DNA of 63,930 bases, counting the filler, from Nitrospirae bacterium CG2_30_53_67 (GTDB lineage Bacteria > CG2-30-53-67): NCBI GenBank assembly GCA_001873285.1. It is 7 parts of 7 records of this genome, joined end to end, with 100 filler letters (N's around TTAATTAATTAA, not from the genome) between each part and the next. Parts side by side here need not be neighbours in the genome. Positions count along the whole stretch, not along the records: positions 6,648 to 32,307 come from MNYV01000086.1; 6 more parts are not named here. One strand, written 5' to 3'. The notes below the pieces were generated by a model. That model searched no databases. It was not told the origin of the DNA and saw only the letters and a list, made by a program, of their open reading frames with translations. Numbering within the stretch: the first letter of the stretch is position 1; each line of letters starts with the position of its first letter. Below, piece after piece: positions 1-63,930 of this stretch. Both the position numbers and the translations under genes were made by a program.

Positions 1-139
1 CATTGTCCGGTCCCCCGATCCAGTCGGGGAATGACGCTCTTAGAGAAATATTTACCCATAAATTTGTCGCAGACCCGGCTTTTTTTGTCTATTGTACAAA
101 TCACATAAAAAGCATTAGAATTCCTATGGGAGGATCAGA

Positions 140-616
140 ATGAGCGGCCAAGACCTAAGAGTCGTCAAGATTCGCGTACGTATGAACGTCTCCGGCAAAC
201 GCATTATCGGTTATGTAGATCTCCCTGCGGCTTATGATCGGACTTCGGATATGTTGAGCGGTCCGGATTTATTTATTCTCGTCCGGCCGGAAAAGAATTT
301 AGCGGCGGTCAAGGCAGACAGTTTTCATATTATCCAGAAGGAGGCCATCAGTTACGTTGAGGCCCTGGAAGAGCCGAAATATTCAGAGACCGCTCTTTTG
401 CAGGGGCGTTTTCAGCCGGTCATTGCGGAACTCAAAGAGCCGACTGCCCATATCAAAGCAGAAATCTTCGTTCCCCAGGGGTCCAGCGTGCTGAGCGTGT
501 TAAACGATAATCGAAGTTTTATCAACCTGTGCAAGGTCCGTTTCGAGAACTCCGTTGAGCAATATCACTATCTCGGTGTCGGGAAAAAACAAATCATCCT
601 GCTGAAGGCGCAGTAG
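140..616 (+). CDS. Hypothetical protein, apparently two similar ~70-aa beta-rich halves (DUF6812-like)
   Basis: 158-aa ORF with GGGAGG RBS. The halves share a pattern (IIGYVDLP..RTSDMLS..FI versus IKAEIFVP..SVLSVLND..FI). The family name is from recall. Confidence 0.6.
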   Translation: MSGQDLRVVKIRVRMNVSGKRIIGYVDLPAAYDRTSDMLSGPDLFILVRPEKNLAAVKADSFHIIQKEAISYVEALEEPKYSETALLQGRFQPVIAELKEPTAHIKAEIFVPQGSSVLSVLNDNRSFINLCKVRFENSVEQYHYLGVGKKQIILLKAQ

Positions 617-654
617 GAACAGCGGGTCAGCGAAATCTCTCTCTAACCGGACTC

Positions 655-2526
655 TTATATTCTGTCCGATTGCAGCGGTTCTTTCAGCTTTTCTTCAAAG
701 GTTCTGCCTTTGTTTTCGTATTCCACGGTCAGCTCCTCAAATTCGCTGAACAGAGCTTCGATCTTTTTCCTGGATTCAAAAATGGACTTGGAACGCTTTC
801 TTATGGAGTCACCATCCTGGTTCTGTGAGGCCTCAAGAAGGAATTGAGTCTCCTGGTCAAGGCTCTTTTCCAATTCCATGATGGCGCTTTCGACCGCAGC
901 AATTTTTTTTTCAAGCGTTCCCAGGATCCTTGACCTTTCAGAAAGGATTTCAGCGCGGATACGTCGGATATCTTTTCTGTTCGCCGCTTTATTTTTCAGC
1001 GGATTCCTCTCGACATCAGGGACGGGAGCATTCTCGTTTTTCCACCCGAGTCTGCCCAGAAAGTCCTGATAGGCGCCTTCAAACATCTTCACCTGGTTGT
1101 CGTCAAAAACGATCAGTCTCTTGGCCATGGCCCGGAGAATCATTTCGCTGTGTGTGACGATCATGACCGCTCCATCGAAGGCGTCTATAGCCTCAATCAG
1201 GGAATCAACGGATTCCATGTCAAGATGGTTGGTGGGCTCGTCGAGCAGCAGGAGGTTGGCTGGGCTGACGATCAGTTTCCCAAGAAGAACCCTGCTTCTT
1301 TCACCGCCGGAGAGAACCTCGATTTTCTTTAATGCCTTGTCCCCGTCAAACATCATGGCGCCGCAGATGCTGCGGGCCGCCTTTCGATTTTGATCCGGAC
1401 GGGCATCAAGGATTTCCTGCTCAACGGTCTTATTCAGATCCAGACGGTTGATGTTGGTCTGGCCGAAATAGGCGATCTTTAAGTCCGGATGCCGTCGAAG
1501 CGTCCCGGTTGACGGTGAAAGTTCGCCTGCAAGAAGATTCAATAACGTGGTTTTCCCTTTTCCGTTTTTACCGATGATGCCGATCCTGTCGTTTTTTCCC
1601 ACCGAAAAATTTAATTTGTCGATCAGAAAAGGACCTTCGAGATTAAACGAAAAGGAGAGGTCCTCGGCTTTTAAAAGACATTTGCCCGCAAGGGGGGAGG
1701 CATTAAATTCGAAGTCCAGGGTTTTGATCTTCGATAATTTTTCAAGTTTTTCCTTTTTAAGAAGCGACTTGACCCTCGACTGGACCGCCCTGGCCTTGGT
1801 TGCCTGGGCCCTGAATCGGTTGATGAATTGCTCCGTTTCCTTGCGTTTCTTCTCATCGTTTATCCGGGTCTTCTCAAAGACCTCTTCTTCCTGGAGGACC
1901 TGTTGATAAAACTTAAGGGTTGAGCCTGAAACTTTTCTGATTTTGCAGCGGTGGATCCCCATGGTATGGGTGATGACGCTGTCCATGAAGGCCCGGTCAT
2001 GGGTAATCAACATCAGCTCATTTTTCCACGAAAGTAAAAAACGGTTCAACCATCGAGATGAAACGATATCCAGATAGTTGGTCGGCTCGTCGAGAAGAAG
2101 GAGGTTGGGTTCAGAGATCAGCACCTTGGCAAGATTCAATCGGACCTGAAATCCGCCTGAGAGCTCATGGGGATGGCGGCCGAGATCTTTTGCGGAAAAA
2201 CCAAGTCCATGGAGAACGGTCTTCACCCTGTATGTCTCATCCCTGCCGTCCTCGGTCGGCTTGAGGCTCGTGCAGCCCTCTTTTAGAATGGTATCCTGTG
2301 TAAAATGGATGTGCTGGGAAAGATGGGCAATAGAATAATCATTCGGAATACGAATGATCCCTCCATCCGGATGCTCTTCCCCAAGGAGCATTTTGAACAG
2401 GGTTGTTTTTCCGTGACCGTTTCTGCCGACCAGGCCGATGCGCTCCCCTGAATTGATGGAGAAACTGACCTTGTCGAAAAGAACCTGTTGCCCATACGCC
2501 TTGACGATATCACTGACTTGAATCAT
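655..2526 (-). CDS. ABC-F family ATPase (YheS/Uup-like)
   Basis: Two ABC domains (GRNGHGKT/LSGG/LLLLDEPTN and GKNGKGKT/LSGGE/LLLLDEPTN), no TM segments, C-terminal coiled coil. Start set at MIQVSD after a GGAAGG RBS. Confidence 0.93.
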   Translation of the reverse strand: MIQVSDIVKAYGQQVLFDKVSFSINSGERIGLVGRNGHGKTTLFKMLLGEEHPDGGIIRIPNDYSIAHLSQHIHFTQDTILKEGCTSLKPTEDGRDETYRVKTVLHGLGFSAKDLGRHPHELSGGFQVRLNLAKVLISEPNLLLLDEPTNYLDIVSSRWLNRFLLSWKNELMLITHDRAFMDSVITHTMGIHRCKIRKVSGSTLKFYQQVLQEEEVFEKTRINDEKKRKETEQFINRFRAQATKARAVQSRVKSLLKKEKLEKLSKIKTLDFEFNASPLAGKCLLKAEDLSFSFNLEGPFLIDKLNFSVGKNDRIGIIGKNGKGKTTLLNLLAGELSPSTGTLRRHPDLKIAYFGQTNINRLDLNKTVEQEILDARPDQNRKAARSICGAMMFDGDKALKKIEVLSGGERSRVLLGKLIVSPANLLLLDEPTNHLDMESVDSLIEAIDAFDGAVMIVTHSEMILRAMAKRLIVFDDNQVKMFEGAYQDFLGRLGWKNENAPVPDVERNPLKNKAANRKDIRRIRAEILSERSRILGTLEKKIAAVESAIMELEKSLDQETQFLLEASQNQDGDSIRKRSKSIFESRKKIEALFSEFEELTVEYENKGRTFEEKLKEPLQSDRI

Positions 2527-2628
2527 GCCTTCCTTAACGACGGACCGTGCTGTCTTGAGGTCTGTTTTAAATTTGAAATGGGCTATGGGTAGAAACCCGG
2601 CAGTTTGCTCAAGGAAGTTCGATGGCAT

Positions 2629-2662
2629 AAAAAAACTCCATGGCCAGCCATGGAGCTTTTTT
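2629..2662 (-). terminator. Intrinsic terminator after the cold-shock gene, possibly bidirectional
   Basis: CTCCATGGC-CA-GCCATGGAG hairpin flanked by A7 and T7 tracts. Confidence 0.75.
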
Positions 2663-2684
2663 ACCCTATCGGTATGATTTTTTG

Positions 2685-2885
2685 TTACAGTTTAACAACA
2701 TTAGCGGCCTGGGGGCCTTTCGGCCCTTCAACGACCTCAAAACTGACCCGATCCCCTTCGTTCAGGGTTTTAAAGCCATCGCCTGTTATCGCCGAAAAGT
2801 GAACAAAAACATCCGGACCACTGTCCTGTTCGATAAAGCCGAACCCCTTCCCTCCATTGAACCACTTAACCGTTCCTTCTGCCAT
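2685..2885 (-). CDS. cspA: Cold-shock protein (CspA family)
   Basis: GTVKWFN, RNP1 KGFGFI, RNP2 VFVHF, GPQAANV. AAGGAG RBS. Confidence 0.96.
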
Positions 2886-3301
2886 GTTTTTTCTCCTTTG
2901 TTCCTCGGTAGAACCGATATTTTTAAATGTACAGAATCTGACACCTGCCGTAAAGCAACTGTACGAACATAGATTACAACAAAATCAATCGCAAAAACAA
3001 GCAATAAATTTCATTTAATTGTTAGGAATTTAAAAAGGAATGTGTTAAAATAAACACATTTTAATTCGAGGTTTAAAGGACGGCTTTTTTGACCCCTGTT
3101 GCCATGACTTCACTTCTTGAGGCATCATCCTATCAAGATCCCCCTGCCGCTGGTTAGTTGATCGAATCAAGGGAGAAGGAAGAGGTTCCGTCTCGTTTCC
3201 CGAGAACCGGAGGGATCTTAAAGGTGGTGGTCCGTTGCAGAAGCCGGTGTATTCTTTAAAAAAGCCCCCAATGATGGGCATTAACCCGACCTGAGGATAA
3301 C

Positions 3302-5110
3302 ATGACGAAACGTAAGGATTTAAGAAACATTGCGATCATTGCCCATGTGGACCACGGCAAGACAACCCTCGTGGACTGGATGTTGAGACAGGCCGGAATC
3401 TTTCGGGCCAATGAACAAGTCCAGGAGCGTATCATGGACAATATCGACCTGGAGCGGGAACGCGGGATTACGATCATGGCAAAAAATGCCGCGGTTGAAT
3501 ACCAAGGGGTAAAGATCAATATTGTCGATACCCCGGGCCATGCGGATTTCGGAGGCGAGGTGGAAAGAACCCTGAAGATGGTGGACGGGGTGCTTCTTCT
3601 GGTGGACGCCTCGGAAGGCCCCCTCCCCCAGACAAGGTTTGTGCTTAAAAAAGCGCTTGAACTCAAATTGCCGCCCATTCTGGTCATCAACAAGATTGAC
3701 AGGCCCGATGCGAGGATTAAGGAAGTATTGAATGAGGTCTATGATCTGTTTATCGACCTGGACGCAACAGAAGAACAGCTTGAGTTCCCCGTCGTTTATA
3801 CAAACGCCAAAAAAGGGATTGCAAAATATCACCTTGAAGATGAATCCGAAGACCTAAGGCCTCTTCTCGATCTGATCTTGAAGACCATCCCGGAGCCCGA
3901 AGGCGATGGAGACGGGATCTTACAGCTCCTCGTTACCAATATCGGCTACAACGACTATGTGGGAAGACTGGCCATCGGAAGGATTTTTTCAGGGACCTTG
4001 AACGTCGGGGACATGGTCGCCGTGGTGAATCATAATGGTGAAGAAATCAAAACAAAGATTACATCAATTCATGCCTTCCAGGGGATCGAGCGCCAGGAGG
4101 TCCAAGAGGCCTCGATCGGCGACATCGTCGCCCTTTCCGGGATTGAAGGAATCAATATCGGCGATACCATTACAGACGCTGAAAAGCCCAAGCCCCTCCC
4201 AAGGATCATCGTGGATGAGCCGACCATATCCATGGTCTTTTCCGTGAACACGTCCCCTCTTGCAGGAAAGGAGGGCAAATATGTCACGTCAAGACACATC
4301 AGGGATAGGCTTGAGAAGGAACTCCTCTACAATGTTTCCATCAGAGTGGACTTTGAGAATACAGACGCATTCAAGGTCATGGGACGCGGCGAATTGCAGC
4401 TCGCCATTCTGATAGAGATGATCAGACGAGAGGGGTATGAGCTTTCCGTATCCATGCCGGAAACCATCACCAAGGAAATCAACGGCGTCCTGCATGAGCC
4501 CATGGAACTCCTGGTCGTGGATGTGCCTGAAGAATACGTCGGTGTCATCACACAGCAGGCCGGGATGAGAAAAGGCAGGATGTTGAAGATGCAGAATAAC
4601 GGGCACGGCAGGGTCAGGGTCGAATTCAAGATCCCGTCCCGTGGACTGATCGGTTTCCGTTCACAGTTCCTGACAGACACGAGGGGCACCGGCCTTTTAA
4701 ATCACCTCTTTGACGGCTATGAACCATGGCACGGGCCCATCATCAAAAGAAAGACGGGCGCCCTCGTCGCGGACAGGTCCGGACGGACAACCACCTACGC
4801 CCTCTTCCATTTGCAGCCGAGGGGAACGCTTTTTATCAAGGAAAACACGCAGGTTTATGAAGGGATGATTATTGGTGAGAATTCCAGGGACAAAGATATT
4901 GATGTCAATGCCACAAAAGAAAAGAAGCTGACCAACATGCGTGCCGCGGGTGCGGATGAAGCGCTTCAGTTGATCCCTCCAAGGATTTTAAGCCTTGAGC
5001 AGGCCATCGAATTTATCAAGGAAGATGAACTTGTGGATATCACGCCCCTTTCCCTGCGGCTGAGAAAGAAGATCCTGGACGTTCATAAACGGCCGAAAGC
5101 CAAGGGGTGA
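3302..5110 (+). CDS. typA: Translational GTPase TypA/BipA
   Basis: [54 protein letters not shown]. Confidence 0.97.
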
Positions 5111-5361
5111 GAAAGATCAAATTCTTTCGGTGTGCCGGAGGGGCACGCCTCAATCTCGATCGGAGATGAGACCGCCTTACGACCTGTCTGCCGTGCCGGC
5201 ACAGGCAGTCCCTCTCGGTACGTCACCAGATTTACGAACAGAACCGCTTCGCGGCCCTATTTACGATAAGGACGGTTTGATTGAAAAGTACATCCGTGCA
5301 GGGATATTTTCCCTTGCAAAGGACTTGAAAATTTGCCAGCCAGCCGAAACAATCCCACGCC

Positions 5362-6411
5362 TTATTTTAATAAAACCTCGATCTTGGCCGACTTTTTCAG
5401 AGTATCAACATACTCTAAAAGCTTTGATTGAACGGCCGAGTTCTCCAGGAACTTGGCAACCTTGTCCTTGACTTCGTCGTAGGGGGTCATCTGCTCGGGT
5501 TTTTTATCTTCGCTTTTGATAATATGGTAACCAAAGGACGTCTTCACCACGTCGCTGATTTCACCGGGCTTCAGGGCAAAAGCAGCCTTGGCAAATTCCG
5601 GAACCATCTCTTCCGTGCTGAAATACCCAAGTTCCCCGCTGTTTTGTGCGGCCGTCGGATCTTCGGAATTCTCCTTGGCCAGTTTTGCGAAATCCTCGCC
5701 TTTCTTTGCGCGTTTTAGCAGCTCTTTGATCTTCTTCTGGGCTTTTGCATCATCCTCTTTTGTGGCATCCTTGGCGACTTTGATCAGGATGTGGCTGGCC
5801 TTGACCGATTCCTTCTGCATGAACTTGTCCTTATTGGCCGCATCATTATAGAAGGCTTTGATATCCTGCTCGGAGACCGAAACATTCTTCTTGATCTGCT
5901 CGACCTGATCATTCACCACCTTCTGGATCCGGATTCCCTTTTCGATATCTTTACGAAGGTCTTTTTCGGTCATGTTGTGCTCTTTGAGAGCGGCCTGAAA
6001 GTCTTCTTCCTTGGGTAGATTGGCCCTGAGTTTTTTGTATTCCTCATCCACCTGCTGATCCAGATCCTTGATCTTCAGCTTCTTCCCTTCCTGGGAAAGG
6101 AGTTCCGTGGTGATCAGGTCCTGCAATACCTTAAGACGGAAATCTTTCATTTTGTCTTCTGATGAGACCATGGCGCCCATCTGAGGATTTTGTGCGAGAA
6201 CCTGGTTGATGTTTTTTGTGAGTTCAGATTCCTTGATGGCGGCATCATTGACTTTGGCGACAACGGCGTTCTCGGTTTTTGCTTTTTCCTGCTGTTGGGC
6301 GCCATCGGCTTTTTTAACCGGATCATCAGCCCATAGAGATGACGGGGCAAGGAAGATGCCGGCCAGAAGGAATAAATAGACCATGATTTTCATTTGATGT
6401 TGGGTTTTCAA
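5362..6411 (-). CDS. Periplasmic peptidyl-prolyl isomerase/foldase (SurA_N plus parvulin; PrsA/SurA-like)
   Basis: Signal peptide, VVAKVN, SHILIK..GEDFAKLAKENSED..GELGYF..MVPEF..FGYHII. Confidence 0.9.
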   Translation of the reverse strand: MKTQHQMKIMVYLFLLAGIFLAPSSLWADDPVKKADGAQQQEKAKTENAVVAKVNDAAIKESELTKNINQVLAQNPQMGAMVSSEDKMKDFRLKVLQDLITTELLSQEGKKLKIKDLDQQVDEEYKKLRANLPKEEDFQAALKEHNMTEKDLRKDIEKGIRIQKVVNDQVEQIKKNVSVSEQDIKAFYNDAANKDKFMQKESVKASHILIKVAKDATKEDDAKAQKKIKELLKRAKKGEDFAKLAKENSEDPTAAQNSGELGYFSTEEMVPEFAKAAFALKPGEISDVVKTSFGYHIIKSEDKKPEQMTPYDEVKDKVAKFLENSAVQSKLLEYVDTLKKSAKIEVLLK

Positions 6412-6647
6412 GGGGGAGTCTCCTTATGAAAAAATGAGTATAAAAAACAAGAGAAATCACCTATGGATTCATAACGTTCGATATTAACAGGGTAAATGAG
6501 AGACGTCAATAAAATTTTTTCAAAGTGTAAAGCCAAAATAGAAATGTNNNNNNNNNNNNNNNNNNNNNNNNNNNNNNNNNNNNNNNNNNNNTTAATTAAT
6601 TAANNNNNNNNNNNNNNNNNNNNNNNNNNNNNNNNNNNNNNNNNNNN

Positions 6648-7063
6648 GCCTCGCCTTCCAGTTCCTTCTGACCGGTCTCCGTAATGACATCCTCGATCCG
6701 GACCCCTTTGGGAAACTTGTAGGTTCGATTCAGGATCGAGTTGTCTTTTTCGTAGTGGAGAATGGACTGGCCGTCTTCGTCCTTGCTGACTTCCCGTTCG
6801 ATATGGATTTCCGCTTTTGTGATATCGCATACGACACGGCGCGGGATGCGCTCCATGGCGGCGTTGCTCCTGGCTACGGAGAGGATGGCGCGGATCTGCC
6901 GGATGGAACGTTTAAGGTCGCTGGAATAGACGGCGTTTCCGATTTTCGGAAGCGTCAGCGCCAGGATGACGGATATAATCATCAGGGTGACGATCAGCTC
7001 AATCAGAGTGAACCCGCGCTCAGGATGACGGATCAAGGCGCCGCCGGGCCGGATCCTATTCAA
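6648..7063 (-). CDS. gspH: Minor pseudopilin, GspH/FimT-like (3' end lost in gap)
   Basis: Class III signal [15 protein letters not shown] start overlaps the gspG stop. Confidence 0.75.
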
Positions 7064-7490
7064 TGTTCCAGCTTTCGATGTCCGCATATTTTCCTTCGCC
7101 GCCTTCCTCGCCGTCCGCCCCATAGGATTTGATGTCGTATTCCTTATTGTGCACGCCGGGTGAGATGTAGACATAGGGATTATGCCAGGGGTCGAGCGGC
7201 ACCTTGTTATTGTCCAGGTACCCCCCCTCGTGCCAGTTTTTGGGGGCGGGTTCTATGGACGGTTTCTCAATGAGGGCCTGGAGCCCCTGCTCGGTTGTGG
7301 GGAATGTCCCGTTGTCTCTCTCATAGAGCGCCAAGGCGCTTTGGATATTGCGTATCTGTGCCATGGCGGCGGTACGGCGGGCTTCATCGGTCCGGCCGAA
7401 GAGTTTCGGCCCTACGATGGAGGCCAGAACCGAAATGATGACCAGAACCACAAGGAGTTCGATCAGGGTGAATCCTTTTTTGTTGAGCAT
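7056..7490 (-). CDS. gspG: Type II secretion major pseudopilin
   Basis: [50 protein letters not shown] before the ATG at 7490. Confidence 0.96.
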
Positions 7491-7554
7491 GAAAAACCTC
7501 CTTAATGACCGATTTCTTTTTTTCATTTTGGCAAAAACTTTATTTGTAAATTAT

Positions 7555-7740
7555 GGTTCTTCTCCCATTTAGTGGGTAAAAGGGTTCAAGGGTTCAAGTG
7601 AAATACTTAAACGCAAACAAAATCTCCAGAGAAAAACACTGGAACCCTTGATCCTTGATATTTTTAGCACTTCACTCGACCCCTTGAATCCTTGACCCCT
7701 TGAACCCTTATGTTTTCACCCACTCTTTTGGAGATGATCC
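7555..7740. mobile_element. MITE-like element, copy 1 (186 bp)
   Basis: Imperfect terminal inverted repeats GGTTCTTCTCCCATTTAGTGGGT / GGATCATCTCCAAAAGAGTGGGT, flanks TAAATTAT/TAAATTAC, internal 8-nt GGGTTCAA-type units. A second copy lies inverted at 41996-42285. Confidence 0.75.
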
Positions 7741-7747
7741 TAAATTA

Positions 7748-8965
7748 CTAATGGATCAGTTGGTTGATCTCGAAAATGGGCAGCAGGATGGAGATCACAA
7801 TAAACCCCACGACCAGCGCCAATCCCACAATCATAAACGGCTCCAGCAATGAAGTCAGGGTGTTGACGGTCGTGTCGATCTCGTTGTCCGTGATATCCGC
7901 CACCTTGTTCAGCATCTCCTCGAGCGTGCCGCTTTTTTCTCCGACATTGATCATATGGATCAGAATAGGCGGGAACACGCCGCTTCGTCTCAACGGTTCA
8001 TGAATGGACGAGCCTTCCCCAATGTGTGTGCGGGCTTCCTCGATGGTCCTCTCCAGGAGTTTGTTTCCGACCACGTTTTTGACGATGTCGAGGGAGTTTA
8101 AGAGCGGGACGCCGTTCTTCAGGAGGGTCCCGAGGGTCCTTGAGAACCTGGAAATGGCGATCTTGCGGTAAAGGGACCCGAAGATCGGCATCTTCAGTTT
8201 GAATTGGTCGAAATGAATCCTCCCTTCCTCGGTTTTAATATAGGCCTTGATCCCGGTGAAAGCGGCGGCAAAGAGGAGGAGGAAAAGCCACCAGTAGGAC
8301 CGGATGAAACTGCTGATTGCGATCAGAACTGCCGTGGGGATCGGGAGGGTCTGCTTCATGTCGGAGAAAATTTTGGTTACGGAGGGCACCACATAGGTCA
8401 TCAGAAAGAGAAGGATACAGAAGGCGATCGAGACAATGACCGCAGGATAGATCAAGGCCGACTGGATCTTCCGTTTGGTCATGACCTGCTGTTCCAGGAA
8501 ATCAGCCAGGCGAAGGAGGACGATTTCCAAGGACCCGCTGCTCTCACCGGACCGGATCATATTGACCATGAGAGGGGAAAAGGCCCGGGTGTGAGGGGAG
8601 AGGCTGTCGGCAAAACTTCTTCCTTCCCGAACCGATTCACGGACCTGGGAAAGGATCCTCTCGAGACCCTTGTTGTCGATCTGGTCGATAACGGCTGAAA
8701 GCGCCTCCACAAGCGGGATGCCGGCATTCAGCAGGGTAGAGATCTGACGGATAAGGATCGAGACCTCGATGGGACTGATGCGGGTAAAAAGGGTGATGCC
8801 TGCGGTCCGGTTTTTCCCCGGCATGGACAGCGTATCGGAGAGATCGGTGATGTAGACCTCTTGTTCACGCAGCTTCCCCCTGGCCTCCTGGGACGAGTCT
8901 GCATCCACGATTCCGGTGAGGGTCTTGCCTCTCTTGTCAAGGGCTTTGTATTCGTAAACCGGCAT
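7748..8965 (-). CDS. gspF: Type II secretion inner-membrane platform protein
   Basis: MPVYEYKALDKRGK, GESSGSLE, ALIYP, GEKSGTLEEML, LLEP. Confidence 0.96.
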   Translation of the reverse strand: MPVYEYKALDKRGKTLTGIVDADSSQEARGKLREQEVYITDLSDTLSMPGKNRTAGITLFTRISPIEVSILIRQISTLLNAGIPLVEALSAVIDQIDNKGLERILSQVRESVREGRSFADSLSPHTRAFSPLMVNMIRSGESSGSLEIVLLRLADFLEQQVMTKRKIQSALIYPAVIVSIAFCILLFLMTYVVPSVTKIFSDMKQTLPIPTAVLIAISSFIRSYWWLFLLLFAAAFTGIKAYIKTEEGRIHFDQFKLKMPIFGSLYRKIAISRFSRTLGTLLKNGVPLLNSLDIVKNVVGNKLLERTIEEARTHIGEGSSIHEPLRRSGVFPPILIHMINVGEKSGTLEEMLNKVADITDNEIDTTVNTLTSLLEPFMIVGLALVVGFIVISILLPIFEINQLIH

Positions 8966-8968
8966 AGT

Positions 8969-10513
8969 TTATTCTTGCGTCACGCGCAGGACCTCTTCGA
9001 TGGTGGTGATGCCGCTTAGAACCTTGGCGGCGCCGTCCTGACGGAGCGTTCTCATTCCCTCCTGGACCGAGGCCGCTCTGATCATATTGGAATCGACATT
9101 CTGGAAAATCAGCTTATTGATCTTCTCCGTGCTCAAAAGCATCTCATAAATTCCAGTCCGGCCGTGATAGCCGGTATGAAAACAGTAGTCGCATCCCTTG
9201 CCGTGATAAAAAACGGGATTTTTGAGCTGGGAGGGATCCAGCCCGAGCTCTTCAAGCTCGGCATGTGTGGGTTGGTGTGAAATCCTGCACTTGGGGCAGA
9301 TGACCCGGACCAGGCGCTGTGCCAGAACGCCGAGCAGAGAAGAGGAGACCAGGAACGGCTCGATCCCCATATCCACCAGCCGGGTCATGGCGCCGGCGGA
9401 GTCGTTGGTATGCAGGGTGGAGAAGACCAGATGGCCGGTCAGCGATGCCTGAATGGCGATCTCGGCCGTCTCCCGATCTCGTATTTCACCGATCATGATG
9501 ACATCGGGGTCTTGGCGGAGGATGGATCGCAGCCCCCGTGCGAAGGTCAGCTCAATCTTGGGATTGACCTGCATCTGTCCGATTCCTTTGATCTGGTACT
9601 CGATGGGATCCTCAATGGTGAGAATGTTCTGGTCCGGGGAATTGATTTTGTTCAGGGCGGCGTAGAGCGTCGTGCTCTTTCCGCTTCCCGTGGGTCCCGT
9701 GACCAGGATAATGCCGTGGCTCTTACGGATCAGTTTGGAGATCTGATGGTAGGTCTGATCGGGAAGTCCGATGTCCTCCAGGTCATAGATCGTGGCGTTC
9801 TTGTCCAGGAGCCGCAGCACCACCCGTTCGCCGAAGGCCGTAGGGATGATGGAAACACGGATATCGACCTCCTTGTTGGCGATTTTGATTTTGATCCGTC
9901 CGTCATGTGGAAGCCGCTTTTCCGCGATATTCAGGTTGGCCATGATCTTGATCCTTGAGATCAGGGCGGAGAGGAAACGTCTGGGAGGCTGGAGTCTCTC
10001 GTAGAGGACGCCGTCGATCCGGTACCGGACCAGCATCTCCTTTTCATAGGGTTCGATGTGGATGTCGCTGGCGCGGGATTCCACAGCCTGGTAGAGGATG
10101 AGGTTCATGAGCTTGATGATGGGCGCCTCGGTCTCGGCGTCCAGCAGGTCCTGGACTTCATCCAGTTCCTCGGCAATGGTTTCATATTCCTGACCGGCAA
10201 GATCATCGATCACACTCTCGGCCGTATCCGTGGCGCTTCCAAAGAAGAGGTTGATTTTCTGGTTGATCTGATTTTCCGAAGCCAGATAGGGCTCCACATT
10301 CTTCCGAAGCAGTTTCCCGAGGTCTTCCAGAGGGACGATGTTCGCCGGGTCGGAGACGGCCACACGGATCTCATGATCATCCTCAAAGAAAGGGAAGAGG
10401 ACAAAGCGTTTGAGATAGCTGCGGGGGATCTTTTCCAGAGTCGCTTCGCTCAATTTCGGTTCCGGAATCTCCTGAAGAACAGGAATCCCGATGTTCAGGT
10501 GATCTGGGTTCAT
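8969..10513 (-). CDS. gspE: Type II secretion ATPase
   Basis: ASDIHIEP, Walker A GPTGSGKST, TIEDPIE, LRQDPD, ASLTGHLV, Cys4 zinc motif. Confidence 0.96.
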   Translation of the reverse strand: MNPDHLNIGIPVLQEIPEPKLSEATLEKIPRSYLKRFVLFPFFEDDHEIRVAVSDPANIVPLEDLGKLLRKNVEPYLASENQINQKINLFFGSATDTAESVIDDLAGQEYETIAEELDEVQDLLDAETEAPIIKLMNLILYQAVESRASDIHIEPYEKEMLVRYRIDGVLYERLQPPRRFLSALISRIKIMANLNIAEKRLPHDGRIKIKIANKEVDIRVSIIPTAFGERVVLRLLDKNATIYDLEDIGLPDQTYHQISKLIRKSHGIILVTGPTGSGKSTTLYAALNKINSPDQNILTIEDPIEYQIKGIGQMQVNPKIELTFARGLRSILRQDPDVIMIGEIRDRETAEIAIQASLTGHLVFSTLHTNDSAGAMTRLVDMGIEPFLVSSSLLGVLAQRLVRVICPKCRISHQPTHAELEELGLDPSQLKNPVFYHGKGCDYCFHTGYHGRTGIYEMLLSTEKINKLIFQNVDSNMIRAASVQEGMRTLRQDGAAKVLSGITTIEEVLRVTQE

Positions 10514-12936
10514 GGTTGATCTTCCGTCCTGATGGGGGTCCCCGGCGCGCTGTTTTCATTCCCCTGACCGTCCTGAACCGAAGGATCCGGGGCCGGCGGA
10601 TCCGGATTTTCCTTCAAGGTCTCATCGGGAAGGGCTTTTGGTCCGGTCGGATCTCCCTTGTCTTGCTCTTGTTTTTCCGGAGAACCGTAGAAATCGTATG
10701 AAGGCTGCTGAGCCTTATAGTCCTTGTTGGACTCAAAATCCTGTTGTTTCTTTTCAGAGAGTCTCGCCGCCTCCGTGGGATTGGTGACAATGTGCGGCGT
10801 CAGGAAGATCATCAGGTTCGTTTTGTTGTTTTTGTTCTGATTTGAGCTGAAGAGATATTTTAAAAACGGCAGATCACCCAAACAGGGAATTTTGGAATGG
10901 GTATCATTGATATCATCCTGGATGAGACCCCCGATGACGATAGTATGGCTGTCTTTGACCACGATGGTGGTCTTGGCGGACCGCTTGGTGGTCACCGGCG
11001 CCGTGGCCCCGGTCCCGGCCGTGGCTGCGGCATCCACATTGGAGACTTCCTGAGAGAGTTCAAGCCGGACGAAACGGTTCTGGCTGATATGGGGCGTGAC
11101 CTTGAGCGTGACTCCCACGTCCTTGAACTCAAAGGTCTGAAACACATCATTGACCCCTTGCTGCCCGGTTCGGGCCTGGGTCAGGAAGGGACGGTTCTCA
11201 CCGACCTGGATCTCCGCCTCCTGGTTGTCCATGGTCAGGATCTGGGGGGTGGCGATGATGTTGGTGTCGGAACGGGTGGCCACGGCTGTGATCAGCGCCG
11301 AAATGGAAGGAAATTGGTGGCCGTTGAATGTAATAAAGTTTCCGAAGACGCCCAGGTTGAATCCGGTGACGGATGAGGGGATCGTCCCTTCATTGAGGGA
11401 TCCTATGGTGGGAAGGAGGGCGCCCTGAGGAAGCGATCCGCCGAAACCCAGGCGGTCAATGGAGTCATCGGCGCCGATGCTCCCTCCAAAAGTTTCCCAC
11501 TCCACACCGAGGTTGTAAGAATCGCTTCCGCGGACTTCCATGATCAGGGCCTCGATTAAGACCTGTGATCGAGGGATGTCCAGTTTTTCGATGACCGATT
11601 TGATCTGCTCATAATCTTCGGGATCGGCGTTGATGATCAGTGCGTTGGTGGCCTTGTCGGCAACGATCCTGATATCCGTCTGGGTCGGGATCTTCTCCGT
11701 CCCCTTATTGTCTTTGCCTTTTCCCGCCTTAATTCCGGAGACAAATTCATTCAGGACTGTAACGGCCTCCTCGGCCACGGCGTTCTGAAGATAATAGATG
11801 TTGACCCGCCCTTTTCCCTCGGGGGATGGCACATCCAGTCTCCGGACAAGATTGACGATGCTTTCATAATCGTTTTTGGTAGCGAGGACGATCAGGGAGT
11901 TGGTCCGTTCGTCCGCAATGATCTTGATTTCGGACGAGACACCGGAGACCGTGGTCGGTGCGGCGGACGGGGTCCCTCTCATCCTGACGCCGGGAGACGA
12001 TCCTGAAGCGGCGGCGCTCCCTTGTCCGAGGATATCGTTTAAGTGCTCGGTTATGGTCTTGACCGAGGCATACTTGATGGGGATGACATAGAGTTCCGCA
12101 TGGTATCCCTTGACATCCAGTTCGCCGATGATCTTCAGGATACGGTAAAGGTTGGAATTGAGATCGGTCATGATCAGCGTATTGGTCGGTTTGTAGGAGA
12201 CCAGATAGCCGTCTTTCGAGAAGAGGGGCCGGATGAGGGCCGCCAGGTCATCGGCATTGACATATTCCAGCCGTGCGATCCGGGTAACGAATTCGTCCGT
12301 ACGCTCTGAAAGAGAAGGGGCCTTTCCCACCACGGTCTCGATTCCTCTCTGTTTGGCTTCCGGGCTCGGGACGATCTTGATCACCTTATCAGCCGAGACT
12401 AGGGTGTATCCCCTGATCTCCAGGATGGATTCAAAAACCCTGTAGGCCTCATCCACAGTGATTTTTTCCGGAGAGACAACAGTGACCTTGCCTTTAACCG
12501 CTTCATCGATCAGGAAATTTTTATGCACCAGTTCACTGATGAACTTGATCAAAACACGGATGTCCGCATCCTCAAAGTTCATGGTGATCAGTTCATCTTT
12601 CCGGGGCATAGGAGAAGATCCTTGCGGCGGAACTGCAGGGACCGCCCCTGGTGACGGATGGGATCCGGGTATGGGTACGGACGGCGGCTGTACAGCAGGT
12701 CCAGGTCCCGGCGTCCGTTGTGCCGCCGTGGGCGCCCCTATGTCCGGCGTGGATCCAGGGGGAGTTCCCTGGGCAGCCGGTACGGCAGGCGGTGTTCCCG
12801 GCATCCGCTGCGTTGCAGGGGGAGCCGCCGGCGAAACTTGTTGCGCCTGCTCTGCCGAGGCGTAAGAGAGGAGCATAAAGATAGATCCTGCCAGCAGGAC
12901 CAGGCAAGAGAGATACATGGTTTGATGATTTTTCAT
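10510..12936 (-). CDS. gspD: Type II secretion secretin with a Pro-rich N-terminal extension
   Basis: MNFEDADIR N0 domain, repeated ADERTNSLIV/ADKATNALII N-domains, QVLIEALIMEV, DVGVTLKVTP, KIPCLGDLP. Confidence 0.95.
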   Translation of the reverse strand: MKNHQTMYLSCLVLLAGSIFMLLSYASAEQAQQVSPAAPPATQRMPGTPPAVPAAQGTPPGSTPDIGAPTAAQRTPGPGPAVQPPSVPIPGSHPSPGAVPAVPPQGSSPMPRKDELITMNFEDADIRVLIKFISELVHKNFLIDEAVKGKVTVVSPEKITVDEAYRVFESILEIRGYTLVSADKVIKIVPSPEAKQRGIETVVGKAPSLSERTDEFVTRIARLEYVNADDLAALIRPLFSKDGYLVSYKPTNTLIMTDLNSNLYRILKIIGELDVKGYHAELYVIPIKYASVKTITEHLNDILGQGSAAASGSSPGVRMRGTPSAAPTTVSGVSSEIKIIADERTNSLIVLATKNDYESIVNLVRRLDVPSPEGKGRVNIYYLQNAVAEEAVTVLNEFVSGIKAGKGKDNKGTEKIPTQTDIRIVADKATNALIINADPEDYEQIKSVIEKLDIPRSQVLIEALIMEVRGSDSYNLGVEWETFGGSIGADDSIDRLGFGGSLPQGALLPTIGSLNEGTIPSSVTGFNLGVFGNFITFNGHQFPSISALITAVATRSDTNIIATPQILTMDNQEAEIQVGENRPFLTQARTGQQGVNDVFQTFEFKDVGVTLKVTPHISQNRFVRLELSQEVSNVDAAATAGTGATAPVTTKRSAKTTIVVKDSHTIVIGGLIQDDINDTHSKIPCLGDLPFLKYLFSSNQNKNNKTNLMIFLTPHIVTNPTEAARLSEKKQQDFESNKDYKAQQPSYDFYGSPEKQEQDKGDPTGPKALPDETLKENPDPPAPDPSVQDGQGNENSAPGTPIRTEDQP

Positions 12937-12963
12937 TCTGCGCCCCCGAGTTCAAGATCGATG

Positions 12964-13797
12964 TTACTCGACCGTATAATTGATGGTCAGGACCTGGTTG
13001 TCCCTTTCCACCTCCAGGTTGAGTGTTTTGGCATCTGAGTACTTGTTGAAAATTTCAAAGATGTTTTTAAATTCCTCAGACGAGGTTCCGTTGATGGCCT
13101 TGATGATATCATTTTTTTGGAGGCCGAGCTCCGACAGGCGGCTCCCTTCACGAAGATAGGTCACCGTGAATCCGTCTCGTTTCCCTGAAGTAAAATGGGG
13201 GATGATCCTCACGTCCCTCATGAGAGATCTGAGGTCACTGGCCGCTTCCTGGATTTCCTGCCGCTGGATCCTCTGAGGGGGTTCGGCAAGGGCGGTGGGT
13301 CGGGATTCCCCTTTTTTATCCTGCTTGTCTTCCTGGAACATCAGCAGGAGTTCCTTGCGTCCGTTCCGGTTGATCACCACCCGATCCTCAAAAATGGCGC
13401 TTAAGGTGACGCCGCTTCCGATGTTGTCGTTGATATGATAAAGGTTCTGTGCTTTTAAATTGGTATCCTCAATGATGGCAAAGGAACGTTTCCTGTTGCT
13501 GACCACCGTGCCCTTTAGGGTTAATTTTAAATCCGTTTTGGGGTGATCCAGGGAATCATCCGCGTTGTTCCCGGTTATCTGGGCGAAGGATGCCCCCTGG
13601 AACAGGTTCCGTTCAGTGATCTTGCCGTAAGCCGAAAAGGGTTTGGTCTCTTTTTTCAGGGAAAGCACGTTCTTGTTTGCGGCATCGTGTGGTTTCTCGA
13701 CATATAGGTGACTGTTGATTATTTTCAAGGCGATATCGGCTGCAAAGAGGATGAATAAGGAGATCAAAATGATTTGAAAAACTCTCTTTTTATGCAT
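12964..13797 (-). CDS. gspC: Type II secretion protein C with PDZ domain
   Basis: N-terminal TM, ERNLF, LKLTLKGTV..FAIIED, C-terminal LGLQKNDIIKAING PDZ domain. First gene of the gsp operon. Confidence 0.88.
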   Translation of the reverse strand: MHKKRVFQIILISLFILFAADIALKIINSHLYVEKPHDAANKNVLSLKKETKPFSAYGKITERNLFQGASFAQITGNNADDSLDHPKTDLKLTLKGTVVSNRKRSFAIIEDTNLKAQNLYHINDNIGSGVTLSAIFEDRVVINRNGRKELLLMFQEDKQDKKGESRPTALAEPPQRIQRQEIQEAASDLRSLMRDVRIIPHFTSGKRDGFTVTYLREGSRLSELGLQKNDIIKAINGTSSEEFKNIFEIFNKYSDAKTLNLEVERDNQVLTINYTVE

Positions 13798-13874
13798 TTC
13801 ATAAACCTTAGAGGTTGTCTAAACCATTTATTTTTATAATAATTTACACATTTTGTCAAGAAAATTGGACTCCA

Positions 13875-13932
13875 TTTTAATATAGCGGGAACTCCCCGCC
13901 TATAAAGGCGGGGAGTTCCCGCTATATTAAAA
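13875..13932. repeat. Perfect palindrome with 27-bp arms and a 4-nt loop
   Basis: TTTTAATATAGCGGGAACTCCCCGCCT-ATAA-AGGCGGGGAGTTCCCGCTATATTAAAA. Confidence 0.9.
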
Positions 13933-13983
13933 GACTCTTGTACCGAATGTATGATAAATGCCAAAAAAACCGATACATTTTTC

Positions 13984-14011
13984 TTGACTGGTACCGGTTG
14001 TATGATAAAAT
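13984..14011 (+). promoter_or_regulatory. Putative sigma70 promoter of the polysaccharide operon
   Basis: TTGACT-16-TAAAAT with an extended -10 TG. Confidence 0.5.
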
Positions 14012-14072
14012 TTAATAGTAAATACAGTAAATTATCATTCTCTCAGAATAGATAAAAAACAGGGAGAAATCT

Positions 14073-16607
14073 ATGTTAGATCGTCGATACTTGATCCTGG
14101 CCTCGGTTGTCTTCATTCTTTTTCCGGGTTGTTCTCATCTCCATCCGGAGGTCATGACCCTATCCGATTTTACCTGGTCCGTTGAAACCGGACCGGTCAA
14201 TGCCGGACAGTATCGGGCTGTAACCGCCGCCGATCTGAACCAGGACGGCTTTCCGGATTTAATTGCCGGTTCGTTCAATCCGGGAGGGGTGACGATCTGG
14301 ACGGGAGACGGGAAAGGAAAGTGGCGTCTGGCCAGGAAACCTCCGGTCAACGGGGATGTCCGCTCCATTGCCGTCTGTGATATCAACGGGGACGGGAACC
14401 AGGATCTGGCGGTCGTGGGCCAGAGAGATCTTAAAGGGGTGATGGTCCTCTTGCAGGGAGCGGACGGGTCCTGGAAACAAGGGAACTCGCCTGTGGAGAC
14501 CGGAAGCTACGAGAGCGTGAAGTGTCTGGATGTCAATAAGGATGGGAATCCGGACATCGTCGCAGCCAACAGTTCCGGAGACCAGGAAGGGGGCATCCAG
14601 GTCTGGTTCGGCGACGGCAAAGGGGAATGGATCCAGCAGGCCGGGCCGGATGCAGCCCACATCTATCGGGATGCGGCTCTGACCGATATCAACGGCGATG
14701 GGAACCTGGATATCATCGCCACGTCCTGGGGGCGCCCCGGGGGAATTCATATCTATCTGGGAAGCGGTGACGGCGCCTGGTCCACATTCCCGAGTCCGGC
14801 CAAGGAAGGGGACTTCTGGGGGGTGGCGGTCGCGGATCTGAACCATGACGGATGGATGGACATCGCGGCCACAACCTACTATCAGGGGATCAAAATCTGG
14901 ACCGGCAACGGCAAAGGAGACTGGCAGGACGTGACCTTTCCGGTGAACCGCGGATTTTACTGGTCTATCCTGGTCTCGGATTTCAACAAGGACGGAAGGA
15001 TGGATATCGCCGCGAGCTCGGTGGACTCCGGCGGGGTCAGGGTCTGGTTTGGAGGAAAGGTCGGGGGGTGGCTCTCCATGGGAAAAGGGCTCCCGGAGTC
15101 CGGGAGTTTTTATGGGCTTACGGCCTCAGATCTGGATGGGGACGGGGTCCATGATCTGATCGCGGCCAGCTATAGTGAAGGCGTGCAGATCTGGTTTGGA
15201 GGACATGGAGAAAAACGGGCCGTCAAGGAGATCCAGGCCGTTCCTTCGGGCAGGGAAGCGAAAGAGGCGTCCAATCCTTTTCTGACGCGTTTTGCGGTTC
15301 CGTTTGAGCCCAATGGGGAGGATCTGTCCAAGGCTGCCCAGGTTGTGATTGCGGAAATCGTGAAGACATTGCAGAGCTCATCTTATGAGACGATCCGTAT
15401 AGAAGGTCATGCGGACCGTCTTGAGAAACCCGAGGGACAGGGGTCCCTGATGGCGCTTTCGGAGGCGCGGGCGGAAAAGGTGAAAAAGATATTGGACGAG
15501 AGCCTTCAGATCGAACCCGGCAGGATATCCGTAACCGGTTTTGCCGACAGCCGGCCTGCCGAGGAATCCGTGTCCGGCGCCGGATCCGGGAACTCCGTGG
15601 TGGAGATCATCATCTCCCATCAGGCGGGCGTGGACGGGCATCCGGCGCCCAGTGAAGCAGAAAAGAAACAGCAGGATGAGTTCATCAAGAGTCAATTCCT
15701 GACTGAATACAAGGTCGGACCGGGGGACATCCTCAAGGTCGTTTTCTGGAAACAGTTCAGCGCCGATGAGTATGAAGTGCTGATCCGGCCGGATGGGACC
15801 CTATCGTTGTTCATGGTGGATGACCTTTCTGCCGGAGGATTGACCCTCACCGAACTGGATCGTCTGTTGACGGAGAAGTTGAGCCGTTATTTCAAGAATC
15901 CGAGGATTGATATTACGATTAAAGAGTTTCACAGCCAGGAGGTGATGATTCTGGGGGCCGTCAATTCCCTGGTACGGCAGCCTACCGGGCCTGGGGTTTA
16001 TGTTTTAAAGAAACCGACAAAGATTGTTGAACTGCTGACCATTGCAGGGGGACCCCTTCCCACGGCCAACCTGAAAAAGGTGACGGTAACCCGGAAGAAC
16101 GGGACCACCCTTTCGGTCAATCTCTATAAGGCGATTTTCCAAGCCAACGCCTCGGAGGATATCCCGATCTATCCTGGGGATTCGATTTTTATCCCCGAAA
16201 CCTCAGAAGGGATGAGCAAGGTTTATGTCTTCGGCGAGGTCAAGAATCCAGGCATCTATGATCTCAAAGAGGGGATGAGCGTCCTGGATGCAGTGGGCAG
16301 GGCCGGAAGTTTTACCGAGGATGCCGTGGTCCAGAGCACGCACTTAATCCGCGGAGATCTCTCCAGGCCTGAAGTCATCCCCGTGGATGTCAAACGGTTC
16401 TTTCAGAAGGGCGATCTTTCCGCCAACCTGGTCCTGCAGAATAACGATATCATCTATGTTCCCAAAAACAGGATTGCAAGCGTTTCTTATCTCCTGACGA
16501 AAATCAAGCCCATGCTCGATTTCGTCCTTTTCCCGTATCAGTTTGAGTCGATGCGCACCACCATCGACCTGAACAAGGAGAATGTCAGGCCGCTGACGAC
16601 GCCGTAA
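14073..16607 (+). CDS. Lipoprotein fusing FG-GAP/VCBS repeats, an OmpA-like domain and a polysaccharide export (OPX/Wza: Poly_export + SLBB) module
   Basis: Lipobox FPGC. Seven D(L/I/V/F)(N/D)xDGxxD repeats. IRIEGHAD..LSEARAEKVK OmpA-like segment. EYKVGPGDILKV..IRPDG, then two SLBB repeats (VYVFGEVKNPGIY). Confidence 0.88.
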   Translation: MLDRRYLILASVVFILFPGCSHLHPEVMTLSDFTWSVETGPVNAGQYRAVTAADLNQDGFPDLIAGSFNPGGVTIWTGDGKGKWRLARKPPVNGDVRSIAVCDINGDGNQDLAVVGQRDLKGVMVLLQGADGSWKQGNSPVETGSYESVKCLDVNKDGNPDIVAANSSGDQEGGIQVWFGDGKGEWIQQAGPDAAHIYRDAALTDINGDGNLDIIATSWGRPGGIHIYLGSGDGAWSTFPSPAKEGDFWGVAVADLNHDGWMDIAATTYYQGIKIWTGNGKGDWQDVTFPVNRGFYWSILVSDFNKDGRMDIAASSVDSGGVRVWFGGKVGGWLSMGKGLPESGSFYGLTASDLDGDGVHDLIAASYSEGVQIWFGGHGEKRAVKEIQAVPSGREAKEASNPFLTRFAVPFEPNGEDLSKAAQVVIAEIVKTLQSSSYETIRIEGHADRLEKPEGQGSLMALSEARAEKVKKILDESLQIEPGRISVTGFADSRPAEESVSGAGSGNSVVEIIISHQAGVDGHPAPSEAEKKQQDEFIKSQFLTEYKVGPGDILKVVFWKQFSADEYEVLIRPDGTLSLFMVDDLSAGGLTLTELDRLLTEKLSRYFKNPRIDITIKEFHSQEVMILGAVNSLVRQPTGPGVYVLKKPTKIVELLTIAGGPLPTANLKKVTVTRKNGTTLSVNLYKAIFQANASEDIPIYPGDSIFIPETSEGMSKVYVFGEVKNPGIYDLKEGMSVLDAVGRAGSFTEDAVVQSTHLIRGDLSRPEVIPVDVKRFFQKGDLSANLVLQNNDIIYVPKNRIASVSYLLTKIKPMLDFVLFPYQFESMRTTIDLNKENVRPLTTP

Positions 16608-16719
16608 TCCTGTGAGGCATATTGGGCGGACTCGTAAAAAGTCCACAAGGGGGACGGCAGAGTAAAAAGCTCCGGATGCAAGGCAAGATCATTGATCTTA
16701 TCCATGATGAAAGGGAACC

Positions 16720-19053
16720 ATGAAAGCTATTGATTCATCGCAGTATGAACTCGATCTGAGAGACTACGGCATCATTCTTCTGAAAAGGAAGCGTCTGATC
16801 ATCATGACCACCTTCCTGATCAGCTTCTTGAGCTTTCTGTTCGCCTTCTCAAAAGAGGCTATTTATGAGTCTACTTCCAGTGTGAAGATCGAGCAGAGCA
16901 AAACCGTCGCCGGTCTTTTTCTGGAGGCCTTCAGCTGGAACTCCTGGGACAATATTGCCACTGAGTCCGAGGTCATCCGGAGCACACCGGTTGTGGTCAG
17001 GGTCTGCAAATCCCTCGGATTGATCCCGCAGGAGATCTCCTACGATGAGATCAAGGAATCCGGCAAGTATTCCGGCATCGTCAGGGGGATCCAGGGAAAG
17101 ATCCGAACCGCGCAGGAAGGGAACACCAACATCATCAATATCATCGTCTCTTCCAACGATCCGGTCCAGGTCAAGACCATCGCCAACAGGGTTGCCGAGC
17201 AATACAAGGTTTATCATGTCTATGCAAAGACCAATGAGGCGCGCAGGACCCGGGAATTTATCGAGAATCAACTGATAGAGACTCAGAAGGTTCTCTCCAA
17301 TTCGGAAAAGAAGCTTCAAGACTTCAAGGAAAAACACAAGTTCATTACCCTCGACGCCGAGGTGAATGCGACTCTGAACAGCCTCCAGGCCGCGCAGACG
17401 GAACATGAACAGGTCAAACGTCAGGCGCAGGAAACAGACATGATGATCAAACGCCTGGAAGGAACGCAGATTTCAGCCCTGGACCAGGTCCTTTCGGAAC
17501 GTCCTTATGTCGAGTCGGCCGCATCCGTTCTCGGCCAGTTGAACAGCAAGCTGGTTGAGCTGATCCTCAGCAGGAACAACCTTTTGATTGATTACACCTC
17601 GGAGCACCCGCAGGTCAAGGACGTCGACGAGAAGATCATGGATATCAGAAGGGAGATGCTCAAGGAACTGAAGAGCCAGTATGCAGTCTATAACGACAGG
17701 GAAAAGACCCTTCAGGACCAGATATCGGGTATCATTGAAAAGAACAAGAACCTCCCCGAATACGAAGTTCAGTTAAGTCAGATCCAGAGAGACGTTCATG
17801 TCAATGAGGAACTCTTCTCCCTCCTGAAGACCAAATATCAGGAGGCGCAGATCCGGGAGAAGGAACAGGCCGATGAGGTTTCGGTGATCCGGGCGGCGGA
17901 CCTGGGGACCCGTATGAATGACAAGCTCTGGTCAACCACTTTCGTGGGGTTGATCATCGGCCTGATGCTGGGCCTGATCATCGCCCTGGTCCGGGAAACC
18001 CTCGATACCTCCATCGGGACCATTGAGGACGTGGAGAGGTATCTCCAGATTCCCGTCCTGGGCGTCATTCCCCATATCGACATGTATGAGATCAAGGAGG
18101 TCGTCTCCCAGAACGACGAGAAGGATGCCAAGTTTGAGGATCTGCTTGGGAGTCATGCCCATCTCATCACCCAGCTCAAACCCAAGTCCTCTGTAGCGGA
18201 GAGCTACCGGACCTTGAGGACCAATATCCAGTTTACCAACCTGAAAAAAACAGGGCAGATCATCCTGTTTACGAGCTCCTCTTTAAAGGAAGGGAAGAGC
18301 ACGACGGTAGCCAATCTGGCGATCACCAAGGCGCAGGAGGGGAACAAGGTGCTCCTGGTCAACTGCGATCTCCGTAAACCTTCCATCTACAAGATCTTCG
18401 GATTGGAGAAAGAGGTCGGCTTGACCGATATTATCCTCGGGAAGATCCCATGGAAGGATGCCGTCAAGGACATCACCGATCTCATGATGGGCAAGATCCG
18501 GATGGACGATATCATGAAGACCCCGGGTCTGGAAAACCTGCACGTCATTACGGCCGGGGGGATACCGCCCAATCCGGCGGAGCTTTTGAGTTCAAAGGGA
18601 ATGAGCGACTTCATGGAGGAGATTCGGAAAGAGTATGATATGATCATCATGGACTGCCCGCCTCTCCTCCCCGTGACCGATGCGGCGATATTAGCTCCAA
18701 AAGTGGACGGGGTGGTCCTGGTCTATCAGGCCGGAAGGATACCGAGGAATGCCCTCAAACGGGCCAAGACGCACCTGGAGAATGTCCGGGCCAATATCCT
18801 CGGTATTGTTCTGAATGATATAACGGCTGAGATCAGCGGATATTATCCGATGTCTCAATATCAAACCAAATACTATGGTGAAGATACCGGGCGTGATCAT
18901 GGCAGGAAGAAAGAATGGATGGCCCTGCTGGAGAAGTCTATTCAGAAGGCAAAAAGCCGGATCATGAAGACCCATGTCTCCATGTTTCAATTTTTTGTCC
19001 TGGCCCTTTCAGCAATATTGATTCTGGTCGGGTTCTTTTGGCAAAAGAAATAA
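16720..19053 (+). CDS. wzc: Polysaccharide copolymerase / BY-kinase
   Basis: N-terminal TM, coiled-coil periplasmic domain, ESYRTLRTN, Walker A SSLKEGKST, CDLRKP, IMDCPP, C-terminal Tyr cluster. Confidence 0.93.
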   Translation: MKAIDSSQYELDLRDYGIILLKRKRLIIMTTFLISFLSFLFAFSKEAIYESTSSVKIEQSKTVAGLFLEAFSWNSWDNIATESEVIRSTPVVVRVCKSLGLIPQEISYDEIKESGKYSGIVRGIQGKIRTAQEGNTNIINIIVSSNDPVQVKTIANRVAEQYKVYHVYAKTNEARRTREFIENQLIETQKVLSNSEKKLQDFKEKHKFITLDAEVNATLNSLQAAQTEHEQVKRQAQETDMMIKRLEGTQISALDQVLSERPYVESAASVLGQLNSKLVELILSRNNLLIDYTSEHPQVKDVDEKIMDIRREMLKELKSQYAVYNDREKTLQDQISGIIEKNKNLPEYEVQLSQIQRDVHVNEELFSLLKTKYQEAQIREKEQADEVSVIRAADLGTRMNDKLWSTTFVGLIIGLMLGLIIALVRETLDTSIGTIEDVERYLQIPVLGVIPHIDMYEIKEVVSQNDEKDAKFEDLLGSHAHLITQLKPKSSVAESYRTLRTNIQFTNLKKTGQIILFTSSSLKEGKSTTVANLAITKAQEGNKVLLVNCDLRKPSIYKIFGLEKEVGLTDIILGKIPWKDAVKDITDLMMGKIRMDDIMKTPGLENLHVITAGGIPPNPAELLSSKGMSDFMEEIRKEYDMIIMDCPPLLPVTDAAILAPKVDGVVLVYQAGRIPRNALKRAKTHLENVRANILGIVLNDITAEISGYYPMSQYQTKYYGEDTGRDHGRKKEWMALLEKSIQKAKSRIMKTHVSMFQFFVLALSAILILVGFFWQKK

Positions 19054-19111
19054 ACTCCATTTATTGATCTCCACTGGATTCAACCGACCTGACCTCTCTT
19101 GTGGGCTCGAT

Positions 19112-20476
19112 ATGATTGCAACCGACCGGACCAAAATTCATATTTTTTACATCATTCTGCTCTCCATGGCCGTGCTAACCACCCATTTCCTGACCCAACT
19201 GACCACAGGGACCTCCCTCAAGGTTGCGGCGGGATGCCTGATCCTGGTGGTTTCCATACTGAGAACCGAGGCGGCCCTCTACATCCTGATTCTTTCCATG
19301 CTTTTGTCGCCTGAAATCAAGGTTGCCGGCGGCGCTGGACGGGATGTAGTCCTGAGGGTGGATGATATTCTCCTGGTGATTATCGGCTTGTCCTGGCTTG
19401 CCAAGACAGCCCTCTTCAAAGAGATGGGGATATTCAGGAAGACTCCGATCAACCGTCCGATCCTGATCTATGCCGTGGTCTGCGCATTCTCCACCATTCT
19501 GGGCGTTCTCTTTGACCGAGTCAGGCCTGCGGACGGTTTTTTCTATGTCCTGAAATATCTGGAATATTTCGTGGTTTATTTTCTCGTCGTCAATCAACTC
19601 CGCGGCGGCGAGCAGATCCGGAGATTTGTCTGGGCGATTTTGATCACAGGAGTTCTGATATCCATTTATGGGATGATGCAGATTCCTTCGGGCGTCCGGG
19701 TTTCCGCTCCCTTTGAAGGGATCAACGGGGAACCCAACACCATGGGAGGGTATCTATTGCTGCTGATCTCGATAGTTTCAGGATTTTTTCTGACGGCAAA
19801 AACCCAGAAAACCAAGGTGATTTATATGGGGCTGGCCGTATTCTTTACGATTCCTTTTATCTATACCCTATCCAGGACCTCCTGGATTGCCGTGATCCCC
19901 ATGGTCATGACTCTGATCTATTTCAGTTACCGGAAGACCGTGTTGATCTATTTCGTCATTCTGGCCGTTGCCCTGACCCCCATTTTTGCCCCGAAGAGCG
20001 CAAAAGAGCGTTTTTTATATACCTTTCAGAAACACCATACGAAATCCATCGTCGTGGCCGGGGTCACCCTTGACCCCTCTTCCTCGGATCGAATTACAAG
20101 CTGGGGGAGATGCCTCAATGATTTTGTCCATCACCCGGTCTTGGGATACGGAATCACCGGGTATGGATTCATTGACGGCCAGTACTTCAGGACCCTGGTG
20201 GAACTGGGTTTGGCCGGTCTGGTTTCATTGTGGTACTTGATGTTTGTCGTCTTCCGGGAGATCTTAAAAGTCTATCGGGTTTGTACCCGGCCCTATGACA
20301 AGGGGCTGGCCCTGGGCATGCTGGCCGGGTGTTCAGCCATGTTTATGCACTCTTTAGGGGCCAATACGTTTATTATTGTACGGATTATGGAACCCTTTTG
20401 GTTTCTCGTGGGTATGGTCCTCATTCTGCCCAGACTGCGGATGGCGGCTTGCGACGACGAGGAAGCAGGGTCTTGA
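19112..20476 (+). CDS. O-antigen ligase / Wzy-family polymerase
   Basis: Multiple TM segments, EPNTMGGY, TLSRTSWI, PVLGYG, LVELGLAGL. The ORF track start at 19064 is an alternative. Confidence 0.85.
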   Translation: MIATDRTKIHIFYIILLSMAVLTTHFLTQLTTGTSLKVAAGCLILVVSILRTEAALYILILSMLLSPEIKVAGGAGRDVVLRVDDILLVIIGLSWLAKTALFKEMGIFRKTPINRPILIYAVVCAFSTILGVLFDRVRPADGFFYVLKYLEYFVVYFLVVNQLRGGEQIRRFVWAILITGVLISIYGMMQIPSGVRVSAPFEGINGEPNTMGGYLLLLISIVSGFFLTAKTQKTKVIYMGLAVFFTIPFIYTLSRTSWIAVIPMVMTLIYFSYRKTVLIYFVILAVALTPIFAPKSAKERFLYTFQKHHTKSIVVAGVTLDPSSSDRITSWGRCLNDFVHHPVLGYGITGYGFIDGQYFRTLVELGLAGLVSLWYLMFVVFREILKVYRVCTRPYDKGLALGMLAGCSAMFMHSLGANTFIIVRIMEPFWFLVGMVLILPRLRMAACDDEEAGS

Positions 20477-20494
20477 TTTCATCATGAGGAAGGT

Positions 20495-22204
20495 ATGATC
20501 GTATTGGGAATTTGGGGCTACTCCGCAGACAGTCCGGCTCAGGCACACGACAGCGGCGCTGCCGTGATTCGAGACGGCGAAGTGCTGGCGGCGGTTTCTG
20601 AAGAGCGCTTGACGAGAAAAAAGTGCGAAGGCTCCTTCCCTGTTCTTTCCATAGCGGAAGTTCTTAGGATATCAAATCTTTCGACAAAGGAAATCAACGC
20701 CGTGGCTTTGGCGGGCTTGCCGCCCTTCGGCCGCGCCGGGAAAATGCTCAAATACATCTATAAGACGTACAGAGACACCGGGATTCTCATGTCGAACAGG
20801 ATCCTCTACGCCCTGCTGACGGCAAAAAAGATCCGGAGGACTCTCCCGGATCTGTTGAACGGGATCACCGTTTATGAGATTGACCACCATGAGGCTCATG
20901 CGGCGAGCGCCTACTACACCTGTCCATGGAGCGAGGCCGCCGTCATTACCCTGGACGGCATCGGCGATTCAGCCGTTTGCGGGACCATCGGCGTGGGGAA
21001 AAACGGCAGTCTGGTTAAGCTTCGTGAATTCAACGGCTATTATTCGCCGGGAATTCTCTATTCGTTCATCACCCAGTACTTCGGATTCAAGCCGTCACGG
21101 CATGAAGGGAAGATTACGGGGTTGGCGGCTTACGGCGATTCGAAGAAGTGTTTCGAACGGTTCCGTACGATCAATCGATATGACGCAGACCGCCATGAAT
21201 TCTTTTCCGATTATATCCCGTGCCTTTTTAAAGCGAAAAGCTACGATGACTGGAGGATCCCGCTTGTAGACGAGATGCTTGAGGAGGTGGAAAAGGCGGA
21301 TGTTGCGGCGGCCTTGCAGGAGCTTACAGAACAGAATGTCACGGCCATGGTGAGAGACGCCGTCAACATGACCGGGATTCGAAACGTCGCGCTGGCCGGA
21401 GGTCTATTCGGGAACGTGAAGGTCAATCAAAGGATTCGAGAACTGGATTGCGTGGAGGGGGTATACGTCCAGCCCGCCATGTCGGATACCGGATTGGCTT
21501 TGGGAGCGGCTTTGAAAGTCTGGGCAACGGCGGCTCTGAAAAAGGGGGGCCGGCCCCTTCCCGTTTTTTTGCGAAATGTTTACCTGGGACCGGAATATAC
21601 GGACGGGGAGGTTCGGAGGGCGATCGAGAAGTATCAGCTTCCTTATCGGCGTGTGGAGCATCCTGCAAGTTTCACGGCGAAGATGTTAAAAGAGAAGAAG
21701 ATTGTGGGATACTTCTCGGGAAGGATGGAGTACGGCCCCCGTGCGCTGGGGAACCGATCCATCCTGGCGGATCCGACAGATCGCTCCATTAACGACTGGT
21801 TAAATGAGCGCTTGAAGAGAACGGAGTTCATGCCCTTTGCGCCCAGTATTCTGGAAGAGGATGCGGGCCGCTTTTATCCGGATTGGTCGCCTACGGACGT
21901 GCCGGGTCGTTTCATGACCATGACCTATGACGTTGATGCGCAGGGAGTTTCCCTGGCGCCGGCGGTGTCGCATATCGACCATACGGCACGGCCGCAGGTG
22001 GTGCGTAAAGAAGACAATCCGACCTATCATTCGTTGATTTCAGAGTTCAAGAAATTGACCGGACTGCCCTTGGTGATCAATACGAGCTTCAATATACACG
22101 AAGAACCGATTGTCTGCTCCCCGGAGGATGCCATCCGCTCCTTTCTCAATGGAAGTGTCGATGTCCTTGTCTTGGGCCATCACGTTGTAGAGAGCCGGTT
22201 GTGA
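20495..22204 (+). CDS. Carbamoyltransferase (NodU/CmcH family)
   Basis: HDSGAA..EERLTRKK, HHEAHAASA, DGIGD, EGKITGLAAYG, EYGPRALGNRSIL, NTSFNIHEEPIV. Confidence 0.95.
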   Translation: MIVLGIWGYSADSPAQAHDSGAAVIRDGEVLAAVSEERLTRKKCEGSFPVLSIAEVLRISNLSTKEINAVALAGLPPFGRAGKMLKYIYKTYRDTGILMSNRILYALLTAKKIRRTLPDLLNGITVYEIDHHEAHAASAYYTCPWSEAAVITLDGIGDSAVCGTIGVGKNGSLVKLREFNGYYSPGILYSFITQYFGFKPSRHEGKITGLAAYGDSKKCFERFRTINRYDADRHEFFSDYIPCLFKAKSYDDWRIPLVDEMLEEVEKADVAAALQELTEQNVTAMVRDAVNMTGIRNVALAGGLFGNVKVNQRIRELDCVEGVYVQPAMSDTGLALGAALKVWATAALKKGGRPLPVFLRNVYLGPEYTDGEVRRAIEKYQLPYRRVEHPASFTAKMLKEKKIVGYFSGRMEYGPRALGNRSILADPTDRSINDWLNERLKRTEFMPFAPSILEEDAGRFYPDWSPTDVPGRFMTMTYDVDAQGVSLAPAVSHIDHTARPQVVRKEDNPTYHSLISEFKKLTGLPLVINTSFNIHEEPIVCSPEDAIRSFLNGSVDVLVLGHHVVESRL

Positions 22205-22205
22205 T

Positions 22206-23636
22206 ATGGGAACCATCACACGTGTCGCGAAGAATACCTCACTCGTTTCCACCGAGATTATTCTTGTCAACCTTCTTTCCTTTGGCTTCGCGGTCTACGT
22301 AACCCGTGCACTGGGCGTGATGGAGTTTGGGAAATTCGCCTTTGCCAAGGCCTTTATGGAAATGCTTGTCGTATGGGCGGATCTGGGTCTGGCCAAACTT
22401 CTTATACGGGAAGTCGCAAGAAACAGGGAGGACATATCGTCTTATCTTCCGGATTTTGCAGCGATCAAACTCCTCTTTTCCATTCTAACGGTTGCCATGA
22501 TCGCTTTGCTCATGCGTATTCTGGGTTACGAACCAGAGGTGATTCGGATCGTCTATATTCTCGGAGGCGCTTATCTCGTTCATTCCTTCACGGGGATTCC
22601 TGTTTCCGTATTTCAAGGATATGAACGGATGGGACTCGGATCATCTCTTTCTGTTTTTCGAAGTCTGCTGCTCATATTATTTGGTGTGACGGTTCTGACC
22701 GGCGGCTATGGGCTTAAAGGATTGTGTTGGTCGATTTTTGCTGCGAATGCGATCCACGCATTGTCGGCTTTCTTTTTCTTGCTGAATGGTTTTGCACGAA
22801 TCAAGTTTTGTTTCCACCCGGCCGTATGGTGGAGCATTGCTAAAGAGAGTTTCTCTTTCGGCGTTGGGAGCGTTTTTGTACGGATTTATGCTCGCATTGA
22901 TTCAGTCATGCTTTCAAAGATGATCGGCATGACCGTCGTGGGTTTGTACAACGCTGCATACAATATTGTCATTGCCCTCATGTTCCTTCCCGGCGCATTG
23001 AGTCAGGCTTTGTTTCCCGTCACGTCAAGATACTTTGAAACGGATCCCGACAAGGCAAAGAATATTTTCGAACGCTCCTTTAAATATTCTGTTCTGATCG
23101 GATTTCCTGCGGCGACAGGCATCGCCTTCCTGTCGGATAAAATCATTCTGATGATGTACGGCACTTCCTTTAATGAGGCGGCTGCCGCGCTCCGAATCCT
23201 AATCTGGACTCTGGCCTTTTCCTTTGCTACGGCCATGCTGGGGAACCTTCTCAATTCAGCAAACCAACAGATACGTACGACCTATAATATGATGATCTGT
23301 ACAGCCGTCAATATCGGGCTGAATCTGATTCTTATCCCCCTTTATGGTTTTCTGGGTGCAAGCGCCGCCACCGTATTAACGGATGTGAGCCTCGTTACCC
23401 TTAGTTACCTGTCCGTTCGGAAATATGTCTATGCTCCGCGTATTGCAATGCCCCTTATAAAGGCTGTTCTCGGCAGTCTTGTAATGGGGGCTGCCTTATA
23501 TTTCATCAGAGATGGAAGCCTATTTTTAAGCATTTCACTCGGTGCATTGGTTTATGCTGTCATGCTTCTTATTGTCAAAGTCTTTGACCGCGAGGATTGG
23601 AATATCCTGCAGAAAATGCTTTTTGTGAAGTCATAG
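22206..23636 (+). CDS. wzx: Polysaccharide flippase (PST family)
   Basis: RVAKNT, DLGL..REVAR, ID..ML..VGLYNAAY, NLILIPLYGFLGASAAT. Confidence 0.9.
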   Translation: MGTITRVAKNTSLVSTEIILVNLLSFGFAVYVTRALGVMEFGKFAFAKAFMEMLVVWADLGLAKLLIREVARNREDISSYLPDFAAIKLLFSILTVAMIALLMRILGYEPEVIRIVYILGGAYLVHSFTGIPVSVFQGYERMGLGSSLSVFRSLLLILFGVTVLTGGYGLKGLCWSIFAANAIHALSAFFFLLNGFARIKFCFHPAVWWSIAKESFSFGVGSVFVRIYARIDSVMLSKMIGMTVVGLYNAAYNIVIALMFLPGALSQALFPVTSRYFETDPDKAKNIFERSFKYSVLIGFPAATGIAFLSDKIILMMYGTSFNEAAAALRILIWTLAFSFATAMLGNLLNSANQQIRTTYNMMICTAVNIGLNLILIPLYGFLGASAATVLTDVSLVTLSYLSVRKYVYAPRIAMPLIKAVLGSLVMGAALYFIRDGSLFLSISLGALVYAVMLLIVKVFDREDWNILQKMLFVKS

Positions 23637-23662
23637 TGGCCCAAGAGTGCGTTAGAGAGACT

Positions 23663-24301
23663 ATGAGTATCTGCCCATTGTGCAAGAAGGGGAGTATGAT
23701 TCGGACCGAAGATTCCTTGAGGGAAGACAGGATCTGTCCGGCCTGCGGGCAGCGTTACGGGCCGCTTCGTCTTCAAGAGACCCTGCGGGGTCCCGGAGCG
23801 GCTGCGCAGATCCTTCGATGGCTGAAGAGGTTATGGACCTACCCGATCTATTACCGGTTTCGGAAGAAGAATATCCATGTGGGCAAAGGCGTTTCCATCT
23901 CAAGAGGATTCAAGTTTCTATGGGGGAACATGATCGTAGGAGATGACGTTGCGCTGCAAAACACGTTTTGTGATGACTCCGCTGCCGTGACGATCGGCGC
24001 CCGCAGTTTTTTCGGCCATGATGTGAAACTGCTGACTCCCTATCACGACATGGAGTCGTTCGATCAGGACAGACGTCACGCCGTACGCTGCAAGCCCATT
24101 CATATCGGACGGGGCGTTTGGATTGCCTCCAGCGCGATCATCCTGGCCGGAGTGACCATCGGAGATGGAGCGGTCGTGGGCGCCGGGGCCGTGGTCACAC
24201 GGGATGTCCCCGCCTTTACTTTCGTCGCTGGGAACCCGGCAAGAGTGATCCGAACCCTTTTGAAGAAAGAAGCGGGAGAGATGATCGAGGAGAAAGCCTG
24301 A
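23663..24301 (+). CDS. Hexapeptide-repeat (LbH) sugar O-acyltransferase with an N-terminal Cys4 motif
   Basis: PIHIGRGVWI..ILAGVTIGDGAVVGAGAVVTRDVP..GNPARV. N-terminal CPLC..CPAC. Confidence 0.85.
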   Translation: MSICPLCKKGSMIRTEDSLREDRICPACGQRYGPLRLQETLRGPGAAAQILRWLKRLWTYPIYYRFRKKNIHVGKGVSISRGFKFLWGNMIVGDDVALQNTFCDDSAAVTIGARSFFGHDVKLLTPYHDMESFDQDRRHAVRCKPIHIGRGVWIASSAIILAGVTIGDGAVVGAGAVVTRDVPAFTFVAGNPARVIRTLLKKEAGEMIEEKA

Positions 24302-24305
24302 ACCC

Positions 24306-25286
24306 ATGAAAATATTCCTTGTTGCAGTTCATTTCCATAGCTCCTTCGGCTGGTCCATTGAGCAGGCCCTCAAGCGATGCGGACATGAGGTGATCGTGTT
24401 CGATTACCGCAAGGACACGCGCCTGCGCGCTCCGCTTTTGAGCACCCTCTTTGTTCAGCGTATGAATCGCCTGTTGTCGGCTTTGGTGAAGGAGGTCAAG
24501 CCGGACTTGACCTTTGTGGCAAAGGGGGAACTGCTTTTTCCTGAAACGGCAAAGAGGATTCGAGAGGTGACCGGCGCTCCGTTGATCAATTGGTTTCCGG
24601 ATGCGCGGCCCATGGCCTTTGATAATGTCGCCCATGCGCTTTCTTGTTATGATTATTTCTTTACCAAGAACCCCTATTGGAACAAAAAACTTCGTGAAAT
24701 CGGTTATCAGAATATTCATTTCCTGGCGCACTCCTATGATCCGGAAATTCAGAAAAGGATGCCGCTGACGGAGCAGGAGAGACAAACCTTCGGATCGGAG
24801 GTCAGTTTTATAGGCACCATGTATCCGTACCGGCTAAAGGCCTTGGAGAGGGTTCAGGGGATGGATTTCAAAATATGGGGCCCAGGTTGGGAGAAGCTCC
24901 CTTGTGATCATCCTCTGCATGGCTCTTGCCAAAGATCCGGCATTATTCGCGGCATAGACCATAGCCGAGTGATCAATGCATCCCTGATCAACCTGAATCT
25001 TCACCACTATGATGACATTGATGGTCTGAACCAGCGGTTTTTTGATATCGCGGGGTGCGGCGGTTTTCAACTGGTTGACGATCGGGCCGAAATCGGGCGC
25101 TATCTGACCCCCGGCAAAGAGGTCGTCTGTTATCGAGACGTGGAAGAGCTTTGTGAAAAAATCCGATATTACCTTGAGCGCCCGGATGAGCGTGAGGCGA
25201 TTCGGGAGAACGGATTCAGGCGGATCCGGAAGGGGAATACGTATGATGACCGGATCAAGGAAATCTTCTCTGTGATTCGGACTTGA
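24306..25286 (+). CDS. CgeB-like glycosyltransferase
   Basis: NWFPD, SFIGT, INLNLH..NQRFFDIAGCGGFQL, YYLERPDERE. Confidence 0.85.
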   Translation: MKIFLVAVHFHSSFGWSIEQALKRCGHEVIVFDYRKDTRLRAPLLSTLFVQRMNRLLSALVKEVKPDLTFVAKGELLFPETAKRIREVTGAPLINWFPDARPMAFDNVAHALSCYDYFFTKNPYWNKKLREIGYQNIHFLAHSYDPEIQKRMPLTEQERQTFGSEVSFIGTMYPYRLKALERVQGMDFKIWGPGWEKLPCDHPLHGSCQRSGIIRGIDHSRVINASLINLNLHHYDDIDGLNQRFFDIAGCGGFQLVDDRAEIGRYLTPGKEVVCYRDVEELCEKIRYYLERPDEREAIRENGFRRIRKGNTYDDRIKEIFSVIRT

Positions 25287-26554
25287 GCGGATCCCGTGAC
25301 CCTGCCGTGTCTTTGGCCACAAACCGCCCTGCGCAGGGCCTCGAAAAGGGAAACAAGAAATGGCGCCGCTTCGACCGGGAGATTCAAATGGCCCGCCTAA
25401 GAGTGCTTTTCGTAACTGTGGATTATCCTCCACTTATAGGAGGCATGTCTGAGCATGCCTATGGGATCGTGAAGGGTCTTCGGGATCAGGGAGAGGAGGT
25501 CTTTGTGCTGGCTCCCCGCCCGGACGGCGCTTTGAGAGGAGATTCGATTCGCTCTGAAGAAAGGATTTATCGCTATCCTTTGTTGAATTCACCCATTTTG
25601 CGAATCCTCGTTCTCAGCTATTTCATTTTAATGCTTCTTCTCCGGCACAGGATTCGGGTGGTTCTGAACAATACCTGGTCTCCCTGCGGCATATCCACTT
25701 ATCTGGTTTCTCGTCTATTGCGAATCCATTACTTTATCCATGCACACGGACTGGATGTGCTTGAGCCCCGGAGAAGCGCGTTTTGGAGGAGTTGGATGAT
25801 ACGGGTGATGCGTCATTCCGATCGGATCTTGCCCGTGAGCCGGTTTACGGCTGAGAAGATACTCAGGCTGGGAATCCCCAAAGAAGCGGTGACGATCCTG
25901 AGCAACGGGATTGACCCCGCTCGGTGGCTCGAGTCAAAAAAATCTTCCGGCCTGCTGCAACGAGATTCTCTCCAAGGGAAGAGGATCATTTTGAGCGTCT
26001 CAAGACTGGTGAAGAGAAAGGGGCATGATCTGATTCTGCGGGCCGTGGAGAGGCTGTCCGGAGAATTTCCTGACCTGGTCTACCTGATCGTCGGGGATGG
26101 TCCGGAAAGGGAACGGCTTGAGTCCCTGGCAAAGGGGCTTCATTTAGACGGGCGGGTGATTTTTACGGGTTATGTGAAAAGTGAAGATCTCCCGGCCATC
26201 TATTCTGCCTGTGATCTATTTGTGCTGACGCCTGCCGAGATCCGGGATCAAGGGGATGTCGAAGGATTCGGGATCGTCTTTCTTGAGGCGGGCATCATGG
26301 GCAAGGCGGTCATCGGTTCCCGTTCCGGAGGCATTGAGGATGCCGTGGCGCACGAGCAGACAGGGCTTCTCATTCCGTCGGGAGATCAGGACGCTCTGGA
26401 ACAAGCGCTTCGAACCCTGTTGCATGAGAGGGCATACTGCAGTCAACTGGGGCAAAATGGAAAGGAGCGCGTTTTGAAGGATTATACATGGAGCCGGGTT
26501 GCCGCTCATCTCAGGACGATTATCTCTTGCCATGCCGGCCAAAGAGGTAAATAG
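25283..26554 (+). CDS. Glycosyltransferase family 4
   Basis: DYPPLIGG, SRLVKRKG, EGFGIVFLEA. Alternative start at ATG 25388. Confidence 0.9.
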   Translation: MSGSRDPAVSLATNRPAQGLEKGNKKWRRFDREIQMARLRVLFVTVDYPPLIGGMSEHAYGIVKGLRDQGEEVFVLAPRPDGALRGDSIRSEERIYRYPLLNSPILRILVLSYFILMLLLRHRIRVVLNNTWSPCGISTYLVSRLLRIHYFIHAHGLDVLEPRRSAFWRSWMIRVMRHSDRILPVSRFTAEKILRLGIPKEAVTILSNGIDPARWLESKKSSGLLQRDSLQGKRIILSVSRLVKRKGHDLILRAVERLSGEFPDLVYLIVGDGPERERLESLAKGLHLDGRVIFTGYVKSEDLPAIYSACDLFVLTPAEIRDQGDVEGFGIVFLEAGIMGKAVIGSRSGGIEDAVAHEQTGLLIPSGDQDALEQALRTLLHERAYCSQLGQNGKERVLKDYTWSRVAAHLRTIISCHAGQRGK

Positions 26555-26570
26555 GGATCGAGGGTTTTGC

Positions 26571-27683
26571 ATGCCGGGGAATGTCGTGAAGAAGAACGTC
26601 CTTTTCATAGAAAACACATCCGATCTGATCGGAGGCGGCCAACAGAGTCTTCTGAATCTGCTGCGCTTCCTCGACCGGGATCGATTTTCTCCGATGGTCG
26701 TATTCCCTTGTGACGGGCCGTTTGCGGAGAGGATTCTGACCTTGGGAATCCCTGTTTTCTTTAGTGATATGAACACCCTGAAAACGCTCAATGTTCTTCG
26801 TTTGGCACAAAGTGTTCGGAGTCTCATCCGTATCCTGCGCAGCCGGAAGATTGATCTTGTGCACACCAACGCATCCAGGACCACATGGTATGCAGGGCTG
26901 GCCTGCAGAATGGCGGGGGTATCGCTGGTTTGGCATGTCAGAATCGCGATGCGGGAGTCGTTCTATGATGCGCTGCTGTACCTTCTATCTGACAGGGTGA
27001 TAGCCATTTCCAATGCCGTGGCGCGCCGGTTCCCGTACCCGAACTCCCGGAAGAAGGTCTCCGTCATTTACAACGGCATTGATCCGGATGAATTCCACCT
27101 CGTAGATGCGTCGCCATTCCGGAGAAGATTTAAATTGGACGATAAATTCGTGATCGGCGTTGTCGGACAGATCCATCCCCTGAAAGGCCAGGTTTATGTC
27201 ATACGGGCGCTCAAACAATTATCAGCGTCATTTCCCCATCTTCACTGTCTGATCGTAGGATCTCCCACCGCTTACCAGAGAGAGTTGGAGCGCATGGTTA
27301 CAGACCTTGGATTGGAAACCTCTGTCACCTTTACAGGATGGCAGCAGGATGTTCGGGAGGTCATGTCGGCCCTGGACATTCTTGCGGTTCCTTCTCATAC
27401 CGAAGGCTTCGGGCGGGTCTTGATTGAGGCGATGGCGTGTGAGCGGCCGGTGGTGGCATTTGCCGTTGATGCCGTTCCGGAGATTATCGAATCGGGAGAG
27501 TCGGGATTGCTCGTGCCAAAGGGAGATTTGGCCGGTCTGGTTACGGCCATTCGAGCCTTGATTGAAAACAGGGATTTGAGGCAACGAATAGCAAGGAATG
27601 GAAAAGAGCGGGTGCGCCGGCTTTTCGACATTCGGGAGAATGTCAGGAGGACGCAGCAGGTTTATGATCTATGTAAAGTGTAA
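26571..27683 (+). CDS. Glycosyltransferase family 4
   Basis: IGGGQQSL, IYNGID, KGQ, EGFGRVLIEAMA. Confidence 0.9.
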   Translation: MPGNVVKKNVLFIENTSDLIGGGQQSLLNLLRFLDRDRFSPMVVFPCDGPFAERILTLGIPVFFSDMNTLKTLNVLRLAQSVRSLIRILRSRKIDLVHTNASRTTWYAGLACRMAGVSLVWHVRIAMRESFYDALLYLLSDRVIAISNAVARRFPYPNSRKKVSVIYNGIDPDEFHLVDASPFRRRFKLDDKFVIGVVGQIHPLKGQVYVIRALKQLSASFPHLHCLIVGSPTAYQRELERMVTDLGLETSVTFTGWQQDVREVMSALDILAVPSHTEGFGRVLIEAMACERPVVAFAVDAVPEIIESGESGLLVPKGDLAGLVTAIRALIENRDLRQRIARNGKERVRRLFDIRENVRRTQQVYDLCKV

Positions 27684-28509
27684 TCACTGCGGTCACGATG
27701 ATACAAGGCTGGTCCAGCAGGTTGACGATACCTATCGGGTCGTTCAGTGCCGTAGCTGTGGTTTGGTCTATACGAACCCCATCCCCGACCTTCACTCTCT
27801 TTGCGACCATTACGGTGAAAACTATTACCGTGATTGGATCGAGAAGCAATCGCGCGCCAGAGAAAGGATGTGGAGAAAAAGGATCAGGGAGGTGATGAGA
27901 CATAAACAGGGCGGCCGGTTACTGGACGTGGGCTGCGGTCTCGAAACGTTCTTGATGCTGGCGAAAGGGCAGGGATTTCAGGTCCAGGGCACGGAGGTAT
28001 CCTCTTTTATCACGTCTCAAGGGCGTGAAGACGAACCTCCGGATATATTTCGAGGGGAACTTCCGGAAGCTCAATTCCCGGATAAGCGCTTTGACGTCAT
28101 CACCCTGTGGCACAGTTTGGAGCACATGCCGGATCCAAAGAGGAACCTGATGGAAGTCCATCGCATCATGAAAGACGACGGGTTATTGGTGATTGCCGTG
28201 CCCAACCTGAAAAACTATTTTACGCGGTTTTTTTACCGCCTTTACAAGAGAAAAAAGTTCTCCCTGTTTGATCCCGGGGCCAAGGAACTTCACCTGTTTC
28301 ATTTTACGCCGATCAGCTTGCCCGCCATGCTGCATTCCGTCGGATTTTGCGTGGAGCAGTTGCGGCTGGATTTGTCCGCCGTGGTATTCCAGCGGAAAAT
28401 CATCGACTGGATCAGCGGACTCGTCTATGCCGCGACCCGCGCCAACTTTGCCGATGGATTTAAAATATTTGCAAGGAAGTCCGGTCACACCGCACAAAAA
28501 GCCCAATGA
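27664..28509 (+). CDS. Class I SAM-dependent methyltransferase with an N-terminal Zn ribbon
   Basis: CNHC..CRSCGL, LLDVGCG, FDVITLWHSLEH..VPN. Confidence 0.9.
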   Translation: MIYVKCNHCGHDDTRLVQQVDDTYRVVQCRSCGLVYTNPIPDLHSLCDHYGENYYRDWIEKQSRARERMWRKRIREVMRHKQGGRLLDVGCGLETFLMLAKGQGFQVQGTEVSSFITSQGREDEPPDIFRGELPEAQFPDKRFDVITLWHSLEHMPDPKRNLMEVHRIMKDDGLLVIAVPNLKNYFTRFFYRLYKRKKFSLFDPGAKELHLFHFTPISLPAMLHSVGFCVEQLRLDLSAVVFQRKIIDWISGLVYAATRANFADGFKIFARKSGHTAQKAQ

Positions 28510-28540
28510 AAAAAACCAGGATGGGCTTGTATGTGAAGGG

Positions 28541-29710
28541 ATGGCTTCGGGAATGAAATCACTGCTTAAAACTCGTCAGGTTCTGAAACGTCTCTTCGTG
28601 TTCATGAGAACGGTTTTTCTTCTAAGCGCGGGGCGTTTTGTTGTTCCCAGGAAAAGGAGCGGGATTCCGTCAAAACCCGTCAAGATCCTTGTGATCTCCC
28701 AGACGCGCCTGGGAGATGCTGTGCTGTCCGTTCCCCTCCTGACGGTTCTTCACGACCGATTCCCCTCAGCGCAGATTCATGTGCTTGCAAATCGGTATAT
28801 ACGGGAAGTCTATGAGATGTGCCCGCACACCACCGGGATCATGGAGTTGGAGAGCGTTTTCGGGCCCTTGGACTGGGCGCATGACATCAGACGAATCCGA
28901 AGGGAGAAGTTCGATTGGGTTATAGATCTGAATACGGACGGATCTTTGATGCCGGCGGTTGCGGCCGGGTACTCAGCCGCGCCATGCAGAATCGGTTATG
29001 GACAGGATGGACGGCGTATCTTCTTTGACGCCGCGCTCCCTTTTCCCAAGGAAGGGCGGCATATGGTGGATCTGATTCTGGGTACTCTGGCGCCCCTCGG
29101 ACTTTCCAGGGACCGGCCCGGTTTTGATCTGGTGATCCCTAAGGCGGAAGAGAGAGATACAGCCGCTATGCTGGAGCGGATCGGCGTGAAACGCGGCCGC
29201 CCGGTTGTCGGGATTCATCCCGGTGGAGTCCATCCAACCCAGCGCTGGCCTGCGGAGAATTTTGCTGATCTTTCCGACCTTATCCTCCGAAGCGGAGAAG
29301 CTCAGGTTCTCTTGCTTGGAGGGCCGAAGGATCAGATTCTGCTTTCGGAAATCGTCAACCGGATGCAAGGCGCGCCGATTCAATTCCCTCCCGTGACCCG
29401 TATCAAAGGTCTTGCAGCGCTCTTGAACAATCTGAATCTGTTGGTGTGTAATAATTCCGGCCCTCTTCATTTGGCCTCGGCTCTTTCTATCCCGACGATT
29501 TCATTTATGGGGCCCACGCGGGCCGAACAGTGGCGGCCTGTAGGAGAAGGGAATACAGTCCTCCGAAGGGATGACCTCGATTGTATCGGGTGTAATATGG
29601 GAATATGTCCGGTTAAAACGCATGCATGCATGTACGGAATCTCGCCGACAGAGGTATTTGAGACCATCCGGAATCGTCTGGCGCAAGACTCCAAGATCTT
29701 GTCTTCATAA
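28541..29710 (+). CDS. Glycosyltransferase family 9 (heptosyltransferase-like)
   Basis: KILVI..LGDAVLSVP, GIHPGG..RWP, NNSGPLHLASAL..GPT. Confidence 0.9.
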   Translation: MASGMKSLLKTRQVLKRLFVFMRTVFLLSAGRFVVPRKRSGIPSKPVKILVISQTRLGDAVLSVPLLTVLHDRFPSAQIHVLANRYIREVYEMCPHTTGIMELESVFGPLDWAHDIRRIRREKFDWVIDLNTDGSLMPAVAAGYSAAPCRIGYGQDGRRIFFDAALPFPKEGRHMVDLILGTLAPLGLSRDRPGFDLVIPKAEERDTAAMLERIGVKRGRPVVGIHPGGVHPTQRWPAENFADLSDLILRSGEAQVLLLGGPKDQILLSEIVNRMQGAPIQFPPVTRIKGLAALLNNLNLLVCNNSGPLHLASALSIPTISFMGPTRAEQWRPVGEGNTVLRRDDLDCIGCNMGICPVKTHACMYGISPTEVFETIRNRLAQDSKILSS

Positions 29711-29910
29711 TAGTGCCGGCTGAGGAAGTTCATTTCTTCGTATTCCTTGAAGGCGCGGATGCAGAAGGAAATGAACTCTCCTTTTTCCCGCTCGAAAAGA
29801 ACCCTGCCGTTCTGGGCGACCTCATACCGTAAGGCTGAGGAGACGCTGTTCAGACAGACGACGTCCAACCGGTCTACGACAAGCAGATGAATCTCCGGGC
29901 GGGATATCCC
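29711..29910 (-). pseudogene. Remnant of an MntA-like minimal nucleotidyltransferase (C-terminal half only)
   Basis: RLDVVCLNSVSSALRYEVAQNGRVLFERE..FKEYEEM resembles the MNT antitoxin C-terminus. No GSxxxG motif and no start of its own. Boundaries approximate. Confidence 0.55.
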
Positions 29911-29929
29911 GTAAAAACAAAGCTGGGGA

Positions 29930-30211
29930 TCAATCGGAGGAAAGCACCAGAAGTTTTTTCTCAACGAGGTCCCGGATCAGGTCCAGGGCCTGTTTCCGGA
30001 TAACGGCCGGGTCTCCCTCAAACTCCTGAGGAAGAAGAGAGAGGATTTCTCCCAACGGCACGTCTTCATTGCAGAGATCCCAGATCCGGGCGCCGGTCTC
30101 GTTCAAGAGGTAAGGTTCCCCGTTTTCTTCATCAAACAGGACGGTATTCCCGTCCTCTTCTCTCCAGAGCACGTTGGATGGGATGCTCGGTTTGCGATGG
30201 TCCGTTGTCAT
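29930..30211 (-). CDS. PqqD-family RiPP recognition element (stand-alone RRE)
   Basis: 93 aa: VLWREEDGNTVLFD..YLLNETGARIWDLC..LIRDLVEKKLL. Confidence 0.92.
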   Translation of the reverse strand: MTTDHRKPSIPSNVLWREEDGNTVLFDEENGEPYLLNETGARIWDLCNEDVPLGEILSLLPQEFEGDPAVIRKQALDLIRDLVEKKLLVLSSD

Positions 30212-30237
30212 ATATCACCCTTATATTGAGGGATGAA

Positions 30238-30417
30238 TTAACTGAATACTGTGTTCTTGGTGGACTGACTGCAAGAGACCGAGCCTGTCGGGATATTATT
30301 CTTGCCGCAGACGATTCCCCGTTCGAGGCCCGTGGTGCAGAAATAGTTTCCCACACCTTGAACCGAGATGGATGTGAGTTCGGGTTTTATCCATGGTTTT
30401 TTCGGTTTTGTTGCCAT
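30238..30417 (-). CDS. Putative RiPP precursor peptide, 59 aa (not in the ORF track)
   Basis: Manual translation: MATKPKKPWIKPELTSISVQGVGNYFCTTGLERGIVCGKNNIPTGSVSCSQSTKNTVFS*. The AAGGAG RBS overlaps the rSAM stop. Carries a WxxPxL leader motif and sits between the rSAM and PqqD genes. Confidence 0.85.
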   Translation of the reverse strand: MATKPKKPWIKPELTSISVQGVGNYFCTTGLERGIVCGKNNIPTGSVSCSQSTKNTVFS

Positions 30418-30429
30418 ATTTTATACTCC

Positions 30430-31437
30430 TTACTTTGTTTGAGAAAGCCTTACACAGGGGGCATATTCCCCCCAGACATCGTCGGTGCGGAGATAGGCCT
30501 CGGCCCTGCAGCCGCCTTTACATTCATGCAGGGATTCACAGCCGCGGCACCGGCCGTGAAGGTTTTCCACCTGCAGGAACTGGGCATAAAGCGGGATCTG
30601 CTCCCAGGCCCCCTGTATCCCGTATTCCAGGACATTGTTTGAGAGCCCCCAGACGTGGGCCGGGGTGCAGGGGGTCATGTTCCCGTCCGGCATGATCAGG
30701 CAGGTGGAGGCGGTTTCGCTCCCCACGGTGCAGGTGCTGGGCCTTCCGATCTCATTAAAGAAGAGGGTATGGTTCCTGAAAGAAACCTTCACGCCCATCT
30801 CATTCAATGACCGGATACTGTCCATGGCCTCACGAAGTTCTTTTTCAAGGGGCCGTAAGGATTCGTAATTCAAAAAGCCGCGGCCTGTCGGTGTCATCTC
30901 GGAGGCATTGATCAGGGAGGGTTCGAAGGGGAGAAGCTTATGGACCAGCCGGGAGAGGTCATGGATATTCTCCCGGGTGATGGTCACCTTGATATGCAGG
31001 TCAAGACCCGCATCGTGGATCCAGCCGAGGGCCTTGATGATCCGATCAAAGGCATGCCCACCCATGATGGCGTCGTTGATCTCCGGTCTGGAGCCGTGCA
31101 GGCTCACCTGAATCCGGTTCAGACCATAGTCTTTAAGGCCCTGAACCGTTGCCGGGTCCAGTAAAATTCCGTTGGTGGTCAGGACCGTGAAGATTCCGTT
31201 CTCGCGGAGACGTCCGACATAATCCAATGTTTCGGGGATCAGGAGGGGCTCCCCGCCGGTGAGGTAGACCTTCAGGACCCGGCATTGGATCAGGTCTTCG
31301 AGAATGAGGGCCCGTTTTTCGGCATCCAGTTCATGGTCTCGGATCTCGAGATCCGATTCGCTGAGGCAGAAATTGCACGCCATGTTGCACCGGTCCGTGA
31401 GACACCAGAAGACTTCAACGGGGGTTTTTAAGAGCAT
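30430..31437 (-). CDS. Radical SAM/SPASM peptide maturase (PqqE/MftC/AlbA-like)
   Basis: CNMACNFC, TGGEP, TNG. SPASM cysteines CTVG..C..PDG..PC and CRGC....CKGGCRA....C. Confidence 0.92.
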   Translation of the reverse strand: MLLKTPVEVFWCLTDRCNMACNFCLSESDLEIRDHELDAEKRALILEDLIQCRVLKVYLTGGEPLLIPETLDYVGRLRENGIFTVLTTNGILLDPATVQGLKDYGLNRIQVSLHGSRPEINDAIMGGHAFDRIIKALGWIHDAGLDLHIKVTITRENIHDLSRLVHKLLPFEPSLINASEMTPTGRGFLNYESLRPLEKELREAMDSIRSLNEMGVKVSFRNHTLFFNEIGRPSTCTVGSETASTCLIMPDGNMTPCTPAHVWGLSNNVLEYGIQGAWEQIPLYAQFLQVENLHGRCRGCESLHECKGGCRAEAYLRTDDVWGEYAPCVRLSQTK

Positions 31438-31440
31438 GGG

Positions 31441-32307
31441 TCAGCCTGTCTTTAAAATGTCCAAAATGATGCCGGGCAAAACGGGAAAATCCCTTATAAT
31501 ATTATATTTTAACCGGGTTATGGCTATGCTGTCAATGATCGATTTTGAGACGTCAAAAGCGGCCCGGTTATGGCGGATCAGGTCTTCCCGGGCCGTATCC
31601 GGAGACTCCTGAATCTTGGCTGCTTCCAGGGAGGCGAGCAGGGAGAAAAAGGCCTCAGCCTTATCCATTTTATCAGCATAAATGGATAAGTGGTTGATAT
31701 TGTTGTCTAAAAATATCACTTTTTTTAATGGGGCACTTTCCGGAAACGGTTCTCTAAGGTCGATCCGGAAAACTTCTTCATCCATGCTTTGCACCAAGGT
31801 CTTTTCATGGGCCATCAGGCCGAGTTCCGGATGGAGATTCATCACGTCCCGGGTGATCCGGATCCTGCGGGGGTAGGGAAGGATCTGGAACGACCCGTTG
31901 CTTTCCATACGGATGAAGCTGTCCTCTTCGGAGAGATAGCTGAATCCGTATTTCGTCAGGAGGCAGGAAAGGGAGGTCTTGCCTGAGTTGGTCTTGCCGA
32001 GGAGAAGGAGACCCCTCCCATCCTTGTAAAGGGATGCCCCGTGAAACACTGCCAGGTCTCCCATAAGAGAGAGTTCCAAGTGGACCAGGAAGCCGGTGAC
32101 CCCGAAGAGGATGACCGCAACCGCATCCGCCGGGCACGAGCCGCTGATATAGAGATGGACGGTCCGGTTAGGGATGTTCAGCACGGAGACGGTATCTTTG
32201 CGGATCCAGTGGATTTCGTCTCCGGGATCTCTCCGAAGCGTCTTGAGCGGTGTTTTGTCCTCATCGAGGTCTTGTTTTTGTGTCAGGGAGAGACGGATCC
32301 GGGGAGA
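31441..32307 (-). CDS. HprK-related kinase (5' end lost in gap)
   Basis: FHGASL..GLLLLGKTNSGKTSL (P-loop)..YLSEE..PYPR. The frame stays open upstream of 32184 up to the gap. Confidence 0.8.
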   Translation of the reverse strand, partial: SPRIRLSLTQKQDLDEDKTPLKTLRRDPGDEIHWIRKDTVSVLNIPNRTVHLYISGSCPADAVAVILFGVTGFLVHLELSLMGDLAVFHGASLYKDGRGLLLLGKTNSGKTSLSCLLTKYGFSYLSEEDSFIRMESNGSFQILPYPRRIRITRDVMNLHPELGLMAHEKTLVQSMDEEVFRIDLREPFPESAPLKKVIFLDNNINHLSIYADKMDKAEAFFSLLASLEAAKIQESPDTAREDLIRHNRAAFDVSKSIIDSIAITRLKYNIIRDFPVLPGIILDILKTG

Positions 32308-32407
32308 NNNNNNNNNNNNNNNNNNNNNNNNNNNNNNNNNNNNNNNNNNNNTTAATTAATTAANNNNNNNNNNNNNNNNNNNNNNNNNNNNNNNNNNNNN
32401 NNNNNNN

Positions 32408-33585
32408 CCCATCACCTCATGATCGGTATGACAATCAATGCAGTCAAGCTTATATTCACAGCGGGTGAAAAGGGTCATGGGGACATAGTAGTCCTGCAGA
32501 CGCAGGGCCTCGCCTGAGAGACCGGCCGTCTCATCGAGGTCGGTCCTTTTGTCAAACTGCATGGTGAAGAGGGAATGAACCCCCCGGTTATGGCAATGAT
32601 TGCACTGCGAATAGGGGATTTTCAGGGTCAGGCGGTGAAACGACCCGTGGCCGGGCTCGTCCCGCCGGATCGTGGGATCGCCGCCCCGGTAATAGGCTTC
32701 CTTGTCATACAGATAGTGACAGGAAGAGCAGCCCGATGCCCTAAAAAGGTAGGGTTGATCCACGCCCCGGCTCCAAAGATGGCATTGATCCGCGCAATGC
32801 TGATGGAGTTCTGTGTCCACACGATGTCCCGAAAAGGTATACTCGGCTCCCGTGGGATCCGTACGGATCATCTTTCCCTCTGAATCCGCCGGCAGATCGG
32901 ACGCTCGGGTATAAGGCAAGGGCCGCAAAGCGGATACGGTTTTCTCCCTGTCCACAGGCTCTTTCCCCCGGATGCCGGCAACTCCATACAAGGGGCGAAG
33001 GCTTTTCTGAGCGCCGAAGCTGTAGCGGGGATTGGCAATCTCGCCTGCCTTGGTGGCCATGATCGTGGTCTTGACCCGCTGGATGTGATTTCTCTCCTCC
33101 AGAGGATCGCCCTGGTGGCAGGCCGTGCCGTCCGGCATGGTCCTGCCGCAGCCCTGGTCCGCCACACGAAAATCCGAAGGGTTTCCCCCGCCGATCAGCC
33201 CATCATGGGCCGCAGGGAGGGATACGGAAAGCGGATCGCCGCCATGACAGATGCTGCATCCGAAGGTCTCCACGGGATGGGAGTCGCTGATCGGCTCGAT
33301 GCCGATATGGCACGAGGTGCACCTTTCTTTTTTCCCGTCTTTCAGAACCACCTCCTGAAGGCCGGGAAGGTCCCGCTTAAGGGCCAGACGCAGGTCGAGG
33401 ATCTTATCCCTTTCCTCACCTGAAAGGCCGCCCGCCTCGAGGGCTTGAAGCTCATGCAACCTTCGGTTCTTATAGATCTCCTGATAGATCTTGTACGGTT
33501 TGTTCCCTTCCTGGACCATGGCCCAAAGGATCGTAAGCAGAACAAGGACCACGAGGATGAGCAGGGTTTCAGGGTACCGGTTCAT
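32408..33585 (-). CDS. Membrane-anchored multiheme cytochrome c (3' end lost in gap)
   Basis: N-terminal TM. Five CxxCH motifs (CTSCH, CSICH, CSSCH, CNHCH, CIDCH) plus CADQCH and CX9CH. Confidence 0.9.
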
Positions 33586-33589
33586 GAAC

Positions 33590-33994
33590 TCACCTGAAAA
33601 GATTGAAAAACGTCATGACGGCAATCAAGAGCAAAACCAACGACAGCAGCGCAAGGGGGATCAGCCTCCGCTTGAGCGGCGCCGGCCCTTCCTCGGCCTC
33701 CCCAGCCTGAAAGAACGGAAGCGCCATCAGCAGGAGGAATGCCGCCAGCGGAATCAGGACCCCGGCCGCGAGCGGAGGGAGATGGCGGAGGAGTTCCTGC
33801 ACCCAGGCGAAAATCCATGGGGCGCTTACATGGGGAGGCGTGGCCGTCGGGTCGGCCATCCCGCCCAGGGGCGCGGGCATGAACAGGGCGAGGGCCATCA
33901 GGGCCGCCGAAGCGGCCAGCATGGATAGAACCTCCATCCTGACCAGGATGTCCCTGGAGACGTATTGAGGTTCCTGCTCTTTCTTTTGTTCCAT
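33590..33994 (-). CDS. Cytochrome b C-terminal subunit (subunit IV/PetD- or ExtQ-like)
   Basis: APLGGMADPTATP..SAPWIF..QELL (PEWY variant), three TM segments. Confidence 0.85.
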   Translation of the reverse strand: MEQKKEQEPQYVSRDILVRMEVLSMLAASAALMALALFMPAPLGGMADPTATPPHVSAPWIFAWVQELLRHLPPLAAGVLIPLAAFLLLMALPFFQAGEAEEGPAPLKRRLIPLALLSLVLLLIAVMTFFNLFR

Positions 33995-34051
33995 TTCCTT
34001 CTTCCTAACCCGGCATAGCCGGAACCAAACAGGATTCGAGGGTTCAAGGGG

Positions 34052-34720
34052 TCACAGCGGTCTTCCCGTCCATCCCAGTTTGCTGACCTTCCAAAAATGA
34101 TAGATCATAAAACAGACGACCGTGATGGGAAGCACCACGCAGTGCCAGAGATAGATCCGCTGTATGGAGCCCTGCCCATAGATGGAAGTCCCGGTCAGGA
34201 CCCGGTGCAGCGCCTCGCCCGCATAGGGGATCTCCTTGAGGACTCCCAGCGCCACAAACCCCGCCCAGAAGGTCTCCCTGTCATCACGGAGAAGGTATCC
34301 GCTGAAATCCATGATGAGCGCCAGGGCCATCATGGTCATTCCCACAACCCAGATCCACTGCTTGGCCCCCTGGTAGGAACCGGTCAGGGCCACACGGATC
34401 ATATGGAACAGGATCAGGATGACCATCCCCTGTCCGCCCCAGTAATGAAGATTCCGGATCAGGCCCCCGTAGGGGACAAATTCCGTGATCTCCCGAACCG
34501 AAAGGTATGGAGAGGCATCTCCGGGACGGTAATAGAACATCAACAAAATACCGGTGACCAGGAGAACAAGAAAAAAATAAAAGGCGAGGCCCCCCAGACA
34601 GAACGTGAAAGTGAGCCGGATGCGCTCTCTGGGAATCAGAGGGGGATGGAGATGAAAAAGAAAGGCGGCCATGCCGCTGTGATCTTTTTTCCTTGGCTTA
34701 AAAATCTCGCAGACCTCCAT
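34052..34720 (-). CDS. Cytochrome b6-like subunit (PetB- or ExtP-like)
   Basis: FCLGGL, TGILLMFYY, RNLHYW..FHMIRV, WHCVVLP..YHFW (four His ligands). Confidence 0.92.
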   Translation of the reverse strand: MEVCEIFKPRKKDHSGMAAFLFHLHPPLIPRERIRLTFTFCLGGLAFYFFLVLLVTGILLMFYYRPGDASPYLSVREITEFVPYGGLIRNLHYWGGQGMVILILFHMIRVALTGSYQGAKQWIWVVGMTMMALALIMDFSGYLLRDDRETFWAGFVALGVLKEIPYAGEALHRVLTGTSIYGQGSIQRIYLWHCVVLPITVVCFMIYHFWKVSKLGWTGRPL

Positions 34721-34804
34721 CTCTCAGGAAGGGCGGAGCTTTATTGACGGACTTGAGACGACCCTTCCGGTACGGTGTGCTTGATGCCGGATGACGGATC
34801 CCTT

Positions 34805-35380
34805 TTAGATTCGAAAATCTTCAGGAACCGGTTTCAGGATGTCGGCAATTATTTCATTCTTCTGATTTTTTGTCAAGAGAACGTGTTGGAGCGGCTTTCT
34901 GGCGGGCCCGGAGACAAAACGTCCGGAAAGTTCAAAACGACTTCCGTGGCAGGGACATTCGAAGAGTCTGATCGCTTCGTTCCAGCGGAAACTACAGCCC
35001 AGATGGGGGCAGTCCCCCTTCAGTGCAAAGAGTCCATTTTCATCACGGACCAGATAGACCCCCTGGATCTTGGCCACCCCGCCCATGGGAAAATCTTCAG
35101 AACGCCCCACGGAAAACCGACTGGGCGCATCTTCCTTCCGGCCCATGGAGAGAAAGGCCTGAACCATCCTGGAAATACCGAGAAAGGAGAGGAGGGAAAA
35201 TGAGAGGGTTCCCCATTTGAGGAACCCTCTCCTGCTGAGATGGGTCCCCCGCTCTACAGGAAATGCATGATTGAAGGAATTCTGAGGGGTGATTCTTTCA
35301 ATGCTTTGCAGTAGGCATTCCTGATGTGCGGGATTCCCTCCGGGCAGCTTTGAATTCTGGTTTCGGGAACCTTGGGTCAT
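34805..35380 (-). CDS. Rieske iron-sulfur protein
   Basis: Tat-like SRRGFLK, CPHLGC and CPCHGSRF boxes, GPA..PL. Exact start uncertain. Confidence 0.92.
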   Translation of the reverse strand: MTQGSRNQNSKLPGGNPAHQECLLQSIERITPQNSFNHAFPVERGTHLSRRGFLKWGTLSFSLLSFLGISRMVQAFLSMGRKEDAPSRFSVGRSEDFPMGGVAKIQGVYLVRDENGLFALKGDCPHLGCSFRWNEAIRLFECPCHGSRFELSGRFVSGPARKPLQHVLLTKNQKNEIIADILKPVPEDFRI

Positions 35381-35448
35381 AAAAAACTCCGGGACTCTTG
35401 CTCCCCTCTATGAGCCATGGGCTATCCATGACCTGATACCATCGGCCC

Positions 35449-36003
35449 TTAGATGTAATAGATGGCCGGTCCGGTCCCCTTCTCTTTTAGTTTCACATGG
35501 TGTTTGTGCTTGGCCAGGAGCTTGGAAACTTCGCTCTTGGGATCATGGATATCCCCGGCCTGCCTGGCGCCGGTCATGCAGGTATGAACGCAGGCCGTGT
35601 CCAGACCGGCCTTGAGCCGGTGCTCACAGAAGGAGCACTTGTCCACCTTGCCTTTTTTCTCGTCGTAGTATCGGGCATGGTATGGACACGCAGCCATGCA
35701 CGCCTTGCAGCCGATGCAACGATCCGGGTTGATGGCAATGATCCCGTTCTCCTCTTGGTAGGTGGCCTCGGTGGGGCAGGCCGCAACACACGGCGGATTC
35801 TCACAGTGCATGCAGTTCCCCGGTTCAAAATCCATTTTGAGATCCGGGAATTTCCCGTTGGGCCCGTGCTCATAGACCCAGGCTCGGCTGTGCCCGACGG
35901 GGACGCCGTTTTCGGCCTTGCAGCCCACCATGCAGGCATTGCAGTCAATGCACTTCGAAAGATCAATGACAAAGGCATAACGTTTATTTTTATTCTCGCT
36001 CAT
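35449..36003 (-). CDS. Four-cluster Fe-S subunit (PsrB/NrfC/DmsB-like)
   Basis: CIDCNACMVGC, CMHCENPPCVAACP, CIGCKACMAACPY, KCSFC..ACVHTC. Confidence 0.93.
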   Translation of the reverse strand: MSENKNKRYAFVIDLSKCIDCNACMVGCKAENGVPVGHSRAWVYEHGPNGKFPDLKMDFEPGNCMHCENPPCVAACPTEATYQEENGIIAINPDRCIGCKACMAACPYHARYYDEKKGKVDKCSFCEHRLKAGLDTACVHTCMTGARQAGDIHDPKSEVSKLLAKHKHHVKLKEKGTGPAIYYI

Positions 36004-36018
36004 AATAGACATCCCTTT

Positions 36019-38247
36019 CTACACAGCAGCCTTGGATACGGTGACCATGGTTTGAGAAAGCGCCTGGGACCCGCTGACACGATCGCTGATACTCTCATGC
36101 ACGTCGGAGTCGAGCGCCCCTTTGCCGTAAGCGGTGGACAGCCCTTTAGCCTTGTGACCAAAACCGAAATTCATCCAGACGCAGTCCGGACGGATCCCTT
36201 CTGTAACTTTTGCCTTGAGTGTCACCTTCCCGACCTTGCTCTCTACGGTGACCATGTCCCCGTCTTTGATCCCCCGGGACGATGCCGACGCCGTATGGAT
36301 CCAGAGATGATTTTCGGGGACGAATTCGGCCAGCCACTGGTTGTTCTGCGTGGAGGACTGGGTATGGTGGGCCACCTTGCCTGAAAGGAGATAAAACTGA
36401 TTCGCCTCGGGTTTGGGCAGGTCCTTCCACTTCGGGACCGCATCAAACCCGACCTGGCTGAGAGGAGCGGAAACAATTTCTATCTTCCCGCTGGGCGTCT
36501 GGAAGACATCCTTCTCAGGCTTCTTGCCCTCCTCATGCCGGGCAGGAACCTCGTAATATCCCTTCTTCTTCAGATCGTCCAACGTGACCTTGAACGGCTT
36601 CAACTGGGCATTGAGATACTCGTCTTCGTTTTTGTAATTGAAGAACTCATTCAGACCGACCCGGTCCCCCAGCAGTTTGAAGATCTCGAGTCCGGACTTG
36701 GTGTCGTAGAGCGGCGGCACCACCGGCTGCCTCAGGAAGACCTTGCTGCCGGCCACGCTCAAGGGATCGTACCGTTCCAGATAACTACTTTCCGGAAGGA
36801 TCACGTCCGAGTAGAAGGCCGTGTCATTGGGGATGATGTCAATGGTGACGATCAGGTCCAGATTCTTGATGGCCTCCAGGGTCTTGGCCCGGTCGCAGAG
36901 CGACATCATGGGGTTCTGCCGGTAGATCAGCCACCCCTTGGCCTGATAGGGCTTGCCCCGAAGAATAGCGTCCCGCAGTTCCTGGAACACACCCAGGTTG
37001 AGCGGAACCAGGGGATACCTCATGGGAACCGCATCGAGGCGCATGGCAGAGATCCTGGGATAAGGAGGCTGCGGAATGACGCCAAGCTCCATGCCTCCCT
37101 CTCCTCCTGCGGGCATCAGCCCGCCCGGCTGTTTCCAGTTTCCCACCAGGGCATTCAGGATCGCGATGGCCCGTTCGGCCTGGAAGGAATTCAGCGTATT
37201 GGAAGTCCTCCAGTTGGGATGGGCGAATGCCGCCGGAGCCGCCTTGGCAAAACCCCTGGCCACCTGCACAATCTTCTTGGCCGAGATATCGCATTCCTTT
37301 TCGGCCCACTCAGGCGTATACTCCTTTATCCCCTTTTCCAGTTCGTCAAAACCCTGGGTATATTCATCAACGAATTTCTTATTGTAGAGTTTTTCCTTGA
37401 TGATGACATGGTTCAACGCCAGGAAGAAGGCGAGATCCCCGCCCGGCCGGACCGGCAGCCATTCCGATGCCTTGGCGGCGGACTTGCTGTACCTCGGGTC
37501 GAGCACGACCACGTGGGCGCCTCTCTCCACGGCCGCCATAAAATCCTGCGTCTCGGAGTTGGCGATCCCTTCCAGGAGGTTCCGGCCGTTGTAAATGATG
37601 TACTTGGTATTCGGGTAATCCCCGCCTACGGCCTCGGTCCCGTAGGTCATGGTGAACCCCATAACCATGGCATTGAAACAGAGGCTCCTCTGGGTCCCGT
37701 AATTGGGCGTCCCATAGGCCTGCAGGAGATTCTCAAACTGCAATTGCGCCAGATTGTGGGTGGAACTCATGACCATGGCCTCAGCGCCATGCTGCTCCTT
37801 GATCTTCTTCATGCCTTCGGCCACATAGTCCAAGGCCTCATCCCATGAGACTTGTTTGAATTGACCGGACCCTCTTTCCCCTACTCGCATGAGCGGGCTC
37901 TTGAGCCGGTCCGGATCGTAAAGGGTCATGATCCCGGCATTCCCTTTGGGGCAGAGCCTGCCTCGGGAGTTGGGATGCTCCGGATTGCCTTCCAACTTGT
38001 AGGCCACCCCGTCCCGCACCTTGGCGATCAGGCCGCACCGCCAGACACACATCTCGCAGATGGACGGGATCTCAACATTCTTCCCGCCGGACGTATCGGC
38101 GCCCTCTTCGGCCATGGCCAAAGACCGGAATCCCGTGAGGTTCGACACCATCACGCCGGCCGCGATCGTCCCGGCACTGGCCCCGAGAAAACGACGGCGA
38201 GTCACCCCCTTTTGAAAAGTCTCATTCTCATACCTTCTTGACTTCAT
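36019..38247 (-). CDS. Tat-exported Mo-bisPGD oxidoreductase, polysulfide/thiosulfate reductase (PsrA/PhsA)-like
   Basis: TRRRFL Tat motif, SICEMCVWRC..LCPKG FS0 motif, probable Cys ligand in QRSLCF, ILPESSYLER, HTQSST. Confidence 0.88.
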   Translation of the reverse strand: MKSRRYENETFQKGVTRRRFLGASAGTIAAGVMVSNLTGFRSLAMAEEGADTSGGKNVEIPSICEMCVWRCGLIAKVRDGVAYKLEGNPEHPNSRGRLCPKGNAGIMTLYDPDRLKSPLMRVGERGSGQFKQVSWDEALDYVAEGMKKIKEQHGAEAMVMSSTHNLAQLQFENLLQAYGTPNYGTQRSLCFNAMVMGFTMTYGTEAVGGDYPNTKYIIYNGRNLLEGIANSETQDFMAAVERGAHVVVLDPRYSKSAAKASEWLPVRPGGDLAFFLALNHVIIKEKLYNKKFVDEYTQGFDELEKGIKEYTPEWAEKECDISAKKIVQVARGFAKAAPAAFAHPNWRTSNTLNSFQAERAIAILNALVGNWKQPGGLMPAGGEGGMELGVIPQPPYPRISAMRLDAVPMRYPLVPLNLGVFQELRDAILRGKPYQAKGWLIYRQNPMMSLCDRAKTLEAIKNLDLIVTIDIIPNDTAFYSDVILPESSYLERYDPLSVAGSKVFLRQPVVPPLYDTKSGLEIFKLLGDRVGLNEFFNYKNEDEYLNAQLKPFKVTLDDLKKKGYYEVPARHEEGKKPEKDVFQTPSGKIEIVSAPLSQVGFDAVPKWKDLPKPEANQFYLLSGKVAHHTQSSTQNNQWLAEFVPENHLWIHTASASSRGIKDGDMVTVESKVGKVTLKAKVTEGIRPDCVWMNFGFGHKAKGLSTAYGKGALDSDVHESISDRVSGSQALSQTMVTVSKAAV

Positions 38248-38895
38248 TGAATACCTCCTCGAATGGATCGAGTTCCACTGGATGATTAAGGTTCCTATAT
38301 TCCAGAACCATGAAGTTCTTCATAAACCTGGCCAGGACCCTGTAATAGGGTTCATGGCTGTTGGATTGAATCCGCCCGCAGTACTCAGGCAGCCAGTTTA
38401 AGATATGCTCCTCAATAAAACTCAGTTCCCTTTCTCGAAGCAGTCCGCGCGCCTCGGTCTCGCCCTCATCAGCGGCCCTCTTCTCTCCAAGACAGAGAAA
38501 ACGGAGGTATTCCATCTGCGTGAGGATATGATCAGGGAGTTCTCCTCCCTCCCGGACCGTAAGGCCGTCCTCGGCATAGATGGAGCGGCAATCCAGGGCA
38601 GCTTTACCCATCACCCTCCCCTCCTGGTAGAACGATTCGTAGGGCGGGGCCACAAGAGTGGGAAAGGCATTGACAAAAAGCCTGGTATGCTCAGCGGCCA
38701 GTCTGGTCAGCGTCCCGGCCTGGTCCTCATCCTCCTCAAATGCCCTAAGGAGTCCCCGGATCTCTTCCATCAAATCGGGCCTGAGACAACACCGGGCGGA
38801 GATTCCGCAACACTCCTGCACCGTATTTAACAGACGCTCCAGCAGCCGGCCCCCGCACTCCTCGGCGCCGGATGAGACGTCATCCGGCGGACGGA
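38228..38895 (-). CDS. TorD/DmsD-family molybdoenzyme chaperone (5' end lost in gap)
   Basis: EHTRLFV..PPYESFY..ELPDHI..FIEEHILNW. Confidence 0.88.
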
Positions 38896-38995
38896 NNNNN
38901 NNNNNNNNNNNNNNNNNNNNNNNNNNNNNNNNNNNNNNNTTAATTAATTAANNNNNNNNNNNNNNNNNNNNNNNNNNNNNNNNNNNNNNNNNNNN

Positions 38996-39244
38996 TCCGT
39001 CTACGCAGATCCTTTCTACTCCGTAATCGAACAGAACCCGGTAGCTGGAAGAGAAGTTTTTAGTCCCCAATTCGGATGTGTCCTGTCCCTTTTTCAGGGA
39101 GTAGACCGCGTCGTCCAAGAAGAGGAGGGATATTTCCTGTTCGTATGAGCAGAAGATCAGGACCGCCTCCAGGCCTTCGAGGGCATAGATGGTTCCATGG
39201 GGGGGCCTTCTTTGCAGAAACAAAATTTTTCTTCTTGCTGTCAT
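38996..39244 (-). CDS. dsrF: DsrF/TusC sulfur-relay protein (3' end lost in gap)
   Basis: RRPPHGTIYALEGLEAVL..LLFLDDAVYSLKKGQ. Confidence 0.82.
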
Positions 39245-39467
39245 CCTCTACGACTTTCCTCAATTATGGACATTATAACACAAAAAATTCGGACTTTATA
39301 TTATATATTCGGCAGGAACTGACCTTTATACCCCTTTTCTTTTACGCCTGTAATACGCAAACAATCTTGCCATGCCGCGTGATTGTCAAAACTATAGCAT
39401 TGATTATATGGCGATTTCAATAGGAAAATTCAGGCTGATAAAAAAAATCGTGACCTTGCCCTTGGGT

Positions 39468-40487
39468 TCAGCCCGTCTTGTTTCTGACCAGCCGTACGGC
39501 AAGTTTGACCGCCTCTGTCAGGCTCGCCGGGTTGGCCGTCCCTTTTCCGGCAATGTCAAAAGCGGTCCCATGATCCACCGACGTCCGGATGATGGGCAGG
39601 CCCAGGGTTACATTCACACCTGAATCAAAGGCGATCATCTTGAGCGGGATCAGGCCCTGGTCGTGATACATACAGACCACGGCATGGTACCGGCCGTGAT
39701 AGGCCTGATAAAAAACCGTATCCGGAGGGAGAGGCCCGGTCACGTCTATCCCCTGTTCCCATGCCTGGGCCACGGCAGGGGAGATGATCTCTTGTTCTTC
39801 TCTGCCGAAGATCCCGCCCTCTCCGCCGTGGGGGTTGAGTCCGGCCACGGCGATCCTGGGATGATCAAAATCCAGGTCCCGCATCCCCTGGTCTGCCAGG
39901 CGGATCTTTTGAAGCACCCCTTCTATGGTAATCCTTGACGGGACCTCTTTCAACGGGATATGGGTAGTGACCAGGACCACGCGGATGGGCCCGCCGATCA
40001 GCATCATGGCATAATTCGTGCTCCCTGTCCTTTCGGCGAGTATTTCGGTATGGCCGGCATAGATGAAGCCCGCACGATGCAGGGCTTCCTTGTGGATGGG
40101 GGCGGTGACGATGGCATGAATATCCCCATTTTTTGCCAGTTCTATGGCACGGAACAGATATTCCACGGATGCACGGCCGGCTTTAGCGGATATCCGTCCT
40201 ATGGAATATTCTCCGATCTGGATATTCGCCAGATCCATCAGCAAGGGATCAGGGGATTCGGGTGAGATGGCGCCGGGCCCGGATATGCGCTTGCATGGGT
40301 TCCTGACACCGATGAGCTCCGCCGCGGCATCGAGAACCGCGCCGCATCCGATGACCACCGGAATGCATACCGAGCAGATCTCCTTACTGGAAAGGAGAGA
40401 AAGGATGATCTCCGGCCCGATGCCGGCAGGATCGCCCATGGTGATCCCGATGACAGGCCGATAGGGTGTGGGGGCGCTCTTTTGCAT
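39468..40487 (-). CDS. pdxA: 4-hydroxythreonine-4-phosphate dehydrogenase
   Basis: ITMGDPAGIGPE, TAPIHK, GHTE, GLNPHGGE, MYHDQG, RTSVDHGTAFDIAG. Confidence 0.95.
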   Translation of the reverse strand: MQKSAPTPYRPVIGITMGDPAGIGPEIILSLLSSKEICSVCIPVVIGCGAVLDAAAELIGVRNPCKRISGPGAISPESPDPLLMDLANIQIGEYSIGRISAKAGRASVEYLFRAIELAKNGDIHAIVTAPIHKEALHRAGFIYAGHTEILAERTGSTNYAMMLIGGPIRVVLVTTHIPLKEVPSRITIEGVLQKIRLADQGMRDLDFDHPRIAVAGLNPHGGEGGIFGREEQEIISPAVAQAWEQGIDVTGPLPPDTVFYQAYHGRYHAVVCMYHDQGLIPLKMIAFDSGVNVTLGLPIIRTSVDHGTAFDIAGKGTANPASLTEAVKLAVRLVRNKTG

Positions 40488-40582
40488 ACCGGTTAACCCT
40501 AACAGGAATTTAAAATGTTTGTCAATGCATGAAATGCATCCGATCACAAATAGATTGGATCTATTTTTAGTTCTCTTTAGGT

Positions 40583-40610
40583 TTGACAAAGACCGATTCA
40601 GTGATATAAT
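40583..40610 (+). promoter_or_regulatory. Near-consensus sigma70 promoter for DUF4912-GH57
   Basis: TTGACA-16-TATAAT with an extended -10 TG. Confidence 0.65.
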
Positions 40611-40710
40611 AAAAAACTTATTAAGATAAAAACATGGCGATAAATATGCCGCAACTACTTCTACTTATGCCTATGTCCGGTATGGTGGGCTTTGTTCAAG
40701 GAGGACTCGC

Positions 40711-41934
40711 ATGAATATGAAAAAGAGTGTTCTCGATAAGATGAACAAGAATTCCTTGATGGACCTTGCCAGGAAGATGAGCATCCCGGGCCGGAGCAGC
40801 ATGACCAAGAATGCGTTGATCGAGGCCCTGCTGACCCAGGCAGAGGCTATGCCGGCCCGCGAGGCAGGTAAAGGGACAAAGAGAGCGCCTGCGTTTCGCA
40901 CGGATATCGGCGTTCAGGTTCTGAATAGAGAGGAAAAAGCCGTCAAGGCCCCGGTGAACAATTCGGGGATCCGACCTAAAACGGAAACGATTCAGTATAA
41001 GATCCGAAAAGGTAAAGAAAAGCCGGTACTTCGAGCGGATCCATTCGGCCTTATAGAAAGGAAGATCGTTAGAGGGACTCAGGAGACCCTGCAGCAGGAG
41101 GTGGAGCGGGGACGGTTTGATCTTGGGTCCGATCAGGCAAGCCCTTTTCAGGAAGTCTTCGAGAGCGGGAGCCTTCCCGAGGGCTATGGGGACACCAGGA
41201 TTGTCCTGCTGGTTCGAGATCCGTACTGGATCTACACCTACTGGGAGATTCAGGAGTCGGCTGTAAAGGAGGCCTTGTCCCTCCACAATCTCATGGGAGA
41301 TGAGGCTCAGAAGGTTGTGCGGGTTTATTGCGGTGACGAGAGCAGCAACTACGACATCGATGTCGAGGGACTGATTAACAACTGGTATATCAACGTAGGG
41401 CGCCCCAATACGGAGTTTTTCGTGGATTACGGCCTGCGGGTTCAGGGCCGGTTCATCCCACTGGCCAGGTCCAACCGGGTCCGAACACCCCGATCAGGCA
41501 TGTCCGAGGTGATAGACGATCAATGGATGACCCTGGAAGAGGAATCAAGGATGATCTATGCCCTCTCCGGCGGCTTCAGGATGGGGGAGGGGTCCCTGGG
41601 GCTCCAAGAGATGATGGAGAAGCGCCTCTGGGAAGAGATCTCGTCCGGCGCCGTCAGCAGTTTTTTCGGCAGCGGCCAGTTCCGGGAAAAGGAGCGGGAG
41701 CGGCGGTTCTGGTATCGTCTGGATGCGGAGTTGATCGTATACGGCGCAACCGATCCGGATGCCAAGGTGACCCTGCAGGGGAGGCCGGTAAAGCTCCGGG
41801 CCGACGGCACTTTTTCCGCCCGTTTTGCCTTGCCGGACGGGCAGCAGGAGATTCCTGTGACCTTCGTCTCACCTGATGAAATAGACAAAGTTACGATTAC
41901 ACCAAAGGTCATCCGGAATACGGGAAAATCTTAA
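40711..41934 (+). CDS. DUF4912 protein with a Rho-N-like N-terminal domain
   Basis: LARKMSIPGRSSMTK, LPEGYG..LLVRDPYWIYTYWE, ARSN, DAELIVYGATDP..DGTF. Confidence 0.88.
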   Translation: MNMKKSVLDKMNKNSLMDLARKMSIPGRSSMTKNALIEALLTQAEAMPAREAGKGTKRAPAFRTDIGVQVLNREEKAVKAPVNNSGIRPKTETIQYKIRKGKEKPVLRADPFGLIERKIVRGTQETLQQEVERGRFDLGSDQASPFQEVFESGSLPEGYGDTRIVLLVRDPYWIYTYWEIQESAVKEALSLHNLMGDEAQKVVRVYCGDESSNYDIDVEGLINNWYINVGRPNTEFFVDYGLRVQGRFIPLARSNRVRTPRSGMSEVIDDQWMTLEEESRMIYALSGGFRMGEGSLGLQEMMEKRLWEEISSGAVSSFFGSGQFREKERERRFWYRLDAELIVYGATDPDAKVTLQGRPVKLRADGTFSARFALPDGQQEIPVTFVSPDEIDKVTITPKVIRNTGKS

Positions 41935-41995
41935 AAAGACATTAGGTCGTACATACATCCGGCTGATTTACTTCCTGTTTTTTATCTTTAATTTT

Positions 41996-42285
41996 GGATC
42001 ATCTCCCGAAAAGTGGGTGAAAACATAAGGGTTCAAGGGGTCAAGGATTCCAGGGGTCAAGTGAAGTGCTGAAAACATAAAGAGCCGAGGGTCTTAGGGT
42101 TACGCTTCGCGTGCCCCGCTTTTTTCTATAATTGCCGTCTGCGATGGCTACTACACTAAGGCATCTTGGGTTCAAGGGTTTTAGTGTTTTTGTTTGGAGA
42201 TTTTGCTTGCGCTTAAGTATTTCACTTGAATCCTTGACCCCTTGAACCCTCGACCCCTTTTTACCCGCTAAAAGGGAGAAGAACC
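41996..42285. mobile_element. MITE-like element, copy 2 (290 bp, inverted relative to copy 1, with extra internal sequence)
   Basis: Reverse-complement match to 7555-7740. Flanks TTAATTTT/TTGATTTT. Confidence 0.75.
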
Positions 42286-42316
42286 TTGATTTTTTATTTC
42301 TATCCTCGAGGCGCCC

Positions 42317-43918
42317 GTGTTTAAAGGATATTTTTGTTTATTACTGCATGCCCATCTTCCCTACGTAAGACACCCCGAACATGATGATTTTCTGGAAGAG
42401 GACTGGTTCTATGAAGCCATGACCGAGACCTATATTCCACTCCTGGAGGTCTTCGACGGCCTGGTCAAAGACGGCGTGGATTTCAGGATCACCCTCTCCT
42501 TGACTCCAACCCTGATCTCCATGATGACCGATCCCCTCCTGCAGGAGCGGTATCTTCGGCATCTGAACAAGCTGATTGAACTCTCCCAGCGTGAAGTGGA
42601 GCGTACCCGGTGGCTGCCGGAATTCCAGCCTTTGGCGCAGATGTACTTCTATCGTTTCCATAAGGCTCGGGAATTTTTTGAGCATCAATGGCAGTGCAAC
42701 CTGATTTCCGCCTTCAGGAAGTTTCAGGACCTCGGCGTTCTGGAGATCATCACCTGCGCGGCGACGCACGGATTCCTTCCCCTCATGGACATATCGAGCC
42801 AGGCGGTCCGTGCCCAGATCCGGACGGCCTGCGACCACTATGACAGGCATTTCGGACGGCGTCCCAGAGGAATCTGGCTTCCGGAATGCGGATTCACCCC
42901 CGGAATCGATCAGATCCTCCACGACTCAGGGATCCGGTACTTCTTCAGCGAGGCGCACGGAATTCTTCATGCATCACCCAGGCCCAAGTACGGGGTCTTT
43001 GCCCCGATTCTGACCCCGTCGTCAGGGGTCGCCGCATTCGGGAGAGACCTGGAATCCTCCAAACAGGTCTGGAGTATGGAAGAGGGCTATCCGGGAGATT
43101 ATGAGTACAGGGAGTTCTACCGGGACATCGGCTTTGATCTGGAGTACGACTATATACGCCCCTTTCTCCATGGCGACGGGAACCGGGTCAACACCGGAAT
43201 CAAGTATTACCGGATTACCGGAAAGACTTCTCACAAGCTTCCCTACGATCCGCATCGCGCCATGGAGAAGGCGGCCGAGCATGCAGGGAACTTCATGTTT
43301 AATCGGGAAAGGCAGGCGGAGTTTCTTTACGATTATATCGGGAGGATGCCGGTCATTGTCTCGCCCTATGATGCCGAGCTGTTCGGGCACTGGTGGTATG
43401 AGGGGCCGGAATGGATCAACATCCTGATCCGTAAGATGGTCCATGACCAGAAGACGGTCCGCCTCATCACCCCGTCGGAATACCTCACGGAGAACCCCAC
43501 CCTCCAGGTCTCCATGCCTTCCATGTCGAGCTGGGGCTATAAAGGGTATTCCGAGGTCTGGCTTGAGGGAAGCAATGACTGGATCTATCGGCATCTGCAC
43601 AAGGCCTCGGAGAGAATGACCGAGATTGCCGACCGCTTCGGCAACGGCAGAGGCAACGGCCTCTTCAGGCGGGCGCTGAACCAGGCGGGGAGGGAACTTC
43701 TTCTTGCCCAGAGTTCAGACTGGGCCTTCATTATGAAAACGGGCACCATGGTGGAGTATGCCGTGAAGCGGACCCAGGAGCACCTCCTCCGTTTCGACCG
43801 CCTCTACAGGGATCTCTCCGAGAACCGGGTGGATGAGCATTACCTTTCCACGCTTGAATCCGTGGACAACATATTTCCGGATATCAATTACGAGGTCTAC
43901 AGGTCTTCATATTCATGA
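42317..43918 (+). CDS. GH57 1,4-alpha-glucan branching enzyme (DUF1957)
   Basis: LHAHLPYV, ETYIPL, ATHGFLP, GIWLPEC, YDAELFGHWWYEG, AQSSDWAF. Confidence 0.94.
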   Translation: MFKGYFCLLLHAHLPYVRHPEHDDFLEEDWFYEAMTETYIPLLEVFDGLVKDGVDFRITLSLTPTLISMMTDPLLQERYLRHLNKLIELSQREVERTRWLPEFQPLAQMYFYRFHKAREFFEHQWQCNLISAFRKFQDLGVLEIITCAATHGFLPLMDISSQAVRAQIRTACDHYDRHFGRRPRGIWLPECGFTPGIDQILHDSGIRYFFSEAHGILHASPRPKYGVFAPILTPSSGVAAFGRDLESSKQVWSMEEGYPGDYEYREFYRDIGFDLEYDYIRPFLHGDGNRVNTGIKYYRITGKTSHKLPYDPHRAMEKAAEHAGNFMFNRERQAEFLYDYIGRMPVIVSPYDAELFGHWWYEGPEWINILIRKMVHDQKTVRLITPSEYLTENPTLQVSMPSMSSWGYKGYSEVWLEGSNDWIYRHLHKASERMTEIADRFGNGRGNGLFRRALNQAGRELLLAQSSDWAFIMKTGTMVEYAVKRTQEHLLRFDRLYRDLSENRVDEHYLSTLESVDNIFPDINYEVYRSSYS

Positions 43919-43958
43919 TCCCGTACGGGATGCTCCCTACGGAGTCTGAGGGAATCGC

Positions 43959-44357
43959 TTGATAGAGACCAGACTCATCGCGAAGTTCATGGACGGCCGG
44001 ATCAGGAAAGGCTACTCGGACGATTTTCTCCTCTTGAATGAGACCTTCCATATGAGCGACACCCCGGACCAGGAAAATCAGGAAGAGATCCCCATGTCCG
44101 ACCTGAAGGCCGTGTTTTTTGTTGATGATTTTGCAGGGAATCCCCAGTATGTGGAGAAGAAGCGGACGAGCCGCCTCACATACCATAACAAGATTTCCAT
44201 CCGGTTTCATGACGGCGAGGAGATCATCGGGTATGCCAACGACGATTATCTTGGGTCAGATGTCATTCGGATCGTCCCTGCCGACCCCTTGAGCAACAAT
44301 ACCCTCATCTTTGTGGTGAGAAAGAACACAGTCTCAATTCTGCCTCTTGAAGAGTGA
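43959..44357 (+). CDS. Hypothetical protein (DUF6982-like)
   Basis: 132 aa: KFMDGRIRKGYS.DF..LKAVFFV.DF.G..FHDGE.I.G..PADP.SN. The family name is from recall. Confidence 0.7.
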   Translation: MIETRLIAKFMDGRIRKGYSDDFLLLNETFHMSDTPDQENQEEIPMSDLKAVFFVDDFAGNPQYVEKKRTSRLTYHNKISIRFHDGEEIIGYANDDYLGSDVIRIVPADPLSNNTLIFVVRKNTVSILPLEE

Positions 44358-44380
44358 AAAAGCGGCCTCCGGTAGACTCA

Positions 44381-44692
44381 TTAATAGTCATCAACCTCCG
44401 GCAAAGCCGGAGGCTTCCTATCTGCCGTGCTGGCACAGGCAGGGACGTTTGTCAGCCACTCAAAGGGGCCTATTCATAGACGGTTAAAAACACCCTCCCC
44501 GGAGTCCCCTCCTCTATGAGCCGTTGGCCCCGAGCCATAGGCCATCAAGGGAGGGGAGGCCCGCCGGCAGTTCCCTCGCCCCTTGTGGGAGAGGGTAAGG
44601 GTGAGGGGTAAGGCATTTCGGTCAACTGCATACTTCCGGAATGGCCAAACTCTAAGAGTCCCCCGGCAGAGCCGGAGGGGCGCCCTTATTTA
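44381..44692. mobile_element. Non-coding IS200/IS605-like remnant containing nested palindromic repeats
   Basis: Two related hairpins, CCTCCGGC-AAA-GCCGGAGG (44395) and CCCCGGC-AGA-GCCGGAGG (~44660). Internal GGGAGAGGGTAAGGGTGAGGGG and CCTATCTGCC..GGCAGG repeats. No transposase. Confidence 0.5.
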
Positions 44693-44723
44693 ATCAGCGG
44701 AACATCCAGCGGAAAGCCTATTT

Positions 44724-45320
44724 ATGCCGGTTATCGGGCTTACAGGAGGAGTTGCCAGCGGGAAAACCCTGGTCACGGACTATCTGGAACGAAAGGGGAT
44801 TCCGGTCATTGATGCCGACCGGATCGCAAGAGAGGTCGTCCGTGCGGGTGAGCCGGCCTATCGGGAAGTCATTCGCGCATTCGGCCCGGGGATTCTGGAG
44901 CGGGACGGGGCACTCAACCGGAAGAAGCTCGGGGCGCTGGTTTTTGATTCGCCGGACAAGCGAAAGAGGCTGGAGGCCATGATCCATCCCCGTGTCTATG
45001 AGACGGCATGGCAGGAGATCCGGCGGATACAGGCCCTTGATCCGGGCGCCCTGATCATCTTTTCTGTTCCCCTCCTTTTTGAGACCGGCCATGACAAGGA
45101 GGTGGACAAGACCGTCCTGGTCTATGCCGACGAGCCTACCCAGGTCCGGCGGCTCATGCAGCGGAACGGGCTTACCGAACCCGAGGCCAGGAAAAGGGTC
45201 TCGGCCCAGATGTCCATCGAAGCGAAGAGCAAAGCCTCGGATTACGTCATCCGCAACATGGGGACGGTCGAGGAGACCTACCGTCAGGTGGATGCCATCC
45301 TGTCTGAACTCAGGTTCTAA
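44724..45320 (+). CDS. coaE: Dephospho-CoA kinase
   Basis: IGLTGGVASGK, IDAD, LEAMIHP, VPLLFE, RLMQRN, QM. Confidence 0.96.
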   Translation: MPVIGLTGGVASGKTLVTDYLERKGIPVIDADRIAREVVRAGEPAYREVIRAFGPGILERDGALNRKKLGALVFDSPDKRKRLEAMIHPRVYETAWQEIRRIQALDPGALIIFSVPLLFETGHDKEVDKTVLVYADEPTQVRRLMQRNGLTEPEARKRVSAQMSIEAKSKASDYVIRNMGTVEETYRQVDAILSELRF

Positions 45321-45370
45321 GGGGATCTTCCGCTTGCCGTCATTCCCGTGAAAACGGGAATCCAGCCTTT

Positions 45371-46368
45371 TTAATTGGAATGCTTTCTTTTCACAGCGCC
45401 CAAGCGAACCCAAACGGGAATCGACAAAAATAATGCATATCCAAGGTCAATAGATTCTCCTGCCGTATTAATGGAACAGCCCCCTCCTCCACCGTCGCTG
45501 CTGCCGCCACTGACACTGCCCACGCTCTCCACTCCTCCACCATCCGAAGAGTTGCAGTTACCATCGCTTCCCGCAGATTGTCCCGGCGTACAAGTATCAA
45601 TAACCTGTCCGTTTACGCATCTTGTCTCCCCGGCAGCTTTGCAAACTCCTTCTCCGCAGACTGTAGATGCCGGTACATAGCCGTCATCAGCCACTCCATC
45701 ACAGTTTTCATCAATGCCGTTGCAAATGTCGTCGTTTCCTGTCGGCTGTCCGGGCGTACAGGTATCAACGGGTTGTCCATTCTGACAGATAATCTGTCCT
45801 GTTGATGAACAAGCTCCCACTCCGCAAGTTGTTGGTGTTGGCTGGATGCCATCATCTATTTCCCCATTATAATCATCATCAATACCGTTACAAACTTCCG
45901 GTGTATCGCCATGAACTAATTGAGCAGCGGTAAGCATCTGGGTTATAGTTGGTTCGGGAAGAATCAGGGCAGGCGTTGTACGGGTGGGTCCATCGGCGAA
46001 GTCAGGTGACCCTCTGAAGTCATAGATTAAATTACTCCAGTCGTCAGAAGCATGGAGTGAGGTCAGGAGGCCGCACAGAATTCCATTGTGCCTTCATGAG
46101 CGGCATCGCTTAATCCAATCCACAGGGGGCCGCCAACTAATGGGGCAAAGGTTTGCCAAACCCAGCTATTCTCGGCATCGTCGTTGATCGTGACGAGATC
46201 CCCGCCGAGGGATTGTGCCTCAGCTTCCGCACCGGTCCAGGTGTTACTGGTGATCGCATAATAAATATGGTTGTTAGCTGGATTGGTTTTTGGTCCTGCT
46301 TTGATGGCAGCCAGCGCGTCCTTTCCGGAGCATAGCAGGAAAATACCCCCGAATTTGCATGCCGTCAA
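45371..46368 (-). pseudogene. Fragmented surface protein: C-type-lectin-like piece, MopE-like Cys-rich metal-binding repeats and a GGGGGC-TM-basic C-terminal sorting signal
   Basis: ORF 46063-46368 has TWTGAEAEAQSLGGDLVTIND..WIGLSD and is truncated. ORF 45371-45937 has EVCNGIDDD and CNGIDENCDG repeats and GGGGGCS..TM..KRK. Confidence 0.65.
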
Positions 46369-46986
46369 GAAAAATATTTGGTGTCATATCCCTGGTGACA
46401 TTATGGTGTCTTTTTCTGTATTTTATTCCTGAAAACCGGAGAAAATACATCAAAGCAGGGGACGGTAGGCAAGAACTCGGGGGGAAAGGCCGCACCACTT
46501 CTCATCCGAGACCAGGGCATGGATGTGGGGATGGAAGCGGTCCGGATACTTCCCGAAGTGGTCCTTTCCAGGAATAGGGTGAAGCACAGAGAGGGTTGCA
46601 GGGTTGCTTCATCAAGGCGCGCGACTGAGGCGTACCCATCTGGTACACCGCAAGGAGCGGAACGCCGATGAAACCGCCCTACGGCACTCGAATGCCGCCG
46701 TATTCACGAATAGGGCCACTAAGTGTATTGTTTTCCGCAGCTTTACCCGGGGGCGGGTATTCTCACCTCGGCCGAATGCTCCTGACGGTCGTCAAGAAGT
46801 GGAATAACATGATCGGGTTGCTCAACGCCATCGACGGTCACACTCGCCACGCTGCCGTCGCCCGGTTGGAGCACGGTGATGTGGTANNNNNNNNNNNNNN
46901 NNNNNNNNNNNNNNNNNNNNNNNNNNNNNNTTAATTAATTAANNNNNNNNNNNNNNNNNNNNNNNNNNNNNNNNNNNNNNNNNNNN

Positions 46987-48206
46987 ACGATGGTCCCCCG
47001 TTTCAATTGCAATTCATCCATGGCAGAGAGCAGTCCATCCACTTCCCGCTGTCTTGTTTTCGGGTCTTTTAGGTTCCAGCAGACCTGGATCAACTGACGT
47101 TCTCCTCCTGATTCCGGCCACAGAACAAAATCAACTTCATTTCCCTTCCTGGTGATATAGTATTCCGGCGCAAAGCCCTTCCTGCGAAGATGCATATAGA
47201 CGAGATTCTCCAGGCGTGCCCCCCGATCCTCGGTCATTTGGAAGGACATGGCTCCCAGAAGTCCCGTATCGATCACATAGACCTTTTTCGGATTGACTTG
47301 CCGCGCCTTTACAGAGCGGGAGTGAAGCGGCGCCTGATAGACCAGGAAGGCATCCGTAAGGTGATCGAGATAATTATACAGGTTGTTCTTCGTACAGGGA
47401 GTGCCTTGGCTTTTTAGAGTATTGTAAAACTTGTTCACACTGAACCGTGTTGCCGGCGCGCTCATGATATGTCGAATGAGGGTCCTTAAGGCTGTGACAT
47501 TGCTGATCGCGTGCCGTTCCACGATATCGCGAAGAATTACAACGTCCAGGTAGTTTCGAAGCACTTGGCGTCGCAACTCATCGTCGAGCGATTGAACTTC
47601 AGGGAATCCACCCGTCTCACTATAGATTCCCATCATGTGTTGCAAGGTTGCTCTCATTTTGGATCCGAACCGGGGTGTTCCTTTTAGCTCCACCTTGTTA
47701 AATCCTAAAAATTCTCTGAAGCTGAAGGGAAATATTTCCGTGATGAGTGACCTGCCCCTTAAGGCGGTGGCAATTTCCGTACTCAGGAGTTTGGACGAAG
47801 AACCTGTTATACAGACGGACAATTGTTCTGTATCGAGGACGCGTCGTACGAACTTGTCCCACCCCTGGATACGCTGCACCTCATCCAAGAATAGATAACA
47901 TTGTCGTGTCTTAAAACCAGGGAACTTTCGATAGTAGGTTTCAAGGATGTGTTGAAAATCGGCTGCTGCAAAGGGGAGCAGTCGTTCGTCTTCAAAGTTC
48001 AGATACAAAAGCCGCTCTCTTTCAATTCCCTGTGCCAACAGCTCTTTCATTTGTTGATAGCAGAACCATGTTTTCCCGGAACGGCGCATTCCGATCACGA
48101 CATTGGCCTTGCGTGGTACACGAGAGATAAACTGATCGCGCGGGATGAGGTCCGGCAGAGGTCTCTCATGGAAGTCGTCGATGAGATGGTCTAAAATCAT
48201 TTTCAT
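46987..48206 (-). CDS. AAA+ ATPase with DUF4143 (3' end lost in gap)
   Basis: GMRRSGKT, LNFEDER, FLDEVQ, TGSSS, GGFPE, KKVYVIDTG, ENLV, EVDF. Confidence 0.9.
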
Positions 48207-48270
48207 ATACCAAATCTATCTTTATTTAAGAGATAAATCAAGTCAATTGTTTAACTTATTTGAAGAAAGC

Positions 48271-48543
48271 TTAGATGGCATCAGGAAGTTTCAATTGATG
48301 CTGTCTTCTGAACTGTATGGTCTTGTCTTTTATGCCTTGAGAAATATCGATGACGGGAATTTCGCGTAGGAGTTCCCTGATTTTTTGTTCTTCCCCGGCG
48401 GTCAAAGATGGGTAGGACAATAGCTCGAGTTCGGTAACAAAAGAAATATAAAATTCGCCTTCCGGCAAGGCAAGGATATCTATTTTCTTCCCTATGACAT
48501 AGAGAAGAATGTTCGTGTCAAGGAGGAATTTATTTCCACTCAC
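48271..48543 (-). pseudogene. Truncated PIN/VapC toxin
   Basis: LLDTNI..TELELL..LKLPDAI then a stop. Lacks the C-terminal TxD region. Confidence 0.8.
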
Positions 48544-48694
48544 TCCGCACCCGCCTTTGGTATTCTATAGGTTCTTCCTCAAGATGCACGGCGCCGGCGT
48601 AGGCTTTGAGCTTTTCCCTCGTCATGCCTTGGCGGCCTGATTTGAGCATCTGCTCGATTTCCTTCCATTCATCGTAGCTGATAATGACTTCGAC
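48530..48694 (-). pseudogene. 5'-truncated antitoxin partner of the PIN toxin
   Basis: Manual translation ..VEVIISYDEWKEIEQMLKSGRQGMTREKLKAYAGAVHLEEEPIEYQRRVRSEWK*. Overlaps the toxin start. Its 5' end abuts repeat R1. Confidence 0.65.
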
Positions 48695-48699
48695 TGAAA

Positions 48700-48961
48700 A
48701 AGCAAGGAGAAAAAGGGCGAGAAATTTCTCATCTCAAGGGTAGTCCGTTATCCGAGGGGCTTGCCTGTGTGCTCTTATTCCTTGTCTCCGGCGAATTCAA
48801 GGCAAGACAAACCGGATTGTCCGGTCGATGACAAGGGGACGTATGGATTGTCCGATCAAGCCTGTCTGCGCCTGCCTGTGCTGTGCGGCAGCACGCAGAC
48901 AGGTGCGGACACGCACATGCAAGCCCCGGTAAACCGAGGGCAAGTCGGACAATGACAAACT
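48700..48961 (+). repeat. Direct repeat R1 (~160-bp unit with nested inserts)
   Basis: Shares GAAATT.CTCATCTCAA..TTGCCTGTGTGCTCTTATTCCTTGTCTCCGG..GGATTG.CCG.TCAAG..CCCCGGTAAACCGAGG..AATGAC with R2 and R3. Confidence 0.9.
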
Positions 48962-49734
48962 GAAATTCCGGCCCGCTCGGGGATTGGGCCCATAGAGCAA
49001 CGTGCCCTAAATCAGGTAGGAAGGACTATAGGCGATGCTCCTCTCACGGTCGTAGTAAGAGAAGTTCTCCGAGAGCATCAGCATCCGCCCGTTTTCCACC
49101 AGCACAAGATCGATCTCCGCTCCGCCGTGGGGCGCCTGGTAATACGCCTCGTCCGGACATATCTCTCCAGCAGATCTTCGGCTTGGCTTGAGGTTGAAAT
49201 GCCGTTGGGGTATATGGCGAACACGAGGAAGAAGGCGGTTTCTGCCTATCATGATTTCATCAATGCAACGGTGACGACGGGTCATAGAGTATGACCCCAT
49301 TCCTCCTTTATCTTGATGGATTTGGCAAGAACCACTTCCAGGCAGGAATGATATCAATGGACTCATCTTCTCTTCTTATTACCATGAACGATAGGGTGTT
49401 CCGGGATACGAATATTCCCGTCCCTTGTTTCGGGGGTACTGCGCGGCGCAAGAAACAGGTTGCAGTGGGGCTGGTCTCAGAATAGCTAAAGAATTCTTTA
49501 GTTCTGGGAGCAGAATCTCAGATTCTGCTAACCCGACGAGATAGAATGAGGGAAAGAGGCTTTCACCCAAATTCTTGACTCCGCAACGGTTTTCTGTTAG
49601 CTTCTCATCAACGATTTAGAACCCTTCCAGGACGGACACGGGGAGGTCTGATAGTGTACAAGGGATTCGTGTGGTGATCGACAACCAGGAGGACCGGTCC
49701 GGTCTTCCCCGATTTTCTCTGGGTGTGACTGGCG

Positions 49735-51531
49735 ATGAAGCGGAAAAAAAGAACTCAGAACGGAGGCAAACTCCGTATCGGCGATAGCTGGAACGCCATC
49801 ACGATCATTGCTCTCTCACAGAGTAATCCCTTGAAGGCGATCGCGGAGTTTGTGGAGAACAGCATCGATGCCCATGCGCGCAACGTGACCATCATCCGGG
49901 GGCGGGACAAGGGCGCTCCTTACCTCAAGGTCATCGATGACGGCGACGGGATCCCCCTGGACGGCGACGGGCTTCCCAACTTCAAGTATGTCGCCACCCA
50001 TATCTGCGATTCGATCAAGAGGCAGTTGAAAAGGGAGGGGGCCTCGAACCTCCAGGGGGAGTTCGGGATCGGTCTGCTCAGTTTCTGGACCGTCGGGGAG
50101 GAGTTGAGACTCGTTTCGGCATCGAGTGATGGCAAACACTATGAGATGGCGATGACCAAGGGATCGCCCGGTTACCAGATCGGCCGGCGGCATACTCTCC
50201 TCTCCTCCGAGGGGACGGAACTGACCATCTCCCCCTTGCTTCCGGGGGTACGCCACCTCAACGGGGAAAAGATCCAGCGCTATCTGGCCTCGGAGTTGCG
50301 GGACCGGATCCGGAGATCCGGCGTGAAGATCAAGGTGGTCGACCGGACAGCGAGAAAGGAGATCCCCGTGGAGCCCCGTGAGTTTTCCGGCCGGCTCCTT
50401 CACCAGCTTCCTGAGGCGGTCTCTCCGGCGGGCGAGATCTATCATGAGATCTACCTCAACGAGTCGAATACGGAGAACCGCGTGGGTTTGTACCGCTCGG
50501 GGACACGGGTCATCCCTTGCATCACCGAACTGGAACGGTTCAACCGGGAACCCTGGACCTCGGGCTGGCTCGAAGGGATCATCGATGTCCCCTATCTCAA
50601 TCTGACGCCGAGCACCCGGAGCGGTATCATTCAAGACGAACGTTTGGAAGATTTTTCGACTGCGATTCATCCCCTTGAAGAGAAGCTCATCGAGATCGTG
50701 GCGGAGCAGCGAAGGGCCGAGGAGGAACGGGCAAGCCGGAAGATTCTGAAGACGGTACAGAATGCCCTGAAGGAGGCGATCCTCTCGCTTCCGCAGGAAG
50801 AATACGACTGGTTTGATATTCACGTCCGGTCCCGGAGCGGGAAACCTTCCGTGGAGCGGGAGGCCGAAGGAGACGCGGTCGAGGGGAAGGCAATCCCGGA
50901 GGAAACCAGGGAAGGCCCCCGTCAGAAGGAGTTTTTTGAGTTTGCCGGTCCTCTTTTCAGCGCGCGTATCTCTCCGGCTTCTGCCGTTGTCGCCGTGGGA
51001 AAGAGCAAGGGATTCCGGGCGGTCCCCCGGGACAAGAGCCGGAGACTCGTGGAAGAAGGCCTGACCTTCGAATGGAAGATTGAAGAAGGGGGCGGAAGGC
51101 TGGAGGACCCCACGGACGAGATTGTCACATTCACCGCGCCCGCTGAACCGGGCCTGGTGAAGTTGTCCCTTACCGTAACGCAGGGAGAGACGGCCGTGAC
51201 TGCCGAGGGGCTTGTTACCGTTTCCGATTCGATCCTGCCGAAACAGCCGGGCGGAGATGCTGCGGCCAAGGGACTACCCGGTTATACCTTTCAGCGGGCG
51301 CCGGGAGATCTCTGGCGGTCGAGGTATGAAGAAAAGCAGAATCTCATCGTCATCAACAATGGGCACCGAGATTTCGTCTATGCCTCCAAGAGCCGGGCGA
51401 GGAAGCTCCGTTACATCTGCCGCCTTTTTGCCAAGGAACTGGTGTACCGCAATTTTCCCGGCATGCCTGCGGACCAGCTCCTGGAGCGAATGATCGAGCT
51501 TTCCCTCTACACCGAAGAGCACCTCAAATAA
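49735..51531 (+). CDS. Stand-alone GHKL-family ATPase (HATPase_c_3-like) with a C-terminal beta-rich/Ig-like region
   Basis: AIAEFVENSIDA, DDGDGI, GEFGIG, GT motifs. Confidence 0.82.
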   Translation: MKRKKRTQNGGKLRIGDSWNAITIIALSQSNPLKAIAEFVENSIDAHARNVTIIRGRDKGAPYLKVIDDGDGIPLDGDGLPNFKYVATHICDSIKRQLKREGASNLQGEFGIGLLSFWTVGEELRLVSASSDGKHYEMAMTKGSPGYQIGRRHTLLSSEGTELTISPLLPGVRHLNGEKIQRYLASELRDRIRRSGVKIKVVDRTARKEIPVEPREFSGRLLHQLPEAVSPAGEIYHEIYLNESNTENRVGLYRSGTRVIPCITELERFNREPWTSGWLEGIIDVPYLNLTPSTRSGIIQDERLEDFSTAIHPLEEKLIEIVAEQRRAEEERASRKILKTVQNALKEAILSLPQEEYDWFDIHVRSRSGKPSVEREAEGDAVEGKAIPEETREGPRQKEFFEFAGPLFSARISPASAVVAVGKSKGFRAVPRDKSRRLVEEGLTFEWKIEEGGGRLEDPTDEIVTFTAPAEPGLVKLSLTVTQGETAVTAEGLVTVSDSILPKQPGGDAAAKGLPGYTFQRAPGDLWRSRYEEKQNLIVINNGHRDFVYASKSRARKLRYICRLFAKELVYRNFPGMPADQLLERMIELSLYTEEHLK

Positions 51532-51689
51532 GTCCAGTCCAGGGTACCCAGACTTTGATAATCGGATATTGACTTTCTACGACCCCTCCTGATCCTTCCT
51601 GTTCCTGCCATCCTCAACCTCATCCCGCCTGATTCGAGGATCTGCTCGATTTCCTTCCATATCATCATAGTTGATCATGACTTCGAGTG

Positions 51690-51858
51690 AAAAGGAAAAG
51701 AGAAAAGGCCGGGAAATTCCTCATCTCAAGGGGGGCCCGTTATCCGAGGGGCTTGCCTGTGTGCTCTTATTCCTTGTCTCCGGTGGATTCAAGGCAAAGA
51801 AACTGGATTGCCCGGTCAAGCCCCGGTAAACCGAGGGCAAGCCGGACAATGACAAACT
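51690..51858 (+). repeat. Direct repeat R2
   Basis: See R1. Also preceded (51640-51690) by a second copy of the antitoxin fragment that precedes R1. Confidence 0.9.
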
Positions 51859-51895
51859 ATTCTCGGCTGAAGGCTTCCTGAAGCCGTCTACTGAA

Positions 51896-52288
51896 TCAGT
51901 CTTCCTTCCGACCGGCTATGCTTTCTATTTCTTCAAAAACGTTCGTAAGTCTGATAAGGTGGGATTCAGCGATGCCTCCACTTCTAAGGTGTTTGTGGTG
52001 CGGGAAAGAGGTCAGATTTCTTGCTCTTGGATCGGGTGCGTTATCGTAGCGGAAGAGAACATCCGCCCCATAGCGGTAGTTGTAACCGTATGAATATTTT
52101 TCCACGACCTGGCCCTTGTGTTCGACGAACTCCTTGAAGTCGAGCGTGAAACCATTCTTGAACTCTATTGTGCCGGAAATGAAGGCGATGTCGCTCGTTT
52201 TCCTGTCGATGGTGAGGATGTATGAGGAGACGATGGAATAAGAGGCGATGAGCGTTTCCACTTCGGCGATGTAGTTATCGATACTCAA
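51896..52288 (-). CDS. DUF6516/TumE-like toxin
   Basis: LDFKEF..KYSY..LFRYDNAPD..FPHHKH. Confidence 0.78.
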   Translation of the reverse strand: MSIDNYIAEVETLIASYSIVSSYILTIDRKTSDIAFISGTIEFKNGFTLDFKEFVEHKGQVVEKYSYGYNYRYGADVLFRYDNAPDPRARNLTSFPHHKHLRSGGIAESHLIRLTNVFEEIESIAGRKED

Positions 52289-52550
52289 AATTGATTTCCT
52301 CGAGGGATTTCAATTTCCGCTCGACCCGCTTCAGTGTTTCAATCTCGCCTTCCCACTCGAGAAGTTCCATATCCCCGATTTTACCGTAGAGCTTTTTCCG
52401 GTCCGGTGAGCCGTACTTTTTCTCAAACTCCGTGATCTTGTTCCGGATTCTTTCCACGGTCTTTCTGAGCACATGGGCTTCAGTGTCGATGGCAATCTTG
52501 ATTCTTTCGCGTGTCCAGTTGTCGTCTGCTTCGATGATTAACTTGGTCAC
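52275..52550 (-). CDS. Putative antitoxin (TumA-like)
   Basis: 91 aa, FEKKYG..ELLEW. Overlaps the downstream toxin gene. Confidence 0.7.
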   Translation of the reverse strand: MTKLIIEADDNWTRERIKIAIDTEAHVLRKTVERIRNKITEFEKKYGSPDRKKLYGKIGDMELLEWEGEIETLKRVERKLKSLEEINFEYR

Positions 52551-52696
52551 CGAAATTCACCCCCTCACTGGAACCATTATATCCAACTTTGGTTCTCGGT
52601 ACCCTTGCTTGGGAAAGGTAGATTTCTCAAGCAGGTGAATGCAAGTTCAGGATAGCAGGTGGTTTCAGGCATGTCAATAAGAATCCTGTGGAAAAT

Positions 52697-52857
52697 CAAG
52701 GAGAAAAGGCCGAGAAATTCCTCATCTCAAAAGGGGTCCGTTACCCTATGGGGTTGCCTGTGTGCTCTTATTCCTTGTCTCCGGTGGATTCAAGGCAAAG
52801 AAACTGGATTGCCCGGTCAAGGCCCCGGTAAACCGAGGTCAAGCCGGGCAATGACAA
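52697..52857 (+). repeat. Direct repeat R3
   Basis: See R1. Confidence 0.9.
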
Positions 52858-52944
52858 GGCGCCGTCATCCCCGGCTCCGGGTGTCATCCCCCGACTCGAT
52901 CGGGGGTCGGAGGACAGGCATTTTTGTCGGAGGCCCATTTTTAC

Positions 52945-52973
52945 TTGACAAGAGATACCTCTAAGGGTAACAT
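52945..52973 (+). promoter_or_regulatory. Putative sigma70 promoter, probably giving a leaderless mRNA
   Basis: TTGACA-17-TAACAT ends 5 nt before the ATG at 52979. No RBS. Confidence 0.5.
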
Positions 52974-52978
52974 ATTTT

Positions 52979-53173
52979 ATGGGAAAGGTGCGACGAGGCG
53001 GGTTCGTCTTTTTCACTTGGGCAGGTGACCATGGGCCTCGGCATGTGCATGTCTACAAAGACGGAAAGCTCGTCGTCAAATGGGACCTGGAAAACGAGAT
53101 GCCGATGAAAGGTAAACCGTCTCGCAAGGTGATCGAACTGATCCGTGAATTGCTGTCTGAGGGGTTGATATGA
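52979..53173 (+). CDS. DUF4160 protein (TA-associated). A partner gene starts at 53170 (MKISS) and is cut by the gap.
   Basis: GDHGPRHVHV motif and an ATGA stop/start overlap. Confidence 0.78.
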   Translation: MGKVRRGGFVFFTWAGDHGPRHVHVYKDGKLVVKWDLENEMPMKGKPSRKVIELIRELLSEGLI

Positions 53174-53406
53174 AGATTAGCTCTNNNNNNNNNNNNNNNN
53201 NNNNNNNNNNNNNNNNNNNNNNNNNNNNTTAATTAATTAANNNNNNNNNNNNNNNNNNNNNNNNNNNNNNNNNNNNNNNNNNNNACGCACAGGCAGGAAA
53301 GATGCTTGGCAGAAGGTTGCAGGCAATGCCGAGGGGGAGACCTCGGAAGAGAAAGCAATAAATGGGCGCTGTCCCTATTATTCCTACCTATTATTCCTAT
53401 TATTCC

Positions 53407-53540
53407 GCTGGGGTAAAGCGTCTCGTGTACCTGGGCGGATTAGGAGTAAAAGCGACCGCCAGTCGTCATCTGTTGAGCCGGATTGAGACCGGCGAAATAT
53501 TGAGTGCCCGTCCCGAGATTTTACAAACTATTTGGTTCAG
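53407..53540 (+). pseudogene. Internal fragment of an NAD(P)-binding (SDR/NmrA-like) gene
   Basis: AGVKRLVYLGGLG..SRHLLSRIETGEIL..WFR, with neither terminus present. Confidence 0.6.
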
Positions 53541-53634
53541 AAAAAGACTACAGAACAAAAAGAGTTAACAAGCGGATACCTTGTGGGTCGCTGGAAATCG
53601 GCGATAAAGCCTCCCCCGCTTCTGCTTTTTATAA

Positions 53635-53663
53635 TTGACTATGCGATCGTTCATCTGTAAAAT
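53635..53663 (+). promoter_or_regulatory. Putative sigma70 promoter of the TA operon
   Basis: TTGACT-17-TAAAAT. Confidence 0.55.
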
Positions 53664-53741
53664 ATCAGAAAATATCAGCATAGGGTGGTTGTCAATATGG
53701 ATTTGGCGTAGTTTCAGCCACATTTCAATAAGGAGATTGCT

Positions 53742-53975
53742 ATGAAGTTAACTGTCGAACAAATTGCAGAAGAAGCTCTTTCACTTTCCAGTGACGCACG
53801 CGCCCTTCTTGCCGACAGATTAGTGGAAAGCCTGGATCCAGCTGAAGACGACTATGTACGTCAACTCTGGATAACAGAAGCATGTCGCCGTCAAAATGAT
53901 ATTCGCAGTGGCCGCGTTCAAACAATTCCCGGTGATGTCGCCTTGGCGCAAGTCAGACAGGCCGTCAAGAAATGA
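53742..53975 (+). CDS. Addiction-module antitoxin (unstable antitoxin family)
   Basis: ALSL..RALLADRLVESLD..W..EA.RR..I.SG.V. AAGGAG RBS. Confidence 0.88.
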   Translation: MKLTVEQIAEEALSLSSDARALLADRLVESLDPAEDDYVRQLWITEACRRQNDIRSGRVQTIPGDVALAQVRQAVKK

Positions 53976-54265
53976 AATATGATTTTCATCCGGAAGCCCT
54001 GGAAGAATACCAAGATGCAGCCCGATATTACGAGGCTTGCCAATCCGGTCTTGGGCATCGTTTTATCGAAGCGATTGAGTACGCTATTCAGCATATTATC
54101 GAAAAACCTGAACAATGGAAACCACTCGAAAAGGATGTCCGCCGGTATCTGACACGCGTATTTCCTTATGCCATTCTTTACTCCATCGAAACAAATTACA
54201 TTCTTATCATAGCGGTAATGCACTGCCATCGAGAACCCGGCTACTGGAAAACTCGTATTCGATAG
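53972..54265 (+). CDS. RelE/ParE-family toxin
   Basis: FHPEA..YYE..LG.RF..FPYAILY..IIAVMH..R.PGYW. ATGA overlap with the antitoxin. Confidence 0.92.
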   Translation: MKYDFHPEALEEYQDAARYYEACQSGLGHRFIEAIEYAIQHIIEKPEQWKPLEKDVRRYLTRVFPYAILYSIETNYILIIAVMHCHREPGYWKTRIR

Positions 54266-54310
54266 GCAGTCGCATATCTCAGGCCAATAATACAGCCCAG
54301 AGTGACAAGC

Positions 54311-54370
54311 ATCCAACCAGCGGGTCCACGGCGACGCGCCAAAAGGCGGCGCGTGACCCGCGTGTTATGC
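54311..54370 (+). mobile_element. Integron attC site (60 bp), solitary in this window
   Basis: R'' ATCCAAC, 5-nt spacer, L'' GGTCCACG, central hairpin, L' CGTGACC, 5-nt spacer, R' GTTATGC. L''/L' pair with a single extra base. Confidence 0.75.
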
Positions 54371-54415
54371 CTTTGAGATACAATACCGCATTGCGGTTGA
54401 TAACATAACCGTAGA

Positions 54416-55222
54416 TTAAAGATGTTTTACAGGTTTGCCCGTGGATCTGGCGGCGTTGCTGCGTGCGATCCAGGCGGCCCCGACCGCGCCGACGATCTGC
54501 GGCTCATCGGGAATATTCAAAGAGAGTTTTAATCGTTCCTGCAAGGCATCCACCACACCCTTGTTTTTTGCCACCCCGCCCGTCATGGTTACGGGAGAAG
54601 CATAGGGAATCCGCTGAATCAGTGCGGCTGTCCGCTCTGCAATGGATGCAAAGAGCCCGCGCACAATATCTTCCACGGGGCGCCCTTCGGATAATAAGGA
54701 AATGACTTCGGATTCAGCGAAAACCGTACAAAGGCTGCTGATGGACTGGGTTTTTCCTGAATCAAATGGAACGGCGGACATCCGGAGAATGCCCATGTCT
54801 AAAACACCGGCCATGAACTCAAGAAAACGTCCTGTGCCTGCGGCACAGCGGTCGTTCATAACAAAATCGAGCACGCCTCCGGATCCGTCTAAAAGAATCG
54901 CCTTGCTGTCCTGCCCTCCGATATCAATCACCGTTCTTGTTTCAGGAAAAAAATGGAAAGCGCCTCTGGCATGACAGGTGATCTCGGTCATATGAATGGA
55001 GGCCGAATCAACCCGTTTTTTTCCATACCCGGTGGAGACGACCTTCAAGACATCCCTCCGGTCAATCCCTCCCTTTTCAAGACAGGATGCAAAGACCTGC
55101 TCTGCGGCCTTCCGTCCTTGAATCCCGGTTTCTACGATATTCGAGGAGACCACTCTTCCTCCCGAGTCAAGAACTGCTGCCTTGGTGGTTCGAGACCCGA
55201 CATCAATGCCCGCAAAAAACAT
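54416..55222 (-). CDS. Acyl-CoA dehydratase activase (HgdC/BadG family)
   Basis: GIDVGS, TGYG, EITCHARG, IDIGGQDSK, MNDRCAAGTGRFLE, CTVFAESEVIS, TGGVAKN. Confidence 0.93.
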   Translation of the reverse strand: MFFAGIDVGSRTTKAAVLDSGGRVVSSNIVETGIQGRKAAEQVFASCLEKGGIDRRDVLKVVSTGYGKKRVDSASIHMTEITCHARGAFHFFPETRTVIDIGGQDSKAILLDGSGGVLDFVMNDRCAAGTGRFLEFMAGVLDMGILRMSAVPFDSGKTQSISSLCTVFAESEVISLLSEGRPVEDIVRGLFASIAERTAALIQRIPYASPVTMTGGVAKNKGVVDALQERLKLSLNIPDEPQIVGAVGAAWIARSNAARSTGKPVKHL

Positions 55223-55384
55223 GAGACCCTCTGATTCATCGTCCTTTTGTTGACCATTAAGATCCTAACACAGGGCGCCTTGGGTATCAAGGCCTTCCTC
55301 TGTCCCTGAAAAACAGATCTTTCTTGACACCCTTTTCAGAACAGGTTTATACTGAAATTGAGTCATCGGAGCAGCGCCAAAACC

Positions 55385-55951
55385 ATGGAAAAAGCGGGTC
55401 TGAAAAAACAACGGTATTTTATTGAAAGAGACCTTTTCTTTCAGACGCTGACCTTGCTTTTAACCGTTCTGCTGGGCGGTTTTCTTCTTCTTCTTCTTTC
55501 AAAAACCATCAGCGGACACGTGGACTCCTCCATTCTCTTCCTCATGCTTTTTGTGGGTTACTTTCTGCTGATCATCTTTTTTGCCTGGTCCCTGTCGAAA
55601 AAATTCATCGGGCCCTTTAGCCGCCTCAAAGAAAATATGAAGGATATCGCCAAAGGCGATCTCTGTCTGCGTTTGACGGTTCGAACCGGTGATGATATCA
55701 GGATCCGAAGTTTTGTAGAAGACGCCAACCGCATGATCGCCGCCGTCAATAACAGCCTGGGCAAGGTCCAGGAGCAAAGCGAGAACCTTGAAAAAACGCT
55801 CAACAGTCTTATTCTCAGGACCCAGGCAGATCCTATGATCCCAAAAGAGGAATGTCTGGGATATTTGCAGGACCTCCTCACACAAACAAAACAAATCGGT
55901 CAGGCCGCTCGGTGTTTCAAAACCAAAAAAATCTCGGATCGAAACATCTGA
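55385..55951 (+). CDS. Two-TM HAMP-domain protein
   Basis: Two hydrophobic helices, then IGPFSRLK..IAKGDL..R.GDD. Confidence 0.75.
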   Translation: MEKAGLKKQRYFIERDLFFQTLTLLLTVLLGGFLLLLLSKTISGHVDSSILFLMLFVGYFLLIIFFAWSLSKKFIGPFSRLKENMKDIAKGDLCLRLTVRTGDDIRIRSFVEDANRMIAAVNNSLGKVQEQSENLEKTLNSLILRTQADPMIPKEECLGYLQDLLTQTKQIGQAARCFKTKKISDRNI

Positions 55952-56045
55952 CATCCTCCCCATATCTTCTTCTCCCTCCCTGAGTCCTTTTTGACAATCC
56001 GGTCGAATTATTATATGGTGATCAGAAAGGCGCATCCATCTCGGA

Positions 56046-59000
56046 GTGATGCCCTCGAAAGAGAACCGGTCCATCTTTATCTATTATCCCCGTGGATCAT
56101 CCAGGATGAGCGGACTAAAATCTCTGTTAGAAAATAAACCCTCTCCTGAAGAGGCTGGACCTCTTCTCGGGGATTATCATCTTCCTCCGAGCAAAACCGT
56201 CATTGAGAACCTTAAATCCATCGCTTTATGGGCCTCTCCAAGGCAAAAACCCGAGACATTCCTCATGAGTCTCCTTAAAAACATCAGGGATTCAGCCCAT
56301 CCGGAACAGGCCCTGAATCAGGCGGAACGTTTTTTTTGCCGGATAAAAGACCCGGAGGAAATTTTTCGGATATTCCAGCAGAAAAAGCATCCCCTCAGGA
56401 TACTCTGCACCGTCTTCGGAGCCAGCCCGTTTTTGAGCGGCATCCTGATTCAGGATCCCGATCTTTTCTCATGGCTGATCGAGGATGCGGTCTGGAACTC
56501 ATCCCCTGAAAAAGGGCCGCTCATTCAGGAGATTCTCAACGCCTGCCGGGGAATCTCGGATCTTAAGCAGGCCTATCCGGCGCTGCGCCGGATCAAACAG
56601 AGAGAGATGCTTCGTATCGGAGCCAAGGACCTGACAGGATCTTCGGATTTTTCCGAAACCACCCGGTCTCTGACCACCCTGGCCGAGGCGGCCATTGAGG
56701 CCGCCTATCAGACGGCCGATCGTTTTATGAAGATTCGGTACGGGCGGCCTATGATGGAGGATCCATCCGGTACGCCTCGAGAGTGCCGCTTTGCCGTTCT
56801 CGGGATGGGCAAGCTCGGCGGCGCCGAACTCAACTTCAGCTCGGACATTGATCTTCTCTACCTCTATGAATCGGACCAGGGAGAAACCACGGGCGTGTCC
56901 GATGCCTACGGCGGGGTTCAAGGAAGCATGGGCAACCACCTTTATTTTGTCAGACTTTCCGAAGCATTGACCGACATGCTGCATGCGAACACCGAGGATG
57001 GTTTCGTATTCCGAGTGGATCTTCGCCTCCGTCCGGAAGGGTCTCAGGGTCCCGTTGCATCATCTCTTAGAACTTTTGAACTCTATTATGAATCCTTCGG
57101 CCGGACCTGGGAGAGAGCCGCCCTGACCAAATGCCGTCCTGTGGCCGGAGATCTCTCTTTTGGCAAGGAATTTGAAAACATGGTCAGGCCTTTTGTGTAC
57201 CGTAAGTACCTCGACTATGAGGCCATTGACGAAATCAAGGAGATGAAAAAGAAGATTCTCAAAAAGCTTGGGCAGAGAACTTCCCGAGGTGACAACATCA
57301 AGCTCGGCCGCGGCGGAATCCGAGAAATAGAATTTTTCATCCAGGCGCTCCAACTCATCTATGGAGGGAGGATCACCTGGATACGTGAAAGAAATTCCCT
57401 GCGCGCATTGCACAGGCTTTGCGATAAAGAGCTGATCACCTATGAGGATTTTTCCTCGCTTTCAAAGGCATACATTTTTTTGAGGGATGTGGAGCACAAG
57501 CTTCAAATCGAGAACCAGCTCCAACTCCAGACCCTTCCCACGGACCCGTCCAGACTTGAACAGCTTGCCAGGCGATGCGGCGCGAGAGATCTCCGGAATT
57601 TTCTTCAGGATCTCGATGGTCATAGGAGCCGAGTGCAAAGGCTTTTTGAAAACCTTTTTTACGAAAAAGAACGGGGACTCGGCGAAGAAGACTCTCCTGT
57701 GCACGACATCCTCAGTGAAGATCCGGAGGTAGAGGAGGTCCACAGGCATCTATCCCTGCTCGGGTTTCAGAATCCCCATATCGCCTATAAAAACATCATC
57801 CTCTTGAAGGAAGGCCCACCCTATGCACATACCTCATCCCGCTGCAAGGTCCTTTTCCGGAAGATCGCGCCGGCCCTGCTCAAGGAGGTTTCCTCTTCTC
57901 CGGATCCGGATATGGCCCTAAACAACCTGGAACGTTTTGTTTCCATATACGGCGCCAGGGAGATCTTTTACGGACTTCTTGGAGAAACTCCCCCTTTTCT
58001 TAAAAAAATTGTTTTTGTTTTCAGCATGAGCAGTTACCTTTCCAACCTCCTGGTCCGCCATCCCGACACCATTGAAGTTCTTATCGGAGAGGATCTCATG
58101 CATCCGGAACCCCCATCGGAGATTCTCTTTCGTACCCTGATGCAGGGAATGAAAAAAATTTCTTCCAGCCCGGAGAGAATGGACCTTCTCCGTCGTTTCA
58201 AACACCTGGAGGAAATGAAAATCGGGCTCCGGGATATCCTCATGGATACGGACCTCCTTGAAACCTCACAGGCTTTGAGCCGCCTGGCTGACGCCTGCCT
58301 CGAGACGGCATATACCCTCGCCATGGAAGAGCTTGTGAAGACCTACGGCAGTCCGCAGAACCCTCTTGGAGAAGATGCAGGGTTTGCCGTCATGGGAGCA
58401 GGAAAACTCGGATCCGAGGAGCTCATCTACGGGTCCGATCTCGATCTCATCTTTGTTTACTCAGAAGATGGAGAATGTTCAGGTCACGGAAAGATAACCA
58501 ACAAGGATTTCTTTACCCGTCTTGCAGGCCGGATCACGGCCATCCTCTCCACCATGACTGCAGAAGGGATGGCCTACCGTGTAGATCTGCGCTTAAGACC
58601 TCAGGGAGAGGCCGGACCTCTGGTCCAGTCCCTGGAAGGGTTCCATGAATACCTCGATCAGAGCATACAACCGTGGGAACGGCAGGCGCTCACCAGGGTC
58701 CGCTTCTGCGCCGGAGACAAGAAAACCGGTGAGCGGCTGAGATCCTTGATTACAGAGACGCTTTTTCACCATCCGCCGGATCCGGAACTCCATAAAAAAG
58801 TCCTGGAAATGAGAATGAAAATTGAACAGGAGAAGGCCCGGCAGAGCGAGGCGCTTCTTTTTTTCAAAACCGGAGCGGGGGGGCTGATCGACATCGAGTT
58901 TCTGGTGCAGTATCTTCAGCTTCGCTACGGGTATGAAAACCCGGAGATCCGGTTCCCGGGGACACTCCGGATTTTAAATACAGCATGCAGACTGGGCTTT

Positions 59001-59264
59001 CTATCAGAAGAGGACGCCGCATTACTTAAGGCATCCTATCTCTTCCTCAGCCGTCTTGAAAGCCGCACCCGGATCGTTCAAGACCGCCCCATTACCTCTC
59101 TTTCCTCAGATCCGGGGAAAAACCGGGCCCTGGCCCTTCGCATGGGTTATGCAAACAACGATACGGAACCTCCAGGCCGGAAGCTTCTTGACGACTATCA
59201 CGCCGTCACTCAGAAGACCCGTGAGATTTTCCTCCGCCTTCTTAGTGGTCCTGCTCGTAAATAG
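56046..59264 (+). CDS. glnE: Glutamine synthetase adenylyltransferase/deadenylylase
   Basis: Two nucleotidyltransferase halves (MGKLGGAELNFSSDIDL, RVDLRLRP, GGIREIEF and GKLGSEELIYGSDLDL, GGLIDIEF). The start may be ATG 56106. Confidence 0.96.
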   Translation: MMPSKENRSIFIYYPRGSSRMSGLKSLLENKPSPEEAGPLLGDYHLPPSKTVIENLKSIALWASPRQKPETFLMSLLKNIRDSAHPEQALNQAERFFCRIKDPEEIFRIFQQKKHPLRILCTVFGASPFLSGILIQDPDLFSWLIEDAVWNSSPEKGPLIQEILNACRGISDLKQAYPALRRIKQREMLRIGAKDLTGSSDFSETTRSLTTLAEAAIEAAYQTADRFMKIRYGRPMMEDPSGTPRECRFAVLGMGKLGGAELNFSSDIDLLYLYESDQGETTGVSDAYGGVQGSMGNHLYFVRLSEALTDMLHANTEDGFVFRVDLRLRPEGSQGPVASSLRTFELYYESFGRTWERAALTKCRPVAGDLSFGKEFENMVRPFVYRKYLDYEAIDEIKEMKKKILKKLGQRTSRGDNIKLGRGGIREIEFFIQALQLIYGGRITWIRERNSLRALHRLCDKELITYEDFSSLSKAYIFLRDVEHKLQIENQLQLQTLPTDPSRLEQLARRCGARDLRNFLQDLDGHRSRVQRLFENLFYEKERGLGEEDSPVHDILSEDPEVEEVHRHLSLLGFQNPHIAYKNIILLKEGPPYAHTSSRCKVLFRKIAPALLKEVSSSPDPDMALNNLERFVSIYGAREIFYGLLGETPPFLKKIVFVFSMSSYLSNLLVRHPDTIEVLIGEDLMHPEPPSEILFRTLMQGMKKISSSPERMDLLRRFKHLEEMKIGLRDILMDTDLLETSQALSRLADACLETAYTLAMEELVKTYGSPQNPLGEDAGFAVMGAGKLGSEELIYGSDLDLIFVYSEDGECSGHGKITNKDFFTRLAGRITAILSTMTAEGMAYRVDLRLRPQGEAGPLVQSLEGFHEYLDQSIQPWERQALTRVRFCAGDKKTGERLRSLITETLFHHPPDPELHKKVLEMRMKIEQEKARQSEALLFFKTGAGGLIDIEFLVQYLQLRYGYENPEIRFPGTLRILNTACRLGFLSEEDAALLKASYLFLSRLESRTRIVQDRPITSLSSDPGKNRALALRMGYANNDTEPPGRKLLDDYHAVTQKTREIFLRLLSGPARK

Positions 59265-59327
59265 GGTGGTCTCATCAAGGTGTGCGACTGCGGCTTACCC
59301 CCTGTGGTACGCCGCTCTACGAGCCTT

Positions 59328-59372
59328 CGAATAATAGGCGAATAATAGCGAATAATACGAATAATAGGGACA
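59328..59372 (+). repeat. Short tandem repeat (CGAATAATA[G]n) x4 ending in GGGAC
   Basis: Read directly. A related inverted array lies at 53371-53407. Confidence 0.8.
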
Positions 59373-59536
59373 CGANNNNNNNNNNNNNNNNNNNNNNNNN
59401 NNNNNNNNNNNNNNNNNNNTTAATTAATTAANNNNNNNNNNNNNNNNNNNNNNNNNNNNNNNNNNNNNNNNNNNNGGGTACCCAGATCAAGTCATTGTGG
59501 TTGTTGCGCTTACTTATGATGGCAGGAGGGATCGAG

Positions 59537-59755
59537 ATGGCCGGCGAAATTAATGATATCTTAATGCGTGTGGGGGTAGCGGTCCTTGCAGGGGGACTGG
59601 TGGGACTGGAACGGAGCTACCAAGGGCGCCCTGCCGGTTTCCGCACCCACACTCTTGTGTGTATGGCTTCGAGTCTCCTGATGCTTGTAACAATTTATCA
59701 GGAACAATTTCAGGATTTCTCCAACGGGCGACTGAATATGTTAAGGGGAATTTAG
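59537..59755 (+). pseudogene. Truncated MgtC/SapB-family gene
   Basis: GGLVGLER..RPAGFRTH.LV. Similarity ends after ~58 aa. Confidence 0.8.
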
Positions 59756-59845
59756 GGACGGACCCTAACGGGGTGAGCGGTAAGTGGAGGGTGGTGAGGA
59801 CGCCGAAGGCGTGGACCTCAACGCCACTCTCGAGGAGGCCGAGGC

Positions 59846-61342
59846 GTGACGAGTGTTCGCGACAATGACTACCTTGCCGGTCTTGTGCACGAGCTGTGCA
59901 AGCTGCCGCGCGAAACCGAGTGGGTTGAGTTCAAAGTGAGCAAGGCGGAACCGCAAGAGATTGGTGAGTACCTGTCGGCCTTGGCCAATTCCGCCGCTCT
60001 GAACGGCAAGGCCTTTGCCTACTTGGTCTGGGGTGTCGAGGACGGGACGCACGCCATCGTCGGTACGAGTTTCTCGCTCTCCAAGGCGAAAAAAGGCAAT
60101 GAGCCGCTGGAGACCTGGCTGCTCCGACTGCTCACGCCGAAGATTCACTTTCGCTTCTTCGAGTTGAACCTGGAAGGCCGACCGGTCGTTCTTCTGGAGA
60201 TTGGTCGCGCCTTCCGACATCCGGTGCGCTTCCAGAGTAAAGCCTTCATTCGCGTCGGCCCGGTGAAAAAGCCGCTCAAAGACGCACCCGACCGCGAGCG
60301 GGATTTGTGGCGTATCCTCGACCGGACGCCGTTCGAGGACTTACTCGCTGTCGAACATGTCACAGCCGATGAGGTGTTGCGACTGCTGGACTATCCGGCC
60401 TACTTCGATTTGCTGGAACAGTCGCTGCCTGCCAATCGAGATGGGATACTTGAAGCCCTGAGCAACGACCACCTGATCCGCGCCTGCGAGGTCGGCGGCT
60501 TCAACATCACCAACCTGGGCGCCATCCTGTTCGCCAGGAAGCTTGGCGACTTCCCGCAGCTCAAACGCAAAGCCATGCGGGTCATACAGTATCGCGGCAG
60601 GGGTCGCACCGAGACGTTGAAGGAACAGGAAGACAGCAAAGGCTACGCCAGCGGCTTCGCTGGATTGATCGGCTACATCAACAATTTGCTGCCATCTAAT
60701 GAGGTGATTGAGCAGGCCCTGCGCAAGACGGTACCGATGTTCCCCGAGTTGGCGGTGCGCGAGTTGGAGGCGAACGCCTTAATCCACCAGGACTTCTTCG
60801 TCACCGGCGCCGGGCCGATGGTGGAGATTTTCGAGGACCGCTTGGAGATCACGAATCCAGGCGAACCGCTGGTGGACACCCAACGTTTCGTGGACACGCC
60901 GCCGAAATCTCGAAACGAGGCGCTGGCTTCGATGATGAGGCGGTTCCGTATTTGCGAGGAGCGCGGCAGCGGGATCGACAAAGTCATTTTCCAGGTGGAG
61001 CTGTTCCAGCTACCGGCGCCACTTTTCGAGAAACCGGACGGATTCACGAGGGTGGTTCTGTTCGCCCACAAGCCATTGTCTGCAATGGACAAGGCGGATC
61101 GTGTGCGGGCCTGCTATCTGCACGCATGCCTGTGCTACGTGACTCGCAAGCCCATGACCAACACGTCGGTTCGAGAGCGGTTCGGGATCACCGAGAAGAA
61201 CGCCGCGGTGGCTTCCCGCCTGCTCAATGAGGCTGTGGAGGCAGGGATGATTCTGGTGCGGGATCCCGATGCGGGGACGCGGAATCGGACATATCTGCCG
61301 TTCTGGGCCGCACCAGCCACAGCCAGGGAGGGGATTGCTTGA
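59846..61342 (+). CDS. AlbA_2/Schlafen-like domain + HATPase_c_4 protein (RecG-C-like, often found in R-M operons)
   Basis: ETEWVEFK..SALANS..LVWGVED, RELEANALIHQD, ITNPG, SRN, CEERGSGIDK, C-terminal wHTH. Confidence 0.88.
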   Translation: MTSVRDNDYLAGLVHELCKLPRETEWVEFKVSKAEPQEIGEYLSALANSAALNGKAFAYLVWGVEDGTHAIVGTSFSLSKAKKGNEPLETWLLRLLTPKIHFRFFELNLEGRPVVLLEIGRAFRHPVRFQSKAFIRVGPVKKPLKDAPDRERDLWRILDRTPFEDLLAVEHVTADEVLRLLDYPAYFDLLEQSLPANRDGILEALSNDHLIRACEVGGFNITNLGAILFARKLGDFPQLKRKAMRVIQYRGRGRTETLKEQEDSKGYASGFAGLIGYINNLLPSNEVIEQALRKTVPMFPELAVRELEANALIHQDFFVTGAGPMVEIFEDRLEITNPGEPLVDTQRFVDTPPKSRNEALASMMRRFRICEERGSGIDKVIFQVELFQLPAPLFEKPDGFTRVVLFAHKPLSAMDKADRVRACYLHACLCYVTRKPMTNTSVRERFGITEKNAAVASRLLNEAVEAGMILVRDPDAGTRNRTYLPFWAAPATAREGIA

Positions 61343-61478
61343 TGGTTCGACTTCTGTTGGCCCTTTCCCGGTACTGCGCTATGTGCAACTTATTGAAAAG
61401 ACTGGTCTTGTGGCTTCCTGCGTTGATTGATGGTTGCTTGATGACGGTAAGGGAGGGCGCTGCAGGGAGGAGGTCTCG

Positions 61479-61586
61479 ATGAAGAGTGACACCAGCGAAC
61501 GCTGCCTCGAACGCCTGATCTGTACGGCGCTGATCGGCGCGCCGTGCGTCCGGAATTCCGGGGACACAATACTTAATTCTATTTAA
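61479..61586 (+). pseudogene. Possible N-terminal stub of a type I restriction subunit R
   Basis: GGAGG RBS, then MKSDTSERCLERLICTALIGAPC, cut off at a GGGGACAC motif. Similarity is from recall only. Confidence 0.45.
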
Positions 61587-61611
61587 ATCTCAATCATAAG
61601 GAGGAAAAACC

Positions 61612-61719
61612 ATGAGCAAAGGCCAGGACAGCAAGAAGACAACCAAGAAGAAACCAGCCAAAACCAAGAAAGAAAAAAAAGCAGCAAAGAGAGCCAAGAA
61701 GGAACAAAAGAAGGGCTAA
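61612..61719 (+). CDS. Small Lys-rich protein, 35 aa (not in the ORF track)
   Basis: AAGGAGG RBS, MSKGQDSKKTTKKKPAKTKKEKKAAKRAKKEQKKG*. Confidence 0.7.
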   Translation: MSKGQDSKKTTKKKPAKTKKEKKAAKRAKKEQKKG

Positions 61720-61826
61720 GAGTCTTCCATGTAGACCCCTGAGGGCGGTTTTCTAAAGATTTCTCCCTTCGGTCGAAATGACCAAGGGAGAGAATTCCAC
61801 AGAGCTTCAGGGGAATTAGGGACAGC

Positions 61827-61996
61827 GGGGTTGTTGAAAAAGTGATTTTCTGATCTCATGCCGTCATTCCCGCGTAGGCGGGAATCCAGGTCTTTCATAG
61901 TATTACTGGATGCCCGCTCCCCGCTGAATGCATGCGGGGACAAGTTTATCGGGCATGACAAACTTATTTACCATAAGAGACTTTTTCAAGAGCCCC
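61827..61996. mobile_element. MITE-like element (170 bp) with a 5-bp target duplication
   Basis: TIRs GGGGTTGTTGAAAAAGTG / GGGGCTCTTGAAAAAGTC, ACAGC on both flanks, internal GTCATTCCCGCG..GGGAATCC palindrome. Confidence 0.7.
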
Positions 61997-62166
61997 ACAG
62001 CGACCATTTAAAAAGAATTACCCGCAACGGCAGATAAGGGGACTTTTCGAGGGTCCGGGAGAGAGGGTCCGAGGATCACATCTCCAAATATCAATTTTCT
62101 CAGTGACAAATGCAAGGGATAAAAGGGGATGGGATGCGGTTAACCCTACATTCAAGGAAAGATGCC

Positions 62167-63930
62167 ATGCAGAAACTTAAGAGTTCTGTTGAAATCTTTC
62201 GGCGCTATGGAATAGGATGGTTGTGGGTAGCTGCGTTTTTTCTTCTCTGTTTTACTTCCGTTGCGGCGGCAGGCCCGTGCCCTCCGTTCTACCTGAAGAC
62301 GGATGACGGCAAAATCATTAATCCCATGAGCGGCGATAACGCCGATCAGCCATACTCCACACGTCAGACCTGCGGCTCATGCCATCCTTACGAAAAGATC
62401 AGAGAAGGTTATCATTTCGATATGGGGTGGAAGGATGCCAGGGACAATTTTATAAAAGACAAACCTTGGTTTTTAACTCTCGGCATGACCGGCGGCTTCT
62501 GAATGGCTTCTTATCGCCAGTTGGCGAAAAAGAATTTTTCACAACCTGATGAGGTGGAATTTACTCCCTTCACGTTTGCGGCAGAGGGTCCAAAGGATTC
62601 TGAGAACCTTGGCAAACCGGGCTGTGGCGGCTGTCATCCCGGGGGTGGAATGATGGAGCTGGACCGGGATGGACTGCGTTACGACAAGCGACTGATAAAG
62701 TCCCCTGCCTTGGCGGAGTCTTTGGATGGGGACTATTACAAAAGCAAATGGGACAAAACAGGGGTGGTTGAGGTAGATTGTTTCATCTGTCATCTTCCCG
62801 GCTACGACTACAAGAATCGTGTCAAACAGCTCAAGTTCCTGAATTTCAAATGGGCAACGGTTGCGGGATCCGGTATCGGGCAGGTTATGGGGTTTGTCAA
62901 AGATGGTGTAGTACCGAGGGTGGAGTACAACAAACGGTTTTTTAATGAAGACGGCCGGGTCTCTCTGCCGATGCCCCGAAAACCGAGTTACGAAAACTGC
63001 ATGCTCTGCCATCGTTCCATAGACACTGCAAAACGCGGAACGACCTGGGCCGACCCTGAAAATCCGGATGTGCATCATCTTGCCGGGCTGACCTGTATCA
63101 ATTGTCATCCCGGCGGTCTGGACCATCAGATCGCAAAGGGAGACGAAAATGCCAACCATGTCCGAGACGATCTGGACAACACCATGAGAACCTGCGAGGA
63201 CTGCCACACCCAAGGTTACATGGGGGCAACGGTGATGAAACATCTGACGATCCGGACGGACCATCTTGAATGGATTGCCTGTCAGACGTGCCATATCCCG
63301 AATCTGCACCGCGCCAGGATCGAGAGTATGGTCGTGGTATCCGGCCCGGCAATCAAATTTACCGAGACTCTTGCTGCCGAGATCGGGGCGAGGGTTGACG
63401 CCAAGCCGGCCTATGAGCGCCTTGAGCATCGAACCAGGGAGAAGGACAGAGGCAAGATCTATCCTGTCAATCGGGCCATACCCACTTATTATACCAATCT
63501 GGACGCCGATGGCATACACTATCCGCTTTTCATTTCCGAGGTCACAAAGGCCCTCGACAGCATCAGGCACGAACTGAAAGTAAACGAGAAGTCAAAGATT
63601 ATAGAGATCTATTCTGAGAAAGATATGAAGCTGATGCTTTTATCCCTGTCAGAGACGCTGAAGGGAGACAAGCGTTTTAAACAGGTTAAGCCGTTTTATC
63701 ATAAGGGTTGGAGAGTTCATTATCTGGACGAGAACCGGAACCTGATCTCTCAAAAGGATGAAACCTGGGTCGGCGCATCTCAGTCATACAGCATCAGTCA
63801 TAACGTCGCTCCGGTAACGCAAGCGCTTGGTTATGGCGGATGCGTTGACTGCCATTCAAGCAATTCTCAAATATTCTACGGCAACGTTCTCACAGACGTT
63901 TTCGGGCAGGACGGCAGGCCGGTCTATGCC
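62167..63930 (+). CDS. Periplasmic octaheme c-type cytochrome with an in-frame UGA (candidate selenocysteine). Runs off the window end.
   Basis: Signal peptide and CGSCH before TGA 62500-62502. The same frame stays open to 63930 with CGGCH, CFICH, CMLCH, CINCH, CEDCH, CQTCH and CVDCH. Confidence 0.85.
62503..62534 (+). promoter_or_regulatory. Candidate bacterial SECIS hairpin
   Basis: UGA-AUGGC-UUCUU-A-UCGCC-AGUU-GGCGA-AA-AAGAA. The apical loop follows a 16-nt spacer after the UGA and has G at loop position 2 followed by U. Confidence 0.65.

Follow-up and report, generated by a model that had tools for sequence, protein, structure and literature searches.

A putative RiPP operon of groundwater bacteria in which a radical SAM/SPASM enzyme accompanies paeninodin-type lasso peptide genes

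Organization of the operon

A small gene cluster of the aquifer bacterium Nitrospirae bacterium CG2_30_53_67 (GCA_001873285.1) encodes a 59-aa peptide together with putative modifying enzymes. In the window, by which we mean the whole analysed stretch of 63,930 nucleotides, filler included, four closely spaced genes on the minus strand code for a P-loop kinase, a radical SAM/SPASM enzyme, the peptide and a PqqD domain (RRE), with gaps of 26, 12 and 3 nt between them (Table 1). Coordinates, strands and spacing are as described in the initial annotation, and so is the ribosome-binding site overlapping the radical SAM stop codon.

Table 1. Features of the operon, with positions along the window
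Feature	Position	Strand	Remarks
PEPCK/HprK-fold P-loop kinase	31441..32307	-	5'-truncated at contig end, 288/331 codons
Radical SAM/SPASM enzyme, 335 aa, without fused RRE	30430..31437	-	PF04055, E = 1.1e-27
Shine-Dalgarno AAGGAG of the precursor gene	30426..30431	-	Overlaps radical SAM stop codon 30430-32; 8 nt before ATG
59-aa precursor: WxxPxL leader, Cys27/37/49, C-terminal Phe-Ser	30238..30417	-	ATG start; conserved beside the radical SAM gene
Discrete PqqD-family RRE, lasso-B1-like, 93 aa	29930..30211	-	PF05402, E = 3.4e-15

The kinase frame remains open, without a stop, up to the end of its contig (C15 of this genome, G000) at position 32307, so the window carries only part of the gene. 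Upstream genes had been assumed to be hidden by a gap; a gene is indeed hidden, but the run of N's with the TTAATTAATTAA linker beyond 32307 is a joint between contigs and not an intragenic gap, and it is the contig end that cuts the kinase. The missing 5' part of the operon is given by a metagenome contig with 99.985% DNA identity (L046), on which the full kinase gene (331 aa; L046:4002-4997) is directly preceded by a PF14907 nucleotidyltransferase (L046:2891-3979; E = 2.5e-52). The operon opens with this gene, and a promoter-like site lies beyond it. For this strain the nucleotidyltransferase is known only from the near-identical contig, and a search of the G000 assembly (95% complete) with the homologue from locus L017 did not find it.

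No terminator-like site was seen downstream of PqqD. Another promoter-like stretch, a 9/12 match in the 3' end of the radical SAM gene that ends at the precursor ATG, was dismissed. The precursor ORF is covered by contigs in all four metatranscriptome libraries, where DNA carry-over is possible and genes cannot be ranked from the contigs. RNA-library contigs are absent over 29400-29884 and over parts of the operon, and contigs of this kind cannot show absence.

Distribution among related genomes

Within the family, seven of the eight other genomes contain homologues of the radical SAM enzyme (E <= 1e-40), compared with 0 of 32 genomes from outside. According to tblastn maps, the kinase, PqqD and radical SAM genes occur together in all 9 distinct loci with a visible upstream side (L046, with L045 and L047 from the same strain, L017, L018, L019, L020, L021, L033, L035, L048 and L049). 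Carriers include a Candidatus Schekmanbacteria MAG and an unclassified bacterium, and the host MAGs, which come from groundwater, bear Nitrospirota or Schekmanbacteria labels. The remaining radical SAM loci from scanning the collection encode generic SPASM enzymes (24-29% identity), and a check for the kinase that took in L036, L037 and L040 found it missing from these three.

A fast-diverging precursor family

The short ORF is kept at all related loci whose contigs extend over its position, while the contig of L049 ends ahead of the expected position and is thus uninformative about the precursor. When ten loci were scanned for the motif on both strands, each contained exactly one such ORF, always adjoining the radical SAM gene and always starting with ATG behind a Shine-Dalgarno-like site. 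Searching 1.84 billion representatives with a profile of the peptide produced 13 peptide clusters. P0001-P0003 are 78-93% identical to the window peptide; P0012, a 494-aa repeat protein, was rejected as a false positive of the profile.

The peptides now comprise 25 distinct, related sequences that are not independent samples, all 25 of which possess the leader motif W..P.[LIVM], or WxxPx(L/I), with the Trp at position 9 in the window peptide. Three regularly spaced Cys are present in 23/25 (Cys1-Cys2 spacing 9-11) and only two Cys in 2/25, while the terminal residue is Ser, as in the window peptide, in 24/25 and Thr in one. The window peptide also contains many Ser and Thr residues. In lasso peptides, Thr is expected at the penultimate leader position and Asp/Glu at core position 7-9; no conserved Thr is seen ahead of Cys1 in the alignment of the 25 peptides. 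Within the genus the precursor core shares 51% identity, compared with 86% for the radical SAM enzyme and 90% for PqqD, and so the core diverges faster than the proteins encoded beside it.

The initial annotation had proposed this ORF as the precursor, with a lasso-type leader motif, three Cys and a C-terminal Ser, and had suggested looking for its conservation beside radical SAM homologues. All of these points hold up in the ten loci and the 25 peptides, and we consider it very probable that this is a true RiPP cluster with the 59-aa peptide as its precursor.

Putative modifying enzymes and accessory proteins

The radical SAM domain is well recognized by Pfam and the SPASM region only at E = 0.014, yet all eight Cys of that region are invariant in six homologues (C236, C246, C257, C297, C300, C306, C310 and C328), as are C17, C21 and C24 of the CxxxCxxC motif. 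The enzyme hence carries both this motif and the Cys set for two auxiliary clusters expected of a radical SAM/SPASM protein. Its best NCBIfam score is to PqqE (145.8 bits; cut-off 381.35), with MftC (128.5; cut-off 265), GeoRSP_rSAM (106.2; cut-off 400), StsB (67.8; cut-off 625) and PapB (62.2; cut-off 340) below, and the closest solved structure is PqqE as well (6c8v, E = 2.5e-36), SkfB and CteB being far behind. Judged by sequence, the enzyme is closest to PqqE and MftC and not to the maturases of sactipeptides or ranthipeptides.

HMM matches of the kinase are weak and far under the cut-offs (HprK_rel_A 26.8 bits, cut-off 200; ScmC 14.6-21, cut-off 125; and HprK_rel_B), and a PDB sequence search gave no match, so fold comparison was used instead. 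The AlphaFold model (pLDDT 87.6) resembles PEP carboxykinases (E = 1.7e-9) and, at rank 43, HPr kinase 1ko7 (E = 2.4e-7). Because of this fold, of an invariant Walker A (Gly152-Lys153-Thr154, numbered as in alignment A3, where other columns are invariant too) and of language-model neighbour clusters, some of which carry Hpr_kinase_C or ScmC, we retain the earlier assignment as an HprK-like P-loop kinase. An HprK-family kinase combined with a precursor ending in Ser is the arrangement of paeninodin-type tailoring.

The PqqD domain, already recognized as stand-alone, is nearest to lasso B1 proteins among solved structures (TbiB1, 5v1u, E = 2.1e-12; lasso PqqD chaperone 9x90_B, E = 7.5e-10), with PqqD itself farther away. 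Its matches to lasso_PqqD_Bac (E = 2.9e-9) and geo_PqqD (25.6; cut-off 100) are under the family cut-offs. The locus thus combines a B1-type RRE with a (Y/W)xxPx(L/V/I) leader, as lasso systems do. Co-folding of the RRE with the precursor, one of the checks suggested earlier, gave ipSAE values of 0.53, 0.53 and 0.52 against 0.00 for the best of three controls, and the runs share at least 80% of contacts with a partner pLDDT of at least 49. Of 157 solved complexes, 116 reach the mark applied, as do 2 of 215 mismatched pairs, but at values up to 0.60 only 18 of the 157 do so, together with both mismatches; moreover, RRE-leader complexes have already been solved, so the pass may mirror likeness alone. 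The support from co-folding is therefore weak.

In relatives, the module is accompanied by a transglutaminase-fold, lasso-B2-like peptidase, a CPBP protease and an ABC-2 transporter. The B2-like gene is inside the cluster in G003, G004, G006, G007, G008 and L033 and elsewhere in G000, G001 and G002; in the window genome it is found on C117 (L026:4314-4988), the peptidase and the CPBP protease both being encoded away from the operon contig. Cys153, His185 and Asp200 are invariant in this protein. Pfam matches to Transglut_core/core3 and lasso_biosyn_B2 are weak and under cut-off, and a PDB sequence search with its profile gave no match; the fold, used instead, corresponds to the transglutaminase-like Cys proteases LapG and CPR-C4 and to 3isr, as is typical of B2 proteins. 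A lasso cyclase (Asn-synthetase-like C protein) is missing from the five complete loci L046, L017, L018, L020 and L021, and none of the PF00733 Asn-synthase homologues of five genomes shares a contig with the cluster, in keeping with the first impression of the window. Extension past 32307, proposed in order to look for a peptidase, transporter or cyclase, therefore yielded the nucleotidyltransferase on L046 and the peptidase and transporter at the loci of relatives, but no cyclase in the cluster.

Proposed pathway and alternative explanations

Our best reading is that of a RiPP pathway assembled from the paeninodin-type lasso toolkit, in which a radical SAM/SPASM enzyme takes the place of the lasso cyclase. 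From the gene content, its conservation, the invariant features of the precursor family and the protein folds, we infer the following chemistry for an operon core of nucleotidyltransferase, kinase, radical SAM/SPASM enzyme, precursor and RRE. The discrete lasso-B1-type PqqD domain is likely to bind the leader at WxxPx(L/I)xx(L/I/M) and would offer the peptide to the enzymes. The PqqE-like radical SAM/SPASM enzyme would put intramolecular cross-links in the core; thioethers from the three spaced Cys seem the most likely kind, a link that we propose tentatively. The HprK-fold kinase would phosphorylate the conserved C-terminal Ser, which seems fairly probable by analogy with pseudomycoidin, where PsmK is described as acting on the C-terminal Ser and the nucleotidyltransferase PsmN as required for the hexose on the phosphate (PMC6993621). 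The PF14907 nucleotidyltransferase may likewise decorate the phosphate. For linear polyphosphorylated peptides (LPPs), the kinase is reported to act on core Ser3 and not on the terminal Ser (PMC13381572), so the site here could be another of the many Ser/Thr residues. The transglutaminase-fold, lasso-B2-like Cys protease would cut off the leader, and the ABC-2 transporter would export the product. Taken as a whole, a pathway to an RRE-guided, radical SAM-cross-linked and kinase-phosphorylated peptide is somewhat favoured.

The same RiPP pathway might instead involve a radical SAM/SPASM reaction other than thioether formation, for instance a C-C, C-N or C-O link, an epimerisation or a modification of the C-terminal Phe-Ser, with the Cys acting as disulfides or metal ligands or in recognition. 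PqqE and MftC, the best HMM and structure matches, form C-C bonds, and MftC works on the C-terminus of its precursor. The Phe-Ser end is conserved like the Cys (penultimate Phe in 20/25 peptides, terminal Ser/Thr in 25/25), and the alignment shows an aromatic residue close to Cys1 in many cores. The three Cys with their fixed spacing are nevertheless the most regular feature of a fast-changing core, their odd number suits individual thioethers better than disulfides, and the chemistry of SPASM enzymes is poorly predicted by sequence similarity; we regard a non-thioether link as unlikely.

The peptide could also be the precursor of a PQQ- or mycofactocin-like redox cofactor that serves a nearby oxidoreductase and is not exported. 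This would agree with PqqE and MftC being the best families of the radical SAM enzyme, with its discrete PqqD partner and with the molybdopterin oxidoreductase gene just upstream of the operon in this genus. However, both scores are under their cut-offs, the RRE is nearer to lasso B1 proteins than to PqqD, core sequences vary extremely even among close relatives, and the oxidoreductase is not kept at the other loci, which have the B2-like peptidase, the CPBP protease and the ABC-2 exporter, making a cofactor role very unlikely. It is scarcely credible that the ORF arose by chance and that the enzymes have another substrate: the ORF has only 59 aa, falls under the ORF cut-off and found no curated family match in the Pfam and NCBIfam scans, but it persists in the same place, with ATG and Shine-Dalgarno site, in loci with radical SAM identity as low as 39-48%, the profile search yielded 13 peptide clusters, and the motifs of the peptides are invariant.

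The reading as a pathway from the paeninodin-type toolkit may be carried further, to a RiPP class of its own, combining the B1/B2 leader-handling pair and the kinase/nucleotidyltransferase tailoring pair, both taken over from the lasso pathway, with a radical SAM/SPASM cyclase that replaces the ATP-dependent lasso cyclase. Its product would be a multi-thioether macrocycle with a C-terminal O-phospho(glycosyl)serine, tied to envelope polysaccharide synthesis in several lineages. In this full form we consider the proposal rather doubtful.

Relation to known systems

The initial annotation did not recognize the combination as a characterised class. This stands insofar as no curated cut-off is reached and no description of a kinase, radical SAM/SPASM enzyme, precursor and RRE in combination was found in the literature searched; such parts are, however, held by in-silico NCBIfam families (ScmC/D/E/F, GeoRSP, HprK-related kinases A/B). 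The cluster is hence composed of known parts in an uncharacterised combination.

Paeninodin/pseudomycoidin-type lasso clusters of Bacillota, as described in the cited papers, share with it the discrete B1-type RRE, the transglutaminase-fold B2-type peptidase, the HprK-family kinase, the PF14907-type nucleotidyltransferase, an ABC exporter, a WxxP leader and a precursor ending in Ser; WxxP is given there as near-invariant in paeninodin-type leaders (PMC13381572). Here, in contrast, no lasso cyclase is present in or beside any locus, a radical SAM/SPASM enzyme being found instead, and the core has three conserved Cys. Paeninodins are described in the same paper as restricted to Bacillota, whereas the present hosts are Nitrospirota- or Schekmanbacteria-labelled MAGs.

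LPP clusters likewise lack a cyclase while possessing an RRE, an HprK-like kinase and an NTP transferase, and are reported to be frequently placed in polysaccharide-synthesis loci (Popov et al. 2026, PMC13381572). Their leader, given as YxxPxVLxHQxIxFETxxS, differs from the present one, which has Trp and another downstream pattern and thus falls outside the LPP definition. A signal peptidase (archaeal-type signal peptidase I being an LPP trait) was not found among the locus ORFs scanned with Pfam.

The SynChlorMet (ScmC/D/E/F), GeoRSP and HprK-related kinase A/B systems also have an HprK-related protein, a PqqD-family chaperone and a PqqE-like radical SAM/SPASM enzyme, but every score of the present proteins is far under the family cut-off. 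The present cluster also has one radical SAM enzyme instead of two. With sactipeptides and ranthipeptides it shares a Cys-bearing core together with a radical SAM/SPASM enzyme and an RRE; here, however, the RRE is discrete and not fused, a repeated CxxxD/E-type motif is lacking, further components are a kinase, a nucleotidyltransferase and a B2-type peptidase, and the scores stay below the PapB and StsB cut-offs. The nearest radical SAM relatives, in PqqE/PqqD and MftC/MftB, are also small SPASM enzymes with a separate PqqD-fold partner, but the scores are under the cut-offs and the precursor differs in length and conserved ends; no remaining PQQ or mycofactocin pathway genes were seen among the scanned locus ORFs.

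If the proposed pathway is correct, the B1/B2 proteins that handle lasso-type leaders and the rare pairing of peptide kinase and nucleotidyltransferase would be portable modules, open to coupling with a very different type of cyclase and present well beyond Bacillota, and phosphorylation, a rare RiPP modification, would join radical SAM cross-linked peptides. The compact five-gene operon with its clear precursor is suited to heterologous work. Genes for GT4, GT4, a methyltransferase and GT9 adjoin the operon, and Wzx and GT4 genes are present at loci L019 and L035; this repeated placement suggests a tie to cell-envelope polysaccharide synthesis and recalls the reported gene surroundings of LPPs and paeninodins.

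Operon architecture and its upstream part

The initial annotation described four tightly packed minus-strand genes at 29930-32307, and the ORF reading of the window bears this out, with intergenic gaps of 3, 12 and 26 nt and an AAGGAG ribosome-binding site of the 59-aa ORF over the radical SAM (rSAM) stop codon. The genes lie on contig C15 (window 6648-32307) of a 2.37-Mb genome that is 95% complete. The kinase frame runs without a stop to the contig end at 32307, and hence 288 of its 331 codons are in the window. A gap had been supposed to hide the upstream genes; the 5' end of the kinase is indeed cut off, but the "gap" (32308-32417) is a joint between contigs, where N runs flank a stop-codon linker (TTAATTAATTAA). 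As separate contigs are strung together in the window, the genes on either side of this joint are not genomic neighbours.

The proposed extension past 32307 could be made with metagenome contigs. One of these (L045) is 100% identical to the window stretch, while L046 matches window 25433-32307 with 99.985% identity across 6875 nt and extends 4.1 kb beyond. It adds a nucleotidyltransferase, and shows no cyclase, peptidase or transporter directly upstream of the operon. A sigma-70-like site (11/12 match, by consensus only) is found 24 nt ahead of where the nucleotidyltransferase gene starts. Because of the gene order on L046 and this promoter-like site, we conclude that the operon comprises five genes: nucleotidyltransferase, kinase, rSAM, precursor and PqqD.

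High precursor expression is usual for RiPP operons. Four aquifer metatranscriptome libraries have contigs here. The precursor ORF (inside window 30200-30473), covered in 4/4, is the sole operon part with contigs from all of them. This coverage agrees with high precursor expression, although contigs cannot prove it; DNA carry-over is possible and genes cannot be ranked.

Features of the operon, its surroundings and related loci
Feature	Source	Position	Strand	Remarks
Kinase-like ORF	window	from 31441	-	first of four; 5' part cut off by contig end
Radical SAM/SPASM enzyme, 335 aa	window	30430-31437	-	
59-aa ORF (precursor)	window	30238-30417	-	AAGGAG site overlapping rSAM stop codon
PqqD protein, 93 aa	window	29930-30211	-	
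Possible gene remnant	window	29467-29964	-	overlaps PqqD stop and heptosyltransferase 3' end
Polysaccharide/LPS-type set	window	25283-29710	+	two GT4, methyltransferase, GT9 heptosyltransferase
Respiratory-type ORFs	window, different contig	32356-38247	-	by eye: 409-aa multi-CxxCH protein; 222-aa cytochrome-b-like; 191-aa Rieske-like; 187-aa poly-Cys ferredoxin-like; 742-aa molybdopterin-oxidoreductase-like with twin-arginine start
Gene order	L046			molybdopterin oxidoreductase, ~375-nt spacer, nucleotidyltransferase, kinase, rSAM, precursor, PqqD
Nucleotidyltransferase, 362 aa	L046			PF14907, E 2.5e-52
Kinase, 331 aa	L046			complete
Cluster, fullest	G006			divergent GspN; CPBP protease, nucleotidyltransferase, kinase, rSAM, precursor, PqqD, B2-like
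Genes convergent to cluster	G006			ABC-2 permease + ATPase, HD_5 protein, AAA_22 ATPase (Pfam)
Cluster	G003, G007			CPBP, kinase, PqqD, rSAM, precursor, B2-like
Cluster, split	G000			CPBP + B2-like adjacent on contig C117; five-gene core elsewhere, beside glycosyltransferase genes
CPBP and B2-like genes	L026 (G000 C117)	2453-4988		divergent GspN-like gene, then CPBP (myxosortase-like) protease, B2-like peptidase
Cluster	L033 (Candidatus Schekmanbacteria MAG)			kinase, PqqD, rSAM, precursor, B2-like, nucleotidyltransferase
Cluster	L035 (unclassified bacterium)			divergent nucleotidyltransferase; kinase, PqqD, rSAM, precursor; then GT4, Wzx
N-terminally extended peptide	L035	8009-8227		
Wzx-type flippase + GT4	L019	4084-7622		directly adjoining
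Wzx-type flippase + GT4	L035	8276-11008		directly adjoining
HD_5 protein + AAA_22 ATPase	L022	3969-6004		
HD_5 protein + AAA_22 ATPase	L033	2051-3947		
PqqD homologue, two tandem rSAM/SPASM genes	L037	1021-3234		

The precursor peptide family

Scanning both strands of ten loci for the precursor motif returned a single ORF per locus (10/10), always adjoining the rSAM gene, opening with ATG and preceded by a Shine-Dalgarno-like site; the ORF is likewise present, with the same behaviour, in the metagenome loci L045-L048. This conservation supports the unannotated 59-aa ORF as the precursor. A profile of alignment A2 (13 peptides), run against 1.84 billion representatives at E <= 0.001, gave 14 matches, 13 of which are peptides of 51-69 aa; one match was rejected as a false positive.

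The features expected to be conserved are so among 25 distinct peptides, which are relatives and not independent samples. All carry W..P.[LIVM] (25/25), with the Trp at position 8-9 in 22; three Cys occur in 23 and only two in the others; and 24 peptides end in Ser and one in Thr, with Phe as the penultimate residue in 20. Cys1 and Cys2 are spaced by 9-11, Cys2 and Cys3 by 11-18, and 8-13 residues follow Cys3. Within the genus, precursor identity is 51% compared with 86% for the rSAM and 90% for PqqD; a peptide that diverges faster than its enzymes is the usual pattern of RiPP cores. The precursor profile matches 8/8 family genomes, a result that is circular except for G005, and 0/5 of the sister family. 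The new G005 match is weak and lies just upstream of its B2-like gene. Two peptides, P0014 and that of L035, have a 17-residue N-terminal extension with a basic twin-arginine-like start, and only two Cys.

The enzymes and the putative leader-binding protein

The proposed radical SAM/SPASM assignment is upheld by the core domain (PF04055, E 1.1e-27) and by CxxxCxxC and eight SPASM-region Cys, invariant across six homologues of 41-86% identity. Among NCBIfam models PqqE ranks first (145.8 bits), followed by MftC (128.5) and AhbD, with lower scores for GeoRSP_rSAM (106), StsB (68) and PapB (62), each under its cut-off. PqqE is also first among solved structures (E 2.5e-36), then SkfB, SuiB and CteB.

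The kinase-like protein is predicted to be a P-loop kinase of the HprK/PEPCK fold, as first suggested, because of its conserved motifs, fold matches and language-model neighbours; HMM matches are faint (HprK_rel_A 26.8 bits, HprK_rel_B, ScmC), and a PDB sequence search gave no match. Six aligned orthologues keep a His-Ala pair, a Walker A Gly-Lys-Thr, an acidic stretch and a Pro-Arg motif. Its AlphaFold model (pLDDT 87.6) matches PEP carboxykinases (E 1.7e-9) and, at rank 43, HPr kinase/phosphatase 1ko7 (E 2.4e-7), and some neighbour clusters contain Hpr_kinase_C or ScmC.

The stand-alone PqqD domain (PF05402, E 3.4e-15) had been read as an RRE for a lasso-type leader, and the invariant leader motif fits this reading. 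By profile comparison with solved proteins its closest matches are from lasso systems, namely TbiB1, a B1 protein (E 2.1e-12), and a PqqD chaperone (E 7.5e-10), with PqqD itself behind them (E 1.6e-5). The suggested modelling of the RRE with the precursor gave ipSAE values of 0.53, 0.53 and 0.52 (best of three controls 0.00), in runs sharing at least 80% of contacts and with a partner pLDDT of at least 49. The mark applied is passed by 116/157 solved complexes and 2/215 mismatched pairs, with 18/157 solved complexes and both mismatches at <=0.60. Since like complexes are already solved, the co-fold would indicate likeness at most, and weakly supports the pairing.

The B2-like protein, a candidate leader peptidase, has invariant Cys153, His185 and Asp200, and weak matches to transglutaminase-like Pfam families and to lasso_biosyn_B2. 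Its moderate model (pLDDT 69.1) finds its fold matches among transglutaminase-like Cys proteases: LapG (E 1.8e-4), CPR-C4 and 3isr. The CPBP protein of L020 exceeds the myxosortase-core domain cut-off (113 vs 100 bits). We treat CPBP as an accessory or neighbour of the cluster, because it is absent from the L033 and L035 gene maps.

Distribution and gene arrangements

Homologues of the rSAM (E <= 1e-40), collected as initially proposed, occur in 7/8 other genomes of the family, MAGs labelled Nitrospirae or Nitrospirota, and in 0/32 further genomes; the short ORF recurs beside them. Three cluster arrangements were mapped by tblastn, and the split seen in the window's genome (G000) is shared by G001 and G002. 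In G003, G006 and G007 the kinase-rSAM-precursor-PqqD module sits between the CPBP and B2-like genes, and hence it seems to have been relocated in the window's genus and in G002. Beyond the family, scanning the collection brought up this core twice more, in L033 and L035. Of two further metagenome loci, L048 has the full core and L049 is cut.

Proposed pathway and relation to known systems

The cluster shares with the paeninodin-type lasso cluster the leader-handling pair (B1-type RRE and B2-type peptidase), the tailoring pair (HprK-family kinase and PF14907 nucleotidyltransferase), an ABC exporter and a precursor with a WxxP leader and a C-terminal Ser, but differs by lacking a cyclase and possessing a radical SAM/SPASM enzyme. 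In pseudomycoidin the C-terminal Ser receives a phosphate from PsmK, and adding a hexose to this phosphate requires the nucleotidyltransferase PsmN (PMC6993621). Clusters for linear polyphosphorylated peptides (LPPs) have no cyclase but bring together an RRE, an HprK kinase and an NTP transferase, often in polysaccharide loci; leaders of the paeninodin type carry a nearly invariant WxxP (PMC13381572).

Based on this toolkit and these precedents, we infer each chemical step from the gene content and peptide features observed here. RRE-guided cross-linking by the rSAM would come first, most likely forming thioethers from the three Cys, although the enzyme is nearest to those forming C-C bonds and two peptides carry only two Cys. 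The terminal Ser would then be phosphorylated, against which stands that the LPP kinase LppK targets Ser3 of its core (PMC13381572). The phosphate is possibly decorated, before the B2-like protease would cut off the leader and the product be exported.

The combination had not been recognised as a characterised class. In support, none of the four window proteins reaches a curated family cut-off, the peptide matches no curated family, and the open-access full-text literature yielded no description of this cluster type, no paper among those listed joining HprK-type and radical SAM terms, and none via PF14907, NTP_transf_5, PF07475 or Hpr_kinase_C with RiPP. However, the in-silico NCBIfam systems SynChlorMet, GeoRSP and HprK-related A and B are made up of parts of these same kinds, so that others have already remarked on the general combination. 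Discrete lasso-type RREs adjoining radical SAM enzymes are noted in the RRE-Finder paper, and the LPP paper calls LPPs and paeninodins Bacillota-restricted and leaves radical SAM unmentioned (PMC13381572). The cluster is real, conserved, rare and of RiPP type, built from known modules in a new arrangement with its product chemistry left to inference, and is a sound genome-mining lead.

Surrounding genes

The operon converges on a polysaccharide/LPS-type set, and in two other lineages (L019, L035) a flippase and GT4 adjoin the cluster. This placement is of the same kind as described for LPP and paeninodin clusters (PMC13381572). The convergent genes are 219 nt apart, and the 29467-29964 ORF in this space may be the remnant of a gene; its residues 30-79 give a below-cut-off match (E 1.1e-8) to the antitoxin nucleotidyltransferase MntA, in the C-terminal half of that protein. 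The different contig after the joint carries several respiratory-type ORFs in a row.

In L022 and L033, and also in L018 and L020, the cluster comes with genes for an HD_5-domain protein and an AAA_22 ATPase, thus in both Nitrospirota and Schekmanbacteria MAGs; in the latter the two genes immediately precede the kinase gene and share its strand. These proteins may have a regulatory role or belong to the system. A Candidatus Aenigmatarchaeota contig (L037), with no kinase within its 3.5 kb, has a PqqD homologue followed by two rSAM/SPASM genes and resembles the two-rSAM cassette type.

Follow-up and report, generated by a model that had tools for sequence, protein, structure and literature searches.

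According to the accessible sections of its report, MccSep/ExtKL (GSU2937-2936) of Geobacter sulfurreducens, characterised in 2026, is a selenocysteine (Sec)-containing pentaheme polysulfide reductase whose Sec sits beside the catalytic heme and attacks chalcogen substrates (PMC13510729). Sec-containing multiheme cytochromes have only recently become an experimental subject. In the same sections, MccSep resembles the protein described here in being a periplasmic multiheme c protein whose gene has a single in-frame UGA followed directly by a SECIS, and in having been split in two by public annotations (PMC13510729). Octaheme tetrathionate reductase (OTR; S. oneidensis, 1SP3; TIGR04315) shares with the present protein its eight CxxCH motifs and its fold. 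Its Sec/Cys site lies, as far as the available part of a preprint describes it, between heme motifs 1 and 2 in the catalytic-heme module, as in the present family (bioRxiv 10.1101/2022.02.24.481543), and Sec-containing members of the OTR family are entered as ‘GenBank annotated’ in the accessible text of a 2026 review (PMC13188914). Two further systems are relevant for the membrane part. CbcL, an inner-membrane protein of Geobacter sulfurreducens (GSU0274), joins, as here, an N-terminal multiheme c region to a C-terminal FdnI-like diheme b domain (HydC-FdnI type) at the quinone pool, with nine CX2CH motifs, six predicted helices and no Sec reported in the portion of the paper available, and the comparison is one of architecture alone (PMC6295460). 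FdnI, the cytochrome b556 of E. coli formate dehydrogenase-N (1KQF chain C; PF01292), is a separate subunit, whereas in the present protein an FdnI-like domain forms one chain with the redox domain that it serves, with an extra helix between the two.

The gene lies on the plus strand at the end of the window, the 63,930-nt stretch of DNA that was analysed, which consists of several contigs with N spacers between them. Its own contig (MNYV01000019.1, approximately 4.5 kb) occupies positions 59476–63930, and because the gene runs off this contig, the window end is for this gene a contig end. From ATG 62167 the frame runs for 588 codons to the window end with a sole interruption, a TGA at 62500–62502 (codon 112) in the context ..LGMTGGF-TGA-MASYRQLAKK... 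The start was set at this ATG because an AGGAA-like stretch, read by eye, lies 7 nt upstream; in the same frame, ATG 62110 could serve instead. Codons 1–111 (62167–62499, +) read as a signal peptide, recognised by eye, followed by heme motif 1, CGSCH (62371–62385, +). Immediately after the TGA comes an ATG, and the open frame beyond (62503–63930, +) encodes the remainder of the octaheme domain up to the contig end, with heme motifs 2–8 located by motif scan at 62623–62637, 62779–62793, 62998–63012, 63094–63108, 63193–63207, 63280–63294 and 63841–63855 (all +). In residue numbering the eight CxxCH motifs fall at 69, 153, 205, 278, 310, 343, 372 and 559, one before the TGA and seven after it. 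An earlier reading of this DNA, made from the sequence only, had described both the frame that stays open past the TGA and this distribution of motifs, and the ORF and motif scans agree with it; the gene is longer than that reading had it, however, and continues beyond the window into a cytochrome b domain.

The complete read-through product, 840 aa, comes from two independent metagenome contigs (L110 and L111) that are 99.6% identical to the window contig and keep the TGA. These contigs also bear on a doubt that the sequence-only reading had itself raised, namely that the TGA might come from faulty sequencing or assembly, or from a lineage-specific nonsense mutation that has left a pseudogene. 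The MAG contig that carries the gene is indeed short, and strains vary near its end. Yet the same TGA is found in these two other assemblies, contigs of four sequencing runs (depth 8.7–58) show no difference at 62500–62502, the ORF is otherwise intact over 840 codons, and TGA occupies this column in 48 other genomes too. None of the sequencing runs listed as containing the sequence is recorded as RNA. We regard error or decay of the gene as extremely improbable.

The UGA column was surveyed in the best 80 rows of 416 confirmed relatives, which give 78 homologous loci in other genomes, with no Geobacter record among these 78 best loci. The column holds TGA in 48 loci, Tyr in 20, Cys in 8, and Thr and Ser in one each; with two extra tandem copies, the 80 gene copies divide into 48 TGA, 20 Tyr, 10 Cys, 1 Thr and 1 Ser. 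Flanking residues are conserved on both sides, with PWVLSDGMMGKF before the column and PPSFRQLAKK after it. Among the top 120 database matches, 64 start just past the column, which means that gene callers split these genes, 11 full-length ones have Cys at the column, and 35 homologues have Ile, Thr or Leu. The alternation of UGA with Cys that the sequence-only reading took as the mark of Sec is therefore present, but the column is not confined to these two states, as Tyr occupies it in one large clade and Ile, Thr, Leu or Ser in further full-length homologues. These other residues do not refute Sec in the TGA genes, but they bear on the function of the residue.

The TGA form occurs in at least 48 species-level genomes from several phyla, and cultured bacteria with the standard code are among its carriers, including Fundidesulfovibrio agrisoli, Desulfoluna limicola, Desulfoprunum benzoelyticum, Ammonifex thiophilus and Desulfothermobacter acidiphilus. 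In an even sample of 401 genomes from one other phylum, 23 of the 42 family matches have one TGA, and all 11 closest full-length matches (E ≤ 1e-175) carry one in-frame TGA. A tree of the column states needs only 5 state changes; the TGA-bearing genes form mostly one clade, so the 48 TGA loci cannot be counted as 48 separate events. A search of the other 13 genomes in the window’s phylum did not find the gene at E ≤ 1e-40.

The same alignments weigh on the simplest reading of the locus, in which the UGA is a true stop that separates a small monoheme protein with a signal peptide from a separately initiated 728-aa heptaheme-cytochrome b protein. The ATG that directly follows the TGA in the window fits this reading, as does the fact that gene callers annotate the pieces apart (for example P0002, 728 aa). 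However, the downstream piece would carry seven c-heme motifs without a signal peptide, and c-heme motifs need periplasmic maturation. Moreover, in 44 of the 48 U-state alignment rows (47 loci and the window) the codon after the TGA is Pro, which is no start, the called starts lie within conserved sequence, and the Cys-type and Tyr-type homologues are uninterrupted single ORFs. Termination at this codon is very unlikely on this evidence, to which the hairpin described below adds synonymous sites downstream of the column that are frozen only where TGA is present.

Directly downstream of the TGA, the minimum-energy fold holds the hairpin that the sequence-only reading had picked out, UCGCC-AGUU-GGCGA (62514–62527) on a UUCUU/AAGAA lower stem (62508–62512 with 62530–62534), so that the putative bSECIS element spans 62508–62534 (+). 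The core pairs CGCC (62515–62518) with GGCG (62523–62526) around the loop AGUU (62519–62522) and is closed by U62514–A62527. Its energy is ordinary (−17.8 kcal/mol for 77 nt, z −0.88), with 33 of 200 shuffled sequences folding as well, and an Rfam search around the TGA returned no SECIS-type match, only chance matches with E of 0.8–7.8. On the sequence evidence, the significance of the hairpin stems from the comparison of homologues and not from thermodynamics. Pairing of the core is kept in all 48 TGA loci (exactly in 47) but in only 1 of 30 non-TGA loci, and the 7-bp stem is fully paired in 43 of the 48, the outer pairs 19/36 and 20/35 being least kept. Codon choice within the hairpin follows the same division, with Leu encoded by TTG in 48/48 TGA loci versus 3/30 non-TGA loci, Ala by GCG in 48/48 versus 6/30 and Arg by CGC in 47/48 versus 14/30. 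Across the TGA loci 97.3% of the cells are paired, and covariation is limited to one compensatory change from U–A to C–G in two related genomes, thin because the hairpin hardly varies.

Published bSECIS criteria, as given in the accessible text of the 2026 review, call for a loop of 3–9 nt, a stem of 4–16 bp, a G in the first two loop positions, a distance of 16–37 nt from the UGA and a minimum free energy of at most −7.5 (PMC13188914). The TGA loci have a 4-nt loop whose positions 2–3 are G and U, and a UGA-loop spacing of 16 nt, and their 55-nt segments fold with −7.7 to −17.0 kcal/mol, in agreement with all four published criteria.

The genome assigned to the window also encodes the machinery for Sec that the sequence-only reading had proposed to look for: SelA (530.9 bits), SelB (296.8 bits) and SelD (158.3 bits), the latter two cut by contig ends, and a tRNA-Sec (73.9 bits) with anticodon tca. 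As the contig is a short one of 4.5 kb and the search of the 13 relatives in the phylum did not find the gene, the link between gene and machinery rests on binning; upstream synteny with a same-genus genome, at 94.7%, supports the assignment of the contig to the bin. All 5 TGA-bearing genomes tested encode SelA, as do all 5 non-TGA genomes, so its presence does not discriminate between them.

A full set of Sec genes is difficult to reconcile with reading of the UGA as another amino acid (Trp, Cys or Gly), whether by near-cognate decoding or under an alternative code. Some small candidate phyla reassign UGA, and the organism belongs to a small candidate phylum (14 genomes). In the window, though, TGA ends 13 of the 32 long ORFs and is otherwise a normal stop, the conserved hairpin fits the bSECIS criteria, and cultured bacteria with the standard code carry the same TGA. 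Read-through with a residue other than Sec is highly unlikely. Taken together, the column, the hairpin, the machinery and the independent assemblies support the central claim of the sequence-only reading, a selenoprotein gene with a SECIS inside its ORF, and the sequence comparison indicates that the UGA is recoded. Insertion of Sec at 62500–62502, at a column that is TGA in 48 of the 78 homologous loci, jointly with the domain architecture set out below, is very likely. By the established SelB/tRNA(Sec) route, which we infer for this gene by analogy, the hairpin starting 12–16 nt downstream of the UGA with its 4-nt loop AGUU would act as the bacterial SECIS and recruit SelB with Sec-tRNA(Sec), and translation would continue past the UGA to give one polypeptide of about 840 aa with Sec as residue 112.

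Sequence and structure prediction place four elements in this polypeptide: a signal peptide, a periplasmic octaheme c domain with the OTR fold, one linker membrane helix and an FdnI-type cytochrome b. An AF2 model (pLDDT 86.5) gave 1SP3 as its sole Foldseek match (E 1.5e-7), and VIA aligned 1sp3_A over 331 of 436 residues with Z 12.2 and rmsd 4.5, the next match having Z 3.9. Comparison by hhalign with OTR-family (TIGR04315) sequences reached 99.1% (E 4.5e-19), in a whole-length alignment that covers hemes 4–7 only. PDB sequence searches with the protein and with the family profile returned only NrfA-type heme-motif matches and FdnI, 1SP3 being reached by structure alone. The C-terminal part, approximately 190 residues that lie beyond the window and are seen on L110/L111 and in P0002, matches FdnI (1kqf_C, E 2.2e-21) with all four heme-ligand His aligned; PF01292 covers residues 652–826 of the 840-aa read-through product (44.3 bits against a cut-off of 30.1), and the domain is predicted to have four helices and four conserved His for two b hemes.

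The sequence-only reading had judged the protein OTR-like rather than ExtKL-like, and the structural match and the hhalign result agree with this. MccSep/ExtKL was considered as an identity and rejected, as NF040886 gave no match at E ≤ 0.1 and the protein has eight motifs, not five, and no DGUP loop; no MccSep chain appeared among the PDB sequence matches, in a copy of the PDB that may not include MccSep coordinates. Unlike the present protein, MccSep is described in the available sections of its report with five hemes, an Ig-like C-terminal domain with U325 in the DGUP loop, a soluble tetrameric form and no cytochrome b (PMC13510729). The present protein has its Sec near the N terminus (residue 112 of 840) in the context GGF-U-MAS. 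Similar to OTR, the family has the motifs DVH, xHxIxG and SHNVAP/THMVAP, but the TIGR04315 model scores only 45–51 bits against a cut-off of 375 (50.8 for P0001 and 45 for the 840-aa read-through product), and the protein stays below the cut-off of every NCBIfam model. The present protein also differs from OTR in an extra alpha/beta insert at about residues 439–530, in a longer spacer between hemes 1 and 2, in the FdnI-type cytochrome b fused at its C terminus and in Tyr as a third alternative at the Sec column.

True OTR genes themselves have TGA at an invariant Cys column, NNF[C/U], in 15 of 30 loci, 8–9 residues after a conserved Gly-Lys. The lysine of this pair is reportedly a ligand of heme 2. 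The N-terminal sub-alignments by hhalign are of low confidence, at 81% in register and 42% off register. In-register hhalign and MAFFT place K121/K122 of the present protein on the OTR Gly-Lys, again with low confidence and with the off-register alternative, and in the family alignment these two lysines, approximately 10 residues after Sec112, are nearly invariant (73/77 and 76/77). Three MAFFT modes and the in-register hhalign alignment put the OTR Cys/Sec column near residue 136–137 and not at U112, at a place where the present family has no Cys, at the same low confidence, so that the two Sec sites probably occupy different columns. The coding context differs as well, since the present hairpin is encoded by the RQLAKK stretch and OTR genes read differently after their TGA (ISPQSNW..).

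By analogy with U325 of MccSep and the Cys/Sec site found in true members of the OTR family, Sec112 may serve as a nucleophile or redox-active residue of the active site, or may ligate the catalytic heme axially, and act on a chalcogen substrate, much as the sequence-only reading had proposed for sulfur/selenium chemistry. It lies in the N-terminal module, the part that carries the catalytic heme in OTR, and tetrathionate, polysulfide, thiosulfate and selenite are candidate substrates. We consider this role possible without calling it probable. The Tyr of 20 loci and the Ile, Thr or Leu of 35 database homologues indicate that the fold does not need a chalcogen at this position, and that not every function does either.

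A different role, under the same decoding, would have Sec112 bind a c heme axially (His/Sec or Lys/Sec) and tune its potential or gate the site, rather than act as a free catalytic nucleophile. Sec, Cys and Tyr, the three commonest column states in the loci, are known anionic heme ligands. The family alignment has only six conserved non-motif His for eight c hemes, and no second conserved Cys that could resolve a selenenylsulfide. On the other hand, OTR is reportedly bis-His except for its Lys heme, the true OTR family likewise has six conserved non-motif His, and the homologues with Ile, Thr or Leu do without any ligand at the column. Sulfur-metabolising cytochromes nevertheless have catalytic hemes marked by His/Cys ligation, according to the accessible sections of the MccSep report (PMC13510729). 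Purely axial ligation therefore strikes us as somewhat doubtful. If Sec does prove to be an axial ligand, it would be the first natural Se–Fe heme ligation that we know of.

Returning to Sec112 as a residue of the catalytic site, a wider scheme would treat the family as a third independent recruitment of Sec into multiheme cytochromes, with Sec112 on or beside the iron of a Lys-ligated catalytic heme, in a quinone-coupled ten-heme single polypeptide in which the lineage-specific choice of Sec, Cys or Tyr sets the substrate (sulfur/selenium species or others). In this combined form the scheme is unlikely. Independently of it, the architecture suggests an enzyme complete in itself that couples the menaquinone pool to redox chemistry in the periplasm. 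Neighbouring genes at 11 loci (28 ORFs) include no conserved operon partner; scattered neighbours are PAS kinases and sigma-54 activators, with a 4Fe-4S protein in two Thermoanaerobacteraceae genomes (Ammonifex and Desulfothermobacter).

The family appears to be separate from the known Sec-containing multiheme cytochromes. None of the 119 prokaryotic selenoprotein families in the 2026 catalogue has this architecture, as far as its accessible text shows, and cytochromes are represented there solely by ExtKL, the GSU2204 family and the TIGR04315 OTR family (PMC13188914). A search of the freely accessible literature for a description of the family, covering the main texts of the MccSep paper and the review, returned only MccSep/ExtKL papers, the review and unrelated papers. 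Database entries of the family are truncated at the N terminus and named after the b domain, as ‘formate dehydrogenase subunit gamma’ or ‘cytochrome b/b6 domain-containing protein’. When the metabolism of sulfate reducers, syntrophs and groundwater bacteria is reconstructed, a complete quinone-linked periplasmic oxidoreductase is consequently missed. The alternation of Sec, Cys and Tyr at one position offers a natural series for the contribution of selenium at a heme active site, and, as carriers of the TGA form grow in culture, this contribution is directly testable.

The octaheme c–cytochrome b gene starts at ATG 62167 and runs to the window end as 588 codons, interrupted by a single TGA at 62500–62502 (codon 112, hereafter Sec112). 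CxxCH motifs lie at residue 69 before the TGA and at residues 153, 205, 278, 310, 343, 372 and 559 after it, so that a direct reading of the window confirms the frame described in the sequence-only reading, with heme 1 ahead of one internal TGA and seven motifs behind it. The gene sits on a 4,455-base contig (C58, window 59476–63930) whose end truncates it. Two independent metagenome contigs, L110 and L111, are 99.6% identical to all of C58, with the same TGA and identical next 30 bases, and in both the ORF runs on to a genuine stop, giving a read-through frame of 840 codons. Logan contigs from four separate runs (aquifer and groundwater metagenomes, depth 8.7–58) have no variant at 62500–62502. 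A sequencing error, for which a check had been proposed, would thus have to recur in L110, L111 and the contigs of all four runs, where the TGA is kept. TGA terminates 13 of the 32 window ORFs of at least 250 codons and is a normal stop in this organism. Beside the end of C58, at window 63714–63894, 16 clustered differences, many of them paired, separate the window from L110 and L111 and recur in contigs from each of the four runs; strain variation there probably broke the assembly. Paired 44-base N runs mark the joins of separate MAG contigs (6548–6647, 32308–32407, 38896–38995, 46887–46986, 53185–53284 and 59376–59475), and gene neighbourhoods must not be read across them.

A protein search returned 1,428 matches, of which the best 120 were aligned. 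Among these best 120, 64 start past the TGA column, usually with a Met or Leu within the conserved RQLAKK stretch as first residue, the pattern expected from gene callers stopping at an in-frame stop. RefSeq-derived names, such as ‘cytochrome b/b6 domain-containing protein’ and ‘formate dehydrogenase subunit gamma’, are attached to N-terminally truncated products. At the column itself, the full-length matches among the best 120 have Ile (20), Thr (12), Cys (11), Tyr (9), Leu (3) or Ser (1). At the DNA level, contigs from one genome per species yielded at least 600 matched stretches, 416 of them confirmed, and the best 80 rows, representing 78 loci, were kept. The column codon in these 78 loci is TGA in 48, Tyr in 20, Cys in 8, and Thr and Ser in 1 each; two loci have second tandem copies, both with Cys. 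Across all 80 gene copies the states are TGA 48, Cys 10, Tyr 20, Thr 1 and Ser 1, which is the Cys/UGA alternation that had been sought. Both flanks of the TGA are conserved (PWVLSDGMMGKF-*-PPSFRQLAKK), and the TGA form occurs in cultured bacteria, among them Fundidesulfovibrio agrisoli, Desulfoluna limicola, Desulfoprunum benzoelyticum, Ammonifex thiophilus and Desulfothermobacter acidiphilus. An even sample of 401 genomes from the phylum of Desulfoluna gave 42 matches at E ≤ 1e-60 in 41 genomes; counting TGA at any position, 23 of the 42 contain one, as does every one of the 11 at E ≤ 1e-175. That some clades have Tyr, or Ile, Thr or Leu, at the column shows that the chalcogen is dispensable for some members. 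Tandem paralogous copies occur as Cys plus Sec in one locus (L023:1302–3695 and 5955 onward) and as Cys plus Cys in another (L024:1452–3863 and about 6000 onward), with a gene encoding Tll0287-like and guanylate cyclase domains between the copies in both. One TGA-bearing relative (L041:3011–4225) has a pre-UGA piece of 404 aa, in which a periplasmic phosphonate-binding-type domain (PF12974) lies ahead of the heme-1 module.

The SECIS-like hairpin claimed to follow the TGA is present in the minimum-energy fold of 62494–62570 as UCGCC-AGUU-GGCGA on a lower stem of UUCUU/AAGAA. Its fold energy is ordinary (z −0.88; 33 of 200 shuffles fold equally well). Among the best 78 loci, every one of the 48 with TGA shares with the window the hairpin CGCC-AGUU-GGCG at bases 16–27 after the U of UGA; 47 have it exactly, and in the remaining locus a CGU produces a G-U pair. 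The hairpin's codons are frozen in the 48 TGA loci (Leu TTG 48/48, Ala GCG 48/48, Arg CGC 47/48, Gln CAG 48/48), whereas in the 30 non-TGA loci the RQLA codons are free (Leu TTG 3/30, Ala GCG 6/30, Arg CGC 14/30). Only one of these 30 forms the hairpin, the Cys form L024, and its complete SECIS-type hairpin suggests a recent Sec-to-Cys change. Over the TGA loci, 97.3% of the cells of the 7-bp helix are paired, and a single compensatory change, U-A to C-G, is found in two Thermoanaerobacteraceae genomes (Ammonifex and Desulfothermobacter), where it is probably one event. The hairpin fits the published bSECIS model with its four criteria, as set out in PMC13188914: the loop has 4 nt with G then U at positions 2–3, the upper stem falls within 4–7 bp, the UGA-to-loop distance is 16 nt and 55-nt segments fold at −7.7 to −17.0 kcal/mol. 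No Rfam model matches the hairpin region. As judged from sequence comparison, no other single result weighs as heavily as SECIS conservation.

From 77 rows with the column masked, a quick maximum-likelihood tree was built (SH-aLRT support only, midpoint root); L023_U and L085_Y, each under 350 residues, were excluded. Only 5 changes are needed to explain the column states. Sec forms occupy one large clade, mostly Desulfobacterota, and two further branches, Ammonifex/Desulfothermobacter and a Delongbacteria MAG, neither of which falls within the clade of Acidobacteriota, Gemmatimonadota, Zixibacteria and Ignavibacteria that carries Tyr, Cys or Ser. U, C and T states all occur within the divergent four-member group (support 99) that contains the window’s protein. 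Given the 5 changes and this clade structure, the 48 TGA genes amount to few independent events, and the informative point is RNA-level conservation across about 45–55% protein identity.

The Sec machinery, another check proposed earlier, is found in the window’s genome: SelA (530.9 bits), SelB (296.8 bits), SelD (158.3 bits) and tRNA-Sec (73.9 bits; ARAGORN tRNA-SeC, anticodon tca). Contig ends leave only the N-terminal part of SelB and the C-terminal part of SelD. SelA is present in 5/5 TGA-bearing genomes tested and also in 5/5 Tyr or Cys genomes tested, so this test is consistent, yet non-discriminating. As a caveat, the cytochrome was not detected in the remaining 13 genomes of the same small phylum. 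An SLFN/AlbA_2 plus HATPase_c_4 gene (window 59846–61342, + strand) precedes the cytochrome, and upstream of both, L111 carries a zeta-toxin-like kinase and hsdM, a type I methylase (L111:920–3203), which share 94.7% identity with a contig of G005, a genome of the same genus. This upstream synteny places the contig in the window’s lineage. Only kinase and hsdM are common to both; the SLFN/AlbA_2 gene and the cytochrome come right after the point where synteny ends. The cytochrome therefore lies in a variable, defence-island-like region, a setting that fits horizontal acquisition. Elsewhere, the related Ammonifex and Desulfothermobacter genomes, the only two in which this setting was seen, have a 4Fe-4S protein (Fer4_5 plus dicluster) after the cytochrome (L080:4587–5291, L096:6654–7355) and a divergent pyridine nucleotide-disulfide oxidoreductase upstream (L080:322–1749, L096:2391–3752). 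The adjoining gene in Fundidesulfovibrio agrisoli (L046:6473–8212, − strand) encodes a 579-aa protein with AIRS/AIRS_C domains, a fold family that includes SelD.

Pfam and NCBIfam give generic multiheme matches only. The best NCBIfam match, TIGR04315 (tetrathionate reductase family octaheme cytochrome), scores 45–51 bits against a cut-off of 375, which excludes membership by model score. A confident AlphaFold2 model (pLDDT 86.5, pTM 0.85), computed from an alignment of 64 sequences, has the octaheme tetrathionate reductase (OTR) of S. oneidensis, 1SP3, as its sole significant Foldseek match in the PDB (E 1.5e-7). An independent VIA search of 48,161 chains places 1sp3_A first (Z 12.2, rmsd 4.5, 331 residues aligned, model 34–573), with the next at Z 3.9. 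With four TIGR04315-type sequences gathered from genomes that also carry the cytochrome family, hhalign aligns the two families at 99.1% probability (E 4.5e-19) over hemes 4–7; together with the 1SP3 match, this bears out the proposed OTR-type protein. Past the window end, the protein matches FdnI (1kqf_C, E 2.2e-21), with all four His ligands of the hemes aligned; PF01292 covers residues 652–826 of the read-through product, and a hydrophobic stretch between the octaheme and b domains is, by eye, a putative linker helix. From these fold and profile matches, the product of about 840 aa comprises a predicted signal peptide followed by an octaheme domain with the OTR fold and a dihaem b anchor of FdnI type. 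Comparative evidence shows that UGA112 is recoded, and sequence, profile and fold comparison shows this architecture, both with high confidence.

The position of Sec112, between heme motifs 1 and 2, falls in the N-terminal module, which in OTR holds the catalytic heme according to a preprint on the evolution of multiheme cytochromes (10.1101/2022.02.24.481543). In 77 read-through sequences, the conserved candidate ligands outside the motifs are six His (83, 303, 320, 359, 366 and 545) together with Lys 121/122, 289 and 324, and there is no other conserved Cys or Met. An in-register hhalign solution (81%) and three MAFFT modes place the invariant Gly-Lys of OTR on A-K-K (120–122) of the cytochrome; an alternative hhalign solution is off-register (42%), so this mapping is tentative. 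Mowat 2004 reportedly describes the Lys of Gly-Lys as the unusual axial ligand of OTR heme 2.

True OTR genes also contain in-frame TGA codons. A TIGR04315 search of 401 genomes found 69 matches above the cut-off, 28 with one TGA. In the 30 loci inspected, all 15 TGA codons (L121, L123, L124, L129–L131, L137–L139 and L142–L147, from genomes of another phylum) fall at an invariant Cys column, NNF-[C/U], 8–9 residues after Gly-Lys and just before heme motif 2; the other 15 loci have Cys there. In true OTR enzymes too, therefore, the residue beside the catalytic module is either Cys or Sec. An extra Cys stands two residues before heme motif 2 (..NWCRCTSCH) in 11 of the 15 TGA loci. By the tentative hhalign and MAFFT alignments, the OTR column and column 112 are different, and the two families seem to differ in the side of the conserved Lys on which the chalcogen residue stands.

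A Sec-containing multiheme cytochrome is known in MccSep/ExtKL, the polysulfide reductase of Geobacter sulfurreducens, in which U325 beside a His/Cys heme attacks polysulfide or selenite, as described in PMC13510729. The present protein differs from it in having eight hemes as opposed to five, another domain set and no family-model match, which rules out that identity. The catalogue of 119 selenoprotein families in PMC13188914 has no entry with a cytochrome b fusion in the first of three parts of its Table 1 or by term searches through the full text, and literature searches of open-access main texts turned up no account of this family. We class the cytochrome with the Sec-containing multiheme cytochromes, in the OTR superfamily. 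The two b hemes and the eight-heme wire would carry electrons between the menaquinone pool and the N-terminal catalytic heme, in one direction or the other. By analogy with MccSep and the OTR Cys/Sec site, we tentatively propose that Sec112 may act at that heme as an active-site residue, nucleophilic or redox, or as an axial ligand.
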